IMG/VR virus record: IMGVR_UViG_3300020576_005257
Coordinates: 32,001 to 96,000 of that record
Length of the DNA: 64,000 nt
Direction: 5' to 3' (one strand)
Source of the DNA: a virus
Lineage: Duplodnaviria > Caudoviricetes
Within the stretch, counting starts at the first letter, position 1. Every line of letters begins with the position of its first letter. This document shows positions 1-64,000 of the stretch, in pieces. The notes below the pieces were generated by a model. It was not told the origin of the DNA and made no database searches. It worked only from the letters and a program-made list of their open reading frames with translations. The position numbers and the translations under genes are program-made.

Positions 1-1
1 T

Positions 2-127
2 AACTCAACAGAAAAATATTTTCAAGTATTTCCTCAATTTTTTGATGTAGATATTATTCGTTTTATAAATAAGAAATACTGTTACTCAACTGTTCTTGAA
101 CAGTTTATTTTTTTAGATGACTTATAA
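2..127 (+). CDS. 3' part of small aromatic-rich hypothetical protein (5' truncated by window edge)
   Basis: Frame open from 2 to TAA at 125-127 (..KKYCYSTVLEQFIFLDDL*). The YxTVLEQF ending matches the next ORF (YDTVLEEF). Not in the ORF track. Confidence 0.6.
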   Translation, partial: NSTEKYFQVFPQFFDVDIIRFINKKYCYSTVLEQFIFLDDL

Positions 128-284
128 AATATTTGGAAATAGCTGGCCTTCATTTGACTACTATAAAATTGACTTACTAGATAGTAAGTCAATTTTTGTT
201 TCTAGAAATAGGAAACATTTCATTTTGTTTACCTTATCTGACCTTTCCTATGATACTGTACTAGAAGAGTTTTATATGATATGA
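117..284 (+). CDS. small aromatic-rich hypothetical protein (55 aa)
   Basis: Own translation MTYKIFGNSWPSFDYYKID...LSYDTVLEEFYMI*. ATGA overlap with the ORF at 281; shares FDY and Y-x3-LEEF motifs with neighbours. Confidence 0.65.
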   Translation: MTYKIFGNSWPSFDYYKIDLLDSKSIFVSRNRKHFILFTLSDLSYDTVLEEFYMI

Positions 285-463
285 AATACATAAAATTTTT
301 TGATCAGCTTTTTGTTGAGACTGTTTTTGATTATCGAACTAAAAGTGATTCTAGATTTTATTTAAATATATATCCTAGTGTCACCATTAAAAACTCAATA
401 AAATTTGAGAAAAACCTAAGTTTTACATATAATTTCTTATTTGAAGAATTTACTTCACCTTAA
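281..463 (+). CDS. small aromatic-rich hypothetical protein
   Basis: 60 aa; FDY and YNFLFEEF motifs of the same mini-family. Confidence 0.65.
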   Translation: MKYIKFFDQLFVETVFDYRTKSDSRFYLNIYPSVTIKNSIKFEKNLSFTYNFLFEEFTSP

Positions 464-513
464 AAAAACATTTTTGTTAACTTTAAATTATTATTAGGAT
501 AAAATAAACTACC

Positions 514-870
514 TTGAAAACTGAGCTACTTAGATCTAAATATACTGAAAGAATCTCTACTCTTGATGATGAAGTAAAGAATGATATCGAAGAATATGTT
601 AATTCTTTAAGACTACTAAACTCTTTACTTATGTCTGAAACCGGTACTGCTAAGTCAAGAAAACTTAGAAGAAGTATGTGGCATGATGGTAAGACAAGAT
701 GGTTTCTTGATGATGTTATCGTTGCAAGAGAAATAGTTGCTGTTAATAACCAATATTACTCTTATGAGATTTATGACCCTTATAAAGAACCAAAACAATT
801 ATGGGTAACTGCTGGAAGTTATAAAGATTTTTGTGAGACTGTTGAAAAGGAATTATTAGAACTAAAATGA
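514..870 (+). CDS. hypothetical protein
   Basis: 118-aa ORF (TTG start); ATGA overlap with next gene. Confidence 0.6.
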   Translation: MKTELLRSKYTERISTLDDEVKNDIEEYVNSLRLLNSLLMSETGTAKSRKLRRSMWHDGKTRWFLDDVIVAREIVAVNNQYYSYEIYDPYKEPKQLWVTAGSYKDFCETVEKELLELK

Positions 871-1595
871 CAATGCAAACTAGGCCACAATTAGCAGGAT
901 ATCCACTCATTTCTCAAACTGTTGGACAACTTATAGCAGGTTGCAATTCATTTGAACAGGAAACTACCCTTCATGAACTGCACAAATACTATACTAGTCC
1001 AGGACGGTACTATCATAATTTAACTCATATAGAGAAAATGCTTGGTTCTTTCTTGTATATATGTGAGTATTTTAAACTTAACGTTTCTTGTGAGACACTT
1101 ATAGCAATACTGTTTCATGATGCTGTTTATAGTATCGGAAAAACTGATAATGAGATCAACTCTGCTAAACTTGCTTTAGATTTTATCGTCAAATATAACA
1201 TTCCAGTCAATTCTGTAATTGTTGAAGAATTTATTTTAGCTACTAAGAACCATTTAATACCAGATAACCCAACACTAAAACCTACTAGTCCTTTCGATTG
1301 GTTAATATTAGATCTAGATCTCGAAATTCTTTCATCTAAAAGATCAGACTATGAACAATTTGGTGCTGATATCTATCGTGAGTATAATGGCTCTGAATAT
1401 CCTTCCACTACCAATCCATCTCACATATCTTATGTAAGAGGTAGAATAAGAGTTTTAACTGGTTATGCAAAACGGAAGGAGTTATATACCTCTCTTCCCT
1501 TCTTCCAGAAAGAAGAAACAGCAAAAGCCAATCTTTGGTGGGAAATCAATTATTGGTCTTCATGGTTGAAGCAAGCAGGATTAGCTGTACAATAA
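867..1595 (+). CDS. HD-superfamily metal-dependent phosphohydrolase (COG4339-like)
   Basis: RYYHNLTHI...LFHDAVY...NEINSA...ILATKNH...LDLDLEIL...IYREY motif series. Confidence 0.85.
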   Translation: MTMQTRPQLAGYPLISQTVGQLIAGCNSFEQETTLHELHKYYTSPGRYYHNLTHIEKMLGSFLYICEYFKLNVSCETLIAILFHDAVYSIGKTDNEINSAKLALDFIVKYNIPVNSVIVEEFILATKNHLIPDNPTLKPTSPFDWLILDLDLEILSSKRSDYEQFGADIYREYNGSEYPSTTNPSHISYVRGRIRVLTGYAKRKELYTSLPFFQKEETAKANLWWEINYWSSWLKQAGLAVQ

Positions 1596-1608
1596 AAAAC
1601 TAGTAACA

Positions 1609-2022
1609 ATGGAAAAAGAAAAAATGATTTTTGTGTTTGATTCTAATTTAAAGGGTGTCGAAAGTAAAGGCAATGCCCAAATAGCTCGGGAACACTTCGG
1701 TGCTGATCCTAAGGTAGTTACTGGGCGTTCTGGTAACTCTTATGCTATTCCTACCAAGGATAAGCATCTTGCTACTCTTAACGTCGATAGAATTATGCCC
1801 TATGTTGAGGAGTTTAAGGAATATGCTAAAGCAAATCCTGATACTACTTTTATAGTTACAAAAATTGGTACTGGTTTACTAGGTCATTATGATCAAGCAA
1901 TAGCTACTTTATTTAAAGGAGCACCTAGAAACTGTTCTTTTCACTTTACTTGGAAACCATTTCTCACTACTGAAAATGATCCTTTTAAAGGTGATTACAA
2001 CTACTATTCTAAAATAGCATAA
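1609..2022 (+). CDS. macrodomain-like phage protein (IFVFGSN-type family)
   Basis: IFVFDSNLKG...GNSYAIPTK...FIVTKIGTGLLG; the last segment resembles the macro-fold IGxGxxG loop. Confidence 0.7.
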   Translation: MEKEKMIFVFDSNLKGVESKGNAQIAREHFGADPKVVTGRSGNSYAIPTKDKHLATLNVDRIMPYVEEFKEYAKANPDTTFIVTKIGTGLLGHYDQAIATLFKGAPRNCSFHFTWKPFLTTENDPFKGDYNYYSKIA

Positions 2023-2735
2023 TGATTAAAATACAGAGAGTTGGGGATATTCCTGTATTTCTTATCACCGATCAACATCTTTACCACGATAACATCAGAA
2101 AGTTTGAAGGTAGACCAGAAAACTTTGAAGCTACAATTTTAAAGTCTTTATCTAAACTACCTGAAGAGTCTATTTTAATAGACCTTGGCGATATTATCTT
2201 TGGTGACAAAACTGAAGATCTAAAGAAGTTTATATCCGTATGTCCTAGTAGAACTAAGGTTCTATGTATAGGTAACCATGATCGCAAAAGCTACTCGGCT
2301 TATTTAAGAGCGGGGTATAATTTTGTATGCGAGCATTTTTACTGGCCGGGGATTCTTTTCAGTCATAGGCCTATAGCTAGAGAATACTGGCCAGAAGGAT
2401 GTAGGTATAATATCCATGGTCATCTTCATACTAACTATAACCATTATGGTATTTATGGTAATCCTAAAAAGCATGAGGGGCATTTATTAATAGCTCTGGA
2501 AGATATGGGTTATAAAGTTAAACATATTAATGAGATTTTAACTCACCAATTTGGAATTGATTTTATAACTCCTAAGTTTAATCCGACTAAATGGATGATA
2601 TGCCTAGATTCAGACCGACACGTTTTGTACCGCGATCAGCCATATGATACTTATGCTGAAGCTAATAAAACAGCTAAAGAGTTAACTAAAACTCTTGGTC
2701 AAAAATATGTAATTTTTGATATCCCGGCAGAATAG
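2022..2735 (+). CDS. calcineurin-like metallophosphoesterase
   Basis: TDQHLYH, LGD, GNHD, SHRP and IHGHLH motifs. Confidence 0.9.
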   Translation: MIKIQRVGDIPVFLITDQHLYHDNIRKFEGRPENFEATILKSLSKLPEESILIDLGDIIFGDKTEDLKKFISVCPSRTKVLCIGNHDRKSYSAYLRAGYNFVCEHFYWPGILFSHRPIAREYWPEGCRYNIHGHLHTNYNHYGIYGNPKKHEGHLLIALEDMGYKVKHINEILTHQFGIDFITPKFNPTKWMICLDSDRHVLYRDQPYDTYAEANKTAKELTKTLGQKYVIFDIPAE

Positions 2736-2762
2736 TCTGCCCAACTAGTTAAACTAAGGGAG

Positions 2763-3197
2763 GTGAGTACTATGTACTTTACTTTAATATTAAGTATGCT
2801 TATTCCTACATATGTTCAGGAAGCACAACTTACAACTAAACTTACAGGCAGAGAGCCTGTAGTTATTCGTAAAGAGAAGGTGAAAAAAGTAGTTTTGCAA
2901 GCTGCTGCCGTCTCAAAAACCAAAACTGCTCTAGTCATCAAGAAAGATACTAAGCAGATTTATGCTATATTGGAGATTGTTAAGAAAGAATCTACTTACA
3001 ATCCATATGCACAAAACCCATCTTCAACTTCATCCGGTTTAAACGGATTTTTGAATAGTACTTGGAAGGGTGTAGACTTGAAAAAAAGCTATGATCCTTT
3101 AGTACAAATGGAAGCTATGTTTCGATATATTGATAATCGATATAAAGGCTACCCAACCCATGCTTTGACCTTTCATATTAGAAATGGATGGTATTAG
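2763..3197 (+). CDS. lytic transglycosylase-like (lysozyme-fold) protein with N-terminal hydrophobic segment
   Basis: KESTYNPYAQNPSSTSSGL..FLNSTW...DPLVQ...YIDNRY...GWY; catalytic-type ES motif. Confidence 0.8.
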   Translation: MSTMYFTLILSMLIPTYVQEAQLTTKLTGREPVVIRKEKVKKVVLQAAAVSKTKTALVIKKDTKQIYAILEIVKKESTYNPYAQNPSSTSSGLNGFLNSTWKGVDLKKSYDPLVQMEAMFRYIDNRYKGYPTHALTFHIRNGWY

Positions 3198-3209
3198 AAA
3201 CAAAAATAA

Positions 3210-3584
3210 ATGAACTATCTTTTGTTGCCTGAACAGGCTAACCTGCTTAAGAATAAATTAGAAAAACTAATTAAAGAACATAAATTTGAGATTTTATGTC
3301 TTGATAATCCTCCACCCAGTACATGGGTTAAAGTAGGAGCTGGTTTATTCTCGTATACCCTTTGGGATCTACTAATCTTTCCTGACGTAGTTAAGGATAA
3401 ATTAGTAAATGATATAGTTAATCTAAAAAACCAATTTGGTAATAACATTGGTTGTTACGCTTTGGATCCTGTTGACTTTGAAGGTGTCGTATTCAAATTT
3501 GAGTGTTATAGGCAAATTACTCAAAAAGATCGATTTTCTCCAGAAAAGGAGATAGGTAAAAAGAAAACTTATCACTCTAGGTGA
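3210..3584 (+). CDS. hypothetical protein
   Basis: 124-aa ORF in a tightly packed operon. Confidence 0.6.
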   Translation: MNYLLLPEQANLLKNKLEKLIKEHKFEILCLDNPPPSTWVKVGAGLFSYTLWDLLIFPDVVKDKLVNDIVNLKNQFGNNIGCYALDPVDFEGVVFKFECYRQITQKDRFSPEKEIGKKKTYHSR

Positions 3585-3928
3585 AATATATGTTTAGTGC
3601 TTCTAATCCTGATTCTTCGATACCCGTGAACTTTGACTTTCCTCTTTGTGGTTTGGAAAATGACATTCCTGATAAACTATTTTTAGTAGTAAGAATGCCC
3701 AATTTTCTAGCTACCAAAGCTCATGATCATAAGATCATGCTTCCTTGTTTTCAAAGCGAGGAGCTAGGAAAAGATTATGTAGCCAACGAGTATCCAAGAC
3801 ATCAAGAACAATTTCACTTTACTGAAGTTAGTTTTGAAGATGCAAGACAAATCGCAAAAAACTTAAAACAAACAGTAGCATTGTTGGTATATAACAAAGA
3901 AGGTCAAACAATCCATTATGTCAAGTAA
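3581..3928 (+). CDS. hypothetical protein
   Basis: 115-aa ORF overlapping both neighbours. Confidence 0.6.
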   Translation: MKYMFSASNPDSSIPVNFDFPLCGLENDIPDKLFLVVRMPNFLATKAHDHKIMLPCFQSEELGKDYVANEYPRHQEQFHFTEVSFEDARQIAKNLKQTVALLVYNKEGQTIHYVK

Positions 3929-4265
3929 AACAGAAAAAGCACCATTACTACAGAAGAAGAAAGATAACTTCTATACTCTTCTATACAATCCAGGATTCGG
4001 TCCTCTCTTCCCAGAACAAGACACTTTGTTTTTGTTTAAGGAAGCTATGGAAAGTAATGAGCCTGATTATGCCCATATTTATGAAGAAATTCAGCCTGGT
4101 GATCAGATCCTGGTAGAGCTGGATTTAGAGCATGAGTTTGTTAAGCAAATTCTGGCAACTGGTGCTGAAAGCTTTGTGAACTATGTTCCAACTGTCTATG
4201 TCTTTAATACTGCTAAATCTCCTGATCCTGAGATTAATCTAAAAGCTGCAAGGAGATGCGTTTAA
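3918..4265 (+). CDS. hypothetical protein
   Basis: 115-aa ORF. Confidence 0.6.
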   Translation: MSSKTEKAPLLQKKKDNFYTLLYNPGFGPLFPEQDTLFLFKEAMESNEPDYAHIYEEIQPGDQILVELDLEHEFVKQILATGAESFVNYVPTVYVFNTAKSPDPEINLKAARRCV

Positions 4266-4290
4266 GCATCTAAGAAGGAAATTAGAAAAA

Positions 4291-4707
4291 ATGAATAAAT
4301 TTATTATTCTGGCGTTTGCTCTAGCAGTTAGTACAACTGCTATGGCCACTTCTACTAAGACTGATACAAGTCTTAATCTGAAACTTAGTTCGTTCACCGA
4401 ACTTGATAAGGGTCATCGAACATCTATCGGACTTACTTTAGATGTAGCTCGATATGATCGATTCTCAGCTGGCTTGTTTGCTGGCTTTGATTCTGATGTT
4501 TGGTTGAATACACTAAGAAATCCAGGACAGAAGAACTGGTTTGACGGTCAGTCAGCTAGTGTTGGCCCAGTAATTAGCTACACAGTTGGTCAATGGGGAA
4601 ATCTCTCAGTTGATCTTGCTGGAGGGTATCTTGGAACTATGAGAACTCTTGAAATTCCAAAACACGGTAAGTGGGTTGCTGGGGTTTCTTTGGGCTTTAA
4701 GTTTTAA
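4291..4707 (+). CDS. secreted small outer-membrane beta-barrel-like protein
   Basis: Sec signal peptide MNKFIILAFALAVSTTAMA; amphipathic beta-strands; C-terminal WVAGVSLGFKF ending in Phe (BAM beta-signal-like). Confidence 0.65.
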   Translation: MNKFIILAFALAVSTTAMATSTKTDTSLNLKLSSFTELDKGHRTSIGLTLDVARYDRFSAGLFAGFDSDVWLNTLRNPGQKNWFDGQSASVGPVISYTVGQWGNLSVDLAGGYLGTMRTLEIPKHGKWVAGVSLGFKF

Positions 4708-4724
4708 TAACTAGGTACGTGACC

Positions 4725-4764
4725 ATGGGGGTTAGCCTAATAAGCTTCCCCCATTATTTTTTTT
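4725..4764 (+). terminator. intrinsic terminator
   Basis: ATGGGGG...CCCCCAT stem (4725-4731/4748-4754) followed by TATTTTTTTT, directly after the OMP-like gene. Confidence 0.75.
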
Positions 4765-4770
4765 GCTTCT

Positions 4771-5025
4771 ATGTCAATTTTTATACCCCTCTCTAACATA
4801 CACCTCGTAAAAGCTGAAGGTATATATCAGATTTTTGAGGGATCTAATCCTATTCAAGGAACTAAACATAGAAATGAAGAATTTGCTTTACAAGATTTAG
4901 AGACTTTCACAGAGTTTGCTTCTAATAAACAAGCATTTTCTAGAGCTAAAGATTCTAATGACCCTATAGTCAGATTATCTGTAAAGACTTGGCAGAATCA
5001 CCTTAATAGGTTTTATAAAAACTAA
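4771..5025 (+). CDS. hypothetical protein
   Basis: 84-aa ORF. Confidence 0.55.
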   Translation: MSIFIPLSNIHLVKAEGIYQIFEGSNPIQGTKHRNEEFALQDLETFTEFASNKQAFSRAKDSNDPIVRLSVKTWQNHLNRFYKN

Positions 5026-5074
5026 CTATGGTTAGCTCCTCGCTAACTGTCCATTTATGGAGTTAATTTAATTT

Positions 5075-5551
5075 ATGTCAACAAATAATGATATTCTTGA
5101 ACAATACGGGGCAGCAATTTACAATGCAATGAATGCCAGAAACATTACTCTGGCTCAGATGGCCTTCTTGACCAAGACCTCACCTCGAAGCTTCGCTAGA
5201 GTGAGAGATGGTGAAGTCGCACCGCCAGCAGCAGTTATTGAGATTGTTAATAACATCTTCAATGATAAGTCCATCGCTAAGCTCGGTCAGCAGATCGTAA
5301 CTCAATATGGGGAGAAAGGATCTTCCAGAACTCCTATGGGTAGTAGATCTAGTTATGCAACTAGAGTAGCACACAAGTTTGCTGATACTGCTTACATTGC
5401 CAATACAAGTAATTCTCTTCCTTTCGATGCTCATAAAGTAGCTAGTATTCTAGGTGTTAACTATAACAAGTTAATCTTGGCTATTACACAAGCTACTGAG
5501 GCAGTTGGAAAGAAGATTACTGAAGTAACTAGAGTCAATACTAGTCGCTAA
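5075..5551 (+). CDS. XRE/Cro-like helix-turn-helix protein
   Basis: YGAAIYNAMNARNITLAQMAFLTKTSPRSFARVRDGEVAP fits an XRE HTH; possible second HTH (AHKVASILGVNYNKL). Confidence 0.7.
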   Translation: MSTNNDILEQYGAAIYNAMNARNITLAQMAFLTKTSPRSFARVRDGEVAPPAAVIEIVNNIFNDKSIAKLGQQIVTQYGEKGSSRTPMGSRSSYATRVAHKFADTAYIANTSNSLPFDAHKVASILGVNYNKLILAITQATEAVGKKITEVTRVNTSR

Positions 5552-5605
5552 AAAAACCTTGGTTGGGGTAGGTTTACTTGCCCCAACCAGATTAGGAAAT
5601 GCCCT

Positions 5606-6286
5606 ATGAACAACCCAAAAATTAAAGTTAACGTGACCAATGCAAAACGGCTCCGAGCTGCTATCCAAGATCCTGCTCATGAAGCATCTTTACCAGCTAA
5701 TCAGGCAGGTTTTATTGCAGAAGCTTACAAAGAAGCTGACAAGACTGTAGAACCTGTACCAAATACTCCTGAGGTTGCTACTCCAGTTTCTGATCCCAGA
5801 TATGACCAATTGCTTCAACAACTGTTAGCTTTAACAGCTTTGCCCATAGCTTCCACTACTAAGATTCCCATTGATCCTAAAGGTACTACTAAAACTTTAG
5901 CTGAGATCTTTATTGATCTTATTTCAGGACGATCAGTTATGGTGGTTGATCTGGAAATGGAAGTAGCTAAGAAGGCCACTACTAATAAGGACATCACTGA
6001 AGGACTTATTAACAATTCTCCTTTCTATAGTCAGAAGACTCTAGAAGAGATTGCTACAATGATGATTGAATCTGGTCTTGTAGAACCAGGTTCTAGTATT
6101 GAAATTGTAGACCCACTAGCTACTTATTTAAGGCCTACTGCTGAATCTATTGCAGTAGCTGGTAAGTTTACAGAGATGATGAACAATAAGTGGCCTTCTT
6201 TTGCTGCTGATGGTATTGATATTTTCTCATATTCATTAGCACAGATGGGAACTTATTTACAAGAAAAGGGCTACAAACCGAAGTAA
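5606..6286 (+). CDS. hypothetical protein
   Basis: 226-aa ORF with genome-typical codon use. Confidence 0.65.
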   Translation: MNNPKIKVNVTNAKRLRAAIQDPAHEASLPANQAGFIAEAYKEADKTVEPVPNTPEVATPVSDPRYDQLLQQLLALTALPIASTTKIPIDPKGTTKTLAEIFIDLISGRSVMVVDLEMEVAKKATTNKDITEGLINNSPFYSQKTLEEIATMMIESGLVEPGSSIEIVDPLATYLRPTAESIAVAGKFTEMMNNKWPSFAADGIDIFSYSLAQMGTYLQEKGYKPK

Positions 6287-6347
6287 AGATTAGGGGGAAT
6301 TTAAAAACTTTATTGGTGTAACAACCAGAGGTTTATAAGATAGAAAA

Positions 6348-6872
6348 ATGTCAGTAATTCCCCCAAAATCAAATTATTATTTTAGGCCAAAAGATGGACA
6401 ATTCCAGGTTTGGCCTACTGATAAGTATGGTGAAACAGCTGCTGTTGTAACTGGAGTACTTTTAGGTGTCTGTTTAAGGCAAGATGAAGGTACTCCTAAG
6501 CAAAAAGGAAAAGTAGCTGTAGAGCCTTACACCTCTTTTGAAGTATCACTTAAGGATCCAGAGAAAAATGAATATTATGTGATTAAGTCAAAGAGTACAA
6601 TCAACTTCTCAAAGTTTCTTTGTTCAGCATTAGTGAACATAGAACCAGGAACTCCTCTTCAAATTAGTGTTAGACCTGGTACAGAGCAACCTAAAGTTAC
6701 TCTAGTACAAGTTCATGCTCAGTATGAAGATAACGGTCCTTGGCAAATTATTCTTTCTAACAGATTTGAAGGCGATCAAGATGAATTTCTTGAAATGGTT
6801 AAGAATCTTCCAGCCTATAAAGAATGGACAAAGAAAGAAGAAACACCAGCAGTTGAACTAACAGAAGGTTAA
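6348..6872 (+). CDS. hypothetical beta-rich protein with acidic tail (possible OB-fold ssDNA-binding protein)
   Basis: Strand-rich sequence and acidic C-terminus (EETPAVELTEG). Function is inferred only. Confidence 0.4.
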   Translation: MSVIPPKSNYYFRPKDGQFQVWPTDKYGETAAVVTGVLLGVCLRQDEGTPKQKGKVAVEPYTSFEVSLKDPEKNEYYVIKSKSTINFSKFLCSALVNIEPGTPLQISVRPGTEQPKVTLVQVHAQYEDNGPWQIILSNRFEGDQDEFLEMVKNLPAYKEWTKKEETPAVELTEG

Positions 6873-6903
6873 ATAAAGGGGTCTACCTGCCCCTACCACT
6901 ACT

Positions 6904-7539
6904 ATGAGAATATACCACGGAGCTATTAGAGCATCAAAGGATTTAGATTTGACTAATCCCCTAGACAAAGACTTTGATGATCTTTGTAAATATTTAAAAG
7001 TTTTCTTTCCTGTAAACTTTATACCTAAACAATGTACCATTGAGTTTTATGATGATGTCTTGTTTCGAAGACCAGAGATCTTTACTTTAACCAGACAGAT
7101 TCCAGCTAAATACTTTGATTATGGATACATTGAAATTTATAAGGGTCTTGCTTACTGCATATATTTTCCTGATCAGGAAAATTTAACTATATATACTGTA
7201 CATAAATCTACTTATGTAAACTATTTGCAATCTCTGAAAGGAGAGTTTGATTTAGAAGAGTGTATTAATAGACTACCTAAGGATAATGATTGGATTTTTC
7301 TTTGTTCTAATTACTGTGAGACTTTAACAGGAACTGGGAATAAGATACATCCTTGTCCTCAAAGTTATCCTAGATCATTCCCCCTTTATTGTCAAACTAC
7401 TTTCTATAGAAAACTAGTTGCTTATGGTATTACTGCTAAAGGTATGAGATCTGTAATGACAATAATGAAAGAAACAGATAATAAAGTTTTAAACAAAACT
7501 GAAATACTTCCTGGAAAATCTGATTATTTTATGAAATAA
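6904..7539 (+). CDS. conserved-Cys paralog family member 1 (putative E2-like fold)
   Basis: YKGLAYCIYF...YVNYL...WIFLCSNYCE...PCPQSYPRSFPLYCQTTFYRKL. Paralogy is clear; the E2 call is inference. Confidence 0.45.
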   Translation: MRIYHGAIRASKDLDLTNPLDKDFDDLCKYLKVFFPVNFIPKQCTIEFYDDVLFRRPEIFTLTRQIPAKYFDYGYIEIYKGLAYCIYFPDQENLTIYTVHKSTYVNYLQSLKGEFDLEECINRLPKDNDWIFLCSNYCETLTGTGNKIHPCPQSYPRSFPLYCQTTFYRKLVAYGITAKGMRSVMTIMKETDNKVLNKTEILPGKSDYFMK

Positions 7540-7543
7540 AAAT

Positions 7544-8161
7544 ATGGATATGTATCACGGTGAGATTGTTGAAAAATTTTCTTTGGATTTAAATAATCCA
7601 ATAGATAAAAGTTTCCAGGAGCTTTGTTCATTTTTAGGTAATATATTCAAAGCAGAACAAACATTATCTAGAGTTCAAATCATTTTTTCTGATAGTGTTT
7701 TAGATGGGGAAGATTTTACAGAATTACGAAGAATTCCCTTCTCAAAACATGATGCTGAAGGTTATGGTTTAATCTTTGCTGGCACAGCATATGGTTTGAA
7801 ATTTACTCAATCAGCTATTTGTGCTTATGCAGTACACAAGCTACATTATAAAACCTACTTAGAATCTTTTGACGATCTTAATGTAGAGGAATTAATGTCT
7901 ATCTTACCTAAAGATAGTGACTGGGTTTTTCTAGCTGGAAATTACTGTGAGGTATTAAGAGGTAGCGAGGATGAAGTTTATCCCTGCCCAATGTCAAATC
8001 CTATCTCCTTCCCAGTATATTGTCAGACTACCTTATTAAGAAAACTATCAACTTGTGGTATTAAATCTACAGGACTTTCTTCAGTTATGCACATTTATGA
8101 TAGTGATGATGAATTAGTTAAAACTGAAGTTGAACCTGGGTTTAATGACAATTTTTGGTAA
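7544..8161 (+). CDS. conserved-Cys paralog family member 2 (putative E2-like fold)
   Basis: FAGTAYGLKF...WVFLAGNYCE...PCPMSNPISFPVYCQTTLLRKL; close paralog of 6904. Confidence 0.45.
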   Translation: MDMYHGEIVEKFSLDLNNPIDKSFQELCSFLGNIFKAEQTLSRVQIIFSDSVLDGEDFTELRRIPFSKHDAEGYGLIFAGTAYGLKFTQSAICAYAVHKLHYKTYLESFDDLNVEELMSILPKDSDWVFLAGNYCEVLRGSEDEVYPCPMSNPISFPVYCQTTLLRKLSTCGIKSTGLSSVMHIYDSDDELVKTEVEPGFNDNFW

Positions 8162-8352
8162 AAAACCAATGTGTGTTAATTAATAGATATTTAAAGCAAC
8201 AGAAAAAAAAAGGAATTACTTTAGATCTTTTTAAAGTACAAACAATTCCTGTTAAATTGTCTAAGGAACAAATATCTAAAGATAAGAAAAAAGAATATTA
8301 TTGGGATGACTTTGATTGTACTCTCCAATGTGAAGATTATTATAAAAGCTAA
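8155..8352 (+). CDS. hypothetical protein
   Basis: 65-aa ORF; start uncertain. Confidence 0.4.
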   Translation: MVKNQCVLINRYLKQQKKKGITLDLFKVQTIPVKLSKEQISKDKKKEYYWDDFDCTLQCEDYYKS

Positions 8353-8368
8353 GTAATCTACCAAAACT

Positions 8369-8557
8369 ATGAAATATCCTTATAGTGGCCTACTAATTGC
8401 TCAAGAAGCACCAGATTTTAACGATCCTCAGTACCAAAGACTCCAGGATATATTAAATAAAGTTTCTTTTCTTGAGACTTTTACAATACAAAAAATTACC
8501 AAAATGGGTGCAGCACCTAAAGTGTTAGCACATGGCAAGGGAAAAACTAATGCATAA
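8369..8557 (+). CDS. truncated N-terminal paralog of the conserved-Cys family
   Basis: YPYSGLL...PDFNDPQYQRLQDILNKVSFLETFTI aligns with the N-terminus of 8532 (SYCGLV...PDLEETDELQRLRDLVKRLSNIDHFII). Confidence 0.55.
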   Translation: MKYPYSGLLIAQEAPDFNDPQYQRLQDILNKVSFLETFTIQKITKMGAAPKVLAHGKGKTNA

Positions 8558-9212
8558 ATCTTATTGTGGACTAGTCTTAAAGTCTTGGCCTGATTTAGAA
8601 GAAACAGACGAACTTCAACGTTTGAGGGATCTTGTCAAACGTTTATCTAATATTGATCATTTTATTATTGAGGAAGCTATTTTATTAGCTGGACAGTATC
8701 AAAGAAAACGCCCTTTGTGGTATACCAAGCATACTTTAGTTAATACTAAAGGAGTAAAAGAAAGCTTACTTAGAACTGTATCCAAAAATTTTCAACAAGA
8801 TTCTAGTTATTATGGTGACTTGTTTAATTTTAATGAAAAAGGTTCAAAAGTCAGTGCTATGTATTTTGGTAAAGTTTACTCTTTAACATCAATGTATAGC
8901 TCAATTTTTGTTGTAACTAGAAAAAACTATTTAGAGTTTATTGCTGCTGTTGGTTCTCCAAATATCGAAGAAGTAGAGCGGCTTGTACCTGATTTTGAGT
9001 TCCTTCCAATTGATCAATCTTGGTGTTTATTGGCTCCAGGATTTAGTGCTGTGGATGAGCATGTTGCTATGTCACCAATATTATGTCCTATATCATTAGA
9101 AACATTTATTTATACTTATTATTTACAACAACAAATGAGATACAGCGGTAATAATCTTGTTAAAAAAGGAGTTATTTATGCAGATGCTAAAAATAGAGAA
9201 AGAATCGGTTAA
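8532..9212 (+). CDS. conserved-Cys paralog family member 3 (Cys replaced by Ser)
   Basis: YFGKVYSL...VTRKNYLEFI...WCLLAPGFSA...CPISLETFIYT. Confidence 0.45.
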   Translation: MAREKLMHKSYCGLVLKSWPDLEETDELQRLRDLVKRLSNIDHFIIEEAILLAGQYQRKRPLWYTKHTLVNTKGVKESLLRTVSKNFQQDSSYYGDLFNFNEKGSKVSAMYFGKVYSLTSMYSSIFVVTRKNYLEFIAAVGSPNIEEVERLVPDFEFLPIDQSWCLLAPGFSAVDEHVAMSPILCPISLETFIYTYYLQQQMRYSGNNLVKKGVIYADAKNRERIG

Positions 9213-9960
9213 AACGGAACTAACACAAGAAAATAAATCTGTAAGAACTCCAGTTCCTAACCCTAAACTTAGAGCTTACTCGGGAGTAAATTTAGATCAC
9301 ATACTTTTAGAATCTCCAACTTCTAAATTTGAAGAAGAAATTTTTAATACTTTGAAAAGATTTCCTCATACTGGAGATTATAAAGTTTATAAATGTCTTT
9401 CTGTTGTATATCAGAATTATTATTATGATACTTTCAAAAATTTTACTAATATTACCTTAATACCTTGTAAAGTAGCATTATTACCGAAAGATGTTACTAT
9501 AGATTCTTTTAAACAATCTTCTTCTTTATATTTTGCTCCTGGTTCGTTTAAAAGAAAAAAAATAGATAAATCTAAATATATTCAACTTGGTCAATGTCAG
9601 TATCAAGATGGTGAAATTTATATAACTTACTTTGGAATTTCTTATTGTATAGAAATTAGATCTATGAAAATAATTCTAGCTTCTACTCAAGACTACTTAG
9701 AATTTTTAGAGGCTATTGGTTGTATTAATTTGAATCTTGAAAAAGAGACTTTGGTTAAAGAATCTATCCAAGTAATTGGATCCTCATTTTGTAATGTAAT
9801 AGATGGAGAAGGTGCTCATATTTTTACAACACCTTTAACTAACCCAACACCATTTTTTACTTATTTGTGTACTACTTTACTTGGCCATCTAACACACTAT
9901 CTACGAGTAAAAGATATTGCTAAGCCTTTAGACTCTAGATTCAAATCAAATGTTGAATAA
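9157..9960 (+). CDS. conserved-Cys paralog family member 4
   Basis: YFGISYCIEI...DYLEFL...VIGSSFCN...TNPTPFFTYLCTTLL. Confidence 0.45.
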   Translation: MLKKELFMQMLKIEKESVKTELTQENKSVRTPVPNPKLRAYSGVNLDHILLESPTSKFEEEIFNTLKRFPHTGDYKVYKCLSVVYQNYYYDTFKNFTNITLIPCKVALLPKDVTIDSFKQSSSLYFAPGSFKRKKIDKSKYIQLGQCQYQDGEIYITYFGISYCIEIRSMKIILASTQDYLEFLEAIGCINLNLEKETLVKESIQVIGSSFCNVIDGEGAHIFTTPLTNPTPFFTYLCTTLLGHLTHYLRVKDIAKPLDSRFKSNVE

Positions 9961-9963
9961 AAA

Positions 9964-10917
9964 ATGAAACCTCCTCTTACTTATCATACTCAATTAGTTT
10001 TCTTTCCTCAACAAGGTGAAAACTTAACACCTAAAGAAATTCACTTAGGAGAATTTCTAACAAATCCTGGTCATTTTGCAAATCATAAGTTTTCATTTGC
10101 AGTTAACAAAGATGGAATTCTTTATTCTTTTGATGAAGTTTTAAAATATGCTTTAAAATCTAATGAAGAACTTGTTGAGGCAGTATTTAGTCGTGGTTCT
10201 TTGTCTCCTTATCCTAATGTTTATTTTTCTTCTTTACCTATAGAAGAACTAAGAAAAGAGATTACTTTTCAATTACCAGTCCAAACGTATGATTATTTTG
10301 ATGCTCTTAAAGTAAGAAATATTAAAGAAACATTTATTGAAAATTCAGCTGAAGACTTTCTCAAAAGTTTTTCTCATCTTCCCCATTTACAACAACTTTC
10401 TATGAAAGCTTTTCCTGTTGAAGTTAGGCAGGAAGTTTACAATACTAAGTATCATTATAAACTAGGTTGTCCTTCTACATTTAAATTTAAACACGGAGAA
10501 AAATCATTCCAAAGTTTTTCCAAATATAAGCTAAATAAAGCCGCCCACAAACTTCTTCTTCCAGATAAATTTTCTACTTCTTATTTAGGCCCAGCTTACT
10601 TTGTTTCTTTTGGTGATTTAAATCTATATATAGTTGTAGCTAAAAAATCTGATTATCTTAAGTTTCTTAAGTGGCATATTTCTAAGTTTAAGTTTTGGAA
10701 CTATTCAAAGATTAAAAAGCAGTTACCTGCTGGGGACTATGTTCTTATTAGTACTTCTTTCTGTGAGAGATTTGATGATTGTAAAGATGGTTCACCACCA
10801 CTTCCACATCAAAGAAATATGACCTTAGATTTATTCCTTTCAACTACTCTTGTTATATACATTAAACAGAAGCTTAGATCTTCTCTGATGTTAACAGGAA
10901 TTGTTTTTTCTAAGTAA
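9964..10917 (+). CDS. conserved-Cys paralog family member 5
   Basis: YLGPAYFVSF...DYLKFL...DYVLISTSFCE...LPHQRNMTLDLFLSTTL. Confidence 0.45.
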   Translation: MKPPLTYHTQLVFFPQQGENLTPKEIHLGEFLTNPGHFANHKFSFAVNKDGILYSFDEVLKYALKSNEELVEAVFSRGSLSPYPNVYFSSLPIEELRKEITFQLPVQTYDYFDALKVRNIKETFIENSAEDFLKSFSHLPHLQQLSMKAFPVEVRQEVYNTKYHYKLGCPSTFKFKHGEKSFQSFSKYKLNKAAHKLLLPDKFSTSYLGPAYFVSFGDLNLYIVVAKKSDYLKFLKWHISKFKFWNYSKIKKQLPAGDYVLISTSFCERFDDCKDGSPPLPHQRNMTLDLFLSTTLVIYIKQKLRSSLMLTGIVFSK

Positions 10918-10935
10918 AGTTATTTTTTTTCCATT

Positions 10936-10996
10936 AAAAACCTATTATGGTTAGGAAACCTTTAGGCTAAAAAAGCTTTATATGGTTTAATTACCA
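10936..10996 (+). promoter_or_regulatory. two copies of the recurring AAAA(A/G)C-N6-TGGT-hairpin element upstream of the Ubl candidate
   Basis: AAAAAC-CTATTA-TGGTT (10936-10952) and AAAAGC-TTTATA-TGGTT (10971-10987), each followed by an ACC that closes a short hairpin. Related copies at 5017, 5552, 6303 and 13155. Confidence 0.4.
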
Positions 10997-11017
10997 ACTA
11001 GTTAAATAGGCAAACGT

Positions 11018-11512
11018 ATGGAAAATGTCAATAAAGTCACAACCCTTCTCTCCAACAAGTCGTTGAATGAAGGAACCACCGTTATCCTGTCCCTCTCCAA
11101 CAATGGAGACGGCGGAAAGCGAATTTCTGTCAATGAGAACTTGACTCTTGGTGAGATTGGTGTAAACCCCCAAGGTGGAGCAGCTGCTGAGCCTTCATTC
11201 GCTGATGTGCAGCTTCGAGTTGCTCAAATCAGTGCTGGTGCTGGTACTCCTGATTCTAAGGCTACGGCTATTAGAGCAGAAATGGATAGCTACCAAGCTC
11301 AGGTCGCTCAGTTCAAGCAAGCTGGCGGTCAGAACATCACTGATCGAGTCATGCAGGGAGTCTGCAACTGGCTCGTTGCTAACAAGGGTTTCACTACTGC
11401 TGATGAAGCTGGTAAGCCGAGAATCTCGGCTGCTGATCTTCAAGTTACCGCTATCCAGACTCAGGGTGGCGAAATGGTGTTCAACGTCGTCGGTTCGTCT
11501 GTCTGGGGTTAA
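11018..11512 (+). CDS. candidate ubiquitin-like (beta-grasp) modifier with helical insertion and exposed C-terminal Gly
   Basis: N-terminal TTVILSLSNNGDGGKRISVNENLTLGEI resembles the beta1-beta2-alpha1 pattern. C-terminal strand GGEMVFNVVGSSVWG* ends in Gly. ThiF gene 1.7 kb downstream. Codon use is distinct from the rest of the window. Confidence 0.5.
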   Translation: MENVNKVTTLLSNKSLNEGTTVILSLSNNGDGGKRISVNENLTLGEIGVNPQGGAAAEPSFADVQLRVAQISAGAGTPDSKATAIRAEMDSYQAQVAQFKQAGGQNITDRVMQGVCNWLVANKGFTTADEAGKPRISAADLQVTAIQTQGGEMVFNVVGSSVWG

Positions 11513-11526
11513 TCTCCTTTCATGAC

Positions 11527-11675
11527 GACCCTTCGGGGTTTGGGTATAACTAATCTTCTCGTATAGGTAGATGCGAGTTGCCGAAAAAAGAAGTTTAAAG
11601 TCACATTATCAGTGGTTGGTGTGACTACTTCTTTATCATTGTAGTGCTACCGCTAGCAATAGTGGTAGCCTACAA
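11527..11675 (+). ncRNA. structured intergenic RNA element with four hairpins
   Basis: GACCC-TTCG-GGGTT (11527-11540); CTCGTAT/ATGCGAG (11558-11577); AAAGAAGT..AGTCACA/TGTGACT-ACTTCTTT (11587-11634); TTGTAG-T-GCTACCGCTA-GCAA-TAGTGGTAGC-CTACAA (11639-11675). Confidence 0.6.
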
Positions 11676-11707
11676 CTTTACAATTTATTTCTTAAAAACT
11701 AATTCTC

Positions 11708-13156
11708 ATGGATAACATTAAAGCATGGCTTAAAAAACATGGTATTGAATCTCATTATGCTCTAGGCCTTAGTGTTCTAGACTTAGCTCTTCTTACAATA
11801 CCAGCTGAAGGTGAAGCTGTTCTCAGCCGGAAATATTCTTCTCAGTCTAAAGCTATAAATCAAAATAGTAACTTTATTATTAAGAACAAAGTTATTTCTA
11901 CTGGAAAGATTGGTAAGAAGTTGGATAAGCCTTCTCAGTATGATGGTATTGATAGTTATATTGTTGACTTGAAACCATACAAAACCTTAGAAGAATTCCC
12001 AGTTGATGAAGATGGTTTGTTAGCTATTCCTAGTTTTATTCAAGAGTTACAATCTGGAAAACATCCTTTTTCTTTTCTGCTTAAACCTGATGGAACACCG
12101 CAAAATAATATTATAATTAATTTTTACAATCTTATTAGTTCTTACGCTTTAAATCCTCTAAGTTCTGAAAATAAAGAAATTGTTCCTTCTTTAACTGAAC
12201 ATGGATCTCAGTTTAAATTCAGGTTTCGCCCAGTACTTAAAACTACACAACTATTGATTACTGATACTGAATGGTATCAAAATATTGTGCATAATTTAGA
12301 AGTTTTAAGTCAAATTCTTCCTTATTCTAGATCTAGAGACTATTTAGCGGCTTTATGGAACTATCCTGAATATGTCAAAACTTCTACTGCCTCAGCCGAA
12401 ACTGAATATAACAAAAAACATCAATTCAGTCTTGAAGAGTTATATAAAGCTGTAGAAACTTCACACTACAAACAACGTAGTGGTTTTAATGCTGATAGAG
12501 CTTCTTATATAGAAGTTAATACTCCAGTTGAAGAGATTGAAAAGATGAAAGAACAGGTTCTACATCATTGTAGATTTATTCCTAATCTGGAAATTAAGGA
12601 TCTTAGAAAGATCAGCTTAGTTTATAACTCTGATGGTGATTTTGCTAATACAGCTGATGCAGTAAATCATCCTAAAACTAAGAGAGATATTGTTTGGTCA
12701 GCTAAAGAAGGTTACCATGTTGTTCCAGTAAATAAAGACTTAGGTCCGCAATGGGGTAGACCAGTAATCTATGTCGGGGAAGCTTGGAGAATTTACTTCA
12801 CAATTGGAGGTGTTGATTATTTACAAAATAACTTTGTTAACTTCGTCACTCCTGAACAATTCCTTGATTGTTATACCAAATTACGACCTGATCTTATTGA
12901 AGAAGGTTGGAAGCCATGGTCAGATTTAATTTTCATTTCAACTGATTGGTGTGAAAGAAATGGTGCTAGAGTTAAACAAACTACTGGTGCTATTGATTTA
13001 CAATCACCCCATCAAAAGAGAATTGCCTTGTGGCAATGGATTATTGGACCACTTGCAGGTAAATGTTTACAAAATGGAAAACCAATAACATCTTTGGGTC
13101 TTCAAGTAGTAAATGGTGCTGATCATAGTTCTCGTCTTAAGAAAATGATATATTAA
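11708..13156 (+). CDS. large member of the conserved-Cys family (putative cognate E2-like enzyme, domain in C-terminal ~140 aa)
   Basis: YVGEAWRIYF...FVTPEQFL...DLIFISTDWCE...SPHQKRIALWQWI; lies between the Ubl candidate and ThiF. Confidence 0.45.
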   Translation: MDNIKAWLKKHGIESHYALGLSVLDLALLTIPAEGEAVLSRKYSSQSKAINQNSNFIIKNKVISTGKIGKKLDKPSQYDGIDSYIVDLKPYKTLEEFPVDEDGLLAIPSFIQELQSGKHPFSFLLKPDGTPQNNIIINFYNLISSYALNPLSSENKEIVPSLTEHGSQFKFRFRPVLKTTQLLITDTEWYQNIVHNLEVLSQILPYSRSRDYLAALWNYPEYVKTSTASAETEYNKKHQFSLEELYKAVETSHYKQRSGFNADRASYIEVNTPVEEIEKMKEQVLHHCRFIPNLEIKDLRKISLVYNSDGDFANTADAVNHPKTKRDIVWSAKEGYHVVPVNKDLGPQWGRPVIYVGEAWRIYFTIGGVDYLQNNFVNFVTPEQFLDCYTKLRPDLIEEGWKPWSDLIFISTDWCERNGARVKQTTGAIDLQSPHQKRIALWQWIIGPLAGKCLQNGKPITSLGLQVVNGADHSSRLKKMIY

Positions 13157-13213
13157 AAAATCACGTTGGGTGTAAAAACCTATCTACCGTAAATTAGGAA
13201 AAAAATAAACCAC

Positions 13214-13999
13214 ATGTATAACTTCCACTTAGTAGGAGCCGGGTCACTAGGTAGTGGCATCGCAATTGAAATCTCTCGCCGTCTTGCAGCTCTAACATGG
13301 CCAGCAAAGCTTGTTATTTACGATGATGATACAGTTGAAGAACGGAATATCTTCTCTCAAGATTTTCTTCCTTCTGACATTGGTAAAGCTAAAGCAGAAG
13401 CAGTAGCTGAGAAATGTGCTCAATACAACTTTGTGGAAGTTGAGTGGCAAAAGGTCCGAGTTGTTGAAGATAATATCAACAAGATTATGGAACTTGATCC
13501 ATTATCAATTATTATTGATGCAGTAGATAATATTGAAGCTCGCCACTTGCTTTGGTACCACACCCTTGCTACAGGTGTTCCTGTTATGCATATGGGAATG
13601 ACCCCAGAAGGAGCTGGTTTAATCAGTTGGACTTGTGAAACACATCATGATAGTTTCAATTTAAGTCCTATGAATATGACTGCTGAAAGTATTAAGCAGC
13701 TTACTTCTGCTCATGACAATAAAATGCCACCCTGCGAATTAAATGGTTTTAGATCTTTGATTTTGAATACCGTACTAGCAGGAGTAAATTCGTTATTTAT
13801 TGCTATTGGTAAAGATTCTTTAAAAGAAATCCAAATTGATGGTGAGCTTCAGGAGTCTCCTGGCACTCTCACTACTTGGAATACTCACATGAGGGGATTT
13901 GAACTTAATCCTCAAATTACTGCTGTAGTGCCTTGGCCAAAGAGTGAAGAGGAACTCTTTATCCTAGAAGCTCAAAGAATGGCTTTAGCAAATGCATAA
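13214..13999 (+). CDS. ThiF/MoeB/E1-family adenylyltransferase
   Basis: LVGAGSLGS nucleotide loop, IYDDDTVEERNIFSQDF, IGKAKAEA, IIDAVDNIEAR. Candidate thioester Cys in PPCE; no Zn-binding CxxC pairs. Confidence 0.9.
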   Translation: MYNFHLVGAGSLGSGIAIEISRRLAALTWPAKLVIYDDDTVEERNIFSQDFLPSDIGKAKAEAVAEKCAQYNFVEVEWQKVRVVEDNINKIMELDPLSIIIDAVDNIEARHLLWYHTLATGVPVMHMGMTPEGAGLISWTCETHHDSFNLSPMNMTAESIKQLTSAHDNKMPPCELNGFRSLILNTVLAGVNSLFIAIGKDSLKEIQIDGELQESPGTLTTWNTHMRGFELNPQITAVVPWPKSEEELFILEAQRMALANA

Positions 14000-16574
14000 T
14001 ATTGATCCACGGTTAGTAACTGATTTAGTTGCAGCTGTAAAACATAACTACGAACATAGAGGCTTACCCATGGCAAAAAAAGAAAATACAACTACTGAAC
14101 AAGTTATTGATAACACAGAGGAAAAAGTAATTATTCCTCCTGGGGATCAAGAAGCTGATACTCAAGAAGAAGTAGCCGTTGCTACTATTGATAAGAAGAA
14201 GGAAGAAGATTTAGGTGAAGTTTTTCCAAACGAAACTAATGTTTTAGTTGTTAGTCCTGGTTTAACTGATAAACATAAGTCTTGTCCATTTGGTGTAGTG
14301 AAATCTCATCACTATACTAATAATGGCGCATATCCTCCAGCCCTCCGGTATAAAATTTCATTCTTCCAGAACGAAGTTGAAGATTTAGTCGAATTTTTTG
14401 CGACTGAAGTTTATGACTTACAACGTATTCTTTCTGAAGATGTTCAAGTAGGGGATACTGCTTATCATAAACAGTCTGGAAAAGTTCTGAATATTACTCG
14501 TGTTACTGTAATTAACAATGAGGATAGAGCATTTGGTTGGTGGCGAGATGGAGTTACTGAAAAGTGTGAACATGTTTCAGTAAAAGATCTTTATCCACTT
14601 ATCAATTCCTTTACTGATCTTACTCAAAGAGGAAAAGTTCAACAAAGTGCTAAAGCTCCTAATACTTCAGCTTTGTTTACTTTGAACAACTCTAGTCCAT
14701 CTAAGGATTCAAGTAGTCAGAGTAGAATTGGTTATGGTGGAAGTTCTTCTAGTTCTGGTTCTGCATACTCTAGTACTAAAACTGGAATTCCAGTTATTGA
14801 TAATCATACTACTAGTAAAGATCCTATCTTAGTTGAAATCGTAGGTGGCGGTAAGTTTACTATTCAACTTACTCCTAAAGAACTTTTAAATGCAACAAAG
14901 GTTCTTGACTTTGAAATCATTGAATGCGGGGGAGATGATAATGTCTCTAAAGATGTTGTCAAACTTATCCTACCATTAGAACGGGCTAGATTTAGTAAAA
15001 CTACCAAAGAGGTACTTTGCTGTGCTTTTGATGCAACTAACGAGTATATGCAAACTATGGGCTTTGGTAAGCTTGGTTTTGCCGCACGAACTTGGTATAA
15101 AGCTCATCCTAAAACAGTCAGTAGTGGCCTACCAGCAGCGTTTACATTTAGTACTCTAAATGAACTAGTTGCTCCTTATGGCTTAGGTATTAGCCGAATC
15201 TTTATCAAGAAGGGGCTAGCTGCTTGGGAAGATACTAAAGCTTGGGAAGAGATTCTCGGAGTTAATCCTGCTGCATCTATGGATAAAACAGTATCTAACG
15301 CTGATTTTATTGATATGATGGGTGGGCCAGAAATGGCAGCTATGGCTGGTTATAATGTTAATGACTGGAGGTTGGAGTATGTAGATAATGTTCCTTCCGA
15401 TATTCCAAGAGTCGGTATGGCTGGTGCTAGTGGTGGATTTGCTTCTGGTGGGGGTCATGCTAGTTTCTACGAGCCCCGTCAACCCATGACAAATTGGACG
15501 ATGGCCTTACAATACGACAGGATTGAAAACTGCAATTGGAAAGGAGTTCCTCCAGTATTTGAATATGCTGATGGAGATTTTGTTCTGAATCTTGATATTG
15601 CTGAATGTCTTGATGTCAATGGAAAGAGACTCAAAGTTTCTGTCTATGACAATATGTCTATTGGACCAGATCCTAAAATTGGTTATTGGTGGGATCCTCC
15701 AACCTACAAAAGCTACACCCCGGCATCAAGCTCACATGGCGGGGGTCAGTCTCACTACAACTATGAAGAGTTTATGGGGAGCGACACAGAGCGTCCTAAA
15801 GGATCTCTTCCTTTAGGTGTGGAAAAAAAAAATCTAATAGACAAGAAAGGAAACTCCTCAGGGAGCAGCGGCGGATCAATAGCAGGAAACAGGAAGCTGA
15901 GCGAATGGATATCAAGCCGCAGCGACGAGGCAGAAGGTGTCGCAAGAATTCTCGCTAGTTTGACCCCTGGTGCTGATGAGGAACTGTCTATAATTCAAAA
16001 TGCTCTTTCTTATGACTCTATAAAAAAGATTGTTAAAACTCCTGATAAGCAGCCATTTTGGAAACACTCCAAAATGGCCCTTAAAAGGACATCTATTATC
16101 AATGCTGTAAAGTCAAGAAATAATCCTCAACTTGAATACATAGGATTGTTTACAGCTGCACTTGGTTATAATTTAGATTCATCAATTGATTGGGAATACT
16201 CTGATTTTCATTATGAGAAAAGAAAAGTTGACGTAATTGTTGATAAATTACTAATTGCATCTAAAAAGTTTGAATTTATTCAATGGTTTGATCTTTTAGT
16301 TGAATCTGATATTAACTCTGGTATAACCATGATTCAAGAGTTGGAAGGTGGTCTTGTCACCTTCCTTGAACTTATTCAAGATGGTGCTACTAGAGCTTTA
16401 ACTGATGTTCAAATTGAAGAAATGTTTATGATTGATCTTGAACCAATCATGGCCCTTCTTCATAAAGCTACTGTAGTAGAAAGAGCTGTTGTTCTTCTAC
16501 GATTAGCAGAACAGGAACCAGAAGAGATTATACTTTTCATGTTAACTCTCTTCATTCTTTTTGCATACGTATAA
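13992..16574 (+). CDS. 860-aa multidomain protein: SH3-like barrels, Ser/Gly linkers, possible Cys-His peptidase-like core, helical C-terminus
   Basis: VQVGDTAYHKQSGKVLNITRV..FGWW (SH3/YodC-like); EVLCCAFDATNEY and GGGHASFY; low-complexity linkers. Confidence 0.45.
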   Translation: MHNIDPRLVTDLVAAVKHNYEHRGLPMAKKENTTTEQVIDNTEEKVIIPPGDQEADTQEEVAVATIDKKKEEDLGEVFPNETNVLVVSPGLTDKHKSCPFGVVKSHHYTNNGAYPPALRYKISFFQNEVEDLVEFFATEVYDLQRILSEDVQVGDTAYHKQSGKVLNITRVTVINNEDRAFGWWRDGVTEKCEHVSVKDLYPLINSFTDLTQRGKVQQSAKAPNTSALFTLNNSSPSKDSSSQSRIGYGGSSSSSGSAYSSTKTGIPVIDNHTTSKDPILVEIVGGGKFTIQLTPKELLNATKVLDFEIIECGGDDNVSKDVVKLILPLERARFSKTTKEVLCCAFDATNEYMQTMGFGKLGFAARTWYKAHPKTVSSGLPAAFTFSTLNELVAPYGLGISRIFIKKGLAAWEDTKAWEEILGVNPAASMDKTVSNADFIDMMGGPEMAAMAGYNVNDWRLEYVDNVPSDIPRVGMAGASGGFASGGGHASFYEPRQPMTNWTMALQYDRIENCNWKGVPPVFEYADGDFVLNLDIAECLDVNGKRLKVSVYDNMSIGPDPKIGYWWDPPTYKSYTPASSSHGGGQSHYNYEEFMGSDTERPKGSLPLGVEKKNLIDKKGNSSGSSGGSIAGNRKLSEWISSRSDEAEGVARILASLTPGADEELSIIQNALSYDSIKKIVKTPDKQPFWKHSKMALKRTSIINAVKSRNNPQLEYIGLFTAALGYNLDSSIDWEYSDFHYEKRKVDVIVDKLLIASKKFEFIQWFDLLVESDINSGITMIQELEGGLVTFLELIQDGATRALTDVQIEEMFMIDLEPIMALLHKATVVERAVVLLRLAEQEPEEIILFMLTLFILFAYV

Positions 16575-16587
16575 AAGAAAATAAAAA

Positions 16588-16619
16588 CCATAGTAGCTAG
16601 TATTTCCTAGCTACTATGG
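16588..16619. terminator. perfect 13-bp inverted repeat between the E1 operon and the transcription module
   Basis: CCATAGTAGCTAG-TATTTC-CTAGCTACTATGG. The A-tract upstream gives a U-tail only on the minus strand. Confidence 0.55.
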
Positions 16620-16758
16620 AGTATAATCTTTAAATGCAAATGTTACCTGTGGCTCTTCACTTATTAACTCGTGGTTTGTTAGCTTTAACAATTTTCCTTG
16701 AAAGTCATCTTTCTCAAAAAGGAAATTTTCCCAAAATTTGATTCTTAGTTTCTGATTT

Positions 16759-17223
16759 ATGAATCACTCTAAGATAGATTTAGAAATTCTATTAAAGATT
16801 TCTGAGATTACTGGGAAGAAGTTTTTCTCTCCCAATTCCTCCAGACTGGAAGAATGTAGAGATCAAATTTTTGATCACTTAATTGATCTTTATTTGGATA
16901 GTAAAAAAACTGGTTTTAAATTATCTGAGTCTTATTGTTGGAAGGTTGCTATAAATCAAGCTTGTACTTGTTATCGAAAGATTAATAAAAGATCTTTTGT
17001 AGGTAATCTAGATTACCTAGTTGCTTCGTATCCTACAGAAAACTCTCTACTTGATCAAATTCACTTATCTATCTTAGCTAATAGTAATGACATAGATGGT
17101 GAAATAATTAATTTGTTAGCTGAAGGATACAAAAGAAAAGAAATTTGTAAAGAATTGAAGATAGTACCAAGTACCCTTAATACTAGGATTGATAGGAATA
17201 GGGGTACAAAATGGAAACTATAA
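16759..17223 (+). CDS. ECF-type sigma-factor-like protein
   Basis: Region-2-like LSESYCWKVAINQACTCYRK (cf. FSTWLYRIARNxxIDxxRK) and region-4 HTH EIINLLAEGYKRKEICKELKIVPSTLNTRIDR. Confidence 0.7.
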   Translation: MNHSKIDLEILLKISEITGKKFFSPNSSRLEECRDQIFDHLIDLYLDSKKTGFKLSESYCWKVAINQACTCYRKINKRSFVGNLDYLVASYPTENSLLDQIHLSILANSNDIDGEIINLLAEGYKRKEICKELKIVPSTLNTRIDRNRGTKWKL

Positions 17224-18587
17224 TCTACATTGGTGGGGAAATTGCTATCAAGAATTGTCCAACACATATTGCTCAGCAATTAAAGTTTCAAGCTACTTTA
17301 CCCAACCCTAAATACTATATGTGGGAAGCTAAAGCTTCCAAGAATAGTTGGTATAAAGATAATGTCTTACAACCTGAGAGAAACTATGTATACTGGAGGG
17401 AGAGTAAAGGTAATTTATATTTACCCAGAGGTATGTGGGATGCTGTTCTTTCTCTTTTACCAAATGCTAAAATTGTATCTTTACTAGTAGACCCCAAACC
17501 AGTTTCTCCCTTCCAGTTTAATGGTAAGTCATGGTATGGTCAAGCAGAAGCAGTAGACTCTGCATTACAACATAATTTTGGTTATGTACTAGGTCCTACT
17601 GGAAGTGGTAAAACATCTATAGGAATCCAAATTGCATGTAAACTTGGTTTAACTACTTTATTTATGGTTCATACTGATGCTTTATTACAGCAAGCTTATG
17701 AAAGAGTAGAAAAGTTTACTGGGTATACTCCTGGTTTAATAGGTGGTGGTAACTGGAATGTTAAAGATTTTACTATTGGTACCTTTCAAACCATATATAA
17801 AAAAGATTGTAGTTCTATTAAGAACAGCTTTGGCTTGGTAATTGCTGATGAATTTCATCATATGCAAGCTGAAACCTTTTTTGCAGCCGTTAGAAAGTTT
17901 AACTCTTTACATGCTTATGGTTTAACAGCTACTGATACTGGTAAGATGAAGTATATCAACTTGGCTCTTGGTCAGAAAGTAGCTGAAGTTGATAGAAAAG
18001 GTTTAGTTGAAGCTAAAACTATTTTGGAGGCTGAAGTATATGTAATCAAAACAGGATATAAAACTAAAAAAGAATATGAGAACTACGATCTTGCAAAGTT
18101 ATATACTGAGTTAGCTTCCTCTCCCAAAAGAAATAGTTTTGTTCTTGATCTTATAAAGAGCATACAGCCTGGAAGAAGAACTGTTATTGCTTCTCATAGA
18201 ATTGATCAACTGGATTGGTTTTATGAGCAATTAAAAGAATTTAATCCTGTATTATATCATGGAAAATTAAAAACCAAACAAAAAAAAATCTCTTTTGATA
18301 GAATGCAGAATGATGATGATAATCGTATAGTTCTAACTACTGTTCAGATTATTCAAGAAGGTTTTGATGCCCCCCATTGGGATCAATTAGTTATGGCTAC
18401 TCCTATTGGTGGGAGAGATGGCGTAGAACAACTTATTGGTAGAGTTGTTAGGAAGTCAGAAGGTAAGATGACTCCAAGAGTATTTGATCTGTTAGATAAT
18501 TCAATCTTAACAGAAACATGGCTTAACAATAGACTAAATAGATACGAGAAACTAAATGCAAAAGTCCACTTCGACAAAACGTTTTGA
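17211..18587 (+). CDS. superfamily 2 helicase (XPB/UvsW-like)
   Basis: GPTGSGKT, DEFHH, GLTAT, EGFDAP and QLIGRVVR motifs. Confidence 0.92.
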   Translation: METIIYIGGEIAIKNCPTHIAQQLKFQATLPNPKYYMWEAKASKNSWYKDNVLQPERNYVYWRESKGNLYLPRGMWDAVLSLLPNAKIVSLLVDPKPVSPFQFNGKSWYGQAEAVDSALQHNFGYVLGPTGSGKTSIGIQIACKLGLTTLFMVHTDALLQQAYERVEKFTGYTPGLIGGGNWNVKDFTIGTFQTIYKKDCSSIKNSFGLVIADEFHHMQAETFFAAVRKFNSLHAYGLTATDTGKMKYINLALGQKVAEVDRKGLVEAKTILEAEVYVIKTGYKTKKEYENYDLAKLYTELASSPKRNSFVLDLIKSIQPGRRTVIASHRIDQLDWFYEQLKEFNPVLYHGKLKTKQKKISFDRMQNDDDNRIVLTTVQIIQEGFDAPHWDQLVMATPIGGRDGVEQLIGRVVRKSEGKMTPRVFDLLDNSILTETWLNNRLNRYEKLNAKVHFDKTF

Positions 18588-19815
18588 ACCACTAACTTCT
18601 ATCCGTAGAATCAAGGATTATGAATTGCCTAAAACAATTCAACTTGCTGGGGAGGATACACCTATTCCAAAAAGACTTAGAAGAAAAGACATTTCTTATA
18701 CCTATATCACTGGTCCTGATGGAGCTGTTAAGCTTACTAGAACCTGTTGGATTACTCAGTCTTTATCTCATCTACTTAACGCTCAACGATTTAATGTTGA
18801 TGGCGAATTGTATGATAAAGAGAATCCTCATGGTTCCTTGACAACTTATGTTAATGAATTAATTCTAGCTAAAGAATGTGCTTTATCAACTATTGCTAGA
18901 ATGATTAAAGATGATGTTCTTAAAGACAAGAAAGGCCCAGGATTCATGGCTTTTGTACAATCTAATGAGAACGTTCCTGTAGGAAGTATTTTAATTACAG
19001 AAAGAACTTTACGGACTTTTCTAGTTCCACACAACAAAAATTGGAAGGATGCAAGTAAGGTCATCGTTACTAGGTTTCCCAACTTAGGTCCTAATACTAC
19101 AATTGAACTTAATTTATTAGTTCAAAAAGCTCCTAACAATTCCTATAAAGAGAATGCTTTAACTGAGCAATTAAAAGTGTTCTTGGATGAGAATATCGGT
19201 GTTCTTGAAGATGCAGAAGATTTAATGGATCCAGTATTCATTCACCCAGACATTTTGAAAGATTGTTTACAGGGTGATGGAGACGGAGATACTGTTTATT
19301 CTGTTATTTCAGAACAGAATGGAGTAAATTTTACTGACCTATCTCTTCTTAGAAATCCTGGCGAAGATCAGTTATTTGAAGATGAAATTGAGAAAGCTTT
19401 ACAAAAAGCTTCCAGATATGACGGTAAAACTATTTCTAATTATTTACCTCAACTATTTGATCAGTCTCCTATTGGTCCAGCCACCTATGCCATTAGAATG
19501 CAGGTTCACCAATTAGCTAAATCTCTTAAAGGAACTTGTGATCACCCAATGCATGAAGCTTGGAAACAGGTTGCTCCTTGGGCTATTGAGTTGATTGAGT
19601 TTGTTATGGATATTCGCAAAGGAGATTATACTACTGAGCAAATCCAAGATAATTTAAACCAAATTTCTGCGTGGAGTATAGCAATTAAAAAGGCTAAAGA
19701 AGATGGTTGTTGGTTTGCTAAAACTGTAACTACTAGTGATATTGGTTCCATAGAAGATTTTATAGAAACATTCCCAACACTTCAAGACTATGCAGATACC
19801 ATTTATGTTCAATGA
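18556..19815 (+). CDS. two-barrel RNA polymerase catalytic (beta-prime-like) subunit, highly reduced
   Basis: VIVTRFPNL (cf. VLLNRAPTL) and FIHPDILKDCLQGDGDGDTVY (cf. [20 protein letters not shown]); DxDGD at 19276-19290. Confidence 0.8.
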   Translation: MQKSTSTKRFEPLTSIRRIKDYELPKTIQLAGEDTPIPKRLRRKDISYTYITGPDGAVKLTRTCWITQSLSHLLNAQRFNVDGELYDKENPHGSLTTYVNELILAKECALSTIARMIKDDVLKDKKGPGFMAFVQSNENVPVGSILITERTLRTFLVPHNKNWKDASKVIVTRFPNLGPNTTIELNLLVQKAPNNSYKENALTEQLKVFLDENIGVLEDAEDLMDPVFIHPDILKDCLQGDGDGDTVYSVISEQNGVNFTDLSLLRNPGEDQLFEDEIEKALQKASRYDGKTISNYLPQLFDQSPIGPATYAIRMQVHQLAKSLKGTCDHPMHEAWKQVAPWAIELIEFVMDIRKGDYTTEQIQDNLNQISAWSIAIKKAKEDGCWFAKTVTTSDIGSIEDFIETFPTLQDYADTIYVQ

Positions 19816-20045
19816 AACATTTCATTAGCTCGTCATCCAAACCTAATTGTGCTTGTGGTAAAGAAGAACTTAATATATTTAGTTCTGAAGCTAGTCCTAT
19901 AGGGCTTTCAAATGATCTAGTTGATTTAAAGGAAGGATTTGATCCTTTCATTGTTAAATCTTTTTGTTCATGTGCTACAATACATACCTTCAAAGTTTTT
20001 GAAGGCAAGGAAAATCTCACTCCAATCTTCGTTAAACAACCATGA
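19812..20045 (+). CDS. small CxC...CxC Zn-ribbon-like protein between the RNAP subunits
   Basis: PNCACG...FCSCAT; ATGA overlaps with both RNAP-like genes. Confidence 0.55.
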   Translation: MKHFISSSSKPNCACGKEELNIFSSEASPIGLSNDLVDLKEGFDPFIVKSFCSCATIHTFKVFEGKENLTPIFVKQP

Positions 20046-21472
20046 GCGAACTCTTCAAAGTTAATTGTTCTCCGTATCTAGGCAGTGTTGAACAGCTGTC
20101 TCCTGAAATTGTTACTCTTTTATCTACCAGAGGAGATGTACAAGTTGCATCTTCTCCTAAAATAGTAACACCTATTCTTACTTATGACGAAGATGGGGAT
20201 TTTACATTTACAAAGGCTAGTACTATTGTAAGTAAAGCAATCCCAGAAAATAAGTATTACTCAGGATCTAAGGAATATTCTCCTGAACGGATTGCTGATG
20301 TAATTTACTCTAGAACACAAAAGAATCTAGAATCTTATCCTTTTCTACCTACCTACAAAAATGGAGATAAAACATCTTATCATCCATTAGCTCTTTTAAA
20401 TTATTACGATTTAGTCCGGTTACAACCAAGCCCCGAACTTGCTACTAGACTTATGAGAGAAGATTTCAATGGTCAAGGTAAACTAAAGGCTAGTAGTTTA
20501 GACAAGTTAAACCAAAGATTTTTTCACTTTTTTAAGAAAGAACTGGATCTTTATTCAGTTCCAAAAAGAGAAATTGGTACTTTCTGTAATATAGCTTATA
20601 CAGGAAACTTCAATCGACTAGCCTGGCATCTTGGTTTTGGAATGGCAAACTGCATTCCAAGAGATAGAATTGCTAGAGAGGCAAGTAGTCTTAAATCTGC
20701 TGAACGATTTCTAAATCCAGTTGAAGTACCTTTTGGTGATTTTCCTAAATTCTGTGGTCCATATATTACTATGCTTCGTGTAGCTTTTATAGCTACTGAA
20801 ACAAGTATGCTTGACTCAGGAGATCTCATGCCAAGTGCTTTTCCTAGAATTGCTTGTAAGCTATCCAAAATTCACAAAATTAAGGATCTAAAAGCTGCAC
20901 AAGAACAGTTTGGTTCCTTAAATATATCTAAACAAGCATCTAGAGCTGGTATTGAGTTGACTCATGATATTCTGGAAGAGTATGACGAAACTCATTTGCA
21001 TCCTGGTGCTATAAGATTTGTATTTCCAGGTGGTCTTAAAGTTAATACTCACTGCTTAGATACTAAAATCCAAGCTTATACTAATGATCAAGAAGAAGTT
21101 GACTTGTTGCTTGATATTAGAAGTATTACTTCTAAAGGTGCTGCTGTACTTTTAGCTATGCAGGATCCAAGATTTGCTGGAAAAGATATGAATTTTGAGG
21201 AGTTACGTCAAGTTATTCCTCAACTCAAAAAACAACAAGTTAGGGTAGGTGCTATGAAGTACTCTGCCTACGTTGGCTGGTTACCAGTGATGAGACCTGG
21301 CCAACGCTATACTGATTTTAGCAAGCCTACTAATGACATTCCAAATGACATTATTGCTAAAGCTATTATGAAACAACGATTTGACATCCCAGAAGAGCTT
21401 GAAAAGCACTATGCTGAGATGGTTCAATATGTCTCCTCCCTTACGAGTGAAATCAATGCTATCCAAAGTTAA
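20042..21472 (+). CDS. two-barrel RNA polymerase beta-like subunit, highly reduced
   Basis: Motifs in canonical beta order: LRVAFIATETSMLDSGDL (cf. VAFMPWNGYNFEDSIL), PGAIRFVFPGGLKVN (cf. GDKMAGRHGNKGV), DQEEVDLLLDIRSITSK (cf. GTPVDIVLNPLGVPSR), AYVGWLPVMR (cf. VTVGYMYMLK). Confidence 0.7.
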   Translation: MSELFKVNCSPYLGSVEQLSPEIVTLLSTRGDVQVASSPKIVTPILTYDEDGDFTFTKASTIVSKAIPENKYYSGSKEYSPERIADVIYSRTQKNLESYPFLPTYKNGDKTSYHPLALLNYYDLVRLQPSPELATRLMREDFNGQGKLKASSLDKLNQRFFHFFKKELDLYSVPKREIGTFCNIAYTGNFNRLAWHLGFGMANCIPRDRIAREASSLKSAERFLNPVEVPFGDFPKFCGPYITMLRVAFIATETSMLDSGDLMPSAFPRIACKLSKIHKIKDLKAAQEQFGSLNISKQASRAGIELTHDILEEYDETHLHPGAIRFVFPGGLKVNTHCLDTKIQAYTNDQEEVDLLLDIRSITSKGAAVLLAMQDPRFAGKDMNFEELRQVIPQLKKQQVRVGAMKYSAYVGWLPVMRPGQRYTDFSKPTNDIPNDIIAKAIMKQRFDIPEELEKHYAEMVQYVSSLTSEINAIQS

Positions 21473-22661
21473 CGTTACCACTGCTCTTCGTCTTGCCCAA
21501 CGGTGCTATAATCTTCAACAACTAACGGGTGAAAGATATGTTCTTAACTTGTTAGGCCCTGCTGGACAAGGAAAAACTGCACTTAATAATGATCATAGAG
21601 ATCATTTGGCTAATTTATTAGTAAATCGTACAGTTGCTTTGAAGTCTTATAGACTTAATCAATCAGATCCTACCGATCTTAAGGGAGTTCCTATGTATCA
21701 TGAAAATGAAGATGGACTCAAAACTTGTGAATGGGCAGTTCCTCAAATCTTTCCAGTTATTGGTTCTCCTCATTCTGGAAAGGCTGACTTTACTTTATTC
21801 TTATTTGATGAGTTTAATCAAGCTGCACAATCTATGCAGAACTTGGCTGCTAATGTTATTGATCAAGTAGTCGGAGATCAGACTCTTGATTATACACGTT
21901 ACCAGATTATCCTTGCTGGAAATAGGACTGAGGATGGTGCTGCTGTTTATGCTTTGCCTACTAATTTGAAAACTCGTCTTATTACAGTACAACTTGAAAA
22001 TACTTTAGATGATTGGATTAAATGGGCCACTCAAAATAATATTCATCCTGGTATTATTGGTTATCTAAAGAATTTTAGTATAGCTTTCAATGATACTACT
22101 TCAACTTCTGAGTATTCATCCCATCCTAACCCTAGAACCTGGCATCGTCTTAGTAGTGATATTACTTTCCATGACGATTGGGCAGCTGATGAAGATTCAA
22201 GAATCATGGCTATAGGTCTTCTTGGTGAGAAGGTTGGCAGTGCTTTTTATTCCTTCTTCCAGAAGTTCTCAGCTGAGTTTTCTATTGACAAAATCATGGA
22301 ACAAGGTGGTAAAGTAGAGATGAATTACAAAGAACTTGAGTTTGTATATACTATTATAGTTGAACTAGCTTATAGGGTAACTAAAATTCTACAAACTGCT
22401 ATGGAAAGTTTGTCACCTGATGATAGAAAAGATAGTGAGGCTGTATCCTCAATATTAACTCATCAAGATTACCAACATATTCTTAATGTTTATGATTGGC
22501 TCCATTCAGCTGATTTTCCTAAACCAATTAAACTTCTTCTAGGCACCTTTATTAATCAAACTGAGTATAATATGCTTATGAGATTAATTAGATTAGATCC
22601 CAAACTTGACAAAGCTGGTATTCAATATTCAGAGATAACTAAGCAGCTTCATGCTATCTAA
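21456..22661 (+). CDS. MoxR-like AAA+ ATPase
   Basis: GPAGQGKT, DPTDLKGVP, FLFDEFNQA, ILAGNR, NLKTRL and PNPRTW. The ATG at 21456 (MLSKVNV) is a more plausible start than 21381. Confidence 0.88.
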   Translation: MLSKVNVTTALRLAQRCYNLQQLTGERYVLNLLGPAGQGKTALNNDHRDHLANLLVNRTVALKSYRLNQSDPTDLKGVPMYHENEDGLKTCEWAVPQIFPVIGSPHSGKADFTLFLFDEFNQAAQSMQNLAANVIDQVVGDQTLDYTRYQIILAGNRTEDGAAVYALPTNLKTRLITVQLENTLDDWIKWATQNNIHPGIIGYLKNFSIAFNDTTSTSEYSSHPNPRTWHRLSSDITFHDDWAADEDSRIMAIGLLGEKVGSAFYSFFQKFSAEFSIDKIMEQGGKVEMNYKELEFVYTIIVELAYRVTKILQTAMESLSPDDRKDSEAVSSILTHQDYQHILNVYDWLHSADFPKPIKLLLGTFINQTEYNMLMRLIRLDPKLDKAGIQYSEITKQLHAI

Positions 22662-22667
22662 AAAACA

Positions 22668-23882
22668 ATGATTCCTGAATTTCGAGCAGAAATAAACTAT
22701 CCAGAAGCTAAGCCTGAGTGGAAACAGGCTCTTCTGGATTGTGTTGAGACAGATTTGTCTCAACTTATTCGTAATGCCCCTTGGGTTAGTATGATTCTAG
22801 CCAACTTAGAAGTCATAGGTATTACTTCTAGACTAGCTAATATATCTGTTAGAAGGCTTTCTTTAAATTGTTGGCCTAAAGCTGAAGGAAATGAGGCAGG
22901 TACTTGTTACTATGAGTACCCAAAACCAGAGAGATATACTTTGTTAAATCACTTAGTAACTCACTTAGTTTTCAAACACACCTCTATCCCAGAAGGATTG
23001 GATGACGGTTTAGTAGTAATTAGTCAGGATGCTACTGTTAACAACGCCATTAAGAATAGTGCTAATTCAAAGCTAAGTAGCTTCCCAGGACATATAACAA
23101 CTAATAGTGCAGGAGATACGTTAATTATTGGTGAGTTTGAAATTAAAATTCCCCAAATTGATTCTTTAGATTGGAAGGAACTTTATAACATTCTTTTTGA
23201 CCATGGTCTTGATACTACTGGTTGGGAATCTGATATAGAAAATGATCCTAATATTCTCCCTGAAGAGATAGAGAAGTTTGAGGATAAGGTCATTTCTGTT
23301 CTAACTCAAATGGAAGACAAGATCCCCGATCCTTATAAGAGACATTTATGGAAAATGTTAACTCCTAAGGTTACTTGGGCTGACAAAATAAGAATGATTC
23401 TTAATAGTATTGTTGGTAGAACTGATTTCTCCTACAATCCTAATCCTAGAAAAATTCATATTGGTATTCTTCCAACTATCACTAAACCTGCTGGTGGTAC
23501 AGTGTTTCTTGCTTTTGATACTTCAGCTAGTATGAGCAGAGAAGAAATTGAACAGGGCATTGCAGAAGCTAGACAAATCCAAAAACAATTTGGCTGTGCT
23601 ATGGAAATCATAGTTTGTGATCAAGAAGTTACTAAGATACATAGCTTTGATGGTTCTTCTGAACTTGGTTGGGCAGACTTAGAAATGCCTGGTCAAAGAG
23701 GAACAAGTTTTGTTCCAGTGTTTGATTACATAGCTGAAACTAAAGGACCAGCACCATCAGTTCTGGTATACTGTACTGATCTGGAAGGACACTTTCCTGA
23801 TAAAGGACCCAGTTATCCAGTTATTTGGTTAACCAAGAATCAAAATCATCCAGTGCCATTTGGTAAAATAGTACTAGTCTAA
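22668..23882 (+). CDS. DUF2201-type metallopeptidase-like plus vWA domain protein (MoxR partner)
   Basis: vWA MIDAS DTSASMS, GTSFVPVF, YCTDLEG, YPVIW. The N-terminal HExxH position reads HLVTH. Confidence 0.85.
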   Translation: MIPEFRAEINYPEAKPEWKQALLDCVETDLSQLIRNAPWVSMILANLEVIGITSRLANISVRRLSLNCWPKAEGNEAGTCYYEYPKPERYTLLNHLVTHLVFKHTSIPEGLDDGLVVISQDATVNNAIKNSANSKLSSFPGHITTNSAGDTLIIGEFEIKIPQIDSLDWKELYNILFDHGLDTTGWESDIENDPNILPEEIEKFEDKVISVLTQMEDKIPDPYKRHLWKMLTPKVTWADKIRMILNSIVGRTDFSYNPNPRKIHIGILPTITKPAGGTVFLAFDTSASMSREEIEQGIAEARQIQKQFGCAMEIIVCDQEVTKIHSFDGSSELGWADLEMPGQRGTSFVPVFDYIAETKGPAPSVLVYCTDLEGHFPDKGPSYPVIWLTKNQNHPVPFGKIVLV

Positions 23883-24658
23883 TGTCCCATAAAAGACCTA
23901 AATATAATCCTAAAGCCCAGACTAAAGTTCCAACTTTAGGCTTCTATAGGAAGGTTCAAAACTATGAACAGAATCAGATTAAATCTGGTTCTGTTCTCAT
24001 AGACAGAGTTTTATCATTAAAGAAAGGGGAAAGTTTACTTATTAAGACTGAACCTTATTCTGGAGGGTCAGCTGTATGTTTTGAATATGCCAGCTATTTC
24101 ACTAAAAATTTTGACGGGTACTGTTTATACATAGACTGCAATGATTCCTTCTTACCTTCCAGAACTTCTGATATTGATTTAGAAAAACTTATCCATATTA
24201 GGCCTAATTCTTCTCAACAGGTAATTGATGTTATAAAGGAATTTGCTGTTTTAGATAAGGAGTTTCTTATTATCTTAGACAATCCTTTCTTATTAAAAGA
24301 TGGTCCAACTATTAGTAATTTTCTTGTTACTATTAGAAAGATTCTTCCACATTGTACTATTATAGCTACTGAAAGAATATTAAAGAAACATACAGATGTT
24401 TGGAATAAAGTTTGTACTTTAGGTTTTAAACAAAGACATTACGTAGAAAGAGATTTGATTGGTCATACTATATCTCTGAAAATAGGTTTAGAAGAAATAG
24501 TACATTACTTATCTTATAAGTATGGTAGATTATCAAAAGTTTATGAGCATATGATTTTGGATATTGAAGAAAACAATAAAACCAAAGGTGATGTTTTTGA
24601 ATTTGACGGCTATGTAGTTAGAGGTTTCTGGTCAATGTTGAAAACTATTGAGATGTAA
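23882..24658 (+). CDS. degenerate RecA/RadB-like protein
   Basis: IKSGSVLIDRVL, EPYSGGSA (Walker A without Lys), CLYIDCNDSF, IDLEKLIHIRP, LIILDN. Confidence 0.65.
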   Translation: MSHKRPKYNPKAQTKVPTLGFYRKVQNYEQNQIKSGSVLIDRVLSLKKGESLLIKTEPYSGGSAVCFEYASYFTKNFDGYCLYIDCNDSFLPSRTSDIDLEKLIHIRPNSSQQVIDVIKEFAVLDKEFLIILDNPFLLKDGPTISNFLVTIRKILPHCTIIATERILKKHTDVWNKVCTLGFKQRHYVERDLIGHTISLKIGLEEIVHYLSYKYGRLSKVYEHMILDIEENNKTKGDVFEFDGYVVRGFWSMLKTIEM

Positions 24659-24660
24659 TT

Positions 24661-24927
24661 ATGGGCGATTTCTTTGTTTGCCATTGTGGTTTTTGTAAAT
24701 TACCAGTTACTAAAGAAGAAGGTTTAGTAATTACCGATCCTGACAATTATAAATACCGTGGTGTACTTTTCCACAAACAATGTTTGTATTTTATAGAACA
24801 TCCGCCAACTTTTGGTGTGCTTTATGTTTTACAAAACTCTAGACTTTCATCTTATGACCTAAACAGAAATGCATTAGAATGGTATAATAAGAATAATATG
24901 TCTAACGTTTATTTGGAAATTAGTTAA
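24661..24927 (+). CDS. Zn-finger protein, tandem paralog 1
   Basis: CGFCKLPV...FHKQC...WY...VYLEIS. Confidence 0.7.
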   Translation: MGDFFVCHCGFCKLPVTKEEGLVITDPDNYKYRGVLFHKQCLYFIEHPPTFGVLYVLQNSRLSSYDLNRNALEWYNKNNMSNVYLEIS

Positions 24928-24929
24928 TT

Positions 24930-25229
24930 ATGAATTATCAGCCTTTTGACTTTACCCACTTACAATCTAGCTTTTCAAAAATTCTAGAATTTAAAACCAG
25001 CAACTATAAGGGAGCCTCTTATTGTTCTGGTTGTAAAAAACCAATAGTAGATGAAGAGCCAACCCTAGATGAACGTGGGTATCATTTTCATGAGTGTTGT
25101 TTAGCTTACTCTAAAACTTTACCTCAACAAGACGATTCTGTATTTTGGGGATGTTTAGGAAGATTTACTTTTGCTGAAGCCTATGATTGGTATAAAGCTC
25201 ATCCTAAAATATATTTGAGGATTGAATAA
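24930..25229 (+). CDS. Zn-finger protein, tandem paralog 2
   Basis: CSGCKKPI...FHECC...WY...IYLRIE. Confidence 0.7.
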   Translation: MNYQPFDFTHLQSSFSKILEFKTSNYKGASYCSGCKKPIVDEEPTLDERGYHFHECCLAYSKTLPQQDDSVFWGCLGRFTFAEAYDWYKAHPKIYLRIE

Positions 25230-25231
25230 TT

Positions 25232-25507
25232 ATGTGGGAAAACGTCTCTTCAATTACCAAAATTGCCGATCACGACTATACTTGTTACTGTTGTGGTACC
25301 CCAATATATCAAAACTTTGACTATGTTACCGTTACTGGGACTTATGATGGAGCTTTTATGTCGGTAAAATATCATACTCCTTGTCATAAGTACTTAGAAT
25401 GGTATGGTGTTATTATGCCACAAGAACATGGATTTAATTATCATTTTATTCTTAGTTGGTATAAAAAGATGCATCCACCTCCAACTTACTATTTGAGCAT
25501 TCAATAA
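25232..25507 (+). CDS. Zn-finger protein, tandem paralog 3
   Basis: CYCCGTPI...YHTPC...WY...YYLSIQ. Confidence 0.7.
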   Translation: MWENVSSITKIADHDYTCYCCGTPIYQNFDYVTVTGTYDGAFMSVKYHTPCHKYLEWYGVIMPQEHGFNYHFILSWYKKMHPPPTYYLSIQ

Positions 25508-25509
25508 TT

Positions 25510-25833
25510 ATGTGGCACCATTTAAAAACTAAACATCATAAAGCTAAGAAGCGACACACATGTTATGCTTGTGGTTCTCCTATAATGCCTAATGAGCTTT
25601 ACGCTTATATCACAGGTATAATTGATGGACATGAGTTTCAAGTAATGAAATTACATGGATGCTGTCACGAATATGCAAACTACATTGAGTGGAATGATGG
25701 TGAAGGTATTTACGAGTCTGATTGGAATTACAATTCTATAGAAGAATGGTATGATGAAGAGATGCGCCGAAAAGAACAATATAGAATTAATAAAATTAAA
25801 AGCCTAGGCGGAGTATATTTACAAATAACATAG
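25510..25833 (+). CDS. Zn-finger protein, tandem paralog 4
   Basis: CYACGSPI...LHGCC...WY...VYLQIT. Confidence 0.7.
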   Translation: MWHHLKTKHHKAKKRHTCYACGSPIMPNELYAYITGIIDGHEFQVMKLHGCCHEYANYIEWNDGEGIYESDWNYNSIEEWYDEEMRRKEQYRINKIKSLGGVYLQIT

Positions 25834-25834
25834 T

Positions 25835-26320
25835 ATGGATACATTGAAATTTTTTAAGTTAAGAGAAGACGCAGTTATACCAGAGATTAAGACTGAAGGA
25901 TCTGTAGGGTATGATATTACTATCTTGGAATTTGCTAAGCAGCTTTCTCAGGATGTATTTTTATTTCATACAGGATTAGTTGCTATTGCTCCTAAAGGTT
26001 ATCATCTAGAATTAATACCTAGAAGTTCTATTAGCAAAACTGATTGGAGCCTTGCTAATTCAGTTGGAGTAATTGATCAAGATTATCGTGGAGAAATTTT
26101 GGTGGCTTTAAGGTATAATGGAGAGTATTCGTATACTGGCGAACAAGTAGGCATGGAAGTAAAATTTGGAATTGAGTTAGATAAACTACTCAAACCTCTT
26201 GATATGCCTAATAGAATAGCTCAGCTTATTCTTAGAACAACTCATGTACCACCTGTTGAAGAGATTTTTAGTCTTGATGAAACTGAGAGGGGAGATGGTG
26301 GTTTTGGGAGCACCAATTAA
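25835..26320 (+). CDS. dut: trimeric dUTPase
   Basis: GSVGYD, PRSS, GVIDQDYRGEI, RIAQL and RGDGGFGST motifs. Confidence 0.96.
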   Translation: MDTLKFFKLREDAVIPEIKTEGSVGYDITILEFAKQLSQDVFLFHTGLVAIAPKGYHLELIPRSSISKTDWSLANSVGVIDQDYRGEILVALRYNGEYSYTGEQVGMEVKFGIELDKLLKPLDMPNRIAQLILRTTHVPPVEEIFSLDETERGDGGFGSTN

Positions 26321-26322
26321 AA

Positions 26323-26817
26323 ATGAATATTATAGAAATTAAATTTGCTAGTCCTATTAATAGGCTACCTGGAGGAGAGGTCACAGTTCAACTTGAAGTA
26401 GTATTTGAGAATGATGCTGTTTGTTGTGGTTTTGCTAATGCTGCTTCTGCTACCAATGAAGATATTAGTACTGCTATTGATGAGGCTATTACTGATGCCA
26501 TTAGTAGGGCTACTAAACAGGGCCTATTCTCTACAGACAGCTCTGATACAGTGTTAGCTGATGTAATTGCCACTACCCTTGCTCCACAAGCTGAGAAGGG
26601 CTATAAAACAAGAAAGGAAGACGGTGCAATTACTGAAGAAGAGTTTAAGCAACTTTATGAGCCAGCTGATCATCATAAACAAAAAGACCTTGACAATCTA
26701 TGTGATGGGTTAGGTATAACTAGAATTGATGCAAAAGAGAGAGGGTGGAATATGCTTGAAGCTATTTCTGTTATCTCAGCTCTTGGTAAATATGCTAAGA
26801 GATTAGAATCAAAATGA
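26323..26817 (+). CDS. hypothetical protein
   Basis: 164-aa ORF in the replication operon. Confidence 0.6.
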   Translation: MNIIEIKFASPINRLPGGEVTVQLEVVFENDAVCCGFANAASATNEDISTAIDEAITDAISRATKQGLFSTDSSDTVLADVIATTLAPQAEKGYKTRKEDGAITEEEFKQLYEPADHHKQKDLDNLCDGLGITRIDAKERGWNMLEAISVISALGKYAKRLESK

Positions 26818-27149
26818 CTTGTGTAATTATTGGAGAAGTAATAAGTTTCAAAGGTAATACTATTCTGATTAAAGATAGTATTACCGGAGAAATTCATGAT
26901 ACTACTTCTCATGATGATGAGACTTTTGAATTGGAAGAAGGAGCTACTGGTATATTTATAGGTACCTTTGAAAAAGGTATTCCTGTTATTAATAAATATG
27001 AACTTAAGAAATTCCTTGATCCAATGTATGAAGATGATTTAATGGAAATTTCTGGTAAAATTATTGTTGAACTTGTTAATGATCCATTTCCTAAAATCTT
27101 TGCTGATAAGGAAGTACAACAAACTATTATTGATGCAAGTATTCAATAA
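26814..27149 (+). CDS. probable OB-fold nucleic-acid-binding protein
   Basis: CVIIGEVIS..ILIKDSITGEI..LEEGATGIFIG pattern typical of RPA/DnaE-type OB folds. Confidence 0.5.
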   Translation: MTCVIIGEVISFKGNTILIKDSITGEIHDTTSHDDETFELEEGATGIFIGTFEKGIPVINKYELKKFLDPMYEDDLMEISGKIIVELVNDPFPKIFADKEVQQTIIDASIQ

Positions 27150-27174
27150 AATTTTTTTTATCTAATTTAGACTT

Positions 27175-27621
27175 ATGGCTACAGAATCGGTTGACTTGAA
27201 AACGGATCTACTTCCGTTTGTAAAAGAGAAAAAATATCATAGAGCTTTATTTGATGGGGGTATTTTTAATAGAACAGAAAAAAAGACTTTTACTATCTTA
27301 GATTTCTGGAGACATTATATAATTGCTACTATTGGTTCAAGAGAAGCTGCTGGAAGGATGGGAGACTATACTAAACAGGATAGACTAGCCCTCATAGAAA
27401 GCATAATAGGAGAACAGAGGCCTTTAAGAAAATTAGAAGCTGAATATATTTATAAAATTGTTAAGAAGCATGGCTTACAAATAGTTCTGTTTGCAGTTGA
27501 TGAGATTTCTTTAGGTGAGCAAGAGCAATCTGGTTTACCAAGACTTGATGTTATATTGGACTTTATTAAAAGTGGTAGTGTCTATCTACACAAACTTTTG
27601 AGAGAAGATAAAGGACAATAA
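27175..27621 (+). CDS. hypothetical helical protein upstream of helicase (possible loader or initiator)
   Basis: 148-aa ORF; the role is inferred from position only. Confidence 0.5.
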   Translation: MATESVDLKTDLLPFVKEKKYHRALFDGGIFNRTEKKTFTILDFWRHYIIATIGSREAAGRMGDYTKQDRLALIESIIGEQRPLRKLEAEYIYKIVKKHGLQIVLFAVDEISLGEQEQSGLPRLDVILDFIKSGSVYLHKLLREDKGQ

Positions 27622-27648
27622 TTTTTTGGAGTTGTGTAATTTTTAATA

Positions 27649-28698
27649 ATGATTCATTCAGTTGGTAATGTAAAACATATTGATCCTGATTTCTGTATTC
27701 AGAAATATAAGACTGTCATAGAAAAGCTTGGTAATAGAACAGGACCAAATGTTCAATGGATTAAAGAATATGAAGATGATACTAAAATGCGAGTTCCTAA
27801 TAGGAATTTTACTGATGGTATTCCTACTTTTAACCAAGTAGCATCTGATTATACAGAAGGTCTTTGTTTTGTAGGTGGTCGAGCAAACGCTGGTAAATCC
27901 ACATTTCTAATTAATCTTCAAAAAGGTGCCCTTGAAAATAATGATAACGTGGTTATCATTGATTTATCTTTAGATGATCCACCTAAGAAAAGGTATCAAC
28001 AGTATATAGCTGCTATTAGTGGGCTTAGATATACTGAAGTAGCTAATCCAGCTATGCTGGATCCTAGAAAGCAGGATATATTAGAAAAAGCCAGAAATCA
28101 ATTTTTTGATTGGTTAAAATCTGGAAGATTGATTAGTCTTCATAATATTGAAAAATTTTCAGAAGGCAAGCAACTTAATCTGAGAGATTATAGAACTCAA
28201 GTTCACTTGATGAGAAAAATACGAGAAGTCTTTCCAGATTCTAAGATAGCTTTATTTGTTGATGCTTGGAATAATGTAGATATTACTGCTGGAAGACCTG
28301 GATCCGAAATTCTACAAGGTAATGAGGCACTTAACTATCTAAAAGGTGGTTCTGAAGATAATGAGATTATGGGTTTCTACTCAGCTCATATTAGAAAAAC
28401 TACTGAAAAGAGAATTACTATTCAGGACATTAAAGGAACTAGTAATATTGAGTATGATGCTGTTCTTGCATTAATTTTAAGAAATGAACAAAGAGAGAAT
28501 CAACTTGATGAGCCCTTAGTTTATGAAATGAATGATAATGAAATTCCAATCTTGACTATTGATGTATCTAAGAATAAGTCATCTGATTGGGATTATCCCC
28601 TTTTCCATCCAGCTAATACTGGTGCTTGTCAGTTATTTACTTTGAATCCTTTAGAATATAGGCAAATTTATGATGTATATAGAGGCAAAAGAAAATGA
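27649..28698 (+). CDS. DnaB-like (SF4) replicative helicase, ATPase domain only
   Basis: GGRANAGKST, DLSLDD, LFVDAWN, SAHIRK, DIKGTSNIEYDA and SKNK motifs. Confidence 0.85.
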   Translation: MIHSVGNVKHIDPDFCIQKYKTVIEKLGNRTGPNVQWIKEYEDDTKMRVPNRNFTDGIPTFNQVASDYTEGLCFVGGRANAGKSTFLINLQKGALENNDNVVIIDLSLDDPPKKRYQQYIAAISGLRYTEVANPAMLDPRKQDILEKARNQFFDWLKSGRLISLHNIEKFSEGKQLNLRDYRTQVHLMRKIREVFPDSKIALFVDAWNNVDITAGRPGSEILQGNEALNYLKGGSEDNEIMGFYSAHIRKTTEKRITIQDIKGTSNIEYDAVLALILRNEQRENQLDEPLVYEMNDNEIPILTIDVSKNKSSDWDYPLFHPANTGACQLFTLNPLEYRQIYDVYRGKRK

Positions 28699-28898
28699 CA
28701 ACTGAATGGAATGATGAAGATGATACTCAGGTTGAACAAATCAATATATTTTTTAGTGATCTGTCTCCTACTTGTCAAAATTATCTAAGAGATTTAATCT
28801 CTGAATGGGAAAACAAAGATGAAATTTTATCTAGTAGATACGCATTAGGATCTCTGGATAAGGTATTATTTCACAATCTAATGAAATATAAACAATAA
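28695..28898 (+). CDS. hypothetical protein
   Basis: 67-aa acidic ORF. Confidence 0.55.
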   Translation: MTTEWNDEDDTQVEQINIFFSDLSPTCQNYLRDLISEWENKDEILSSRYALGSLDKVLFHNLMKYKQ

Positions 28899-28900
28899 TT

Positions 28901-29359
28901 ATGAAAACATTTGAATTTGAAGGAGTTGAGTTAACTGACGAAACAGTTTTGTTTAAAGCTATTGTTTCTACTAGAACTGCTGATCCAAAGCGATTAGAAG
29001 ATTTAAGAGAGTTGCTTATTGAATCTGTTGCATCTTTTATTACTGCTAGGAAATCTGTAGAGAACTTAGAGTATAAAGAAGATCCTGAAGCTATTCATGA
29101 TAAGCTTTCTATTCTTCATAACTACTCTGGAGCTTTATTGGGATTAGCTGATTCAGTACATAGAAGGATTAAATCTAGATCTTATCTAGATCTTCTAGTT
29201 GTAGAACCAGGTGAGAAAGCACCTACACATGATATTAGGGAATATCATGCAAGAGAAGCAAGCTGTGACCTTGAAGGTCTTATTAGAATGCTTGATACAA
29301 ATCAAAGAAATATTCTTGAATCTATGTCTGTACAGTCTGGAATGATTAAGAGAAGATAA
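28901..29359 (+). CDS. helical hypothetical protein (UvsY-like recombination mediator possible)
   Basis: Long amphipathic helices, size and position near the resolvase; weak inference. Confidence 0.35.
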   Translation: MKTFEFEGVELTDETVLFKAIVSTRTADPKRLEDLRELLIESVASFITARKSVENLEYKEDPEAIHDKLSILHNYSGALLGLADSVHRRIKSRSYLDLLVVEPGEKAPTHDIREYHAREASCDLEGLIRMLDTNQRNILESMSVQSGMIKRR

Positions 29360-29364
29360 TTACT

Positions 29365-29754
29365 TTGATGAAAAACTGGGAGAAAGCTGAATCTGTTGTT
29401 GCTGATTATCTGAAAGGATACAGAGTTTCTGGTTCCGGTAATAAAGGAACCAGGGGCGATGTTAGAAAAAAAGGATATGTAGTAGAAGTTAAACAAACTG
29501 ATAGAAATCTTATTTCATTTAAAGATGAATGGATGAGAGAACTTGTAAAACTTTCTAGCAGAGATGAAGTAGCTATTGCGCTTTTCTTTGATCTAAGAGG
29601 CTATATTTATTTCTATGATGGTATTGATTTTACTTTAGATGAAACTATTCCATGGAAAACAAAGGATTTTACAGAAGAGAATCTTCCAGAAACTTTTTAT
29701 TGGGGTAAATATAGGTGGTCACTTGGCACTTTGCAAGACTTGAGACATTGGTAA
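29365..29754 (+). CDS. PD-(D/E)XK Holliday junction resolvase-like nuclease
   Basis: WEKAESVVA...SGSG...GDV...VVEVKQT. Confidence 0.8.
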   Translation: MMKNWEKAESVVADYLKGYRVSGSGNKGTRGDVRKKGYVVEVKQTDRNLISFKDEWMRELVKLSSRDEVAIALFFDLRGYIYFYDGIDFTLDETIPWKTKDFTEENLPETFYWGKYRWSLGTLQDLRHW

Positions 29755-30759
29755 ATGGACGCTAGACAAGTACTTATTTCTAATTTTGGAGAACCGATTG
29801 AGGTTTCTGGCCCAGAATTAAAATTTGTTTGTACTCAATGTGGGCATAGGTCTTTAACTGGATCTATGCTCACTGGTGTTTATTATTGTTTTGTTTGTGA
29901 GTATGGAGTAGGCCAAAAGCCACTTTTTGTTAATTCTAATTACAAAAAAAGAAAGATTGATTTTGATAAGCATCTTGAAATTACTAAGTGGCTTAAGGAT
30001 AATTTAACCCTTAGTAACTCTCACCGAAACTACTTAAAGTCAAGGGGTATTTATAATCCAGACTTTTTTGGTTTGAAAACTATTCCCACTAGGCTTGAAT
30101 TAAGGATGAAAAAGCATTTTAGTGATACTGAATTACTAGACAGTGGATTTTTCAAACCAGGATTCCATACAGACATAACTGGATGGCCTTGTTTGAAACA
30201 TAATAGAATTTTTATTCCTATTATGAATCACAATAAGCTCTGTGGCTGTAAAACTAGATGCGACTTTAGAGAAGATCTTCAAGAAGATGTAAAATATGCT
30301 TTTCCTACTGGAAGTAGGGCTAATGATTTTGTATCTTATTATCCAACTGGGTCTGATGACTTATTGATTAGTGAGGGTGATTTTAAAGTTATGGCTGCCA
30401 GAGAGTGTGGATATAGTTCTATTTGTAGCTCTGGTATTAATGGTACTGCTGCTTTAAGAAAATTCTTTTTTAATAGTCGTACAAAATATAAAAGAAGATT
30501 TATTATCTTTGATACTGAGAAATCAGATAGTAAAATTCTTTCTAGGGTACAAGCCTACAAACTCTCTGAAAGTTTAGATCATACTGATGTAGCTATTGTT
30601 ATTTTACCTAGACTTAAACCTAATACTAAAATGGACTTAGATACATATTTATTGACTTTTCCTGGAAGATTGAATGATTTACTAGAAGAAGCTTGGTATA
30701 ATAGACAAGAAACTCTTGATAGGGAATATGAATTGACTTATGGCCACATCTCGCACTAA
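29755..30759 (+). CDS. DNA primase (Zn finger plus TOPRIM)
   Basis: CTQCGH...YYCFVC, YLKSRGI, RIFIPI, KY, ISEGDFK, IIFDTE, KMDLD. Confidence 0.88.
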   Translation: MDARQVLISNFGEPIEVSGPELKFVCTQCGHRSLTGSMLTGVYYCFVCEYGVGQKPLFVNSNYKKRKIDFDKHLEITKWLKDNLTLSNSHRNYLKSRGIYNPDFFGLKTIPTRLELRMKKHFSDTELLDSGFFKPGFHTDITGWPCLKHNRIFIPIMNHNKLCGCKTRCDFREDLQEDVKYAFPTGSRANDFVSYYPTGSDDLLISEGDFKVMAARECGYSSICSSGINGTAALRKFFFNSRTKYKRRFIIFDTEKSDSKILSRVQAYKLSESLDHTDVAIVILPRLKPNTKMDLDTYLLTFPGRLNDLLEEAWYNRQETLDREYELTYGHISH

Positions 30760-31705
30760 ATACTCTGATATATTGGAACGAATCCAATTAGTTGATAAAG
30801 CTAACTTCAAAGCTATGGAACAGCATGGTGACTTTGAAGGTTTGTCTGAAAATCCTAAAGAGTTCCTTGAAGAAGTTTTTAAAAGGATGTCACTTTGTAC
30901 AAGGTGTGCCTTATCAGAAAAGAGGACCCAAGTAGTTCTTCCAGATGGTACTTATCAAGGTAAGATAATGATTCTTAGTGAAGGTCCTGGTAGTCTTGAA
31001 GATGCTAGCGGATTGCCTTTTACTGGTCCAATGGAGTTAAAAGCAAGCAGATGTGCTACTTGTGCAAATAGCGTTAGTTGTTACGATCATAGAATTCTTT
31101 ATAAGCCTAATAGTTATAATAAGAAATCTAAGCCTATTATTTGTAACCCTAAACCAGTTAATAAAAATACATTACCAAAACAGTTTTATATTAGGTCAGC
31201 TGGAGCAATTTTAGATGCAGTTATATCTAAAAGCTTTGGCAATAAATATCCAAGACAAAATTGGATTAACTTATATAATAAAGAAAAAGAAGAAAAAATT
31301 CCTTATGATAGTATTTGGTATATAACTAACACAGTATCTTGTAGAGCTTATAATCATATTACTGGAAAGGATGAGACTCCATCGAACACTTTTAGAAGTA
31401 TCTGTAAAAAGTGGCTTTTACTGCAATGGGCTGTTCTTCAGCCAGCAGTAATAGTTTGTTTAGGAAAATCAGCGTTAGAACTACTAGTAGGGGGAGCAGA
31501 TAAAGCTAACCAAGTAGTTGCTGGTGAACTATTCGATACTAAATATGGTAAGGTTATTTATCAACCTCACCCGGCATCTGTAATGAGAGAATCTCATTTA
31601 GAGTCCAGAGCATATGGCTATGCAAAATTAGCTGAAACTCTCAAGAAAGCTGTAGAATATACAGAATCTAATTATTTGGAATTACAAAATGTCGGAAAAC
31701 AATAA
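30740..31705 (+). CDS. family-4-like uracil-DNA glycosylase with Cys-rich insertion
   Basis: CTRCALSEKRTQVV, SEGPGSLEDASGLPFTG, YITNTVSCR, PAVIVCLGKSA, PHPA. Confidence 0.85.
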   Translation: MATSRTKYSDILERIQLVDKANFKAMEQHGDFEGLSENPKEFLEEVFKRMSLCTRCALSEKRTQVVLPDGTYQGKIMILSEGPGSLEDASGLPFTGPMELKASRCATCANSVSCYDHRILYKPNSYNKKSKPIICNPKPVNKNTLPKQFYIRSAGAILDAVISKSFGNKYPRQNWINLYNKEKEEKIPYDSIWYITNTVSCRAYNHITGKDETPSNTFRSICKKWLLLQWAVLQPAVIVCLGKSALELLVGGADKANQVVAGELFDTKYGKVIYQPHPASVMRESHLESRAYGYAKLAETLKKAVEYTESNYLELQNVGKQ

Positions 31706-32390
31706 AACTCTCTTTATAAATATGTTTTGTGGGCCAGGAGGCTCCAAAAGCACAGTAGCAGCTGGAGTATTCTTTACTCTCAAAACTATGAATATTAATT
31801 CTGAATATGTTTCAGAATATGCTAAAGACTTGGTTTGGGCTGAACGTCAGGGTGATCTTAGATGTCAACCCTATGTTACTGGTAAACAATTTTATCGTCA
31901 ATATAGAGTAGACGGTAAAGTAGATTTTGCTGTAGTAGATTCTCCTATTATTCTTGGAATTGCTTATGGTGGTTTTGGGGCTACTGCAAATTGGCAAGCT
32001 GCTGCTTTAGATCATTTCAACATGTTTGAAAATCTTAATATAGTATTAAATAGAAATCTGGAAGATCATCCTTATAATCCAAAAGGAAGACTACAAACTC
32101 AAGAAGAAGCTGTAGCCAAAGACAAGGAAATTGAAGATATGTTAATTCATAAAAACATTCCTTCAGTCAAGATGGCACCTATGCCTATTCAAGATACTAT
32201 TGAAAATATTACCCAACTAGCATTATATACCAAATATACTGAACCAGGTAAAAGTTATTATGGTATTTACTATGAACAAGCTGGACAGAAACTATTTACT
32301 GATTTCACAAATGATAAAAACAATTTGGATTTCTTAATTGAATCAGCTCCCGAAGATTTTAAAATGAAGGTACAAGAGTGGCTAAAATAA
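31689..32390 (+). CDS. P-loop ATPase/kinase (NadR/AAA_28-like)
   Basis: INMFCGPGGSKST, VSEYAKDLVW, VVDSP, GRLQT. Confidence 0.75.
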   Translation: MSENNKTLFINMFCGPGGSKSTVAAGVFFTLKTMNINSEYVSEYAKDLVWAERQGDLRCQPYVTGKQFYRQYRVDGKVDFAVVDSPIILGIAYGGFGATANWQAAALDHFNMFENLNIVLNRNLEDHPYNPKGRLQTQEEAVAKDKEIEDMLIHKNIPSVKMAPMPIQDTIENITQLALYTKYTEPGKSYYGIYYEQAGQKLFTDFTNDKNNLDFLIESAPEDFKMKVQEWLK

Positions 32391-32677
32391 AGAAAACTTA
32401 TTGGGTATTTAGCCATGAGTGGGAAGGTGGTATGTGGGAAGTATCTGCTGTTTCTACTAATAAAGAAAAGATTGCTAAAATTATACATAATAGAATTCTT
32501 GAAGAACTTCAAAGTACCTATTATGATTTTAGTACATCCCAGAAAAAGAAAATTAGAGATCAATTAAACTTAGGTGAAGTAGAAAAAGCTTTAGAATTAT
32601 TTATTCAATTTCAATTTGACAATGAGGTTGATTTTGATAACCAATATATAATTAGATTTGAATCATTTACGGAATGA
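32378..32677 (+). CDS. hypothetical protein
   Basis: 99-aa ORF. Confidence 0.55.
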   Translation: MAKIKKTYWVFSHEWEGGMWEVSAVSTNKEKIAKIIHNRILEELQSTYYDFSTSQKKKIRDQLNLGEVEKALELFIQFQFDNEVDFDNQYIIRFESFTE

Positions 32678-34090
32678 AAACAATATACTTTCCAGTTTTT
32701 AGGCCACCTTCAGTTTCAAAAACTAAGCCTGTATCTGTAAAAGAAAATAATGATAATTGGTTTGAGTATTATTTAAATGAACAAGCTTACTTAATCATGC
32801 CCTATTTTGCCTTTGAGTTTGGTCTTGCTATAGTAGTTTCACAATATGATATTGATGAATACAGTCTTAACTCTTATTTTTCAAGAGTTTTTTATAATAC
32901 TGATTATGATTATTTTGAGAAAACATAATGCGTATTCCTCACCTCACATCAACAAAGTTCACTGTACAAACTACTAATCTATTCTTAGTAGAATATCAAA
33001 AAAATTTTTTTCAGTATTATCTTAAAGATAATTTTTTTTTGGTGTCAGCTTATTTAGATATGATAGCTTATTATATTTCTTATAGTTATGAGATTTCAAC
33101 TACTAATCAACATTCCATGTTTATCAGATATAATAGAAAAGCTAGAAATACATATAACTCTAAATTCGAAGATTTTTCTTTATAATGACTCTTACTTTTG
33201 TATCTTATCATAAATCTGTTAGTCCTGGGTATAAATATCAATACACTTTTCCACAAAAACTGTATACATTTGATAGCTATGATTTAAGTTTTTTTATTGA
33301 TTTAGAAGTTAGACACAAATTTGATCCCCTAATAATTAGTTCAATTGTATATAGACCTTTATTTGAAGAAATGAGTTCTAATGATTGTGGTGGTAAAGAT
33401 GTTTGAGTTTACTAATTATTATGATAATGCTCCATTTGATGGGCATAGATTTCAATATAAACTCCCAACTATTGATTTTCCCTTTTTCTCTTATCATACT
33501 GACTCTAAAATATTCTTAAATTATGGAATAAAAGAGCATACCCGCATTACTTATAATATTCTTTTAGAATTTTTTGAGTATACAAAAGATGAATTATAGA
33601 ACTTATGTTAAAGTAGATAGAACACCTGCTACTACTCCACATTTTAGATATGCTTCTCCAAATGTTTTTAACTGGTATAACTCTGAACTAGAAATTTATA
33701 GGTTTGGATATTATATTTAAATGAAACTTAAGTTGTTCTTCGCTCATTTTGCTGTTTTTAACGATGGTCTTAGATTTAATTATTATTTTGAAGATAAGAG
33801 ATGTAAATTTGATTTATTTGTAGCAGATACACCGTGGATTCTTATAACAAGCCCACGAGAAACCAAATTTTCTTATGATTGGGAGTTTGAAGAATATCTT
33901 AACGATTAAAATAATGAAGTTTCAAAAATATTATTCCCACTCTTCTCGACATTTAAGCTGTAGTTTCCAATATAACGAATTTGAAACTACAGATACTAGT
34001 CAAAGCATATGTCTTAGAAAAGGTTCACTTAAATGGAATTGGTATGACCCTAATCTTGAACTATATGAATATGCTCACTATATTGGTTAA
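32674..34090 (+). other. cluster of seven overlapping small aromatic-rich ORFs (32674-32928, 32928-33185, 33185-33406, 33381-33599, 33589-33720, 33721-33909, 33875-34090)
   Basis: All carry [FY]-x-Y centrally and a Y...[LF]E-type ending. 33589-33720 (43 aa, MNYRTY...HFRY...NWYNSELEIYRFGYYI) is my own translation. Confidence 0.6.
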
Positions 34091-34171
34091 AAACCTTTAT
34101 CGGAAGATCAACTAAAATTTTCTTCTAAAAGAATGTTAACATACATTGGTGTGTTACATAGTTACACTTAG

Positions 34172-34462
34172 GTGTTGGTTATGAATGTGCGTAAACTAGA
34201 TAAAACTCTACGAAACTTTAATGCTCGGAAGAACTCTTTTAATTCTACTGAGTTAATCTCAATTTTAAATTTACTTGATTTTGATATCAGGTATGATGGT
34301 GCTCACTTAGTAGCTCAAAGTGATAAATTAGCCAGAGCTAAAAATACATCTTTTCCAAATGGTACTATTACTTTTGGTTGCCATAGAACTAGTAAAGTTC
34401 TTTCACCAAGAGCATATGCTGATTTGAAGAAGGCTTTAAAAGACTTGAAAGTTATGGATTGA
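34172..34462 (+). CDS. HicA-like mRNA interferase fold protein
   Basis: ELISILNLLDFDIRYDGAHLV...TITFGCH...AYADLKKAL matches the HicA pattern (GSH position reads GAH). Confidence 0.6.
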   Translation: MLVMNVRKLDKTLRNFNARKNSFNSTELISILNLLDFDIRYDGAHLVAQSDKLARAKNTSFPNGTITFGCHRTSKVLSPRAYADLKKALKDLKVMD

Positions 34463-34471
34463 AGGATAGAT

Positions 34472-34690
34472 ATGACTCAACAAATTACATGGAAGACTAA
34501 AGGTGTTGTTCACTATAAAAAAACTGGTGAGTATTTGGTACCCACTGGCAGTGAGTTTTTTGGCTTAGAAAGCCATTTTTCTTTTATTCCAAGTAATAAC
34601 CGAAAAGTTGTTGAAATATATATTCCAGGTGCTAGTGTTACTTATTCTAGTTTTCTAGAAAAATTTGACTTAGATGTATTTGATGATTAG
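34472..34690 (+). CDS. hypothetical protein
   Basis: 72-aa ORF with GAAGGA RBS. Confidence 0.55.
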   Translation: MTQQITWKTKGVVHYKKTGEYLVPTGSEFFGLESHFSFIPSNNRKVVEIYIPGASVTYSSFLEKFDLDVFDD

Positions 34691-34699
34691 GTAAGAATT

Positions 34700-35260
34700 A
34701 TGAGTTATATGTTTTCTGGTGCTATTGGTAATATTGACAAACAAAGAAAGAATTTCCTTCAGGTTGAGAAAGAGATAAGAGAATTATTTCTCCCTTTAGG
34801 ACATCTCTTCAAAATAAAAAATATTAAGGAAGTACATGCTCAGCTCCATACTGACTATAAAACAAAGTATGTTGAACGGCGTAGAATTCCTTTAAATGCA
34901 TCTATGTATCTAGGACCAGCTTTTGAAATAAACATAAATACTGGAGACTGGGATACTGCTATTTTTGCGGTAACGAGAGATGATTATTTAACTTATATTG
35001 AAACCATCCAAAAAAATAAAGATATAGTTGAGGAAATTAAAGAACTTATTCCAAAAGATAACTTAATCTACTTAGGTGCAAGTTATTGTGAGGTTCTTAA
35101 AAAATGTATTGAAGGAACAGTTCCCTGTCCTGTATCTAATCCTAGAAGTTTGAAAGCTTATATATATGGTAATCTTGTTCAAAAGTGCTATGATAGTGGA
35201 AATAGAAATAAAATTAATAGGGCAGTAACATTTTCTAAGGGCAGAAAAATAAGAATCTAA
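34700..35260 (+). CDS. conserved-Cys paralog family member 7 (dispersed copy)
   Basis: YLGPAFEINI...VTRDDYLTYI...LIYLGASYCE...PCPVSNPRSLKAYIYGNL. Confidence 0.45.
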   Translation: MSYMFSGAIGNIDKQRKNFLQVEKEIRELFLPLGHLFKIKNIKEVHAQLHTDYKTKYVERRRIPLNASMYLGPAFEININTGDWDTAIFAVTRDDYLTYIETIQKNKDIVEEIKELIPKDNLIYLGASYCEVLKKCIEGTVPCPVSNPRSLKAYIYGNLVQKCYDSGNRNKINRAVTFSKGRKIRI

Positions 35261-35503
35261 ATGAGTAGTCCTATTTTTAATTATTCTAGTTATTCTCATA
35301 TCTATGAGAATAAACGTCTTTATAAATATGAACAAGGACCTCCATTCTGGAATCTTAAATTTACTGTACAACGAATCAATATTATAGATATTCAATATTA
35401 TATTAATTTTCATATTCCATATGATTTAAATTTGGAATCTTTTCTTCCTCCTTGGAATTATTCAATTTGGTTGAATGATTATAGAAAAAAATTCAACAAC
35501 TAA
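35261..35503 (+). CDS. hypothetical aromatic-rich protein
   Basis: 80-aa ORF. Confidence 0.5.
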   Translation: MSSPIFNYSSYSHIYENKRLYKYEQGPPFWNLKFTVQRINIIDIQYYINFHIPYDLNLESFLPPWNYSIWLNDYRKKFNN

Positions 35504-35741
35504 AAATTTAATATCTTTTATTATGAGCACACTACAATTTTCATATGAGGCGAGCGAGTCTTATACTTATTGTAATATTCCTTGTTGGAGTCAATCTCAA
35601 CTCTCTTTTTGTAGTCTAGATAGAAATCTAGAAATGTTTAAGATGAATATTAGATATCCTTATTTTGTAGATTTGGAAGAATGGAAAGAAGCGAGATTTA
35701 TTTTGGAAGCTTTTCGACAAATTAGAAAAGGTCGTCGCTAA
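35475..35741 (+). CDS. hypothetical protein
   Basis: 88-aa ORF; true start may be internal. Confidence 0.5.
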   Translation: MIIEKNSTTKNLISFIMSTLQFSYEASESYTYCNIPCWSQSQLSFCSLDRNLEMFKMNIRYPYFVDLEEWKEARFILEAFRQIRKGRR

Positions 35742-35769
35742 TTTATTTTGAGTGAGTGGTTATTAATCA

Positions 35770-36888
35770 ATGAATGAATATTTAACATTTGATGACGTTT
35801 TGATGCGTCCTAATTATTGTGGTTTTGAATCTAGGAAGGATGTTTCTACTAAGACTGTTTTAGTACCTGGAAGATTGGAACTTGAAATTCCTATACTTAG
35901 TTCACCTATGGATACTATTACAGGTCCAGAGATGTGTGTTAAGATGAATGAGCTGGGTGGAATGGGAATTCTTCACCGATTCTGTTCTATTGAAGAGAAT
36001 GTTAAAATGTTTAATAGAGCACATGAGATACAATTTCAATTAAATGCCAATCATGGTGTTTTAAATATAGGTGTTTCAGTAGGTGTTAATGAGGGGCTTG
36101 ATAGAGCTACTGCTCTTTGGAAAGCTGGAGCACGAATTTTCTGTGTAGATACTGCTCATGCACATTCTAAACTTGCAGGAAGGATGGTGCATTCTTTAAG
36201 GACCGAATTTGGTGACGAGATCATTATTATAGGTGGTTCGGTTTGTACCTATGCTGGTAGTGATTATTTAGTTAGCAAGGGTGCTGATATTATCAGAGTT
36301 GGTATTGGGCCAGGTGGTTTTTGTTTAACAAGAACCCAAACAGGATTTGGTTTACCACAGTTTTCTACCTTGCAAGAATGTGCTAAGTGTTCTAAGCCTA
36401 TAATTGCAGATGGAGGCATTAAACAGCCTGGTGATGTAGTTAAGGCTCTTGGTATTGGAAGTGCCTGTGTGATGCTAGGAAGTATGCTAGCGGGCACATT
36501 AGAAACACCAGGCGAAGTTATCTATGAAAATAGAAATGGTACAAGGCTTCCAGAAGAGATTAAACAAAGGCCTATGCCACCATTACCTATTGAAACTAAT
36601 GTAGCTACTTACTATCCCTTTAAAGCTGCCAGGGGAATGGCAAGTCGCAGTGTTGTTGAAGAGATGTATGGTGAAATGCCTGATTGGAAGACTTATGAAG
36701 GAATATCAACTATGGTTCCAGCTAAAGGATCAGCTAGTGAAGTAATTCAAAACATCATTGGTGGTTTAAGATCAGGCTTAACTTATGCAGGTGCTAAGGA
36801 TCTTGAAGAACTTAGAAGAAGAGTTGACTTTGTTAAAATTACCCCAGCAGGTAGAATTGAAAGTGGAGCACATATTTTAGGAAAATAA
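35770..36888 (+). CDS. IMP dehydrogenase / GMP reductase family enzyme lacking CBS domains
   Basis: LTFDDVL, SSPMDTIT, GMGILHR, DTAHAHS, VGIGPGGFCLTR, IIADGGI, MLGSMLAG, GMAS, GGLRSGLTY. Confidence 0.93.
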   Translation: MNEYLTFDDVLMRPNYCGFESRKDVSTKTVLVPGRLELEIPILSSPMDTITGPEMCVKMNELGGMGILHRFCSIEENVKMFNRAHEIQFQLNANHGVLNIGVSVGVNEGLDRATALWKAGARIFCVDTAHAHSKLAGRMVHSLRTEFGDEIIIIGGSVCTYAGSDYLVSKGADIIRVGIGPGGFCLTRTQTGFGLPQFSTLQECAKCSKPIIADGGIKQPGDVVKALGIGSACVMLGSMLAGTLETPGEVIYENRNGTRLPEEIKQRPMPPLPIETNVATYYPFKAARGMASRSVVEEMYGEMPDWKTYEGISTMVPAKGSASEVIQNIIGGLRSGLTYAGAKDLEELRRRVDFVKITPAGRIESGAHILGK

Positions 36889-36889
36889 T

Positions 36890-37594
36890 ATGGATTATAG
36901 GAATCAATTATATAGCGTACAAAAAGTATCAGATACTCTGGTGTTAGCAACACAAAAAGATGAAAACATTGAAGAGCTAAGATCTCATTTTAAGAAATTA
37001 GGTTATGAGAGAATTAGATGTTATAAAGGATTTGGTACTTTAGCAGGATCCAATTATGAGAACCAACGTAAAATTAGAATAATTCCTCCTGTTCTTGGTT
37101 ATCCAAAACCAAATGAAGACAACTGTCTTTTAGAAAACTATGTTATTCAATCTAGAGATTATGGTCATTGTCATCTTTATATTGGTCCAATTTATAGTGT
37201 AAGATTACCTTATTCTGGTGGTTCTAGAGCTACATATATGCCTTTTGGCTTTATTCTCAGAGATGATTACTTAGCTTTTCTTAAAGCAATTAATACACCA
37301 AAAAAAGATTATCAAGAAATTTTAACTATAATTCCTGACACTAAATTTATTTACTTGTGTTCTCAAATGTGTGAACAATTTGACCGTAACCATATGGGAA
37401 CTATATGCCCAGTTTCAAAACCGCGATCATTAGAGAATTTCCTTTATACAGTTCTTCTTCAAAGAATGGTTGATCATAATTACAAAATGCTCCCTAAAGG
37501 TATAACTGTAGTTAATAAAGGTGGATCCAATCTTAGAAAGGCTTTTTCTGATCCAGGAAAACAAATTGTGTCTGCAAGACAAATAAAACGATGA
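36890..37594 (+). CDS. conserved-Cys paralog family member 8 (dispersed copy)
   Basis: YIGPIYSVRL...LRDDYLAFL...FIYLCSQMCE...CPVSKPRSLENFLYTVLL. Confidence 0.45.
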   Translation: MDYRNQLYSVQKVSDTLVLATQKDENIEELRSHFKKLGYERIRCYKGFGTLAGSNYENQRKIRIIPPVLGYPKPNEDNCLLENYVIQSRDYGHCHLYIGPIYSVRLPYSGGSRATYMPFGFILRDDYLAFLKAINTPKKDYQEILTIIPDTKFIYLCSQMCEQFDRNHMGTICPVSKPRSLENFLYTVLLQRMVDHNYKMLPKGITVVNKGGSNLRKAFSDPGKQIVSARQIKR

Positions 37595-38238
37595 GAATTG
37601 TTAGCATCTCTGATCTGCATGGTAATTTAATAAACATTCCTAAATGTGATTGTTTATTAATATCTGGTGATCTTGTTCCTACAAATTGTATTAATGGTAG
37701 AGATGCTGACAGGTGGCTTAATTCTAAATTCTATGATTGGTTATCCTATATAAAAGAAGATGGAATAGATATATTTGGTGTAGCTGGGAATCATGACTTT
37801 ACATTTCAAGATCGTCCTGAAATGATTCGTCCTGACATGCCTTGGACTTATTTGGAAGATAGTGGAGTTGTTTATAAGGGGTATAATATATGGGGTACCC
37901 CATGGCAACCAACTTTTGGTGGTTGGGCATTTAATCTTGATGAATGGCAGCTAGCTGAGAAATGGAAACTAATACCAGAAGATACTCATATCTTATTGTC
38001 TCATGGTCCACCTTGGGGCATAGCTGATAGGTGTGGCAATAAACATGTTGGTAGTAATTCACTAAGGCAAACTGTAGAAGCTTTAACTAAGTTAAGAGTT
38101 ATGAGTTGTGGTCATATTCATCATGAAAGAGGAGTTTACAAACTAAATAATGGTTCTAGTGTGTTAAGTAGTTCACTAGTTAATGGTCAATACATCTTAA
38201 CTAATAAGCCTTTAGTCATAGATATTCAGGAGAAATAA
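37591..38238 (+). CDS. metallophosphoesterase
   Basis: SDLHG, SGD, AGNHD, SHGPP and CGHIH motifs. Confidence 0.92.
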   Translation: MRIVSISDLHGNLINIPKCDCLLISGDLVPTNCINGRDADRWLNSKFYDWLSYIKEDGIDIFGVAGNHDFTFQDRPEMIRPDMPWTYLEDSGVVYKGYNIWGTPWQPTFGGWAFNLDEWQLAEKWKLIPEDTHILLSHGPPWGIADRCGNKHVGSNSLRQTVEALTKLRVMSCGHIHHERGVYKLNNGSSVLSSSLVNGQYILTNKPLVIDIQEK

Positions 38239-38418
38239 ATGTTTGAAATAAGTGTAGATCAAAATAATAGGAGATTCAAGAATAAAGATAAGATTATTCT
38301 TCCAGAAGTAGAAGGTGAAGTAGTAGCATATCGAGATCCCAATACAGTAGTAATACAGACTACTGATGGATACAGATTAGAAGTTCCAGAAGATCTTTTA
38401 GAACCAGCTGATGATTAA
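38239..38418 (+). CDS. small SH3-like hypothetical protein (59 aa)
   Basis: Own translation MFEISVDQNNRRFKNKDKII...EGEVV...VVIQTTDGYRLEVPEDLLEPADD*; AGGAG RBS; fills the gap in the ORF track. Confidence 0.6.
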   Translation: MFEISVDQNNRRFKNKDKIILPEVEGEVVAYRDPNTVVIQTTDGYRLEVPEDLLEPADD

Positions 38419-38650
38419 GTTTTTATTTGCATCTTCTACTTTTTTTGGGGGTTACCTTGTTTTTTTTAATAAGTTATTTCTAGGATTTGCTATAGCTAAA
38501 GACTTTAAATGGGTTATAACAGGACCTAAAGCAATTGTTACTTCATTGATTGGTTTTCATATAACTAAACAAGTTGAAAATGATATAGATGCTGTTTCCT
38601 TAGATTTTGTTTTATTCCCGATTAGGATAAATATAGGATGGTTAAAATGA
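38411..38650 (+). CDS. hypothetical protein
   Basis: 79-aa hydrophobic ORF. Confidence 0.5.
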   Translation: MIKFLFASSTFFGGYLVFFNKLFLGFAIAKDFKWVITGPKAIVTSLIGFHITKQVENDIDAVSLDFVLFPIRINIGWLK

Positions 38651-39132
38651 AAGAAATGATTCTAGTTTTAAATTGGGATTATGAGCCTATTTGTGTAACA
38701 ACAGAAGACTCTGAGTTTTACAAAGAATGCCTTCTTGCTAATGAAACACAGAAACAAGAAACTCTTACATTATGGAAACAACCATTAGATGAGTATTCTT
38801 TATTCTTGTATAATTATTCTATGGAAACGGTACATATATATAATCAACTTAAATACTATATATTAGAAGCATTAGATAAAAGAGATCCTATTAGAATAGC
38901 ATGGGAATCAGGTGGTATTGATGCTGTTAGACCACTTTTAGGATTTAAAACTCGCTATGACAAATATTTTGATGATACAGTTTACCGTATGTACCATGAG
39001 AAAAATAGGAATCCAAGATCTAGAGAAGACTATGTAAGATTTAGTAAATCTGTAACAGAAGATATGTTTTATAAAAATTGCTTTGGTACTCCTAGAAGCA
39101 CATATCACTTTGTTGATCTTCCTGTAAAATAA
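38638..39132 (+). CDS. hypothetical protein
   Basis: 164-aa ORF. Confidence 0.6.
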   Translation: MVKMKEMILVLNWDYEPICVTTEDSEFYKECLLANETQKQETLTLWKQPLDEYSLFLYNYSMETVHIYNQLKYYILEALDKRDPIRIAWESGGIDAVRPLLGFKTRYDKYFDDTVYRMYHEKNRNPRSREDYVRFSKSVTEDMFYKNCFGTPRSTYHFVDLPVK

Positions 39133-39135
39133 CAT

Positions 39136-39348
39136 ATGGATATCTTAGCTTTTGTTTTAACTATCCTTGGTCTTTTTCTAGCTGGAAGGAAGAGTATGTA
39201 TTGTTGGCCTGTTTGGATAGGAAGTAACATTATATGGATTGCTTATTTTATTCCTAAGAGTGAGTGGGCAGCTATAACAACTAATGCTTGTTTATTTTGT
39301 ATGAATGTCTACGGATGGTATAATTGGAAAAAAGATTTAACTAAATGA
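39136..39348 (+). CDS. half-size PnuC-like membrane protein (3 TM)
   Basis: LAGRKSMYCWPVWIGSNIIW...MNVYGWYNWKK. Confidence 0.75.
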   Translation: MDILAFVLTILGLFLAGRKSMYCWPVWIGSNIIWIAYFIPKSEWAAITTNACLFCMNVYGWYNWKKDLTK

Positions 39349-39641
39349 AAAATTATTTTATTAAAATATTGGATAGGATAGTAAATCCTGCTCCCACCTT
39401 CCCTGCTCCTAAAAGATTTCCTGCTGTCTCGTTTACAGTCAGAGTAGGAGATCTTGTTGAAGAGGAAGTAAATTACGAAGAAGCTTTGTTAAAAGGAGCT
39501 ACTTACATAGTTGATACTCTTAGAGCTTTGGGTACAAAACAAAAACAATTGAAATGGTTAATGGGTGTTCACCCAGAAGTTTCTTATGTTAGAGAGGACT
39601 TGAAGTGTAACTACCCTTCAATTAAGATGGAAAATGAGTAA
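39345..39641 (+). CDS. hypothetical protein
   Basis: 98-aa ORF. Confidence 0.55.
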   Translation: MKNYFIKILDRIVNPAPTFPAPKRFPAVSFTVRVGDLVEEEVNYEEALLKGATYIVDTLRALGTKQKQLKWLMGVHPEVSYVREDLKCNYPSIKMENE

Positions 39642-40497
39642 AGAACCTTTAAAGAAAACAAAAGTATTAGATCTAGGTTATGTTGAGCTATGGTCAGTTA
39701 TGGGTGATGATAGTACTGTAGCTGATGCTGCAAGAACTAGCTACAGCAGTGCTCAGAAAAGAACTAATGATAGAAATCTTTTAAGATATATGTGGGCCAA
39801 TGGCCATTCATCACCCTTTGAACAAGTCATCTTTCAGTTTAAATGGAAGCTTCCTATTTTTATTGCTCGACAAGTAGTAAGACATCGTACTGCTAGACTT
39901 AATGAAATGTCTGGGAGATACTCCGAGCTACCTGAAGAGTATTATATGTACTCTGAACAAGGTTTAGCTTTACAGTCTACTACTAATAAGCAAGGGTCTG
40001 AAGATATGGGTCTTGAAGATGAGCAAGAATTCCTAGATATATTAGAAGAGCATAACAAGGCTGGATTCTCTATTTACAAAAAGCTTGTAGAAGCCGGATG
40101 CTCACTTGAACTTGCTAGATGCCATCTTCCACTTTCTACTTATACAGAGTGGGTATGGCAAATGGATCTTCATAACTTACTACACTTCTTAAATCTTAGA
40201 ATGGATTCTCATGCTCAAGCTGAAGTAAGAGCATATGCTCAAGCTATTTATGAGATGATCAAGGAGTATGTTCCTATTACTTGTGAGGCATTTGAAGATT
40301 ATAATCTTCATGCTATGAAGTTAAGTAGAATGGAAATTGATGCTCTTGTTGCGATTATTAACAACAGAGAAAATCAAGAAATCCCATTAGCTGATTATGG
40401 TCTTAGTAAAAGAGAGCAAGTAGCATTTGTTGAAAAGTTGAAGAGACTCAACTACGACTTAATTTATCCGGTACATAAACATGAAGAACAAGGATAA
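39634..40497 (+). CDS. thyX: FAD-dependent thymidylate synthase
   Basis: AARTSY, HSSPFE, RQVVRHRTARLNEMSGRY, ELARCHLP, LRMDSHAQAEVR. Confidence 0.97.
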   Translation: MSKEPLKKTKVLDLGYVELWSVMGDDSTVADAARTSYSSAQKRTNDRNLLRYMWANGHSSPFEQVIFQFKWKLPIFIARQVVRHRTARLNEMSGRYSELPEEYYMYSEQGLALQSTTNKQGSEDMGLEDEQEFLDILEEHNKAGFSIYKKLVEAGCSLELARCHLPLSTYTEWVWQMDLHNLLHFLNLRMDSHAQAEVRAYAQAIYEMIKEYVPITCEAFEDYNLHAMKLSRMEIDALVAIINNRENQEIPLADYGLSKREQVAFVEKLKRLNYDLIYPVHKHEEQG

Positions 40498-40852
40498 AAT
40501 CTATATTGCCCAGAATCCTGATGGTAGGATAGCTTTATTTGCTCATCCAAATGGATGCATGTATATTTGGGTATCTAAAAGTTTAAAGAGGATCCAAAGT
40601 ATATGTAATGCTTATAAACTTATGAATGATCACGAAAAGGAGTATAATCCTACTTTAATCTATAAACATACTCTTATTGAGTATATAGAAAAAATGCATG
40701 ATGTTAGATTATCTACTGGAACTATTCCTGGAAAATGTGTTGGTTATGTACATCTAAGAAGACTAGAAGCTATTGTTCTTGGCCCAAGCATAAAATCTAC
40801 TCCTTTAATAGGAACTAGATCTACACCTATTACTTTACTTGATATAAATTAA
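40481..40852 (+). CDS. hypothetical protein
   Basis: 123-aa ORF. Confidence 0.55.
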   Translation: MKNKDKIYIAQNPDGRIALFAHPNGCMYIWVSKSLKRIQSICNAYKLMNDHEKEYNPTLIYKHTLIEYIEKMHDVRLSTGTIPGKCVGYVHLRRLEAIVLGPSIKSTPLIGTRSTPITLLDIN

Positions 40853-40853
40853 A

Positions 40854-41456
40854 ATGAATAAATTACTTATTGGAGTTGGCGGTTATAAGAGGCATGGTAA
40901 GAATCTTGTAGCTATGGGCCTGGAGAATGTCTTACCTAATACTAAAATCTTGGCTTTCGCTGATCCTCTTAAAATGGAAGTAGCTCAACAACTTGCTACT
41001 ATAGATGTTAATGAAGACAGAGCACCAGATTGGGCTAGCAGAGTAAAGTTTTATTTTGCTGAAATGAACTCAGAGGAAATTGATCCTAATACTGGTCGGG
41101 CTATTAAAGAGAATTATCGTTTAATTACCCAGTGGTGGGGAACAGAGTGGAGAAGGAAACAAGATGAAAATTATTGGATTAATAAATATCAGGAAGAATT
41201 TCTCAAAGATGATCAACATCAATTCTTTATTGCTCCAGACTGTAGGTTTCCTAATGAAGATGAATTTATTCACAAAATGGGTGGTATTCTTTTAAAGGTA
41301 GAAAGACCTATACTTGGTAAACCTAATGATATGCATGAATCAGAAGCATATGTAGATTCATTGAACTATGATTGGATTTTTGAAAATACTTCTAGTATTG
41401 AAGAATTACTTCTTCAAGTTGGAGACTATGCCACAAGGAACTTAATTAATGTTTAA
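40854..41456 (+). CDS. deoxynucleoside monophosphate kinase
   Basis: GYKRHGKN, FADPLK, QWWGTEWRR, DCRFPNE, HESE. Confidence 0.9.
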   Translation: MNKLLIGVGGYKRHGKNLVAMGLENVLPNTKILAFADPLKMEVAQQLATIDVNEDRAPDWASRVKFYFAEMNSEEIDPNTGRAIKENYRLITQWWGTEWRRKQDENYWINKYQEEFLKDDQHQFFIAPDCRFPNEDEFIHKMGGILLKVERPILGKPNDMHESEAYVDSLNYDWIFENTSSIEELLLQVGDYATRNLINV

Positions 41457-41991
41457 CCAAAACGAAGATCACATCATTGATTTAACTGTTAATCCAATTT
41501 TTACAGGACAAGCTCCTCCTTCTTATAAAGATACTAAACAATTTAAAGAGAATCAGTTTCATCTAAAGTTAGCTTTTTTAAATGCTACTAGAAGCAAAGA
41601 TCCTGCTACCAAAGTTGGATCAGTTATAGTTTCTAGCTGTGGTAGAATGATTAGCACTGGTTATAACGGGTTTCCAAAAGGAGTACAAGAATCAGTTGAC
41701 CTTTGGGAGAAACCAGAAAAGTATCGTAGAGTAATACATGCAGAAGTAAATGCTATCCTTAATTGTCCATTTGAAGTAAGAGGATCTGTACTTTACACTA
41801 CACTTTTCCCATGTTCTCAGTGTTTGGGTTTTATTATCCAATCAGGGATACAAACTATTGTTTTTTATGGTAAACTGTGGGAGAAAGAACCTAATAAGGA
41901 TTTAAGAGAGGAGTGGTCGCAATATCTTCATATTGTTACTCATCCTGATAACGAAGAAATGAATAAATATATTGAGGCTATAAATGTATAA
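41449..41991 (+). CDS. dCMP deaminase
   Basis: SKDPATKVG, TGYNGFP, HAEVNAI, PCSQC. Confidence 0.93.
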   Translation: MFNQNEDHIIDLTVNPIFTGQAPPSYKDTKQFKENQFHLKLAFLNATRSKDPATKVGSVIVSSCGRMISTGYNGFPKGVQESVDLWEKPEKYRRVIHAEVNAILNCPFEVRGSVLYTTLFPCSQCLGFIIQSGIQTIVFYGKLWEKEPNKDLREEWSQYLHIVTHPDNEEMNKYIEAINV

Positions 41992-42670
41992 GACACCACC
42001 TATTAATTATCTTCTTGGTGGCAAACGCGGTGCTACCCCAGTAACTAAAAATAGTTTTCCTAAAGAATCACATACTTTCCTTACTGAGAGAGGATTATCA
42101 TTAGATCCTCTTAAACTAAAGGAATCTGATGTTGATATTTATGATATTGCTAGAGCCTTATCTCATCAATGCAGATTTGGTGGTAGGGTTAGACAAACTT
42201 ACACAGTAGCTACTCATTCATTGAATATGGTGAATTGGACTGATGATCCTAAAATTCAAATGCTAGCATTATTACATGATGCTACTGAGGCTTACATTAC
42301 TGATATTCCTAAGCCATATAAACACGCTCTTTATTTAAAGATTGATGACAAGTTACTTTCTTTTGAAGAGTATGAAGAACATTTACTCCAAACAATTTTG
42401 GCTGGTTTAGAATGTTCTCATATTTATACAGATTCTAACTGGAAAAAGGTTAGAGAGCTTGATCTTAGAGCACTAGAAATTGAATTTGAATTAGTAGCTG
42501 GTTTGTGGACTACTATTTCAAGCGAAAACGATGAGGAACCTCCAACTCCAATTAAATATGTTCATAGTCATCATGTAAGTGATTTTGTTTTTGTAACTGA
42601 TTCTCCTATAAATACAGCTAAACAGTTTGTTAGTACCTTTTTCAGCTTACACTCTTTAATAAATGAGTAA
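41984..42670 (+). CDS. HD-domain 5'-deoxynucleotidase (YfbR/YfdR-like)
   Basis: DIARALSHQCRFGG, YTVATHS, ALLHDATEAYITDIPKPYK. Confidence 0.88.
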   Translation: MYKTPPINYLLGGKRGATPVTKNSFPKESHTFLTERGLSLDPLKLKESDVDIYDIARALSHQCRFGGRVRQTYTVATHSLNMVNWTDDPKIQMLALLHDATEAYITDIPKPYKHALYLKIDDKLLSFEEYEEHLLQTILAGLECSHIYTDSNWKKVRELDLRALEIEFELVAGLWTTISSENDEEPPTPIKYVHSHHVSDFVFVTDSPINTAKQFVSTFFSLHSLINE

Positions 42671-43646
42671 TGATCCAACAATCATAAAGTCGTTAACACT
42701 TCACAATTTTAGAAGTCATACTACTACACATGTAGATTTTGGTCAAATTACTGAGATCGTTCCTAAAAAGGGTGCTCCTCCTAATAATATTGGTAAAACA
42801 AATATTCTTAGAGCATTAAGAATTCTTATTCATCATGCTGAATTCCCACAGAAAGCTATTACTAGAGGTTGTGCTAACTCTATAATTACTCTAGAATTAG
42901 TTGATGGTCATGTTATTAGTAGGAACTTACAAAAGAGTAAACAGACTGTAAGTATTGTTTACCCTGATGGTAGTAAAAAAGAATTCTATGGTGTAAATGA
43001 TTCTAAACCATATGTCTTGGCAGCTATTGGTATTGAGAAAGTCTCTCTAGACCCTAGTAGTGGTCTAGAAGACTTTAACTATATACAAGCAGGTAGTCCT
43101 ACTTTCTTACTGGAAGATAGGGCTGATATGCTTCTTCGTAAAATGTCTACCTTGATTGGGTCTTCCCAAATTGAGGATATTAGTATTGAGCTATCTAAAG
43201 AGATTAAATCTTTAGAACATAGGAAGAGACTCAAAGAAAAAGACATTTCTTATTATACTAATATTTCTGTTACTGCTAGAACTACTGCTAGTAAAGTAGA
43301 ACAAACTCTGTATGCAATAAATAAAGTTGAAGAAGCTATAAAAGAAAATACCAAGTTATTAGAAAAAGCTAAACAATTACAATTAAGCTGTGGTAGTAAA
43401 GATACTAAAAAGTTAGCTGAATTAGTTGAAGATGTTAAGCCTTTAGCTAAAAGTGTTATACAACATATTAAACTACTAGATATTTTAGTTCCTTTTCAAG
43501 ATGAATTGACATCTATTAATTCTATTTTAGAAGAGCAGAATAATATTAAATCTAAATATAGTGCTGAATTACTTGCTTTACAAGCAGAAATATCAACTTT
43601 GAATTCTACTAGTGAGGTTTGTCCTACTTGCCAGAGGCCTTTATGA
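42663..43646 (+). CDS. SbcC/Rad50 N-terminal half (Walker A, coiled coil, Zn hook)
   Basis: IKSLTLHNFRSH, NNIGKTNILRAL, coiled coil, terminal CPTCQRPL hook. Confidence 0.85.
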   Translation: MSNDPTIIKSLTLHNFRSHTTTHVDFGQITEIVPKKGAPPNNIGKTNILRALRILIHHAEFPQKAITRGCANSIITLELVDGHVISRNLQKSKQTVSIVYPDGSKKEFYGVNDSKPYVLAAIGIEKVSLDPSSGLEDFNYIQAGSPTFLLEDRADMLLRKMSTLIGSSQIEDISIELSKEIKSLEHRKRLKEKDISYYTNISVTARTTASKVEQTLYAINKVEEAIKENTKLLEKAKQLQLSCGSKDTKKLAELVEDVKPLAKSVIQHIKLLDILVPFQDELTSINSILEEQNNIKSKYSAELLALQAEISTLNSTSEVCPTCQRPL

Positions 43647-44632
43647 GACCAGCTATTTTTTTTACTGATGTCCATATTAGTAAGCTAACGCCTAAATCTG
43701 CAAGAGAGTCTTGTTGGCAAACAGTATCTACAGCTTTGAGTTGGGTTGCTGATTTAGCAGTAGAACTTAACGCAGAAGTTATTTTGTGTGGTGGAGATAT
43801 AACCGATAAATATAACTGGCCATCATTTGATAGTTATCAGTTATGGAGATTGTTTAATAAATTCCCTTCTCCAGTTTATACGGTAGTAGGTAATCATGAC
43901 ATTCCTGGTGCCAACTTATCTCTTCTTTCTTTTAGTGGTTTAGGCCAAATCATCAATCCTAATTTTGATATGTGGGGAGCTAGTTTAAATATAGGTCCTG
44001 GCGGAGTTAAAATTATTGATACAGTCCAACAGTTTGGACCTTTTAGAGTTGTAGGTTATCAATGGAATGATCCTCTTCTTGAAGAGGTCCCCTTAAATTA
44101 TACTAGAATTGAAGAAAAATTTAATAAAATTCCTTTAGAGAAAGGAGAGCATGTAAACATTTTAGTTTCCCATGCTACTGTTGGCCCAAACAAAACAGAC
44201 TATTGCCCAGATTACACTCAGTTAGAAATAGATTCTAGAATTGATTTTGCTTTATTTGGAGACATACATACTGGCTTCGGCCCAGTAAAATTAAAGAATG
44301 GGGTTACAGCTGGAAATCCAGGGGCACTTTATCGTAGAAGTTTTGCTGAAAAAGATAACATTCCTGGAGTATTTATTATTTGGCCAGACAAGAAGATAGA
44401 GTGGCGTGAGATTCCTCATGTTAAGCCCGAAGAGGCATTTTATGTTAAGAGCCATGAGAGAAGAGCTAATTTAAGAGACATGGATTTTAAGGCTGCTATT
44501 GCTGCTTCTAGAGCAGCCAAAAATATGAATCCTATTGACTTTGTTAGACAAGTAGGACAAGAAGCTGGTTTTAGAGAAGAACCAATTGAACAAGTAATAA
44601 AAAGGATTCAGAAAAATGAAAGAAAAGATTGA
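43619..44632 (+). CDS. SbcD/Mre11-like nuclease
   Basis: TDVH, GGD, VGNHD, SH, FGDIH, NPGALYR. Confidence 0.9.
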   Translation: MSYLPEAFMRPAIFFTDVHISKLTPKSARESCWQTVSTALSWVADLAVELNAEVILCGGDITDKYNWPSFDSYQLWRLFNKFPSPVYTVVGNHDIPGANLSLLSFSGLGQIINPNFDMWGASLNIGPGGVKIIDTVQQFGPFRVVGYQWNDPLLEEVPLNYTRIEEKFNKIPLEKGEHVNILVSHATVGPNKTDYCPDYTQLEIDSRIDFALFGDIHTGFGPVKLKNGVTAGNPGALYRRSFAEKDNIPGVFIIWPDKKIEWREIPHVKPEEAFYVKSHERRANLRDMDFKAAIAASRAAKNMNPIDFVRQVGQEAGFREEPIEQVIKRIQKNERKD

Positions 44633-44870
44633 TGAATGTAAAGAGAAATTAGACAGGGCTAAGCAAGCTGTTCTAAAAGCTGAACTAATTTTAGAAACAG
44701 CTAATTCAGATAAAAAATCTATCCTTTCCGAATTAGCCAATTTAGGTTGGACTGAGAAAGATCTTCCAAATAAAATTGAAGAGATTAGTACTAAGCTAGA
44801 GAAAGATTCTCAAAGGCTTAGTGAACTAGTAGAAGAGTTGGAGGAAATTGTTGACAAAAACTCTAACTAA
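44616..44870 (+). CDS. short coiled-coil protein (possible detached SbcC coil segment)
   Basis: 84-aa heptad-rich helix between SbcD and the SbcC C-terminal half. Confidence 0.55.
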   Translation: MKEKIDECKEKLDRAKQAVLKAELILETANSDKKSILSELANLGWTEKDLPNKIEEISTKLEKDSQRLSELVEELEEIVDKNSN

Positions 44871-45465
44871 AGATTTACAATACAAGGCTATCAAATTAAT
44901 TTCTCAAGCTGATCTTTTAGAAAAACAGTTAAAGACTGAGACTGAGGAGCTAAGAGAATTTAACAAGGAAATTGCATTATATAGAGAATCTTTTTTATTA
45001 GCTAGACAATGTTCTAAGAAGTTTATTGATAGAATTAATACTATTGAAGAACTAGTTAGTGAAGGGTTAAGTATAGTCTTCGATACACCAATGAAATTCT
45101 ACTTTGAAAAAGTAGAAGATCCTGGTGGTTCATTAAAAGGTTTAAAACCAATGATCGAACAAGAAGATGGCCATACCGAAGCACCTGAATCAGGTTTTGG
45201 CTCATCGGTTGTACAGATAACTTCTACTATTTTAAGAGTTTGTGTTTTAGCAATTTTAGGAACTACAAAACCAATTTTGATTCTTGACGAGCCATTTAGT
45301 AATGTTAACATAGCTTTAAGAGAAAACCTTGAATTATTTATATCTCAAATAGCTAAAGATGCTGGTATCCAAATTATAACAGTTACTCATATGGACTCTG
45401 ATGCTCCAGTAGTATATGAAGTAGAAAAAATAGGTATAACTTCTTATGTCAAGAGAATAAAGTAA
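44848..45465 (+). CDS. SbcC/Rad50 C-terminal half (ABC signature, Walker B, H-loop)
   Basis: Coiled coil followed by GFGSS, ILILDEPFSNV and IITVTH. Confidence 0.85.
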   Translation: MLTKTLTKDLQYKAIKLISQADLLEKQLKTETEELREFNKEIALYRESFLLARQCSKKFIDRINTIEELVSEGLSIVFDTPMKFYFEKVEDPGGSLKGLKPMIEQEDGHTEAPESGFGSSVVQITSTILRVCVLAILGTTKPILILDEPFSNVNIALRENLELFISQIAKDAGIQIITVTHMDSDAPVVYEVEKIGITSYVKRIK

Positions 45466-45473
45466 TCTATAAA

Positions 45474-45490
45474 CCTCTATTTTATAGAGG
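45474..45490 (+). promoter_or_regulatory. hairpin occluding the RBS of the first tail-block gene
   Basis: CCTCTAT-TTT-ATAGAGG ends 2 nt before the ATG at 45493. Confidence 0.45.
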
Positions 45491-45492
45491 CT

Positions 45493-45888
45493 ATGTACCT
45501 AGATAACTTAACCCATATATTAGTAGTAACCACTACTATGCCGAGTGGTACCACAAATATTGGAGCCTATTATGGTTTCCTAGAAGATCTCGGAAATGGT
45601 TTACCTAAAAATAAGTTTGTTTCAATTAATATAGCTGCTTCTGGTGATGTAGGACTTGAGTCTTTTACTGCTGTTTCTACTAAAAGAACAGTAAACACTT
45701 TAAGCTTTACTAATTCTGGAAGTTATCAGGCTGGTATTGAGGTTAGCATTATGCCTCAATCTACTGGTGTTAAAATACCCATTCAAGTTTTTACACTTGA
45801 ACCAGGATATACTTTATCCTACTCTCCTTTCAGTAACTGGTCAATTTCTCCATCTTTACTTTTAGGAGTAGATGGAGGTAGCCCTTAA
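45493..45888 (+). CDS. putative virion structural protein
   Basis: Beta-rich, first gene of the tail block; ends GVDGGSP. Confidence 0.55.
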   Translation: MYLDNLTHILVVTTTMPSGTTNIGAYYGFLEDLGNGLPKNKFVSINIAASGDVGLESFTAVSTKRTVNTLSFTNSGSYQAGIEVSIMPQSTGVKIPIQVFTLEPGYTLSYSPFSNWSISPSLLLGVDGGSP

Positions 45889-46919
45889 TGGCTACTATTC
45901 AATTTAGAAGAGGAACAGCTGCTCAATGGACAGCAACTAATCCTATTTTAGCAAATGCTGAATTAGGTTATGAAACAGATACGGGTAAATATAAGATTGG
46001 TAATGGCTCAACTAATTGGGTTTCTTTACCTTATGCTAATACTTCTGGTGGAAGTGTAACCAGTGTTAATGGTCAAACTGGTGATGTTACTATTGCTCCT
46101 ACAGGAGTTTTAACATGGAATGGTCAATCTGGCCATGTAATCTACACTCCACCTACTGGCTCAGTAGGTTCTGGCGGGACTACTTATTATAATACAACCT
46201 ATATAGATCAATCAGCAGGTACTTCAGATACCTATGGTACTCTTTTAGGAACTATTAATGGTATAAATACTCTTTTTACTGTATCCCAATCACGGTATGC
46301 TAGTGGATCATTAAAAGTATATTTAAATGGCCAGTTACAAACACAAGGTACTACAGAAGATTGGGTAGAAACAGATCCAAGCCTAGGAACTTTTTCTTTT
46401 ATTACTCCACCAGTAACTGGTGATTATCTTACAGCAGAGTATCAATTAACTTCTAGTAGCTCTGGAGGTACTATAGTTGGATCTTCTTTATTGACTCTAA
46501 CTGGAGCAGTAACAGGATCTGGAATTGGTACAGTTGTAACTACATTAGCACCTAATATAGTAGGTATCCATAATCTCTCAGCCTCTGGAACTCCCTCAGC
46601 TAGCAAATATTTAAGAGGAGATAATACTTGGGCTACTATTGTAGCTGGAGGTAGTGGTTCAACTAATGATATTGAATTAACCCTTCAAATGATAACTTTA
46701 ATAAGTTATGTAGAATACACCTATGATCTCAGCGGCAATTTAACTAATAAAGATATTTGGGAAGATAACACAAAAACTAATAAATATTACTCTATTTTAT
46801 ATAACTATACTGGAGATGATCTTACTTCTTTAGACGTGACTAGAGAGACTGACTCATTTTCTTATACCAAGACTTTTACTTACTTAGATGGTAACTTGGT
46901 TAGTAGTACAATAAACTAA
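45888..46919 (+). CDS. tail fibre/spike protein with Mtd-N/hyaluronidase-N-type anchor
   Basis: IQFRRGTAAQWTATNPILANAELGYETDTGKYKIGNG; VTSVNGQTGDV and YLRGDNTW fibre motifs. Confidence 0.85.
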   Translation: MATIQFRRGTAAQWTATNPILANAELGYETDTGKYKIGNGSTNWVSLPYANTSGGSVTSVNGQTGDVTIAPTGVLTWNGQSGHVIYTPPTGSVGSGGTTYYNTTYIDQSAGTSDTYGTLLGTINGINTLFTVSQSRYASGSLKVYLNGQLQTQGTTEDWVETDPSLGTFSFITPPVTGDYLTAEYQLTSSSSGGTIVGSSLLTLTGAVTGSGIGTVVTTLAPNIVGIHNLSASGTPSASKYLRGDNTWATIVAGGSGSTNDIELTLQMITLISYVEYTYDLSGNLTNKDIWEDNTKTNKYYSILYNYTGDDLTSLDVTRETDSFSYTKTFTYLDGNLVSSTIN

Positions 46920-46932
46920 AGGAATTAAATTT

Positions 46933-47343
46933 ATGAGTTTTGGTAATACAACAGAAACCGACGTACTTGCTAAATTATTTAACAATACTGCATTATCTTG
47001 GGATGCTAATACTGATTTATATTTAGCTCTACACACCGCTGACCCTGGTGAGGCTGGTAGTCAGACAACTTCTGAAGCTAACTATACTAGTTATGCTAGA
47101 GTTGCTGTAAATAGAAACTCTGGTGGTTGGACTGTTTCAGGTAGCTCTGTTACTAACACTGCTCTAGTACAATTTCCACAATGTACTGGTGGATCTAGTG
47201 TTTGTACTTATGTAAGTATTGGTACTGCATCCTCTGGAGCTGGTCAGATATTGGTTAGTGGGGCTTTGAATAGCTCTCTTAGTGTTAGTAATCTTATTCA
47301 ACCACAGTTTGCTGCTACAGCTTTAACCTTTACCTTAGACTAA
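46933..47343 (+). CDS. tail-associated structural protein
   Basis: LYLALHTADPGEAG...EANYTSYARVAV motif common in phage tail blocks; AGGA RBS. Confidence 0.75.
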   Translation: MSFGNTTETDVLAKLFNNTALSWDANTDLYLALHTADPGEAGSQTTSEANYTSYARVAVNRNSGGWTVSGSSVTNTALVQFPQCTGGSSVCTYVSIGTASSGAGQILVSGALNSSLSVSNLIQPQFAATALTFTLD

Positions 47344-48209
47344 TGGCTAGTGGGTTTAATAGTATACGAGAATTAGTTGTTGCTGAGGATACTTTAGGAA
47401 GTAAGAAACTCTCTTCTTATAGAAAAGTACCAATTCAAACTACTGCAAAGGGATTTTGGTTTGATTTATCAATGTCTCCTGGTAATCCTTTACCTCAATA
47501 CTATGCTGCTTCACCTTTAACTGCTACCATTTTGGCTCGGAGTACAGATGGAGGATTAGATCATGGTGGACCAGTAAGTCCAGCTAAAAAAGTTCTTAGA
47601 AAAGCTTTAGCTATGACTGTAACTTCTACAGTTGTTCCATGTCCTATAATCATTTGTGATTACTTATTGTACTATTCATTTATTGATCAAGGAACTACTG
47701 ATCCTCAAACAATGATTAATACTAATACTTTAACAAGATACACAGATGGAGTAGGAGTTCAAGCTATGGCTGTTTGTGTTGCCGCTCATACTGGTGGTCA
47801 GACTTTTAGTATTAACTATACTAATTCTGATGGAGTTGCTGGGAGAGTTAGTCCTAACTGTACTATGACTACTCAATCTGTTAATGGCACAATTATCACT
47901 TCAGCTACAAATACCTTAGGTGCTAATGGTGCTTTTATTCCATTACAAGGTGGTGATAAAGGAATAAGAAGTATTCAAAGTGTAACAATGAATGGAGTAG
48001 ACATTGGTTTGTTTGCTTTGGTCTTAGTCAAACCTATTGCTCAACTTAGTATCAGAGGTATTGATGCTCCAGTTGAAATAGATTATTTTAAAGATTTTTC
48101 AAATTTGCCAGAAATTAAAGATGATGCATATTTGAATATGATCTGTATGCCTGGTGGAACTATTAATGGTTCTACAATAATGGGTTATACAGAGGTTAGT
48201 TGGTTTTAA
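47343..48209 (+). CDS. tail-associated structural protein (paralog of 48222)
   Basis: RYTDGVGVQA, YTNSDG and FIPLQGGDKGI are shared with 48222. Confidence 0.65.
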   Translation: MASGFNSIRELVVAEDTLGSKKLSSYRKVPIQTTAKGFWFDLSMSPGNPLPQYYAASPLTATILARSTDGGLDHGGPVSPAKKVLRKALAMTVTSTVVPCPIIICDYLLYYSFIDQGTTDPQTMINTNTLTRYTDGVGVQAMAVCVAAHTGGQTFSINYTNSDGVAGRVSPNCTMTTQSVNGTIITSATNTLGANGAFIPLQGGDKGIRSIQSVTMNGVDIGLFALVLVKPIAQLSIRGIDAPVEIDYFKDFSNLPEIKDDAYLNMICMPGGTINGSTIMGYTEVSWF

Positions 48210-48221
48210 GGAGAATAAATT

Positions 48222-49376
48222 ATGCCTTTTTCAAGTATGGATGATATTGTCAATGAGATCTCTACAGCAGGTCAATTCTTAAGAGTTGATTGGCAGAAAT
48301 CTTTCTTACCTACAACTAATGCTGTAGCTGGTGAATGGCATTATATGGCTAGAAGTGCTGGTAACCCTGGTGCTGATACCATTATGAATACTGGCACTAA
48401 CTTACTCTTTCAGCCTTTGAGTGATTCTACTACTACAGCTAATAGTATTCAGCATGGTGGTAATGTTTCTCCTAATTATAAACACATTTTAAATGCATCA
48501 GCTTTCACAGCAGCAGCTACTACTGCTCCATGTATTTTAATGCTTGTTGATTCTTTAGGTTTCTATAGAGTTACTTCTACAACTACAGCTCCTGGTGCTC
48601 AATCTTTAACTAATACTTTATCTACTTTTAGTACTTTTACTTCAGATGCTAGTACCGATATTTGTACTCATTCAAATATTAATTTAATGCCCTATACTAG
48701 GGTTCGATTAACTACTACAACTACTCTACCTGCTGGATTATCTCTAGCAACTGATTATTATGTAATCAAAGTTACAGACCTAACTTGTAAATTTGCAACT
48801 TCATATGCTAATGCTGTAGCTGGTACTGCTGTCAACATTACTGACAATGGTACTGGTACTCATACTATTACTACTCTTTTACCAAGATATACTAATGGTG
48901 CTGGAGTCCAAGCATTTATGTATGCTAATAATGCTACGCCTTTAGGTGCAGCTACTCCTAACTTATCTATTGGTTATACAAACTCACAACAAGTTGGAAG
49001 TAAAGCAACTCCTACTGTACTTCCAATTGGTAAAACTGCTGCTCCTAATGGTTTAGTTCTTTATTCAGGAACTGGTGCTGGAAAAGTTGGGCCATTTATG
49101 CCACTGGCGGCAGGAGATTCAGGAATTGCTCAAGTTGATACTACAACCCTTTCAGTTTCTTATGTTTCTGGTGAGTTTTCAATTGTACTTTGTAGGCCAC
49201 TATTAACCTTACCTATTACAACCTTAGGTGTTGCTTGTGAAAGGGATTTACTTAATCAATTGCCGTCATTGCCTAGAGTGTATGATGGAGCTTGTTTAAA
49301 CTGGTTGATCTATAGTGGTGTTGCAACTGTGACTAACAATGCTATTAATGGTCACTTAGACTTTGCTTGGGGTTAA
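48222..49376 (+). CDS. tail-associated structural protein
   Basis: RYTNGAGVQA, FMPLAAGDSGI; inserted LPAGLSLATDYYVI module; AAGGAG RBS. Confidence 0.65.
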   Translation: MPFSSMDDIVNEISTAGQFLRVDWQKSFLPTTNAVAGEWHYMARSAGNPGADTIMNTGTNLLFQPLSDSTTTANSIQHGGNVSPNYKHILNASAFTAAATTAPCILMLVDSLGFYRVTSTTTAPGAQSLTNTLSTFSTFTSDASTDICTHSNINLMPYTRVRLTTTTTLPAGLSLATDYYVIKVTDLTCKFATSYANAVAGTAVNITDNGTGTHTITTLLPRYTNGAGVQAFMYANNATPLGAATPNLSIGYTNSQQVGSKATPTVLPIGKTAAPNGLVLYSGTGAGKVGPFMPLAAGDSGIAQVDTTTLSVSYVSGEFSIVLCRPLLTLPITTLGVACERDLLNQLPSLPRVYDGACLNWLIYSGVATVTNNAINGHLDFAWG

Positions 49377-50128
49377 TACATCTTATGGCACTTATTGGAA
49401 ATTATTCTATTTATAGTAAATCCCCTACAAGGTTTAGGGGAGGAACTATTATCTCTGGAGACAGGGCTAACTTTAATAATTCATCCAATGCCAGAAATAT
49501 CTACTCCAATACAGTTATCAATAAAAAGAATGCTGTTCCAAATGGTTATTTACCACCAGCATCTTGGGTAATACCGCAAACAGCTGGAGGAATGGCTTCT
49601 TATACTGCTTTAACTTCTGTTGGAGCATTCCAAAATAGTAATTTAGCTGGTGGTATTAATGTTTTAGCAAATACTTTAACAGGATATCTTGCCGTTTCAT
49701 CTATAGGACAGTTAGTTGCTTCTTTAACATCAACTGTAACTGGACGTGGAGTTTTAGATCTACCAACTATTTTAGGAATTCTGCAAGCTAGTTCTAGTTT
49801 AACAGCTTCTGGGTTAATTACTAATGCAGCTCTTTCTCTACTTGCTTTTAAAACAGCAAGTTTTACTGGCGTTTTAGCTATCAGTAATGGTAATCTAACT
49901 AACGCCTCTTTATTGGCAATTGCTAATCTAACTGGTGGAATAGTAACTACTTTAGCAGAACTCGAAGCCAATGCTTTAATGGTTGCTGATATTCTTCCTT
50001 ATACTGAACTCTCACCACAATCTTTAGCTAATGCTGTGTGGGGTAAAAGTCTTCTTGATGAACTTGATGCTGGCACTTATGGTAAGCTAATAAAGCAACT
50101 TAAAGCAATGATAGCCGCAGGATTATAA
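49367..50128 (+). CDS. tail-associated structural protein
   Basis: Ala/Ser/Thr/Gly-rich; LSPQSLANAVW motif. Confidence 0.6.
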   Translation: MGLIHLMALIGNYSIYSKSPTRFRGGTIISGDRANFNNSSNARNIYSNTVINKKNAVPNGYLPPASWVIPQTAGGMASYTALTSVGAFQNSNLAGGINVLANTLTGYLAVSSIGQLVASLTSTVTGRGVLDLPTILGILQASSSLTASGLITNAALSLLAFKTASFTGVLAISNGNLTNASLLAIANLTGGIVTTLAELEANALMVADILPYTELSPQSLANAVWGKSLLDELDAGTYGKLIKQLKAMIAAGL

Positions 50129-53127
50129 TGACACAATTTAACCAACGACAACTTCCTAGTATAAATCTAAGTGGTTCAGGTGTTATTGGGTTTATTCCTG
50201 TTGAGAAAATTGTAACTCTTACTAATGCTAGCTCTGGTACTTTTTTAAGAGGAGATGGTACCTGGCAAACTATTGTTGGTGGTTCTGGGGTATCAAGTGT
50301 AGGTTTAACTGTTCCTACAGGTTTTTCAGTTGGTGGTTCACCAGTAACCTCAGCGGGTGATTTAGCATTATCTTTTACAGCTGGCTATAGTTTGCCTACG
50401 AACATTAGTCAGTCTAATTGGGATACAGCTTATAGTTGGGGAAATCATGCTTTAGCTGGTTATGCTGCTTCAGGGCATACTCACACTGGAGTTTATCAAC
50501 CAGCTAATGCTACTTTAGATGCAGTTGCAAGTGGTACTTATACAGGTGATGATTCTATCACTACTGTAGGAACACTTTCAACTGGAACTATTCCTTGGTC
50601 TTTACTAAACTCTGTTCCAAGTACTTTTACACCCTCAACTCATACTTTAGATAGTCACAGTAATGTTAATATTACTTCAAATACTGCTGGAGAGATTCTT
50701 AAATGGGATGGTGGTAGTTGGGTTAACAACACTCTTGCAGAAGCTGGTATATCTGCAACTGGGCATGTTCATGCTTGGAGTGATATTACTACTGGCAAAC
50801 CTACTACACTTTCAGGTTATGGTATTACAGACGCTCAGCCATTAGATACAGATTTAACTAATATTGCGGCTTTAACTGGGACGAGTGGTTTCCTTAAAAC
50901 TAATGGTGCTAACACTTGGACAGTAGATACTAATACATATCTAACCACTAATCAGTCAATTACAGTTTCTGGGGAAGGCTCAGGCTCAGGTACTACCTCT
51001 ATAACATTAACTTTAAATAATGCCTCAGTAATTGGTAAAGTTTTGACTGGGTATACTTCAGGTGCTGGTACCGTTTCAGCTACAGATACTATACTTCAAG
51101 CCATACAGAAACTTAATGGCAATGATTCTCTTGCAGTTGTAGCTAATGGAGCAATAACAGGCGCAACCAAAACTAAGCTAACTTATGATGCAAAAGGACT
51201 TATAACTTCTGGCGCGGATGCAACAACTGCTGATATTGCAGACTCTTCCAACAAGAGATATGTAACAGATGCTCAGTTAACAGTTGTTGGCAATACTTCA
51301 GGAACTAATACAGGAGATGAGACTAGGCTTAGCTTAATCAATAAAATTGGTTTAGCAACTACTTCAGTAACAGGGGTTCTTAGTGCAACTGATTGGACTA
51401 CCTTTAATAATAAGGAATCCTCCATTACAACAGGCGCAACAGGTCAATTTTGGAGAGGGGATAAAACCTGGGCTACTATTCCTTGGAATGCTTTAAGTAA
51501 CCCTACAGCAAATGAAACTTTAACAATGTCTACCTTCAGAACTACTTGGAATTATTCAGGTACTATGAGTGGTAACGCATTTTCATTAATAGGTGCTTCT
51601 AATACTTTTGGAAGTAGTTATGCAATGTTTGCCATTGAAAATGGTACTGATTCTTCTATTGATTTAGCAAAATTTAGTAGTGATGGGGTAACTAAGTTTT
51701 TAGTTAACTTTGCAGGTAATGTTTATATATCATCGTTAACTTCAGGTAGAGTTCCTTACATTGGAACGAGTGGTCTTTTACAAGATTCAGCTAACTTTAC
51801 ATTTGATGGTACTAAAATATCTCTTCCAACTACTGGAAATACTGGAGGTCTTAGTATTGGTGGAGATACCAACCTTTATAGGTCTGCTGCTGATATTCTT
51901 AAAACCGATGATGCTTTTGTTGCAAATAGTTTCAATAAAGTTAATATTACAGCTCCAGCTACTTCAGCTACCTTAACAATAGCAGATGGTCAAACTCTTA
52001 CAGTTAATGGTTCTGCAACTATTACTAATGGCACACACTCTGGTACAAATACTGGCGATCAAACAATCACTCTTACAGGAGATACAACTGGTTCAGGTAC
52101 TGGTTCTTTTGCAACTACAACAAGCAAGTTAAATGGTACTTCACTTGCTGGATTGGGGACTGGTTTATTAAAAAATACAACTGGTACAGGTGTACCAAGT
52201 ATTGCAGTTAACTCTGACTTACCAACAATGAGTGCAACTGTTGGTGGTGCTGTACCAACTCCACCAAATAACACAACAACTTTTTTAAGAGGGGATGCAA
52301 CTTTTGCAACTCCTACTACTACAAATATTACTGAAGGTACTAATCTTTATTGGACTACTGACAGAGGACTAGCTACAACATTAACTGGTTTTACTAATTC
52401 AGGAACTGGTGTTATAAGTAGTTCAGATACTATTTTATCATCTATCCAGAAACTAGATAGCGCAGACAGAGGAATTCCAACTTATAGATTAATAGTTGAC
52501 GATTTTGTTGCAGGTAGCACTAGTACCCAGCAAATTGGTGAATTGAAATGGTATATTCCTAATGGTACAATAACAAGACCCACCCCAGTCTCTGGACATC
52601 CTGGAGCTTTTACAGCTACTTCAGCTACCACTCAGTACAGCTCAGCTATTGTATGTTTACATGGTCCTGGTAACGTTACAGGTGTAAATTATTCAGATAT
52701 AGAAAGAATGACTTGGGTTATCAAAACTGGATCAGACATGACTAATGGAGTTTGGTTGTTTGGTTGTTACGGTAATTCAATTTATGATTCTTATTTTGGT
52801 AATGAAGCATTAACTTTTGAGCATTTATCATTTGGTGGTACAGCTACTTGGAAAGGAACATGTAGACATGGTGGTAGTACTTCTACTGTTAATACAGTTG
52901 GTGCTACTGTATTAGCTAACACTTGGTATCAATTAGATATTTTGAGAGTTGCTTCAAATAATTGGAGTTTTTTTGTTAATGGTGTAAATATAGGTACTAT
53001 TACAAACAATCAACCCAGTGGTACTGCTGGTTTTGGTGCAAATGTACAAACTTATGCAAATCCTGGTGCTCGGGAATATACTCTTGATTATTTTTCTGTC
53101 GTATTAAAAACTGGTAATAGGTATTAA
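50128..53127 (+). CDS. long tail fibre with C-terminal lectin-like beta-sandwich
   Basis: 999 aa, Thr/Gly-rich. Repeated LRGDxTW, SGTNTGD and DTILxxIQKL modules; KPTTLSGYGITDA; C-terminal NTWYQLDI..WSFFVNGV. Confidence 0.88.
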   Translation: MTQFNQRQLPSINLSGSGVIGFIPVEKIVTLTNASSGTFLRGDGTWQTIVGGSGVSSVGLTVPTGFSVGGSPVTSAGDLALSFTAGYSLPTNISQSNWDTAYSWGNHALAGYAASGHTHTGVYQPANATLDAVASGTYTGDDSITTVGTLSTGTIPWSLLNSVPSTFTPSTHTLDSHSNVNITSNTAGEILKWDGGSWVNNTLAEAGISATGHVHAWSDITTGKPTTLSGYGITDAQPLDTDLTNIAALTGTSGFLKTNGANTWTVDTNTYLTTNQSITVSGEGSGSGTTSITLTLNNASVIGKVLTGYTSGAGTVSATDTILQAIQKLNGNDSLAVVANGAITGATKTKLTYDAKGLITSGADATTADIADSSNKRYVTDAQLTVVGNTSGTNTGDETRLSLINKIGLATTSVTGVLSATDWTTFNNKESSITTGATGQFWRGDKTWATIPWNALSNPTANETLTMSTFRTTWNYSGTMSGNAFSLIGASNTFGSSYAMFAIENGTDSSIDLAKFSSDGVTKFLVNFAGNVYISSLTSGRVPYIGTSGLLQDSANFTFDGTKISLPTTGNTGGLSIGGDTNLYRSAADILKTDDAFVANSFNKVNITAPATSATLTIADGQTLTVNGSATITNGTHSGTNTGDQTITLTGDTTGSGTGSFATTTSKLNGTSLAGLGTGLLKNTTGTGVPSIAVNSDLPTMSATVGGAVPTPPNNTTTFLRGDATFATPTTTNITEGTNLYWTTDRGLATTLTGFTNSGTGVISSSDTILSSIQKLDSADRGIPTYRLIVDDFVAGSTSTQQIGELKWYIPNGTITRPTPVSGHPGAFTATSATTQYSSAIVCLHGPGNVTGVNYSDIERMTWVIKTGSDMTNGVWLFGCYGNSIYDSYFGNEALTFEHLSFGGTATWKGTCRHGGSTSTVNTVGATVLANTWYQLDILRVASNNWSFFVNGVNIGTITNNQPSGTAGFGANVQTYANPGAREYTLDYFSVVLKTGNRY

Positions 53128-53214
53128 TTTCTCTTTATACAATAAATTTTTAACAAATCAAATTAGTTAAATACAAAATTTATATGTTTAATCTGAGTAT
53201 TTTACTCTATTTGA

Positions 53215-53751
53215 TTGGAGGTAAAAAGAATGAATAACATATTGATTTCTTTAAGCCTGATTCTTCTTTTTCTTTATCAACGTCATCAATATGGGGTAGT
53301 TAAAAAAGCTATTCTGAAGTTACAATCTATTGATAACGAATCTGATAATAGACTAGATTATCTAGAATCTGATTCTAGGTTGTTCTGGAAAATGAGAGGT
53401 AAACTAGTTATGCTACTCGAAAAAATTACTCAATTAAAAACCCAGGTTGACATGCTTGCTGTTGATCTTGCAACTGTTGTTGCTGATCTTAGAAATGCTA
53501 CTAATGCTCTTAGACTCGCTAATAGCGATTTGCAAGCTGCCCTTGTTGCTGAAGAGGCTGATGATGCTGCTCTTGAAGCTAGAACACTAGTTGCTGAAGC
53601 TAAATCTGCTGAAGTAGATGCTGCACTTGTGCAACTTGATGGTGTTACTGCTGCTGTAGTTGCCATGTCAGAATCCCTTCAACCCGCACCAGCTCCTGAG
53701 CCAGAACCAGAAGTTCCTGCTCCTGTTGTTACAGAAGATGACGGTGCTTAA
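53215..53751 (+). CDS. membrane-anchored coiled-coil protein with Pro/Glu tail (spanin-like possible)
   Basis: N-terminal TM ILISLSLILLFLY, Ala-rich coil, PAPAPEPEPEVPAP tail. In-frame internal ATG at 53410 after GAGAGG. Confidence 0.5.
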   Translation: MEVKRMNNILISLSLILLFLYQRHQYGVVKKAILKLQSIDNESDNRLDYLESDSRLFWKMRGKLVMLLEKITQLKTQVDMLAVDLATVVADLRNATNALRLANSDLQAALVAEEADDAALEARTLVAEAKSAEVDAALVQLDGVTAAVVAMSESLQPAPAPEPEPEVPAPVVTEDDGA

Positions 53752-53771
53752 GTAACTTTTGTTACTTCCTG

Positions 53772-53802
53772 AAGAAGCCCTTTTAAAGGGCTTCTTTCTT
53801 TT
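53772..53802 (+). terminator. intrinsic terminator
   Basis: AAGAAGCCCTT-TTA-AAGGGCTTCTT followed by TCTTTT, ending the tail block. Confidence 0.85.
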
Positions 53803-53815
53803 ACACTAACTTTAT

Positions 53816-54682
53816 ATGAAATCTTTTTCTTTAACTCCTCCTAAATTACAGCTACAAGAAACTTCTACTGAACAGAAGAAAGCATTACTCAAACAAACTA
53901 ATAGTAGTTTAATTTGGTCATTAGCTATGGAGTATCAAGCTAGTGTTTTGGAATCAAAAGGTTGGGAAATTTATCGTCAATATACTCATCCTCTTTTCAC
54001 AAAGTTTAATTCTAATCATGATGGTTTTATAGTTGAAGTAGACTTTACCATAGATGAAGATCAATATAATGATATTGATTCTAAGTATGGTAAGATGATT
54101 TATGATAGAACATATAAAACTCACGCCATCAAGCTTCCAGAAAATGTTCTTACTGGACCTTATCCCATTAGCAAATTAGCTGAGTATCAAGTATCAAGTA
54201 TACTAGGAGAAGAATATACAGCTAGTGGTTATAAGTATCCTGTTGATAGGAATCAAGCTTTTGATTATAATGGTATTTATGAACTAGATGAACATAAGCA
54301 AATTATTTTATCTTTTCTGGAGGGATTGGATGTTAAGCCTACTGTTATTAAGTTATCTGATTTACCCAACCCCCTAGAAGCATTAGCTACTTGTACATTT
54401 AAAGCTATAGCAATTGATAATATTGATAGTGAAATATGTGTTATAATGAATTCTACATATAAGGGCTTTGACAACATGAGAGAAAATCCTTGTGTGATTA
54501 TTCCAATAAAAGAATCAGCATATAATCCAAGAACTATTACCACTTTTGCTTCCCAGATTTTTTATAGGGACAATGAAAAAAAGAATGAACAAGTAAAATC
54601 TATTGGTGCTGGTTGGAAGATAAGAAATCAAACTAATCATAACTATATTGAATTTTTGAAACAACAAGCTAAATCCAAATGA
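53816..54682 (+). CDS. hypothetical protein
   Basis: 288-aa ORF. Confidence 0.65.
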   Translation: MKSFSLTPPKLQLQETSTEQKKALLKQTNSSLIWSLAMEYQASVLESKGWEIYRQYTHPLFTKFNSNHDGFIVEVDFTIDEDQYNDIDSKYGKMIYDRTYKTHAIKLPENVLTGPYPISKLAEYQVSSILGEEYTASGYKYPVDRNQAFDYNGIYELDEHKQIILSFLEGLDVKPTVIKLSDLPNPLEALATCTFKAIAIDNIDSEICVIMNSTYKGFDNMRENPCVIIPIKESAYNPRTITTFASQIFYRDNEKKNEQVKSIGAGWKIRNQTNHNYIEFLKQQAKSK

Positions 54683-54918
54683 GATGTCGCTCTTGTAATC
54701 GGGATAATGTTGATACTGTAGTAAGAGCATTATCATATGGTAAAAAAGTAATAGAAGAATACTCTGTACTTAAGGTAGAAAAATATTGTATAGAGAACAA
54801 AGATCTATTTGGAGATATAGCTATTATTGAAGTTTTAGATATCTGTCCTAGATGTACTAAAGAAACTTTAAAAAGCAGAAAAATTTTGAATTTAAATGAA
54901 CAAACAACAGAAACCTAA
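54679..54918 (+). CDS. small CxxC...CxxC protein
   Basis: CRSC and CPRC. Confidence 0.55.
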   Translation: MRCRSCNRDNVDTVVRALSYGKKVIEEYSVLKVEKYCIENKDLFGDIAIIEVLDICPRCTKETLKSRKILNLNEQTTET

Positions 54919-55396
54919 ATCCTATCTTGATTTATTAGACTTATTTACTTTATTCTTAGATTGGTCAGTACAAACATATGGTTATGATGGTTTTACTAGA
55001 GCCCATAATACTGTAGCTAGGACAATATACCTAGAAGAACTTGAAAATAAAAGAGAAGATTTAATACAATACTCTATATTATGGGATATGAGTCTATGGA
55101 TTCATGATGGTAATTATTTACATCATCCTAAAGAAACTTTCTTTGATTTATTAGAAGAACTCCAAATTACCAATTTCTCACCTGATGAGATTGCTCCCTT
55201 TTTGGTTTTTGACGAAATGCTTTTTGAAGGAAAAGCAAGTAAATATATGGTTGACTCTTTCGATAAGATAGGGTACTATCCAGTATTGAAAAACAAGTAT
55301 GATCTTTACTTAAGGTCACTTATTAATTTTGGTGAATTAGTTGGCGAAAAAGAAATTCTCGGGGATACAGGAAGCTCAACATCCGGAAACGATTAG
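54896..55396 (+). CDS. hypothetical protein
   Basis: 166-aa ORF upstream of the polymerase. Confidence 0.6.
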   Translation: MNKQQKPKSYLDLLDLFTLFLDWSVQTYGYDGFTRAHNTVARTIYLEELENKREDLIQYSILWDMSLWIHDGNYLHHPKETFFDLLEELQITNFSPDEIAPFLVFDEMLFEGKASKYMVDSFDKIGYYPVLKNKYDLYLRSLINFGELVGEKEILGDTGSSTSGND

Positions 55397-57518
55397 AAGA
55401 CTCTGCGGAGTTTCTAGAGATAAAAACGGAAAGTATATAGGTAAGTATGTGTACCTTTCAGGTGAAGCTGACCAAATCCTTTTAGAACAATTATGTGAAT
55501 CATGGCTTGAAACTTATAAACAAGATGATTCTTTTTATCTAACTATAGATCTTGAAACCCAAGGACTTGATCCAATTAACTGTCAAATCCTTTTAATATC
55601 AGTTTCTTGGAATGGCAGACACGCCGCAGTATTTTCCCCATACTTCTTATGGGGTAAAAAGAATAGTACAGGTGTTGGAAGAAGTTATGACTTATGGCTT
55701 GAAGTACTTAGAACTATTCCTATAAATAACCAGAATACAAAATTTGATGGTAAGTTCTTACTTGCTAAGTATAAAATTCTAATTAACTATCTATTTTGTA
55801 CTTTAAGTGGTGCCCAGCTTGGGTGGCCTGGAGCATTTCCAGGTGATAGGTTTGCTTTAGATGTTATTGCTAAGAACCTTCTAAAGCCGATAGAGCTTTC
55901 TAAAGAACTACAGACAAGTTTTGTAGGCCAACCAGTTGAACAAGAGTTCACAGAGGATCAAGTAGCCTATGCTGCCAGTGATACACTTATTACTCATCGT
56001 CTTTTTCCTAAGATTAAACAAAGATTAGTAAATGAGGGTTTGTGGCATCTTTGGGAGGAGATGGAGTGTAAATGTATTTCATTTCTCACTAAGTCAGAAT
56101 ACAAAGGTATTTTAGTAGACAATGATGCTATTAATACTAGTTATGAAACTAATCTCGATAAGGTCTATCAACTAGAGCTTGCATTAAATGAAGAGTACTT
56201 AAAAATTCCTGAAGATATAAGACCTGTATTTCCTAAAGAAATTTTTAATGCTAAATCTTACAAACAGATATTAGAAGTAGCTGATGTTTTAGGTATTAAA
56301 CTTAGTGGTACAGGCCTTGACATTCTTAAAGAGATTAGAGTACAACACCCACATAAAATTTTAGATTTACTTGTAGACCATAAAGAAATCTATACTAGAT
56401 ATATTAAAACTATTAAGAAATGGGTAGAAGAATGTATTAATCCTGTTACTGGATGTATTCACCCTACCTACTATGTAAATGGTGCTTGGCGCACAAGTCG
56501 TCTTTCATCGTCGGACCCCAATAGCCAGAACATCCCTCCAGAGCTTAGAAGTTGCTTTATAGCTAGAAAAGATCATAAATTAGTTACTACGGACTTAAGT
56601 CAATTTGAATTTAGAGGTTGTGCAGGCATTACTCGTGAACAATATTTAATTGATGTCTTCCATAGAAGAGCAGAGAAACTGGAGGAGATTAGAGGGCTTG
56701 CTAAAAAGTACGGCTACATTGATCCTGATGGTTTTGTTAAAGATGTGCGTAAAGGTAAAGTAGCCAATATCACTAAAGGAGAAACTGAATTTGCTGTTTA
56801 TTTTGGTACTCTTGATATTCATAGAATGAATGCTGCCCTAATTTTTGGCTGTAAAGTTGAAGATGTAACAGATGTAGCTAGAACTATTACTAAAACATTA
56901 GGCTATGCTTTACTTTATGGTTCTGGTCCTGGGACCATTATGGAGCAACTTTATGGTGAAGGTATTACTGATATTCCTATCAAAGATATTATTAAGCACA
57001 GAGAAACTTTCTTTTCTGAGCTTCCTAAGGTAAAAGCTTTTATTGAACAAGTACATAAAGACGTATTGAATCCTGGCTATATTCAAAATACTATGGGAAG
57101 AAGAAGATACTTCTCACTTCCTCCCAAGTATATGGGCAATAAGTATACTAGAGAACTTGCTGATGCTCAAAGAGAAGCTGTTAACTGGCATTTCCAATCT
57201 AGTAATGCAGATGCTCTTAAAATGGCTATGCCTATGATGGATGAAATATTTATGGCAAAATACTCAGAAATGTATAAATTTAATCCTCAAATGGAGTATA
57301 ATAATGAGGTAGAGGAAACGTTTTATAGGTTATTTGGTGATGTTCCAATTTGCCTTTTAAATGTGCATGATGAAGTAGTTGTAGAAGCTCATCAAGATAT
57401 CGTAGATGATACTGCATCAATTACAGTTGCTTGTATGGTAGAATGTGGGGGTAAATCCATAAACTATTCTTGCCCTATAGAGTCGAGTGTAATTATTTCA
57501 GATTCCTGGGCAAAGTGA
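55341..57518 (+). CDS. polA: family A DNA polymerase (3'-5' exonuclease plus polymerase)
   Basis: ExoI DLETQG, ExoII NTKFD, ExoIII YAASD; TSRLSSSDPNSQNIP; motif A DLSQFEFR; motif B RTITKTLGYALLYG; motif C VHDE. Confidence 0.95.
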   Translation: MAKKKFSGIQEAQHPETIRRLCGVSRDKNGKYIGKYVYLSGEADQILLEQLCESWLETYKQDDSFYLTIDLETQGLDPINCQILLISVSWNGRHAAVFSPYFLWGKKNSTGVGRSYDLWLEVLRTIPINNQNTKFDGKFLLAKYKILINYLFCTLSGAQLGWPGAFPGDRFALDVIAKNLLKPIELSKELQTSFVGQPVEQEFTEDQVAYAASDTLITHRLFPKIKQRLVNEGLWHLWEEMECKCISFLTKSEYKGILVDNDAINTSYETNLDKVYQLELALNEEYLKIPEDIRPVFPKEIFNAKSYKQILEVADVLGIKLSGTGLDILKEIRVQHPHKILDLLVDHKEIYTRYIKTIKKWVEECINPVTGCIHPTYYVNGAWRTSRLSSSDPNSQNIPPELRSCFIARKDHKLVTTDLSQFEFRGCAGITREQYLIDVFHRRAEKLEEIRGLAKKYGYIDPDGFVKDVRKGKVANITKGETEFAVYFGTLDIHRMNAALIFGCKVEDVTDVARTITKTLGYALLYGSGPGTIMEQLYGEGITDIPIKDIIKHRETFFSELPKVKAFIEQVHKDVLNPGYIQNTMGRRRYFSLPPKYMGNKYTRELADAQREAVNWHFQSSNADALKMAMPMMDEIFMAKYSEMYKFNPQMEYNNEVEETFYRLFGDVPICLLNVHDEVVVEAHQDIVDDTASITVACMVECGGKSINYSCPIESSVIISDSWAK

Positions 57519-57557
57519 CCTTATTAACATAGGATTACTGTTCCTTCTATTGAGCAT

Positions 57558-58397
57558 ATGGTAGAAGTTTATTTGATATTAAATACACTTAATGGAAATG
57601 TTTATATAGGTCAATCTGTAAATCTAAAAGTCAGATGGGGTCAACATCGTTATTCTTTAAGAAACAGTAAACATCATTGTCCTCATCTTCAAAGAGCCTG
57701 GTCGAAATATGGAGAAGAATCATTTGATTGGATAGTAGTAGAAAGTAACCTTTCTCAAGAGGAAGCTAACTTATACGAACAAGCTTATATTGAGTGGTAT
57801 GCTGGACTAGAATTAGCATATAATCCAACTTGGAGGCATAAAGGTAAAGGAAAAATGTCTGCTGAACAAATTTCTAGAATCTCAGAAAACCATAAGAGAT
57901 TAGGAATTAGGCCTCCTACTAGAAAAGGAATTTCACCTTCTCTAGAAGCTATTGAAAAGCAGAAACAGACATACCAAAAAAATGCTCCACCAAAGAAAAA
58001 ACATTATTGTTCTACTTGTGGAAATGAGAAATCTTTTTATTATCGAAAATACTGTGATAAGTGCTTAGATAAAGCAAGAAAAGATTATGCAAAAACTCGC
58101 ATCTGTTCTGAAGAACAAAGAAAAAAAATTAGTGAGTCCAAAAAGGGTATATTTCCTTCTCAAGAATCTAAGAAAAAAATCAGTGAATCTAGTAAAGGAA
58201 AAGTTCCTAAAAACCTAACTTCTCTTCATGAAGCGAGTAGAAGAACATTCACAGTTGTTGATCCTGAAGGAAATGTAATAACAGCTTCAGGTCTAACTAA
58301 ATTTGCTTTAGAACATAATTTACATAGAAGGATGTTTAGAGATCTTTTATCTGGTAAAATAAAAGTATACAAAGGTTGGACTTTACCACAAGAGTAA
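57558..58397 (+). mobile_element. free-standing GIY-YIG homing endonuclease with NUMOD3-like repeats
   Basis: EVYLILNTLNGNVYIGQS..RWGQH..LQRAWSKYGEESF; SEEQRKKISES and SQESKKKISES repeats; YKGW end. Confidence 0.9.
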
Positions 58398-58421
58398 GAT
58401 AAATTTAATAAAGAGAAAAAC

Positions 58422-59492
58422 ATGGCAAACGAACTAGATTCCATTATAACAAAGATTAACAATAGGTATGCTAAAGGCACTACTGATACTAAACCTATTA
58501 TCGTAAGAGGTGAAGCTATTAAGGAAACCCTTAAGCCTGTATATGTCCCAACTGGCATTCAAGAATTAGATGATGCTCTTGGTGGTGGTATTCCTAAAGG
58601 AGCTAGTATTTGCGTATATGGGGATCCAGGTTGTGGTAAAACTAGCTTAGCCTTAATGGTTATAGTTCAAATTCAAAAGGCTGGGGGAGTGGCTGTATGG
58701 GTTAATGCTGAGCCCCCGTTTCCGTATGAGGCAGCTATGATGTTAGGAGTTGATTTAGATGCTCTTTATATTATCAATGCTAAAGATTATGGTGAGCAGA
58801 TTCTTGACGTTCTTAGAGAGTTACTCTTTGATTCTAAAAATCGAATTACCAGAAGTGTTGTTGATATAGTTGCAGTTGACTCTATTAATGGCCTCATTCC
58901 TAAGGCTCAGATCGACAGTGTGGAAGACAAAGGGTCAGAGGGTCATACAATGGGTAGAAGGGCTGCAATGCTCTCTAAATGGCTTGAGGAGGTAGCAGGA
59001 AGAGCTATGCTTCGAGAAGGAGCTATCCTTTTTAATATTGCTCAAAAGAGAGTTGATATTAATGCTTATGGTGCTCCTGAAAAAGCTTCTGGAGGAAAGG
59101 GTTTACAGTTCCTTGCTAAGGTTACTGTATGGATGAAGAAGAAGAGAATTGATGGTGTTTCATGGGCTTTAGGCCATGAAGTTGCTTTCGGTGTTGAAAA
59201 GAACAATGTCTCTTGTAAATTAGGAGAAGGTTCTTATCAGGTAATGTATGGAATAGGAGTTAATGACTCTTTAAAAATCATTACTGAAGCCTTTGAAAAG
59301 AATTTAATTCAAAAAGTAAAAGGAAAAGTTTATCAGGTGGTATTGCCCGATGAGGTAGTAACATTTGATGAGGGCATTGATTCTGTTAGAAATCACATTA
59401 AATCAAATGTTGAATTCAAAAATAGGATCAAAAAAGCTCTTGAAGATGGTTTCAATCCAAACGAAACCAATAACGAAAATACAGGTGAATAA
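58422..59492 (+). CDS. recA: RecA/UvsX-like recombinase
   Basis: PTGIQELDDALGGGIPKG, GDPGCGKT, WVNAE, VAVDSI, SGGKGLQF, EKN. Confidence 0.92.
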   Translation: MANELDSIITKINNRYAKGTTDTKPIIVRGEAIKETLKPVYVPTGIQELDDALGGGIPKGASICVYGDPGCGKTSLALMVIVQIQKAGGVAVWVNAEPPFPYEAAMMLGVDLDALYIINAKDYGEQILDVLRELLFDSKNRITRSVVDIVAVDSINGLIPKAQIDSVEDKGSEGHTMGRRAAMLSKWLEEVAGRAMLREGAILFNIAQKRVDINAYGAPEKASGGKGLQFLAKVTVWMKKKRIDGVSWALGHEVAFGVEKNNVSCKLGEGSYQVMYGIGVNDSLKIITEAFEKNLIQKVKGKVYQVVLPDEVVTFDEGIDSVRNHIKSNVEFKNRIKKALEDGFNPNETNNENTGE

Positions 59493-59499
59493 CTAAAAA

Positions 59500-59943
59500 A
59501 TGATTACAGCTCAAGCTCTGGGTCGCTTAACAAGAGATCCAGAAACGAAAACACTTAAAAACGGAACTATTACCGTTTTTACCGTTGCGTCTACTAATCG
59601 AGGAAAAAGTAACGATGAACAACCTACCTCAACTTTTGTGAACTGCTCCTTCTGGGGTCCCAGAGGTGAAACGTTTGCTAAATTCCACAAGAAGGGTCAA
59701 ATGGCTTTTGTGTGGGGTGAACTCTTTGAGAGATCTTATGAAGGAGCTAATGGTCCTGGGAAGTCTCTTGATATGACTGTTTCTGATTTCGGATTCCCAG
59801 AATCTAGAAAGTCAAATGATTCTGATGAAGAAGCTCCAGCTGTAGGGATCAAACCTACTGCTAAAACTAGTACTGCTCCCAGAGCAAAGGTAGGAGCTAA
59901 GTCTAGTAGTATTGATGACTATGACCCCTTCGCTGAAGACTAA
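59500..59943 (+). CDS. ssb: single-stranded DNA-binding protein
   Basis: GRLTRDPE, FTVA, FVNCSFWG, KKG..V.GEL; acidic tail DDYDPFAED. Confidence 0.93.
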   Translation: MITAQALGRLTRDPETKTLKNGTITVFTVASTNRGKSNDEQPTSTFVNCSFWGPRGETFAKFHKKGQMAFVWGELFERSYEGANGPGKSLDMTVSDFGFPESRKSNDSDEEAPAVGIKPTAKTSTAPRAKVGAKSSSIDDYDPFAED

Positions 59944-60364
59944 TCAGACATTTAAGTTTGTAGTAGTAGGTACCTCTTATATTAAGGGGGCCTACTTACA
60001 ATGTATTTCGGCGGAAAGCGGTATTCCGTTGGAATTAAGAAGTGAACCTGACAATGAGTATGATAAAGATGCTATTGGGGTTTACTTAGATGATATGAAA
60101 ATAGGCTATGTTCCTAATCAAGGATTTTCATGTTCAAACTGTTGGGCACCAATGGATCCTAAAACATATGCCTGTAAAGAATGCGGTGAACATGAACACA
60201 TCGTAGAAAGAGGACTGGCTACTAGGTTAACAAATCTAAAAGTTCTGGAGTCAAAACACGGTTGTGTAATAACCGAAATAAAAGAAAAGCAGAAGTCTGC
60301 TCCGTTATCTGTAACGTTGGTTACAGCAATGGATCCGACATTTTCTTCCTTAAATGAGGAATAA
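59912..60364 (+). CDS. HIRAN domain protein with inserted Zn ribbon
   Basis: VVGTSY, LRSEPDNEYDKDAIGVY, KIGYVP, then CSNC...CKEC before GLATRL. Confidence 0.85.
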   Translation: MMTMTPSLKTNQTFKFVVVGTSYIKGAYLQCISAESGIPLELRSEPDNEYDKDAIGVYLDDMKIGYVPNQGFSCSNCWAPMDPKTYACKECGEHEHIVERGLATRLTNLKVLESKHGCVITEIKEKQKSAPLSVTLVTAMDPTFSSLNEE

Positions 60365-60370
60365 ATAATA

Positions 60371-60525
60371 AAGTTAGGTCTTCCTAAAAAATAGGCCTAA
60401 CTTATTCCTCTATTAATAAAACCCCATCTATCAAACATTATTACTCCCTGTAATAGATGGCAGTTTTAGACGTAATACTCATTACGTTATATTTAAACTA
60501 TTGCAACTAAACGCTTGGTTTAGTT
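60371..60525 (+). promoter_or_regulatory. four-hairpin intergenic/leader region upstream of RNR
   Basis: Stems at 60371-60403, 60424-60460, 60470-60487 and 60505-60525. Confidence 0.45.
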
Positions 60526-60561
60526 CATTAATGGAGTATTGTATTTGCGGAGAATTGTGAA

Positions 60562-63500
60562 TTGAAAAAAGAAAGGAACTTTCTTGCCAACCTGAAATTA
60601 TATTCAGACTACCTAGGTTACAGAGATGACCTGAATCGTTACGAAACTTGGGATGAAGCCGTTGATGATGTAATGAATACTCATCGTAAAAAGTATTCTC
60701 ATTACCTACAAGATCTTGAACCATATTTAAAAGAAGCTACTGAAGCTTACAAAGAAAAAAGATTCTTAGCTTCTCAAAGAATGCTCCAGTTTAGAGGAGA
60801 TTCTCTTTTTAACCATGAATTTAAGGCTTATAATTGTTTAGTTTTATATTCTGATAAACCCTCTTATTTAGGCAACGCTTTTTACTTGTTGCTTTGTGGT
60901 TGTGGTGTCGGTCTGAATATGATGACACCTTTTGTTGACTTATTACCACCTATTCAAAGTAGAACTAAAGGAACTAAGACATTTAAAATTCCTGATAATA
61001 TTGAGGGGTGGGCACAAGCTGCTCATATTCTAGTAAACTCCTATTTGTCATATGGATCGTCTGACAAATTTAAAGAATATAATGGTTATGTAATTAAATT
61101 TGATTATAGTGAAATCAGGCCTAGAGGATCTAGAGTAGGTCGTAGATTTAAAGCTCCTGGACCAGATGGTTTGCAAAAGTCATTTGAGCAGATTGAAGCT
61201 TTGATGAATAGTTATGTCGAAGACTTTGAGAAACCTTTTAGTTCTCTTATTGCTTATGACATTTTTATGCATCTATCTGATGCTGTTCTTTCTGGTGGTG
61301 TAAGAAGAAGTGCTTGTTCAATCATCATCTCTCCTGAAGATCACGATCTAGTTAATGCTAAAGTAGGTAATTGGAGAGAAAAGAATCCACAAAGAGCCAG
61401 ATCTAATAACTCGGTAGGGTTGTTAAGACATAAATTTACTGAACAAGAATTTAGAGATCTAGTAGAAAAAAATGATGGTATGTCAGATTTGGGGTTTGTT
61501 TTCCTCAACAATATGTATGAGATTCTTAACCCATGTGTAATTGGAGAAACTTGGGTCAATACTTCTGAAGGTGTTAAACAAGTTTATGACTTAATTGATC
61601 GTCCTTTTAATGCTGTTGTTGATGGTAAAGAATATAGTTCTAAGGGATTTTGGCTTGTTGGAAGTAAGAAATCAATTAATCTTAAATTCAAGTCTGGAAG
61701 AGATATTACTTTAACTAATGGACATATGCTCAAACTTCAAACTGGACAGTGGATGAGGGCTGAAGATATAAGAATGGGTGAAGCAGTTTTACTAAATAAT
61801 AATAGAACTTTCACAAAGCCTGTAGATTATTCTTCTCCAGATTTTTCCAAAGGTTATTTGGTAGGTTCTGTAATTGGTGATGGAAACTTTAGTAAACTTT
61901 CAGCCGAAATTAAGTTTTGGGATAATAAATCTGAAATGCATTCTATGTGTTTAGATCATTTGTCTAATGCTGAAATGTTAAACTCAAGACACAGAGAACA
62001 TAAAGAATCTAAGCTTGCTACTTATTCTTGTTTAACCTCTAATAAAGTTTATGATCTAATGAAAGATCTTGGTTGTGTAACAGACTCTGGGGATAAGATT
62101 TTGGGTGATTCATGTCTAAAACAATCTTCAGAGTTTACAGTTGGTTTCCTTCAAGGATATTTTGATGCTGATGGTTCAGTTCAAGGTAATATAGAAAAAG
62201 GTGTATCTATTAGATTAACTAGTTCAGATATGAAGAACATGAAAAATGTTCAAGAACTATTATTAAGTTTAGGTATTGTTTCTACTATCTATAAAGATCG
62301 ACAACCTGAAGGCTATAGAACTCTTCCTGATGGTAAAGGTGGTCAAGCTCAGTATTGGTGTCGTGCGGGCCATGAGTTAGTCATTAGCAGAGATTCTATA
62401 CTTGAGTATCAAAGACTCATCAATTTCAGTAATCCAGATAAAAAGAAACATTTATCAGAGCTTTTAGATTCTTATTCTAGGTCTTTATACAAATCAAACT
62501 TTTATGATGAAGTAACTGGTATTGAAGATGCTGGTTATCAAATGGTATATGATTGTTCAGTTGAAGATGTTCATGCTTTTTCAGCTAATGGCTTAGTAGC
62601 TCATAATTGTTTTGAGATTGGCTTTACCCCATTAATTTTTGATTATTCTGATAAGAGTATTATGGAGAGGATTATGAAGTCTGATCCTACTTTGTTGACA
62701 GATGGGTCTATTAGAACAGCTATTCAATGTTGTAATCTTAACGAAGGTAATGCTCAGTTATGTAAAACTGAGAAAGATTTCTACTTGATGTGTAGAACTG
62801 CTGCCATTGTTGGAACTCTTCAAGCAGGATATACTAATTTTGCTAATATTGAAGATTGCTTAGAAGATACAATTTATGTTTCTCAAAAAGAAGCTTTACT
62901 TGGAGTATCTATTAGTGGTTGGTGTAATCAACCATGGCTCTTTAATCCAGAAGTACTTCAAAAAGGAGCTAAGATAGTATTAGATACTAACGAAGAAGTA
63001 GCTAAGATTATTGGAATTAATCCTACTGCTAGAGCAACTACTGTTAAACCTTCTGGTAATTCTTCTGTTATCTTAGGTTGTGCTTCTGGTATTCATCCAG
63101 AACACTCTGAAAAGTATTTCAGAGTTATGCAACTTAATAAAGATACTGAAGTAGGAGTTTGGGTAAATAAAAATATGCCTTTACTTCTGGAAGAAGGGGT
63201 CTATTCTTCTAATCAAACTGACTATGCTGTTTTTGTTCCTATTGAGAATGATCCAGGCACTTTATATAAAGAAGAACTTCAAGGTGTTAAGCATTTAGAA
63301 CTAATTAAGTTAGTTAAAGATAATTGGGTAAACTATGGTAAAGTAGAAGAAAGATGTATTGTTCCTACTACTTCACATAATGTTAGCAACACTGTTATTA
63401 TTGATGATAGAGAAGAAATTATCCAGTATTTAATGAAGAACCAAGATAGTTTTACTGCTGTTAGTTTTATTACTTTGTTTGGTGATAAGGACTATAATCA

Positions 63501-63924
63501 AGCACCTAATACTTCTGTCTTAACTTTTGAAGAGATCGCTAACAAATATGGTAAAGGATGTTTGTTTGCATCTGGTATTATTGTTGATGGTCTTCATTAC
63601 TTTAATCAAAACTTATGGGATGCTTGTGAACATATTTTGTATAACAAAACTCCCATTGGTACAAGAGAACAAGTTCTTTTAAAGAACTCTTGGATTGCAA
63701 GAGTTAAGAAGTTTGCCAAAAACTATTTCAAAAATGATATTAATAGAACTATTTATTGTTTAAAAGATGTGCATCTTTGTCATAAGTGGGAATCTATTAC
63801 AAGAGAAATGAAAGATGTAGATTTTACAGAAATCCTTAAAGCCCCAGTCTATCTAGAATTAGATACTATGGGTGCTCAAGCTTGCCATGGTGGTAGCTGT
63901 GAAATTGTTACATTAGGAAAATAA
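60562..63924 (+). CDS. ribonucleotide reductase large subunit (NrdJ-monomeric-like or T5-type NrdA), intein-containing
   Basis: RYETWDEAV, YNC, LLLCGCGVG, SGGVRRSA, RARSNNS, NP[intein]CFEI, CNLNE, TTVKPSGNSS, C-terminal CHGGSC. Confidence 0.93.
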   Translation: MKKERNFLANLKLYSDYLGYRDDLNRYETWDEAVDDVMNTHRKKYSHYLQDLEPYLKEATEAYKEKRFLASQRMLQFRGDSLFNHEFKAYNCLVLYSDKPSYLGNAFYLLLCGCGVGLNMMTPFVDLLPPIQSRTKGTKTFKIPDNIEGWAQAAHILVNSYLSYGSSDKFKEYNGYVIKFDYSEIRPRGSRVGRRFKAPGPDGLQKSFEQIEALMNSYVEDFEKPFSSLIAYDIFMHLSDAVLSGGVRRSACSIIISPEDHDLVNAKVGNWREKNPQRARSNNSVGLLRHKFTEQEFRDLVEKNDGMSDLGFVFLNNMYEILNPCVIGETWVNTSEGVKQVYDLIDRPFNAVVDGKEYSSKGFWLVGSKKSINLKFKSGRDITLTNGHMLKLQTGQWMRAEDIRMGEAVLLNNNRTFTKPVDYSSPDFSKGYLVGSVIGDGNFSKLSAEIKFWDNKSEMHSMCLDHLSNAEMLNSRHREHKESKLATYSCLTSNKVYDLMKDLGCVTDSGDKILGDSCLKQSSEFTVGFLQGYFDADGSVQGNIEKGVSIRLTSSDMKNMKNVQELLLSLGIVSTIYKDRQPEGYRTLPDGKGGQAQYWCRAGHELVISRDSILEYQRLINFSNPDKKKHLSELLDSYSRSLYKSNFYDEVTGIEDAGYQMVYDCSVEDVHAFSANGLVAHNCFEIGFTPLIFDYSDKSIMERIMKSDPTLLTDGSIRTAIQCCNLNEGNAQLCKTEKDFYLMCRTAAIVGTLQAGYTNFANIEDCLEDTIYVSQKEALLGVSISGWCNQPWLFNPEVLQKGAKIVLDTNEEVAKIIGINPTARATTVKPSGNSSVILGCASGIHPEHSEKYFRVMQLNKDTEVGVWVNKNMPLLLEEGVYSSNQTDYAVFVPIENDPGTLYKEELQGVKHLELIKLVKDNWVNYGKVEERCIVPTTSHNVSNTVIIDDREEIIQYLMKNQDSFTAVSFITLFGDKDYNQAPNTSVLTFEEIANKYGKGCLFASGIIVDGLHYFNQNLWDACEHILYNKTPIGTREQVLLKNSWIARVKKFAKNYFKNDINRTIYCLKDVHLCHKWESITREMKDVDFTEILKAPVYLELDTMGAQACHGGSCEIVTLGK
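61534..62607 (+). mobile_element. intein (358 aa) with LAGLIDADG homing endonuclease
   Basis: Starts CVIGETWV; block B TLTNGH; YLVGSVIGDG and FLQGYFDADG; ends VYDCSV..HAFSANGLVAHN followed by the +1 Cys. Confidence 0.95.
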
Positions 63925-64000
63925 AAAAATGAATTTAACAATTACAGGTAGTAATGAGATTTTTGATCTCGAAGTTTTGATAGTGGTACAATCTATTAAT

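Follow-up and report, generated by a model that had tools for sequence, protein, structure and literature searches.

Two adjacent genes of an uncultured jumbo myovirus with a contractile tail and a 235-kb genome are predicted to encode miniature, unsplit homologs of the beta-prime and beta subunits, and their 419-aa and 476-aa products probably pair as a heterodimeric DNA-dependent RNA polymerase of the two-barrel kind. Such a heterodimer would transcribe part of the phage genome independently of the host enzyme. Because these genes of 419 and 476 codons are predicted to encode shrunken catalytic subunits, the 419 + 476 aa polymerase is possibly the smallest transcription enzyme of cellular type seen to date. 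Public sources label both products 'hypothetical protein', as the preliminary description of this DNA had expected. The features discussed below lie in the window, that is, the whole stretch of 64,000 nucleotides that was analysed.

16759..17223, + strand: ECF-sigma-like helix-turn-helix protein, 154 aa, candidate specificity factor (weak profile matches)
17211..18587, + strand: XPB/Rad25-like SF2 helicase, 458 aa; runs at its 3' end into the first codons of the beta-prime-like gene
18556..19815, + strand: predicted beta-prime/Rpb1-like catalytic subunit, 419 aa (AF2 model, Foldseek, VIA, 38 homologs)
18934..19320, + strand: predicted double-psi beta-barrel (DPBB), residues 127-255 of the 419-aa protein (predicted structure, VIA)
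19072..19086, + strand: R173-F-P-N-L motif, equivalent of beta-prime R425-A-P-T-L, conserved in 33/33 homologs
19276..19290, + strand: predicted catalytic (Mg-binding) loop D241-G-D243-G-D245, equivalent of beta-prime D460-F-D462-G-D464
19471..19701, + strand: candidate bridge helix (residues 306-324) and trigger-loop-like helical hairpin (331-382), inferred, together residues 306-382
19812..20045, + strand: Cys-rich mini-protein, 77 aa, candidate Zn-binding accessory subunit; ATGA overlaps on both sides
20042..21472, + strand: predicted beta/Rpb2-like subunit, 476 aa (AF2 model, Foldseek, VIA)
20759..21304, + strand: predicted second double-psi beta-barrel, containing an insertion, residues ~240-421 of the 476-aa protein
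21014..21040, + strand: R325 ... K333 basic pair, equivalent of beta K1065 and K1073
21381..23882, + strand: AAA+ ATPase (426 aa) and DUF2201/VWA protein (404 aa), conserved downstream neighbours

Gene cassette and predicted folds

The three open reading frames of the cassette were confirmed and are translationally coupled: one ATGA overlap joins the stop of the 419-aa frame (19815) to the start of the 77-aa frame, and a second, at 20042-20045, joins the end of the latter to the start of the 476-aa frame. The proposed order of beta-prime-like then beta-like gene was found at all eight loci long enough to hold both, and the two genes are co-inherited. One distant family member is followed immediately 3' by a 501-aa ORF.

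The high divergence claimed at the outset was borne out, with sequence profiles blank and matches at the level of fold. The 419-, 77-, and 476-aa proteins found no match in Pfam, PHROGs, NCBIfam, or PDB sequences, and phmmer and profile searches of PDB sequences gave no RNA polymerase link for either large protein. Alignments of the two by hhalign with single E. coli subunits were insignificant; the top segment placed residues 340-364 of the 476-aa protein weakly on RpoB 1081-1105 (probability 1.3%). Since sequence-based methods link neither protein to RNA polymerases, the support consists of predicted fold and short motifs.

Both AF2 models are confident (pLDDT 84.7 for the 419-aa protein and 87.6 for the 476-aa protein), and the fold checks suggested earlier turned out in favor of the polymerase assignment, with RNA polymerases matched by Foldseek and a barrel predicted in each protein. 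The best 50 PDB matches of the 419-aa model were all RNA polymerases, nearly all of them largest subunits, and were headed by AR9 nvRNAP chain d (3e-4). In an unbiased VIA comparison with 48,161 PDB representatives, Pol I A190 ranked first (Z 10.2, 293 residues aligned) and the leading matches were the largest subunits of Pol I and Pol II (Z 9.8-10.2), the alignment with Rpb1/A190 running end to end from residues 1-419 against 27-1699; the TM value of ~0.25 at Z ~10 is middling if taken alone. All non-polymerase matches were DPBB domains mapping to residues 127-255, where the p97/CDC48 N-domain and designed DPBB proteins aligned at Z 9.5-10.8 (rmsd 2.3-2.9, 82-87 residues).

For the 476-aa model, Foldseek against PDB returned 319 matches at or below 1e-3 (E 1.9e-8), and the best 50 of these 319 were all second-largest subunits. 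VIA aligned 371 residues with Rpb2 (165-1104) at Z 16.2, and in the same unbiased comparison only nine chains reached a Z of at least 8, all of beta/Rpb2 type (Z 12.5-15.7; plastid, AR9, Pol I, phiKZ, Pol IV, bacterial, vaccinia, ASFV, and Pol III), with the next match at Z 5.4. Proteins consisting of a DPBB only aligned across residues 240-421 (79-92 residues), and BFVD matches were second RNAP subunits of giant viruses and baculoviruses, including LEF-8-type baculovirus/nudivirus proteins. The models thus support the two proteins as fold-level homologs of both catalytic RNA polymerase subunits and, since they align across Rpb1/A190 and Rpb2, both halves of each cellular subunit appear to be represented. 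By these models, the lineage is the multisubunit (beta/beta-prime) one, with each subunit unsplit and about one third of cellular size.

Predicted active site and neighboring genes

Residue numbers were verified by script for R173-F-P175-N-L177, H230-P231, and Q-G240-D241-G-D243-G-D245, as well as for R325 and K333. In 33 metagenomic homologs of the 419-aa protein (35-52% identity), R173, P175-P179, G240, D241, D243, G244, and D245 are without variation in 33/33, and an [HN]-P motif precedes D241 by 10 residues, the same as in beta-prime. The succession R173..H230-P231..D241 parallels R425..H450-P451..D460 of E. coli beta-prime (reference sequence L023), apart from a variable insert of ~33 residues. 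The catalytic loop is retained as GDCDGD in a distant member (P0100) and takes the form GDVDGD in a sister family (P0105-P0109). The D241, D243, D245 triad and the R-x-P-x-L motif both lie in the predicted barrel, and the triad would hold the catalytic Mg ions.

In the 476-aa protein, the spacing R325-x7-K333-x20-D354-x10-K365 corresponds to K1065-x7-K1073-x21-D1095-x10-R1106 of E. coli beta. Across 18 metagenomic homologs, K333, D354, K365, G366, D258, and D261 do not vary, with position 325 occupied by R in 15 homologs and by K in 3. The likening of R325 and K333 to the two beta lysines eight residues apart holds, K333 being invariant; the broader claim that the beta motifs follow in order stood only for the K/R-K-D-K block and, tentatively, for an acidic motif at D258/D261. 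R325 and K333, both within the second predicted barrel, would contact the RNA 3' end and the incoming NTP. Judged from their conservation, the motifs of both proteins are not a product of chance.

Further along the 419-aa protein, model residues 24..330 align with archaeal RpoA' 45..842, and residues 68..375/379 with Rpb1 261..1107/1109. From these alignment end-points alone, helix 306-324 may be the bridge helix, and the trigger loop may correspond to hairpin 331-382, whose tip reads D-I-R354-K355-G. Invariant columns fall within the former (I306, T310) and at the tip of the latter (E348, D352, R354, K355).

At some loci, the cassette comes with a Cys4 mini-protein, an ECF-sigma-like protein, and an XPB-like helicase. 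The first has the pattern C13-x-C15-G-K ... C52-x-C54-x3-H58, with C13, C15, C52, C54, H58, and P71 unvarying in five loci and a CxCGK motif resembling C70-L-C72-G-K of beta-prime, and is a candidate Zn-binding clamp-like element. The 154-aa protein, a candidate for promoter choice, shows weak SigZ/ECF sigma matches at residues 57-149 (NCBIfam E 0.01; E 4e-5 for its homolog at locus L003) and Pfam HTH_7/HTH_23/GerE matches at residues 109-146; the L003 homolog (BLASTP E 1e-7) lies directly upstream of the beta-prime-like gene. The 458-aa helicase matched Pfam ResIII (3e-22) and Helicase_C (3e-11), PHROG 16 (1e-56), and the NCBIfam XPB repair helicase (9e-20), and an XPB-like helicase also precedes the cassette at locus L008; DNA opening or recycling is its candidate role. 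Downstream, the AAA+ ATPase matched PHROG 1297 (1e-51), its true start probably being later than in the 426-aa listing, and the 404-aa protein matched Pfam DUF2201 (2e-21).

Alternative readings

It is possible, although we lean against it, that the two proteins supply just the catalytic part of a bigger phage polymerase with several subunits, in which case 'RNA polymerase' would be right and 'two-subunit' wrong. Missing subunits (equivalents of phiKZ gp68 or AR9 gp226, parts of the clamp or lobe) would then come from other genes, distant or close by, examples being the 77-aa protein, a 258-aa ORF, and the sigma-like protein. The characterised jumbo-phage enzymes of this lineage all have four to five subunits (PMC7598289, PMC7824862), the 258-aa ORF and the AAA+/VWA pair (the latter 3' of the beta-like gene at 6/8 loci) are conserved downstream of the cassette, and the sigma-like ORF adjoins it in two lineages. 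A Cys-rich ORF likewise sits between the two large genes at six of eight loci, but it is absent from L007 and the ORF in its place in L005 lacks cysteines. The models also cover Rpb1/A190 end to end and Rpb2 from 155 to 1104, and homology search of the phage genome found a single polymerase set and no paralogs, with no Pfam RNAP domain in cassette or genome even at E = 1-10.

A two-barrel enzyme of another template or product, such as an RdRP of QDE-1/RDR type, a primase-like enzyme, or a PolD-like DNA polymerase, is improbable. The superfamily does contain RdRPs and archaeal PolD (PMC7824862, PMC10770324), and the cassette is surrounded by DNA-metabolism genes (helicase, DNA polymerase, ribonucleotide reductase). 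However, the phage encodes its own family-A DNA polymerase, PolD chains occur in the structure-match lists of neither model, and the 476-aa protein scores Z 12.5-15.7 with DNA-dependent multisubunit enzymes vs 4.6-5.4 with crAss gp66, RDR2, and QDE-1. Slightly less likely still are degenerate relics or structural proteins, in which a barrel fold without polymerase activity carries coincidental acidic and basic loops. Sequence-profile methods recognise neither protein and G-D-G-D-G-D could be a metal- or Ca-binding loop, yet the residues at catalytic positions are unvarying down to ~35% identity, the loop persists in the distant members described above, E. coli spacing is matched at four successive landmarks, and the fold matches reach far outside the barrels.

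Comparison with known polymerases

The predicted heterodimer resembles the non-virion RNAPs of phiKZ and AR9 (PDB 7OGP, 7S00/7S01) in being phage-encoded, of the beta/beta-prime lineage, and far diverged from cellular enzymes, with no alpha or omega homologs detected and a linked Rad25/XPB-like helicase gene, a linkage described for phiKZ-type phages (PMC7824862). Residues 187-427 of the 476-aa protein align with chain C of AR9 (Z 15.0, rmsd 3.1) and chain C of phiKZ (Z 14.4, rmsd 2.7). The cassette proteins have no PHROG or BLAST similarity to these enzymes. The phiKZ and AR9 polymerases divide each of beta and beta-prime between two polypeptides and add a fifth subunit, whereas the cassette has one chain for each; the 476-aa chain includes the N-terminal beta region (residues 1-186), which would replace the separately encoded beta N-terminal half. 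Homology search of the present genome detected one set, as opposed to a virion and non-virion pair.

With the large subunits of cells and giant viruses (bacterial, Rpb1/Rpb2, poxvirus, ASFV), the cassette proteins share the predicted subunit folds, two double-psi barrels, R-x-P-x-L ... D-x-D-G-D, and, at the same spacing, K-x7-K ... D ... K/R. They differ in length (419 vs ~1400 aa and 476 vs ~1100-1340 aa, about one third), in the start of the catalytic loop (G-D-G-D-G-D vs N-A-D-F-D-G-D in cellular beta-prime), and in the gene order of beta-prime then beta.

The single-chain enzymes (SPbeta YonO, phi14:2 gp66, P23-45 gp64/gp96, P74 gp62, QDE-1), a second major clade with both barrels on one polypeptide (PMC10770324), are likewise small, non-canonical, encoded by mobile elements, and minimally decorated, and P74 gp62 and P23-45 gp96 are among the structure matches of the 419-aa protein. 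The 476-aa protein, however, scores Z 3.9-5.4 with them vs 12.5-15.7 with the beta/Rpb2 type. Crystal chains of P74 gp62 and P23-45 gp64 span ~590 residues (PDB 8f5m, 8f72; PMC10770324), less than the 895 aa combined here. The term 'near-minimal', as first applied, is overstated for two-barrel enzymes overall because the single-chain P23-45-type enzymes are smaller, but it may be accurate for the multisubunit beta/beta-prime lineage.

The yeast linear killer-plasmid polymerase consists of pGKL2 ORF6 (~974 aa), in which beta-like and beta-prime-like parts are fused in one chain, and ORF7, and the baculovirus enzyme (LEF-8/LEF-9) comprises four subunits, of which the catalytic ones are larger than those of the cassette. 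Killer-plasmid polymerases are cited members of the same superfamily (PMC7824862). Both enzymes resemble the cassette as strongly reduced, mobile-element- or virus-encoded members of the beta/beta-prime lineage, the direct comparison being the BFVD matches.

Genome setting of the polymerase-like cassette

The source record (234,927 bp, G+C ~34%, estimated 95% complete), whose bases 32,001-96,000 form the window, carries a plus-strand gene block at ~4-99 kb, which includes the polymerase-like cassette, and a minus-strand block at 99-196 kb, which includes the structural genes. PHROG scans of the genome identified a tail sheath, baseplate wedge, major head protein, portal, large terminase and GroEL homolog, as well as a family-A DNA polymerase and a ribonucleotide reductase within the window. 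Based on the contractile-tail genes and the DNA polymerase, the record is assigned to an uncultured jumbo phage that has a contractile tail and encodes a DNA polymerase of its own. The structural block also contains three giant ORFs that are almost unannotated.

Features of the record (window coordinates, or coordinates on the named piece of the record, L016 to L018)
13214-16574, ThiF/E1-like gene and 860-aa protein, upstream of the polymerase cassette
18556-19815 (+), 419-aa ORF, beta-prime-like
19812-20045 (+), 77-aa ORF, Cys-rich
20042-21472 (+), 476-aa ORF, beta-like
21381-23882, AAA+ ATPase (PHROG 1297) and DUF2201 metallopeptidase/VWA protein
23882-24658, 258-aa ORF with no family match
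55341-57518, family-A DNA polymerase (PHROG scan)
L016:14835-16517 (-), phage GroEL-type chaperonin (PHROG 5725, E 5e-126)
L017:9023-17074 (-), giant ORF of 2683 aa, matching PHROG 20474
L018:1826-6532 (-), giant ORF of 1568 aa
L018:8009-14239 (-), giant ORF of 2076 aa, of which residues 1375-1515 form a RecE/Cas4-like nuclease segment

The three cassette ORFs lie where the preliminary description had placed them, and every residue that it named was found at its position when checked on the sequence. The ORFs are coupled through ATGA stop/start overlaps, and the gene upstream, whose end runs 32 nt into the 419-aa ORF, encodes a 458-aa helicase of XPB type (NCBIfam, 9e-20). The cassette is thus linked to a Rad25/XPB-like SF2 helicase gene in the window, and an XPB-like helicase is encoded upstream in the related metagenomic locus L008 as well. 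A Rad25-like helicase has been linked with the polymerase genes of phiKZ-type phages (PMC7824862).

In each of the eight loci that carry both genes, the beta-prime-like gene precedes the beta-like gene and each barrel has an ORF of its own. The AAA+ ATPase and DUF2201 genes follow the beta-like gene in six of these eight loci, and the 258-aa ORF just downstream is kept in six loci. The ThiF/E1-like gene and the 860-aa protein precede the cassette as a pair in four loci (the window, L003, L005, and L006 with a weak partial match), and the 860-aa protein is found in L006 and L010 too. The 154-aa product of an upstream ORF is homologous (E 1e-7) to a protein encoded immediately ahead of the L003 cassette, and both proteins exhibit weak ECF-sigma (SigZ) similarity. 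A search for exact 9-mers in 87 upstream regions revealed no convincing recurrent promoter motif.

The 77-aa ORF has a counterpart in the same slot of relatives at ~40% identity, with C13, C15, C52, C54, H58 and P71 invariant in five loci. The slot is occupied by a larger Cys-containing ORF in L008 and by an ORF lacking these cysteines in L005, while the two large genes of L007 lie 12 nt apart with no ORF between them. The C-x-C-G-K of the 77-aa protein resembles the beta-prime zinc site C70-L-C72-G-K, a likeness of short motifs that we regard as a lead only. When the 77-aa protein was placed as a partner in a three-chain complex prediction the score was 0.00, a value that applies to the 77-aa chain alone, whose own predicted fold was uncertain, and that speaks neither for nor against an association.

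Conserved residues and motif register

Homology searches identified 38 relatives of the 419-aa protein and 18 of the 476-aa protein, all of them metagenomic and unnamed or "hypothetical", and several on contigs of 215-251 kb. In the alignment of the 419-aa protein (33 sequences at 35-52% identity), the residues R173, P175-N-L-G-P179, T181, T182, G240, D241, D243, G244 and D245 are invariant, the three aspartates being kept in 33 of 33 homologs, and a C-terminal set (I306, T310, E348, D352, R354 and K355) is invariant as well. The alignment of the 476-aa protein (18 sequences) has R209, R212, E213, D258, D261, K333, D354, K365 and G366 invariant, while position 325 is always basic (15 sequences with R, three with K).

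These residues can be placed in register with the E. coli subunits. The beta-prime landmarks R425-A-P-T-L, H450-P451 and D460-F-D462-G-D464 have as counterparts R173-F-P-N-L, H230-P231 and D241-G-D243-G-D245, with a P-to-D distance of 10 in the 419-aa protein versus 9 in E. coli and a variable, low-confidence insert of ~33 residues between the R173 motif and H230-P231. E. coli beta has the series K1065-x7-K1073-x21-D1095-x10-R1106, and the 476-aa protein has R325-x7-K333-x20-D354-x10-K365. The proposal that R325 and K333 correspond to the two conserved beta lysines is therefore well founded, given the shared x7 spacing and the register of D354 and K365.

A full HMMER search over 1.84 billion cluster representatives recovered no more than 46 members of the family, of which 32 scored below 1e-30. 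Their lengths reach 595 aa at most, which leaves no fused form among the matches. The distant metagenomic member P0100 retains R-Y-P-V-L and G-D-C-D-G-D and is directly followed by a 501-aa ORF. A sister family (P0105-P0109) retains R-F-P-A-T-T and G-D-V-D-G-D. Its members, metagenomic proteins of 286-595 aa from outside the window, carry the motifs GFMALAQANPN, RFPATTS and MEGDVDGDLIF and have no Pfam match; they are another unannotated beta-prime-like group, and the sole contig obtained for it does not extend far enough to reveal a partner gene.

Conventional sequence searches recognised none of the cassette proteins. The 419-, 77- and 476-aa proteins matched nothing in Pfam (E up to 1), PHROGs (E up to 0.1) or NCBIfam; phmmer against PDB and profile searches with both alignments gave nothing relevant, only spurious matches to a flagellar cap and PPR repeats; and tblastn of both large proteins against 50,697 GenBank phage records found nothing significant. 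When the entire genome was translated in six frames and searched with RNA_pol_Rpb1_1/2/5 and RNA_pol_Rpb2_3/6, nothing matched with an E of 10 or less; the 14 control genomes were all positive in these searches. A T7-type polymerase model, searched without a positive control, did not match the genome, and an HMM search for paralogs found no second polymerase set in the 235 kb. When both alignments were compared with single-sequence E. coli RpoC and RpoB by hhalign, the probability was at most 1.3%; the best segment of the 476-aa alignment (340-364 on RpoB 1081-1105) falls in the expected register and is not significant. Smith-Waterman comparison of the barrel regions with E. coli was uninformative at such divergence. 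Kinship to the beta/beta-prime lineage is thus visible at the level of fold and motif only. We found no description of the protein family in literature searches that did not take in the 23 catalogued two-barrel family alignments of PMC10770324.

Predicted folds of the two large proteins

The AlphaFold2 model of the 476-aa protein is confident (pLDDT 87.6, pTM 0.80). Foldseek against PDB returned 319 matches at E <=1e-3, the best 50 of which are all second-largest RNA polymerase subunits, with poxvirus Rpo132 and ASFV as the best of those listed (~2-4e-8). Structure alignment with VIA placed 371 of the 476 residues on Rpb2 165-1104 (Z 16.2). The evidence on the predicted fold that we consider most telling is a VIA search, independent of Foldseek, of 48,161 representative chains, in which the nine chains at Z >=8 are all of beta/Rpb2 type: plastid beta (15.7), AR9 nvRNAP chain C (15.0), Pol I (14.8) and phiKZ nvRNAP chain C (14.4), followed by Pol IV, bacterial beta, vaccinia, ASFV and Pol III. 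After a drop, the next scores belong to crAss gp66 (5.4), RDR2 (5.1), QDE-1 (4.6) and P74 gp62 (3.9).

The predicted second-largest-subunit fold continues past the barrel, over the fork, hybrid-binding and anchor regions. Cellular beta/Rpb2 chains span residues 1-428, whereas the phage beta-C chains of AR9 and phiKZ span only 187-427; the first 186 residues would therefore stand for the N-terminal half of beta, which is a separate gene in phiKZ and AR9. Stand-alone double-psi beta-barrel (DPBB) proteins align over 240-421 with ~80-90 residues matched, which indicates that this second barrel carries an insertion, and the two conserved basic residues (K333 and R/K325) lie within it. Matches in BFVD are giant-virus and baculovirus RNA polymerase subunits. 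The best BFVD TM-score (0.43) belongs to A0A172Q0S6, an uncharacterised 798-aa protein of the cultured 235-kb jumbo phage vB_AbaM_ME3 of Acinetobacter, and this model-based match points to a polymerase subunit that has been overlooked in a phage available as an isolate.

The model of the 419-aa protein has a pLDDT of 84.7, and its best 50 Foldseek matches are all RNA polymerases. AR9 nvRNAP chain d comes first (3e-4), followed by Rpb1, Pol I A190, Pol IV and bacterial beta-prime, with P74 gp62, P32 gp64 and P23-45 gp96 interspersed. An unbiased VIA search ranked Pol I A190 at the top (Z 10.2; 293 aligned residues spanning 1-419); Pol II Rpb1 reached Z 9.8 and archaeal RpoA' Z 9.5 (model 24-330 on chain 45-842). 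The non-polymerase matches are all double-psi beta-barrels (p97/CDC48 N, PEX1 N, designed DPBBs and VAT-N) and map to residues 127-255 at rmsd 2.3-3.0, with DPBB domains aligning at Z 9.5-10.8 and rmsd 2.3-2.9, so the putative D-x-D-x-D metal-binding loop lies in a predicted DPBB. By itself, a Z of ~10 for a predicted model would be middling; the assignment is solid because the matches are exclusively polymerases and DPBBs and because the invariant motifs lie inside the barrel. The preliminary description's reading of both proteins as RNA polymerase subunits is supported, each model matching polymerase subunits and containing a predicted DPBB.

After the barrel, the 419-aa model has helices at 306-324, 331-355 and 360-382. 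The whole model lies on Rpb1/A190 at Z ~10-11, a comparison that gives alignment end-points and not residue-level equivalence: model 330 on RpoA' 842, and model 369-379 on Rpb1 1103-1109. These end-points, which put the first of the three helices at the C-terminal end of archaeal A', in the bridge-helix region, suggest that helix 306-324, with invariant I306 and T310, is a candidate bridge helix, and that hairpin 331-382, with invariant E348, D352, R354 and K355 at its tip, is a candidate trigger loop.

Predicted function and comparison with known polymerases

We consider it likely, judging from the predicted structures, that the two proteins form a heterodimeric, Mg-dependent, DNA-templated RNA polymerase serving host-independent transcription of the phage; whether two subunits suffice is evenly balanced. 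Two readings of the motifs and folds were considered and rejected, namely that the acidic loop is fortuitous or a Ca-binding motif and that the enzyme is a PolD-like DNA polymerase or primase. A phiKZ-type split enzyme was rejected as well, as each homolog is one chain and searches of the genome turned up no additional pieces. For the heterodimeric RNA polymerase, the models suggest that the barrels and a beta-like fork and hybrid-binding scaffold are retained, together with probable bridge-helix and trigger-loop elements.

The genome encodes other polymerase-like ORFs outside the window. A 1260-aa ORF (L020:8232-12014 (+), 196232-200014 of the whole record) contains "VIYLNDIQAGAMVVDMDGDE" at residues 189-208 and, near residue 1020, "GDKAVVH...EGKLIDVLMHINQSRSRGN", similar to the GDK...VDIVLNPLGVPSRMN block of beta. 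Judging by these motifs, the ORF may encode a two-barrel polymerase of the single-chain kind; Pfam, PHROG, NCBIfam and PDB (phmmer) gave no match to it, and hhalign against either family alignment was blank. In addition, a 213-aa ORF (L021:7824-8465 (+)) adjoins a 593-aa ORF (L021:8561-10342 (+)), the pair occupying 211824-214342 of the whole record. The 213-aa protein contains DWDCDGD and has a weak BLASTP match (E 0.008) to the segment around DMDGD in the 1260-aa ORF, and the 593-aa protein gave no significant similarity.

A broader proposal, which we regard as rather doubtful, is that this is the smallest self-sufficient enzyme of the beta/beta-prime lineage: a ~100-kDa heterodimer that, with the ECF-like sigma and the XPB-like helicase, would be a complete phage transcription machine, in a genome that may add the 1260-aa ORF and the 213- and 593-aa pair as single-chain-type two-barrel polymerases. 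If so, the heterodimer would approximate a minimal or ancestral core later elaborated into the cellular polymerases, and if those additional ORFs are also polymerases, the phage would run a three-polymerase, host-independent transcription cascade.

The non-canonical polymerases of phiKZ, AR9, YonO, crAss gp66 and P23-45 have each altered views of the minimum needed for templated RNA synthesis and of the origin of the cellular enzymes. In this family it is the beta/beta-prime lineage, not the YonO/QDE-1 lineage, that is compressed to 419 + 476 residues. An enzyme active as a heterodimer would offer a tractable model of a minimal catalytic core and a means of testing which decorations the enzyme can do without, and possibly a compact orthogonal transcription enzyme that is probably insensitive to rifampicin-type drugs. 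The family further marks out a clade of environmental jumbo myoviruses, on contigs of 197-251 kb, that probably do not depend on host transcription, a trait that Pfam, PHROGs and NCBIfam annotation does not reveal.

Two-barrel polymerases have been divided into two clades, one multisubunit and cellular-type, the other comprising single-chain phage, plasmid and RNAi enzymes (Chaban et al., PMC10770324). The ranking of VIA matches to the 476-aa protein places the enzyme in the multisubunit clade. Unlike the characterised members of that clade, it has two large subunits that are unsplit yet shortened to about one third of what is usual, it lacks detectable additional subunits, and its sequence similarity is beyond the reach of profile HMMs. 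In phiKZ and AR9, beta and beta-prime each consist of two polypeptides, an N and a C part, and are joined by a fifth, phage-specific subunit, whereas each is one chain here, and no sequence similarity to the known phage subunit families of that type was found by PHROG or tblastn searches. The single-chain enzymes YonO, QDE-1, crAss gp66 and P23-45 gp64/gp96 carry both barrels on one polypeptide, in contrast to the two ORFs of the cassette. The enzyme had been called near-minimal, a description that may be apt inside the beta/beta-prime lineage but is too strong for two-barrel polymerases as a whole, since P74 gp62 accommodates both barrels in a single chain of ~590 aa.
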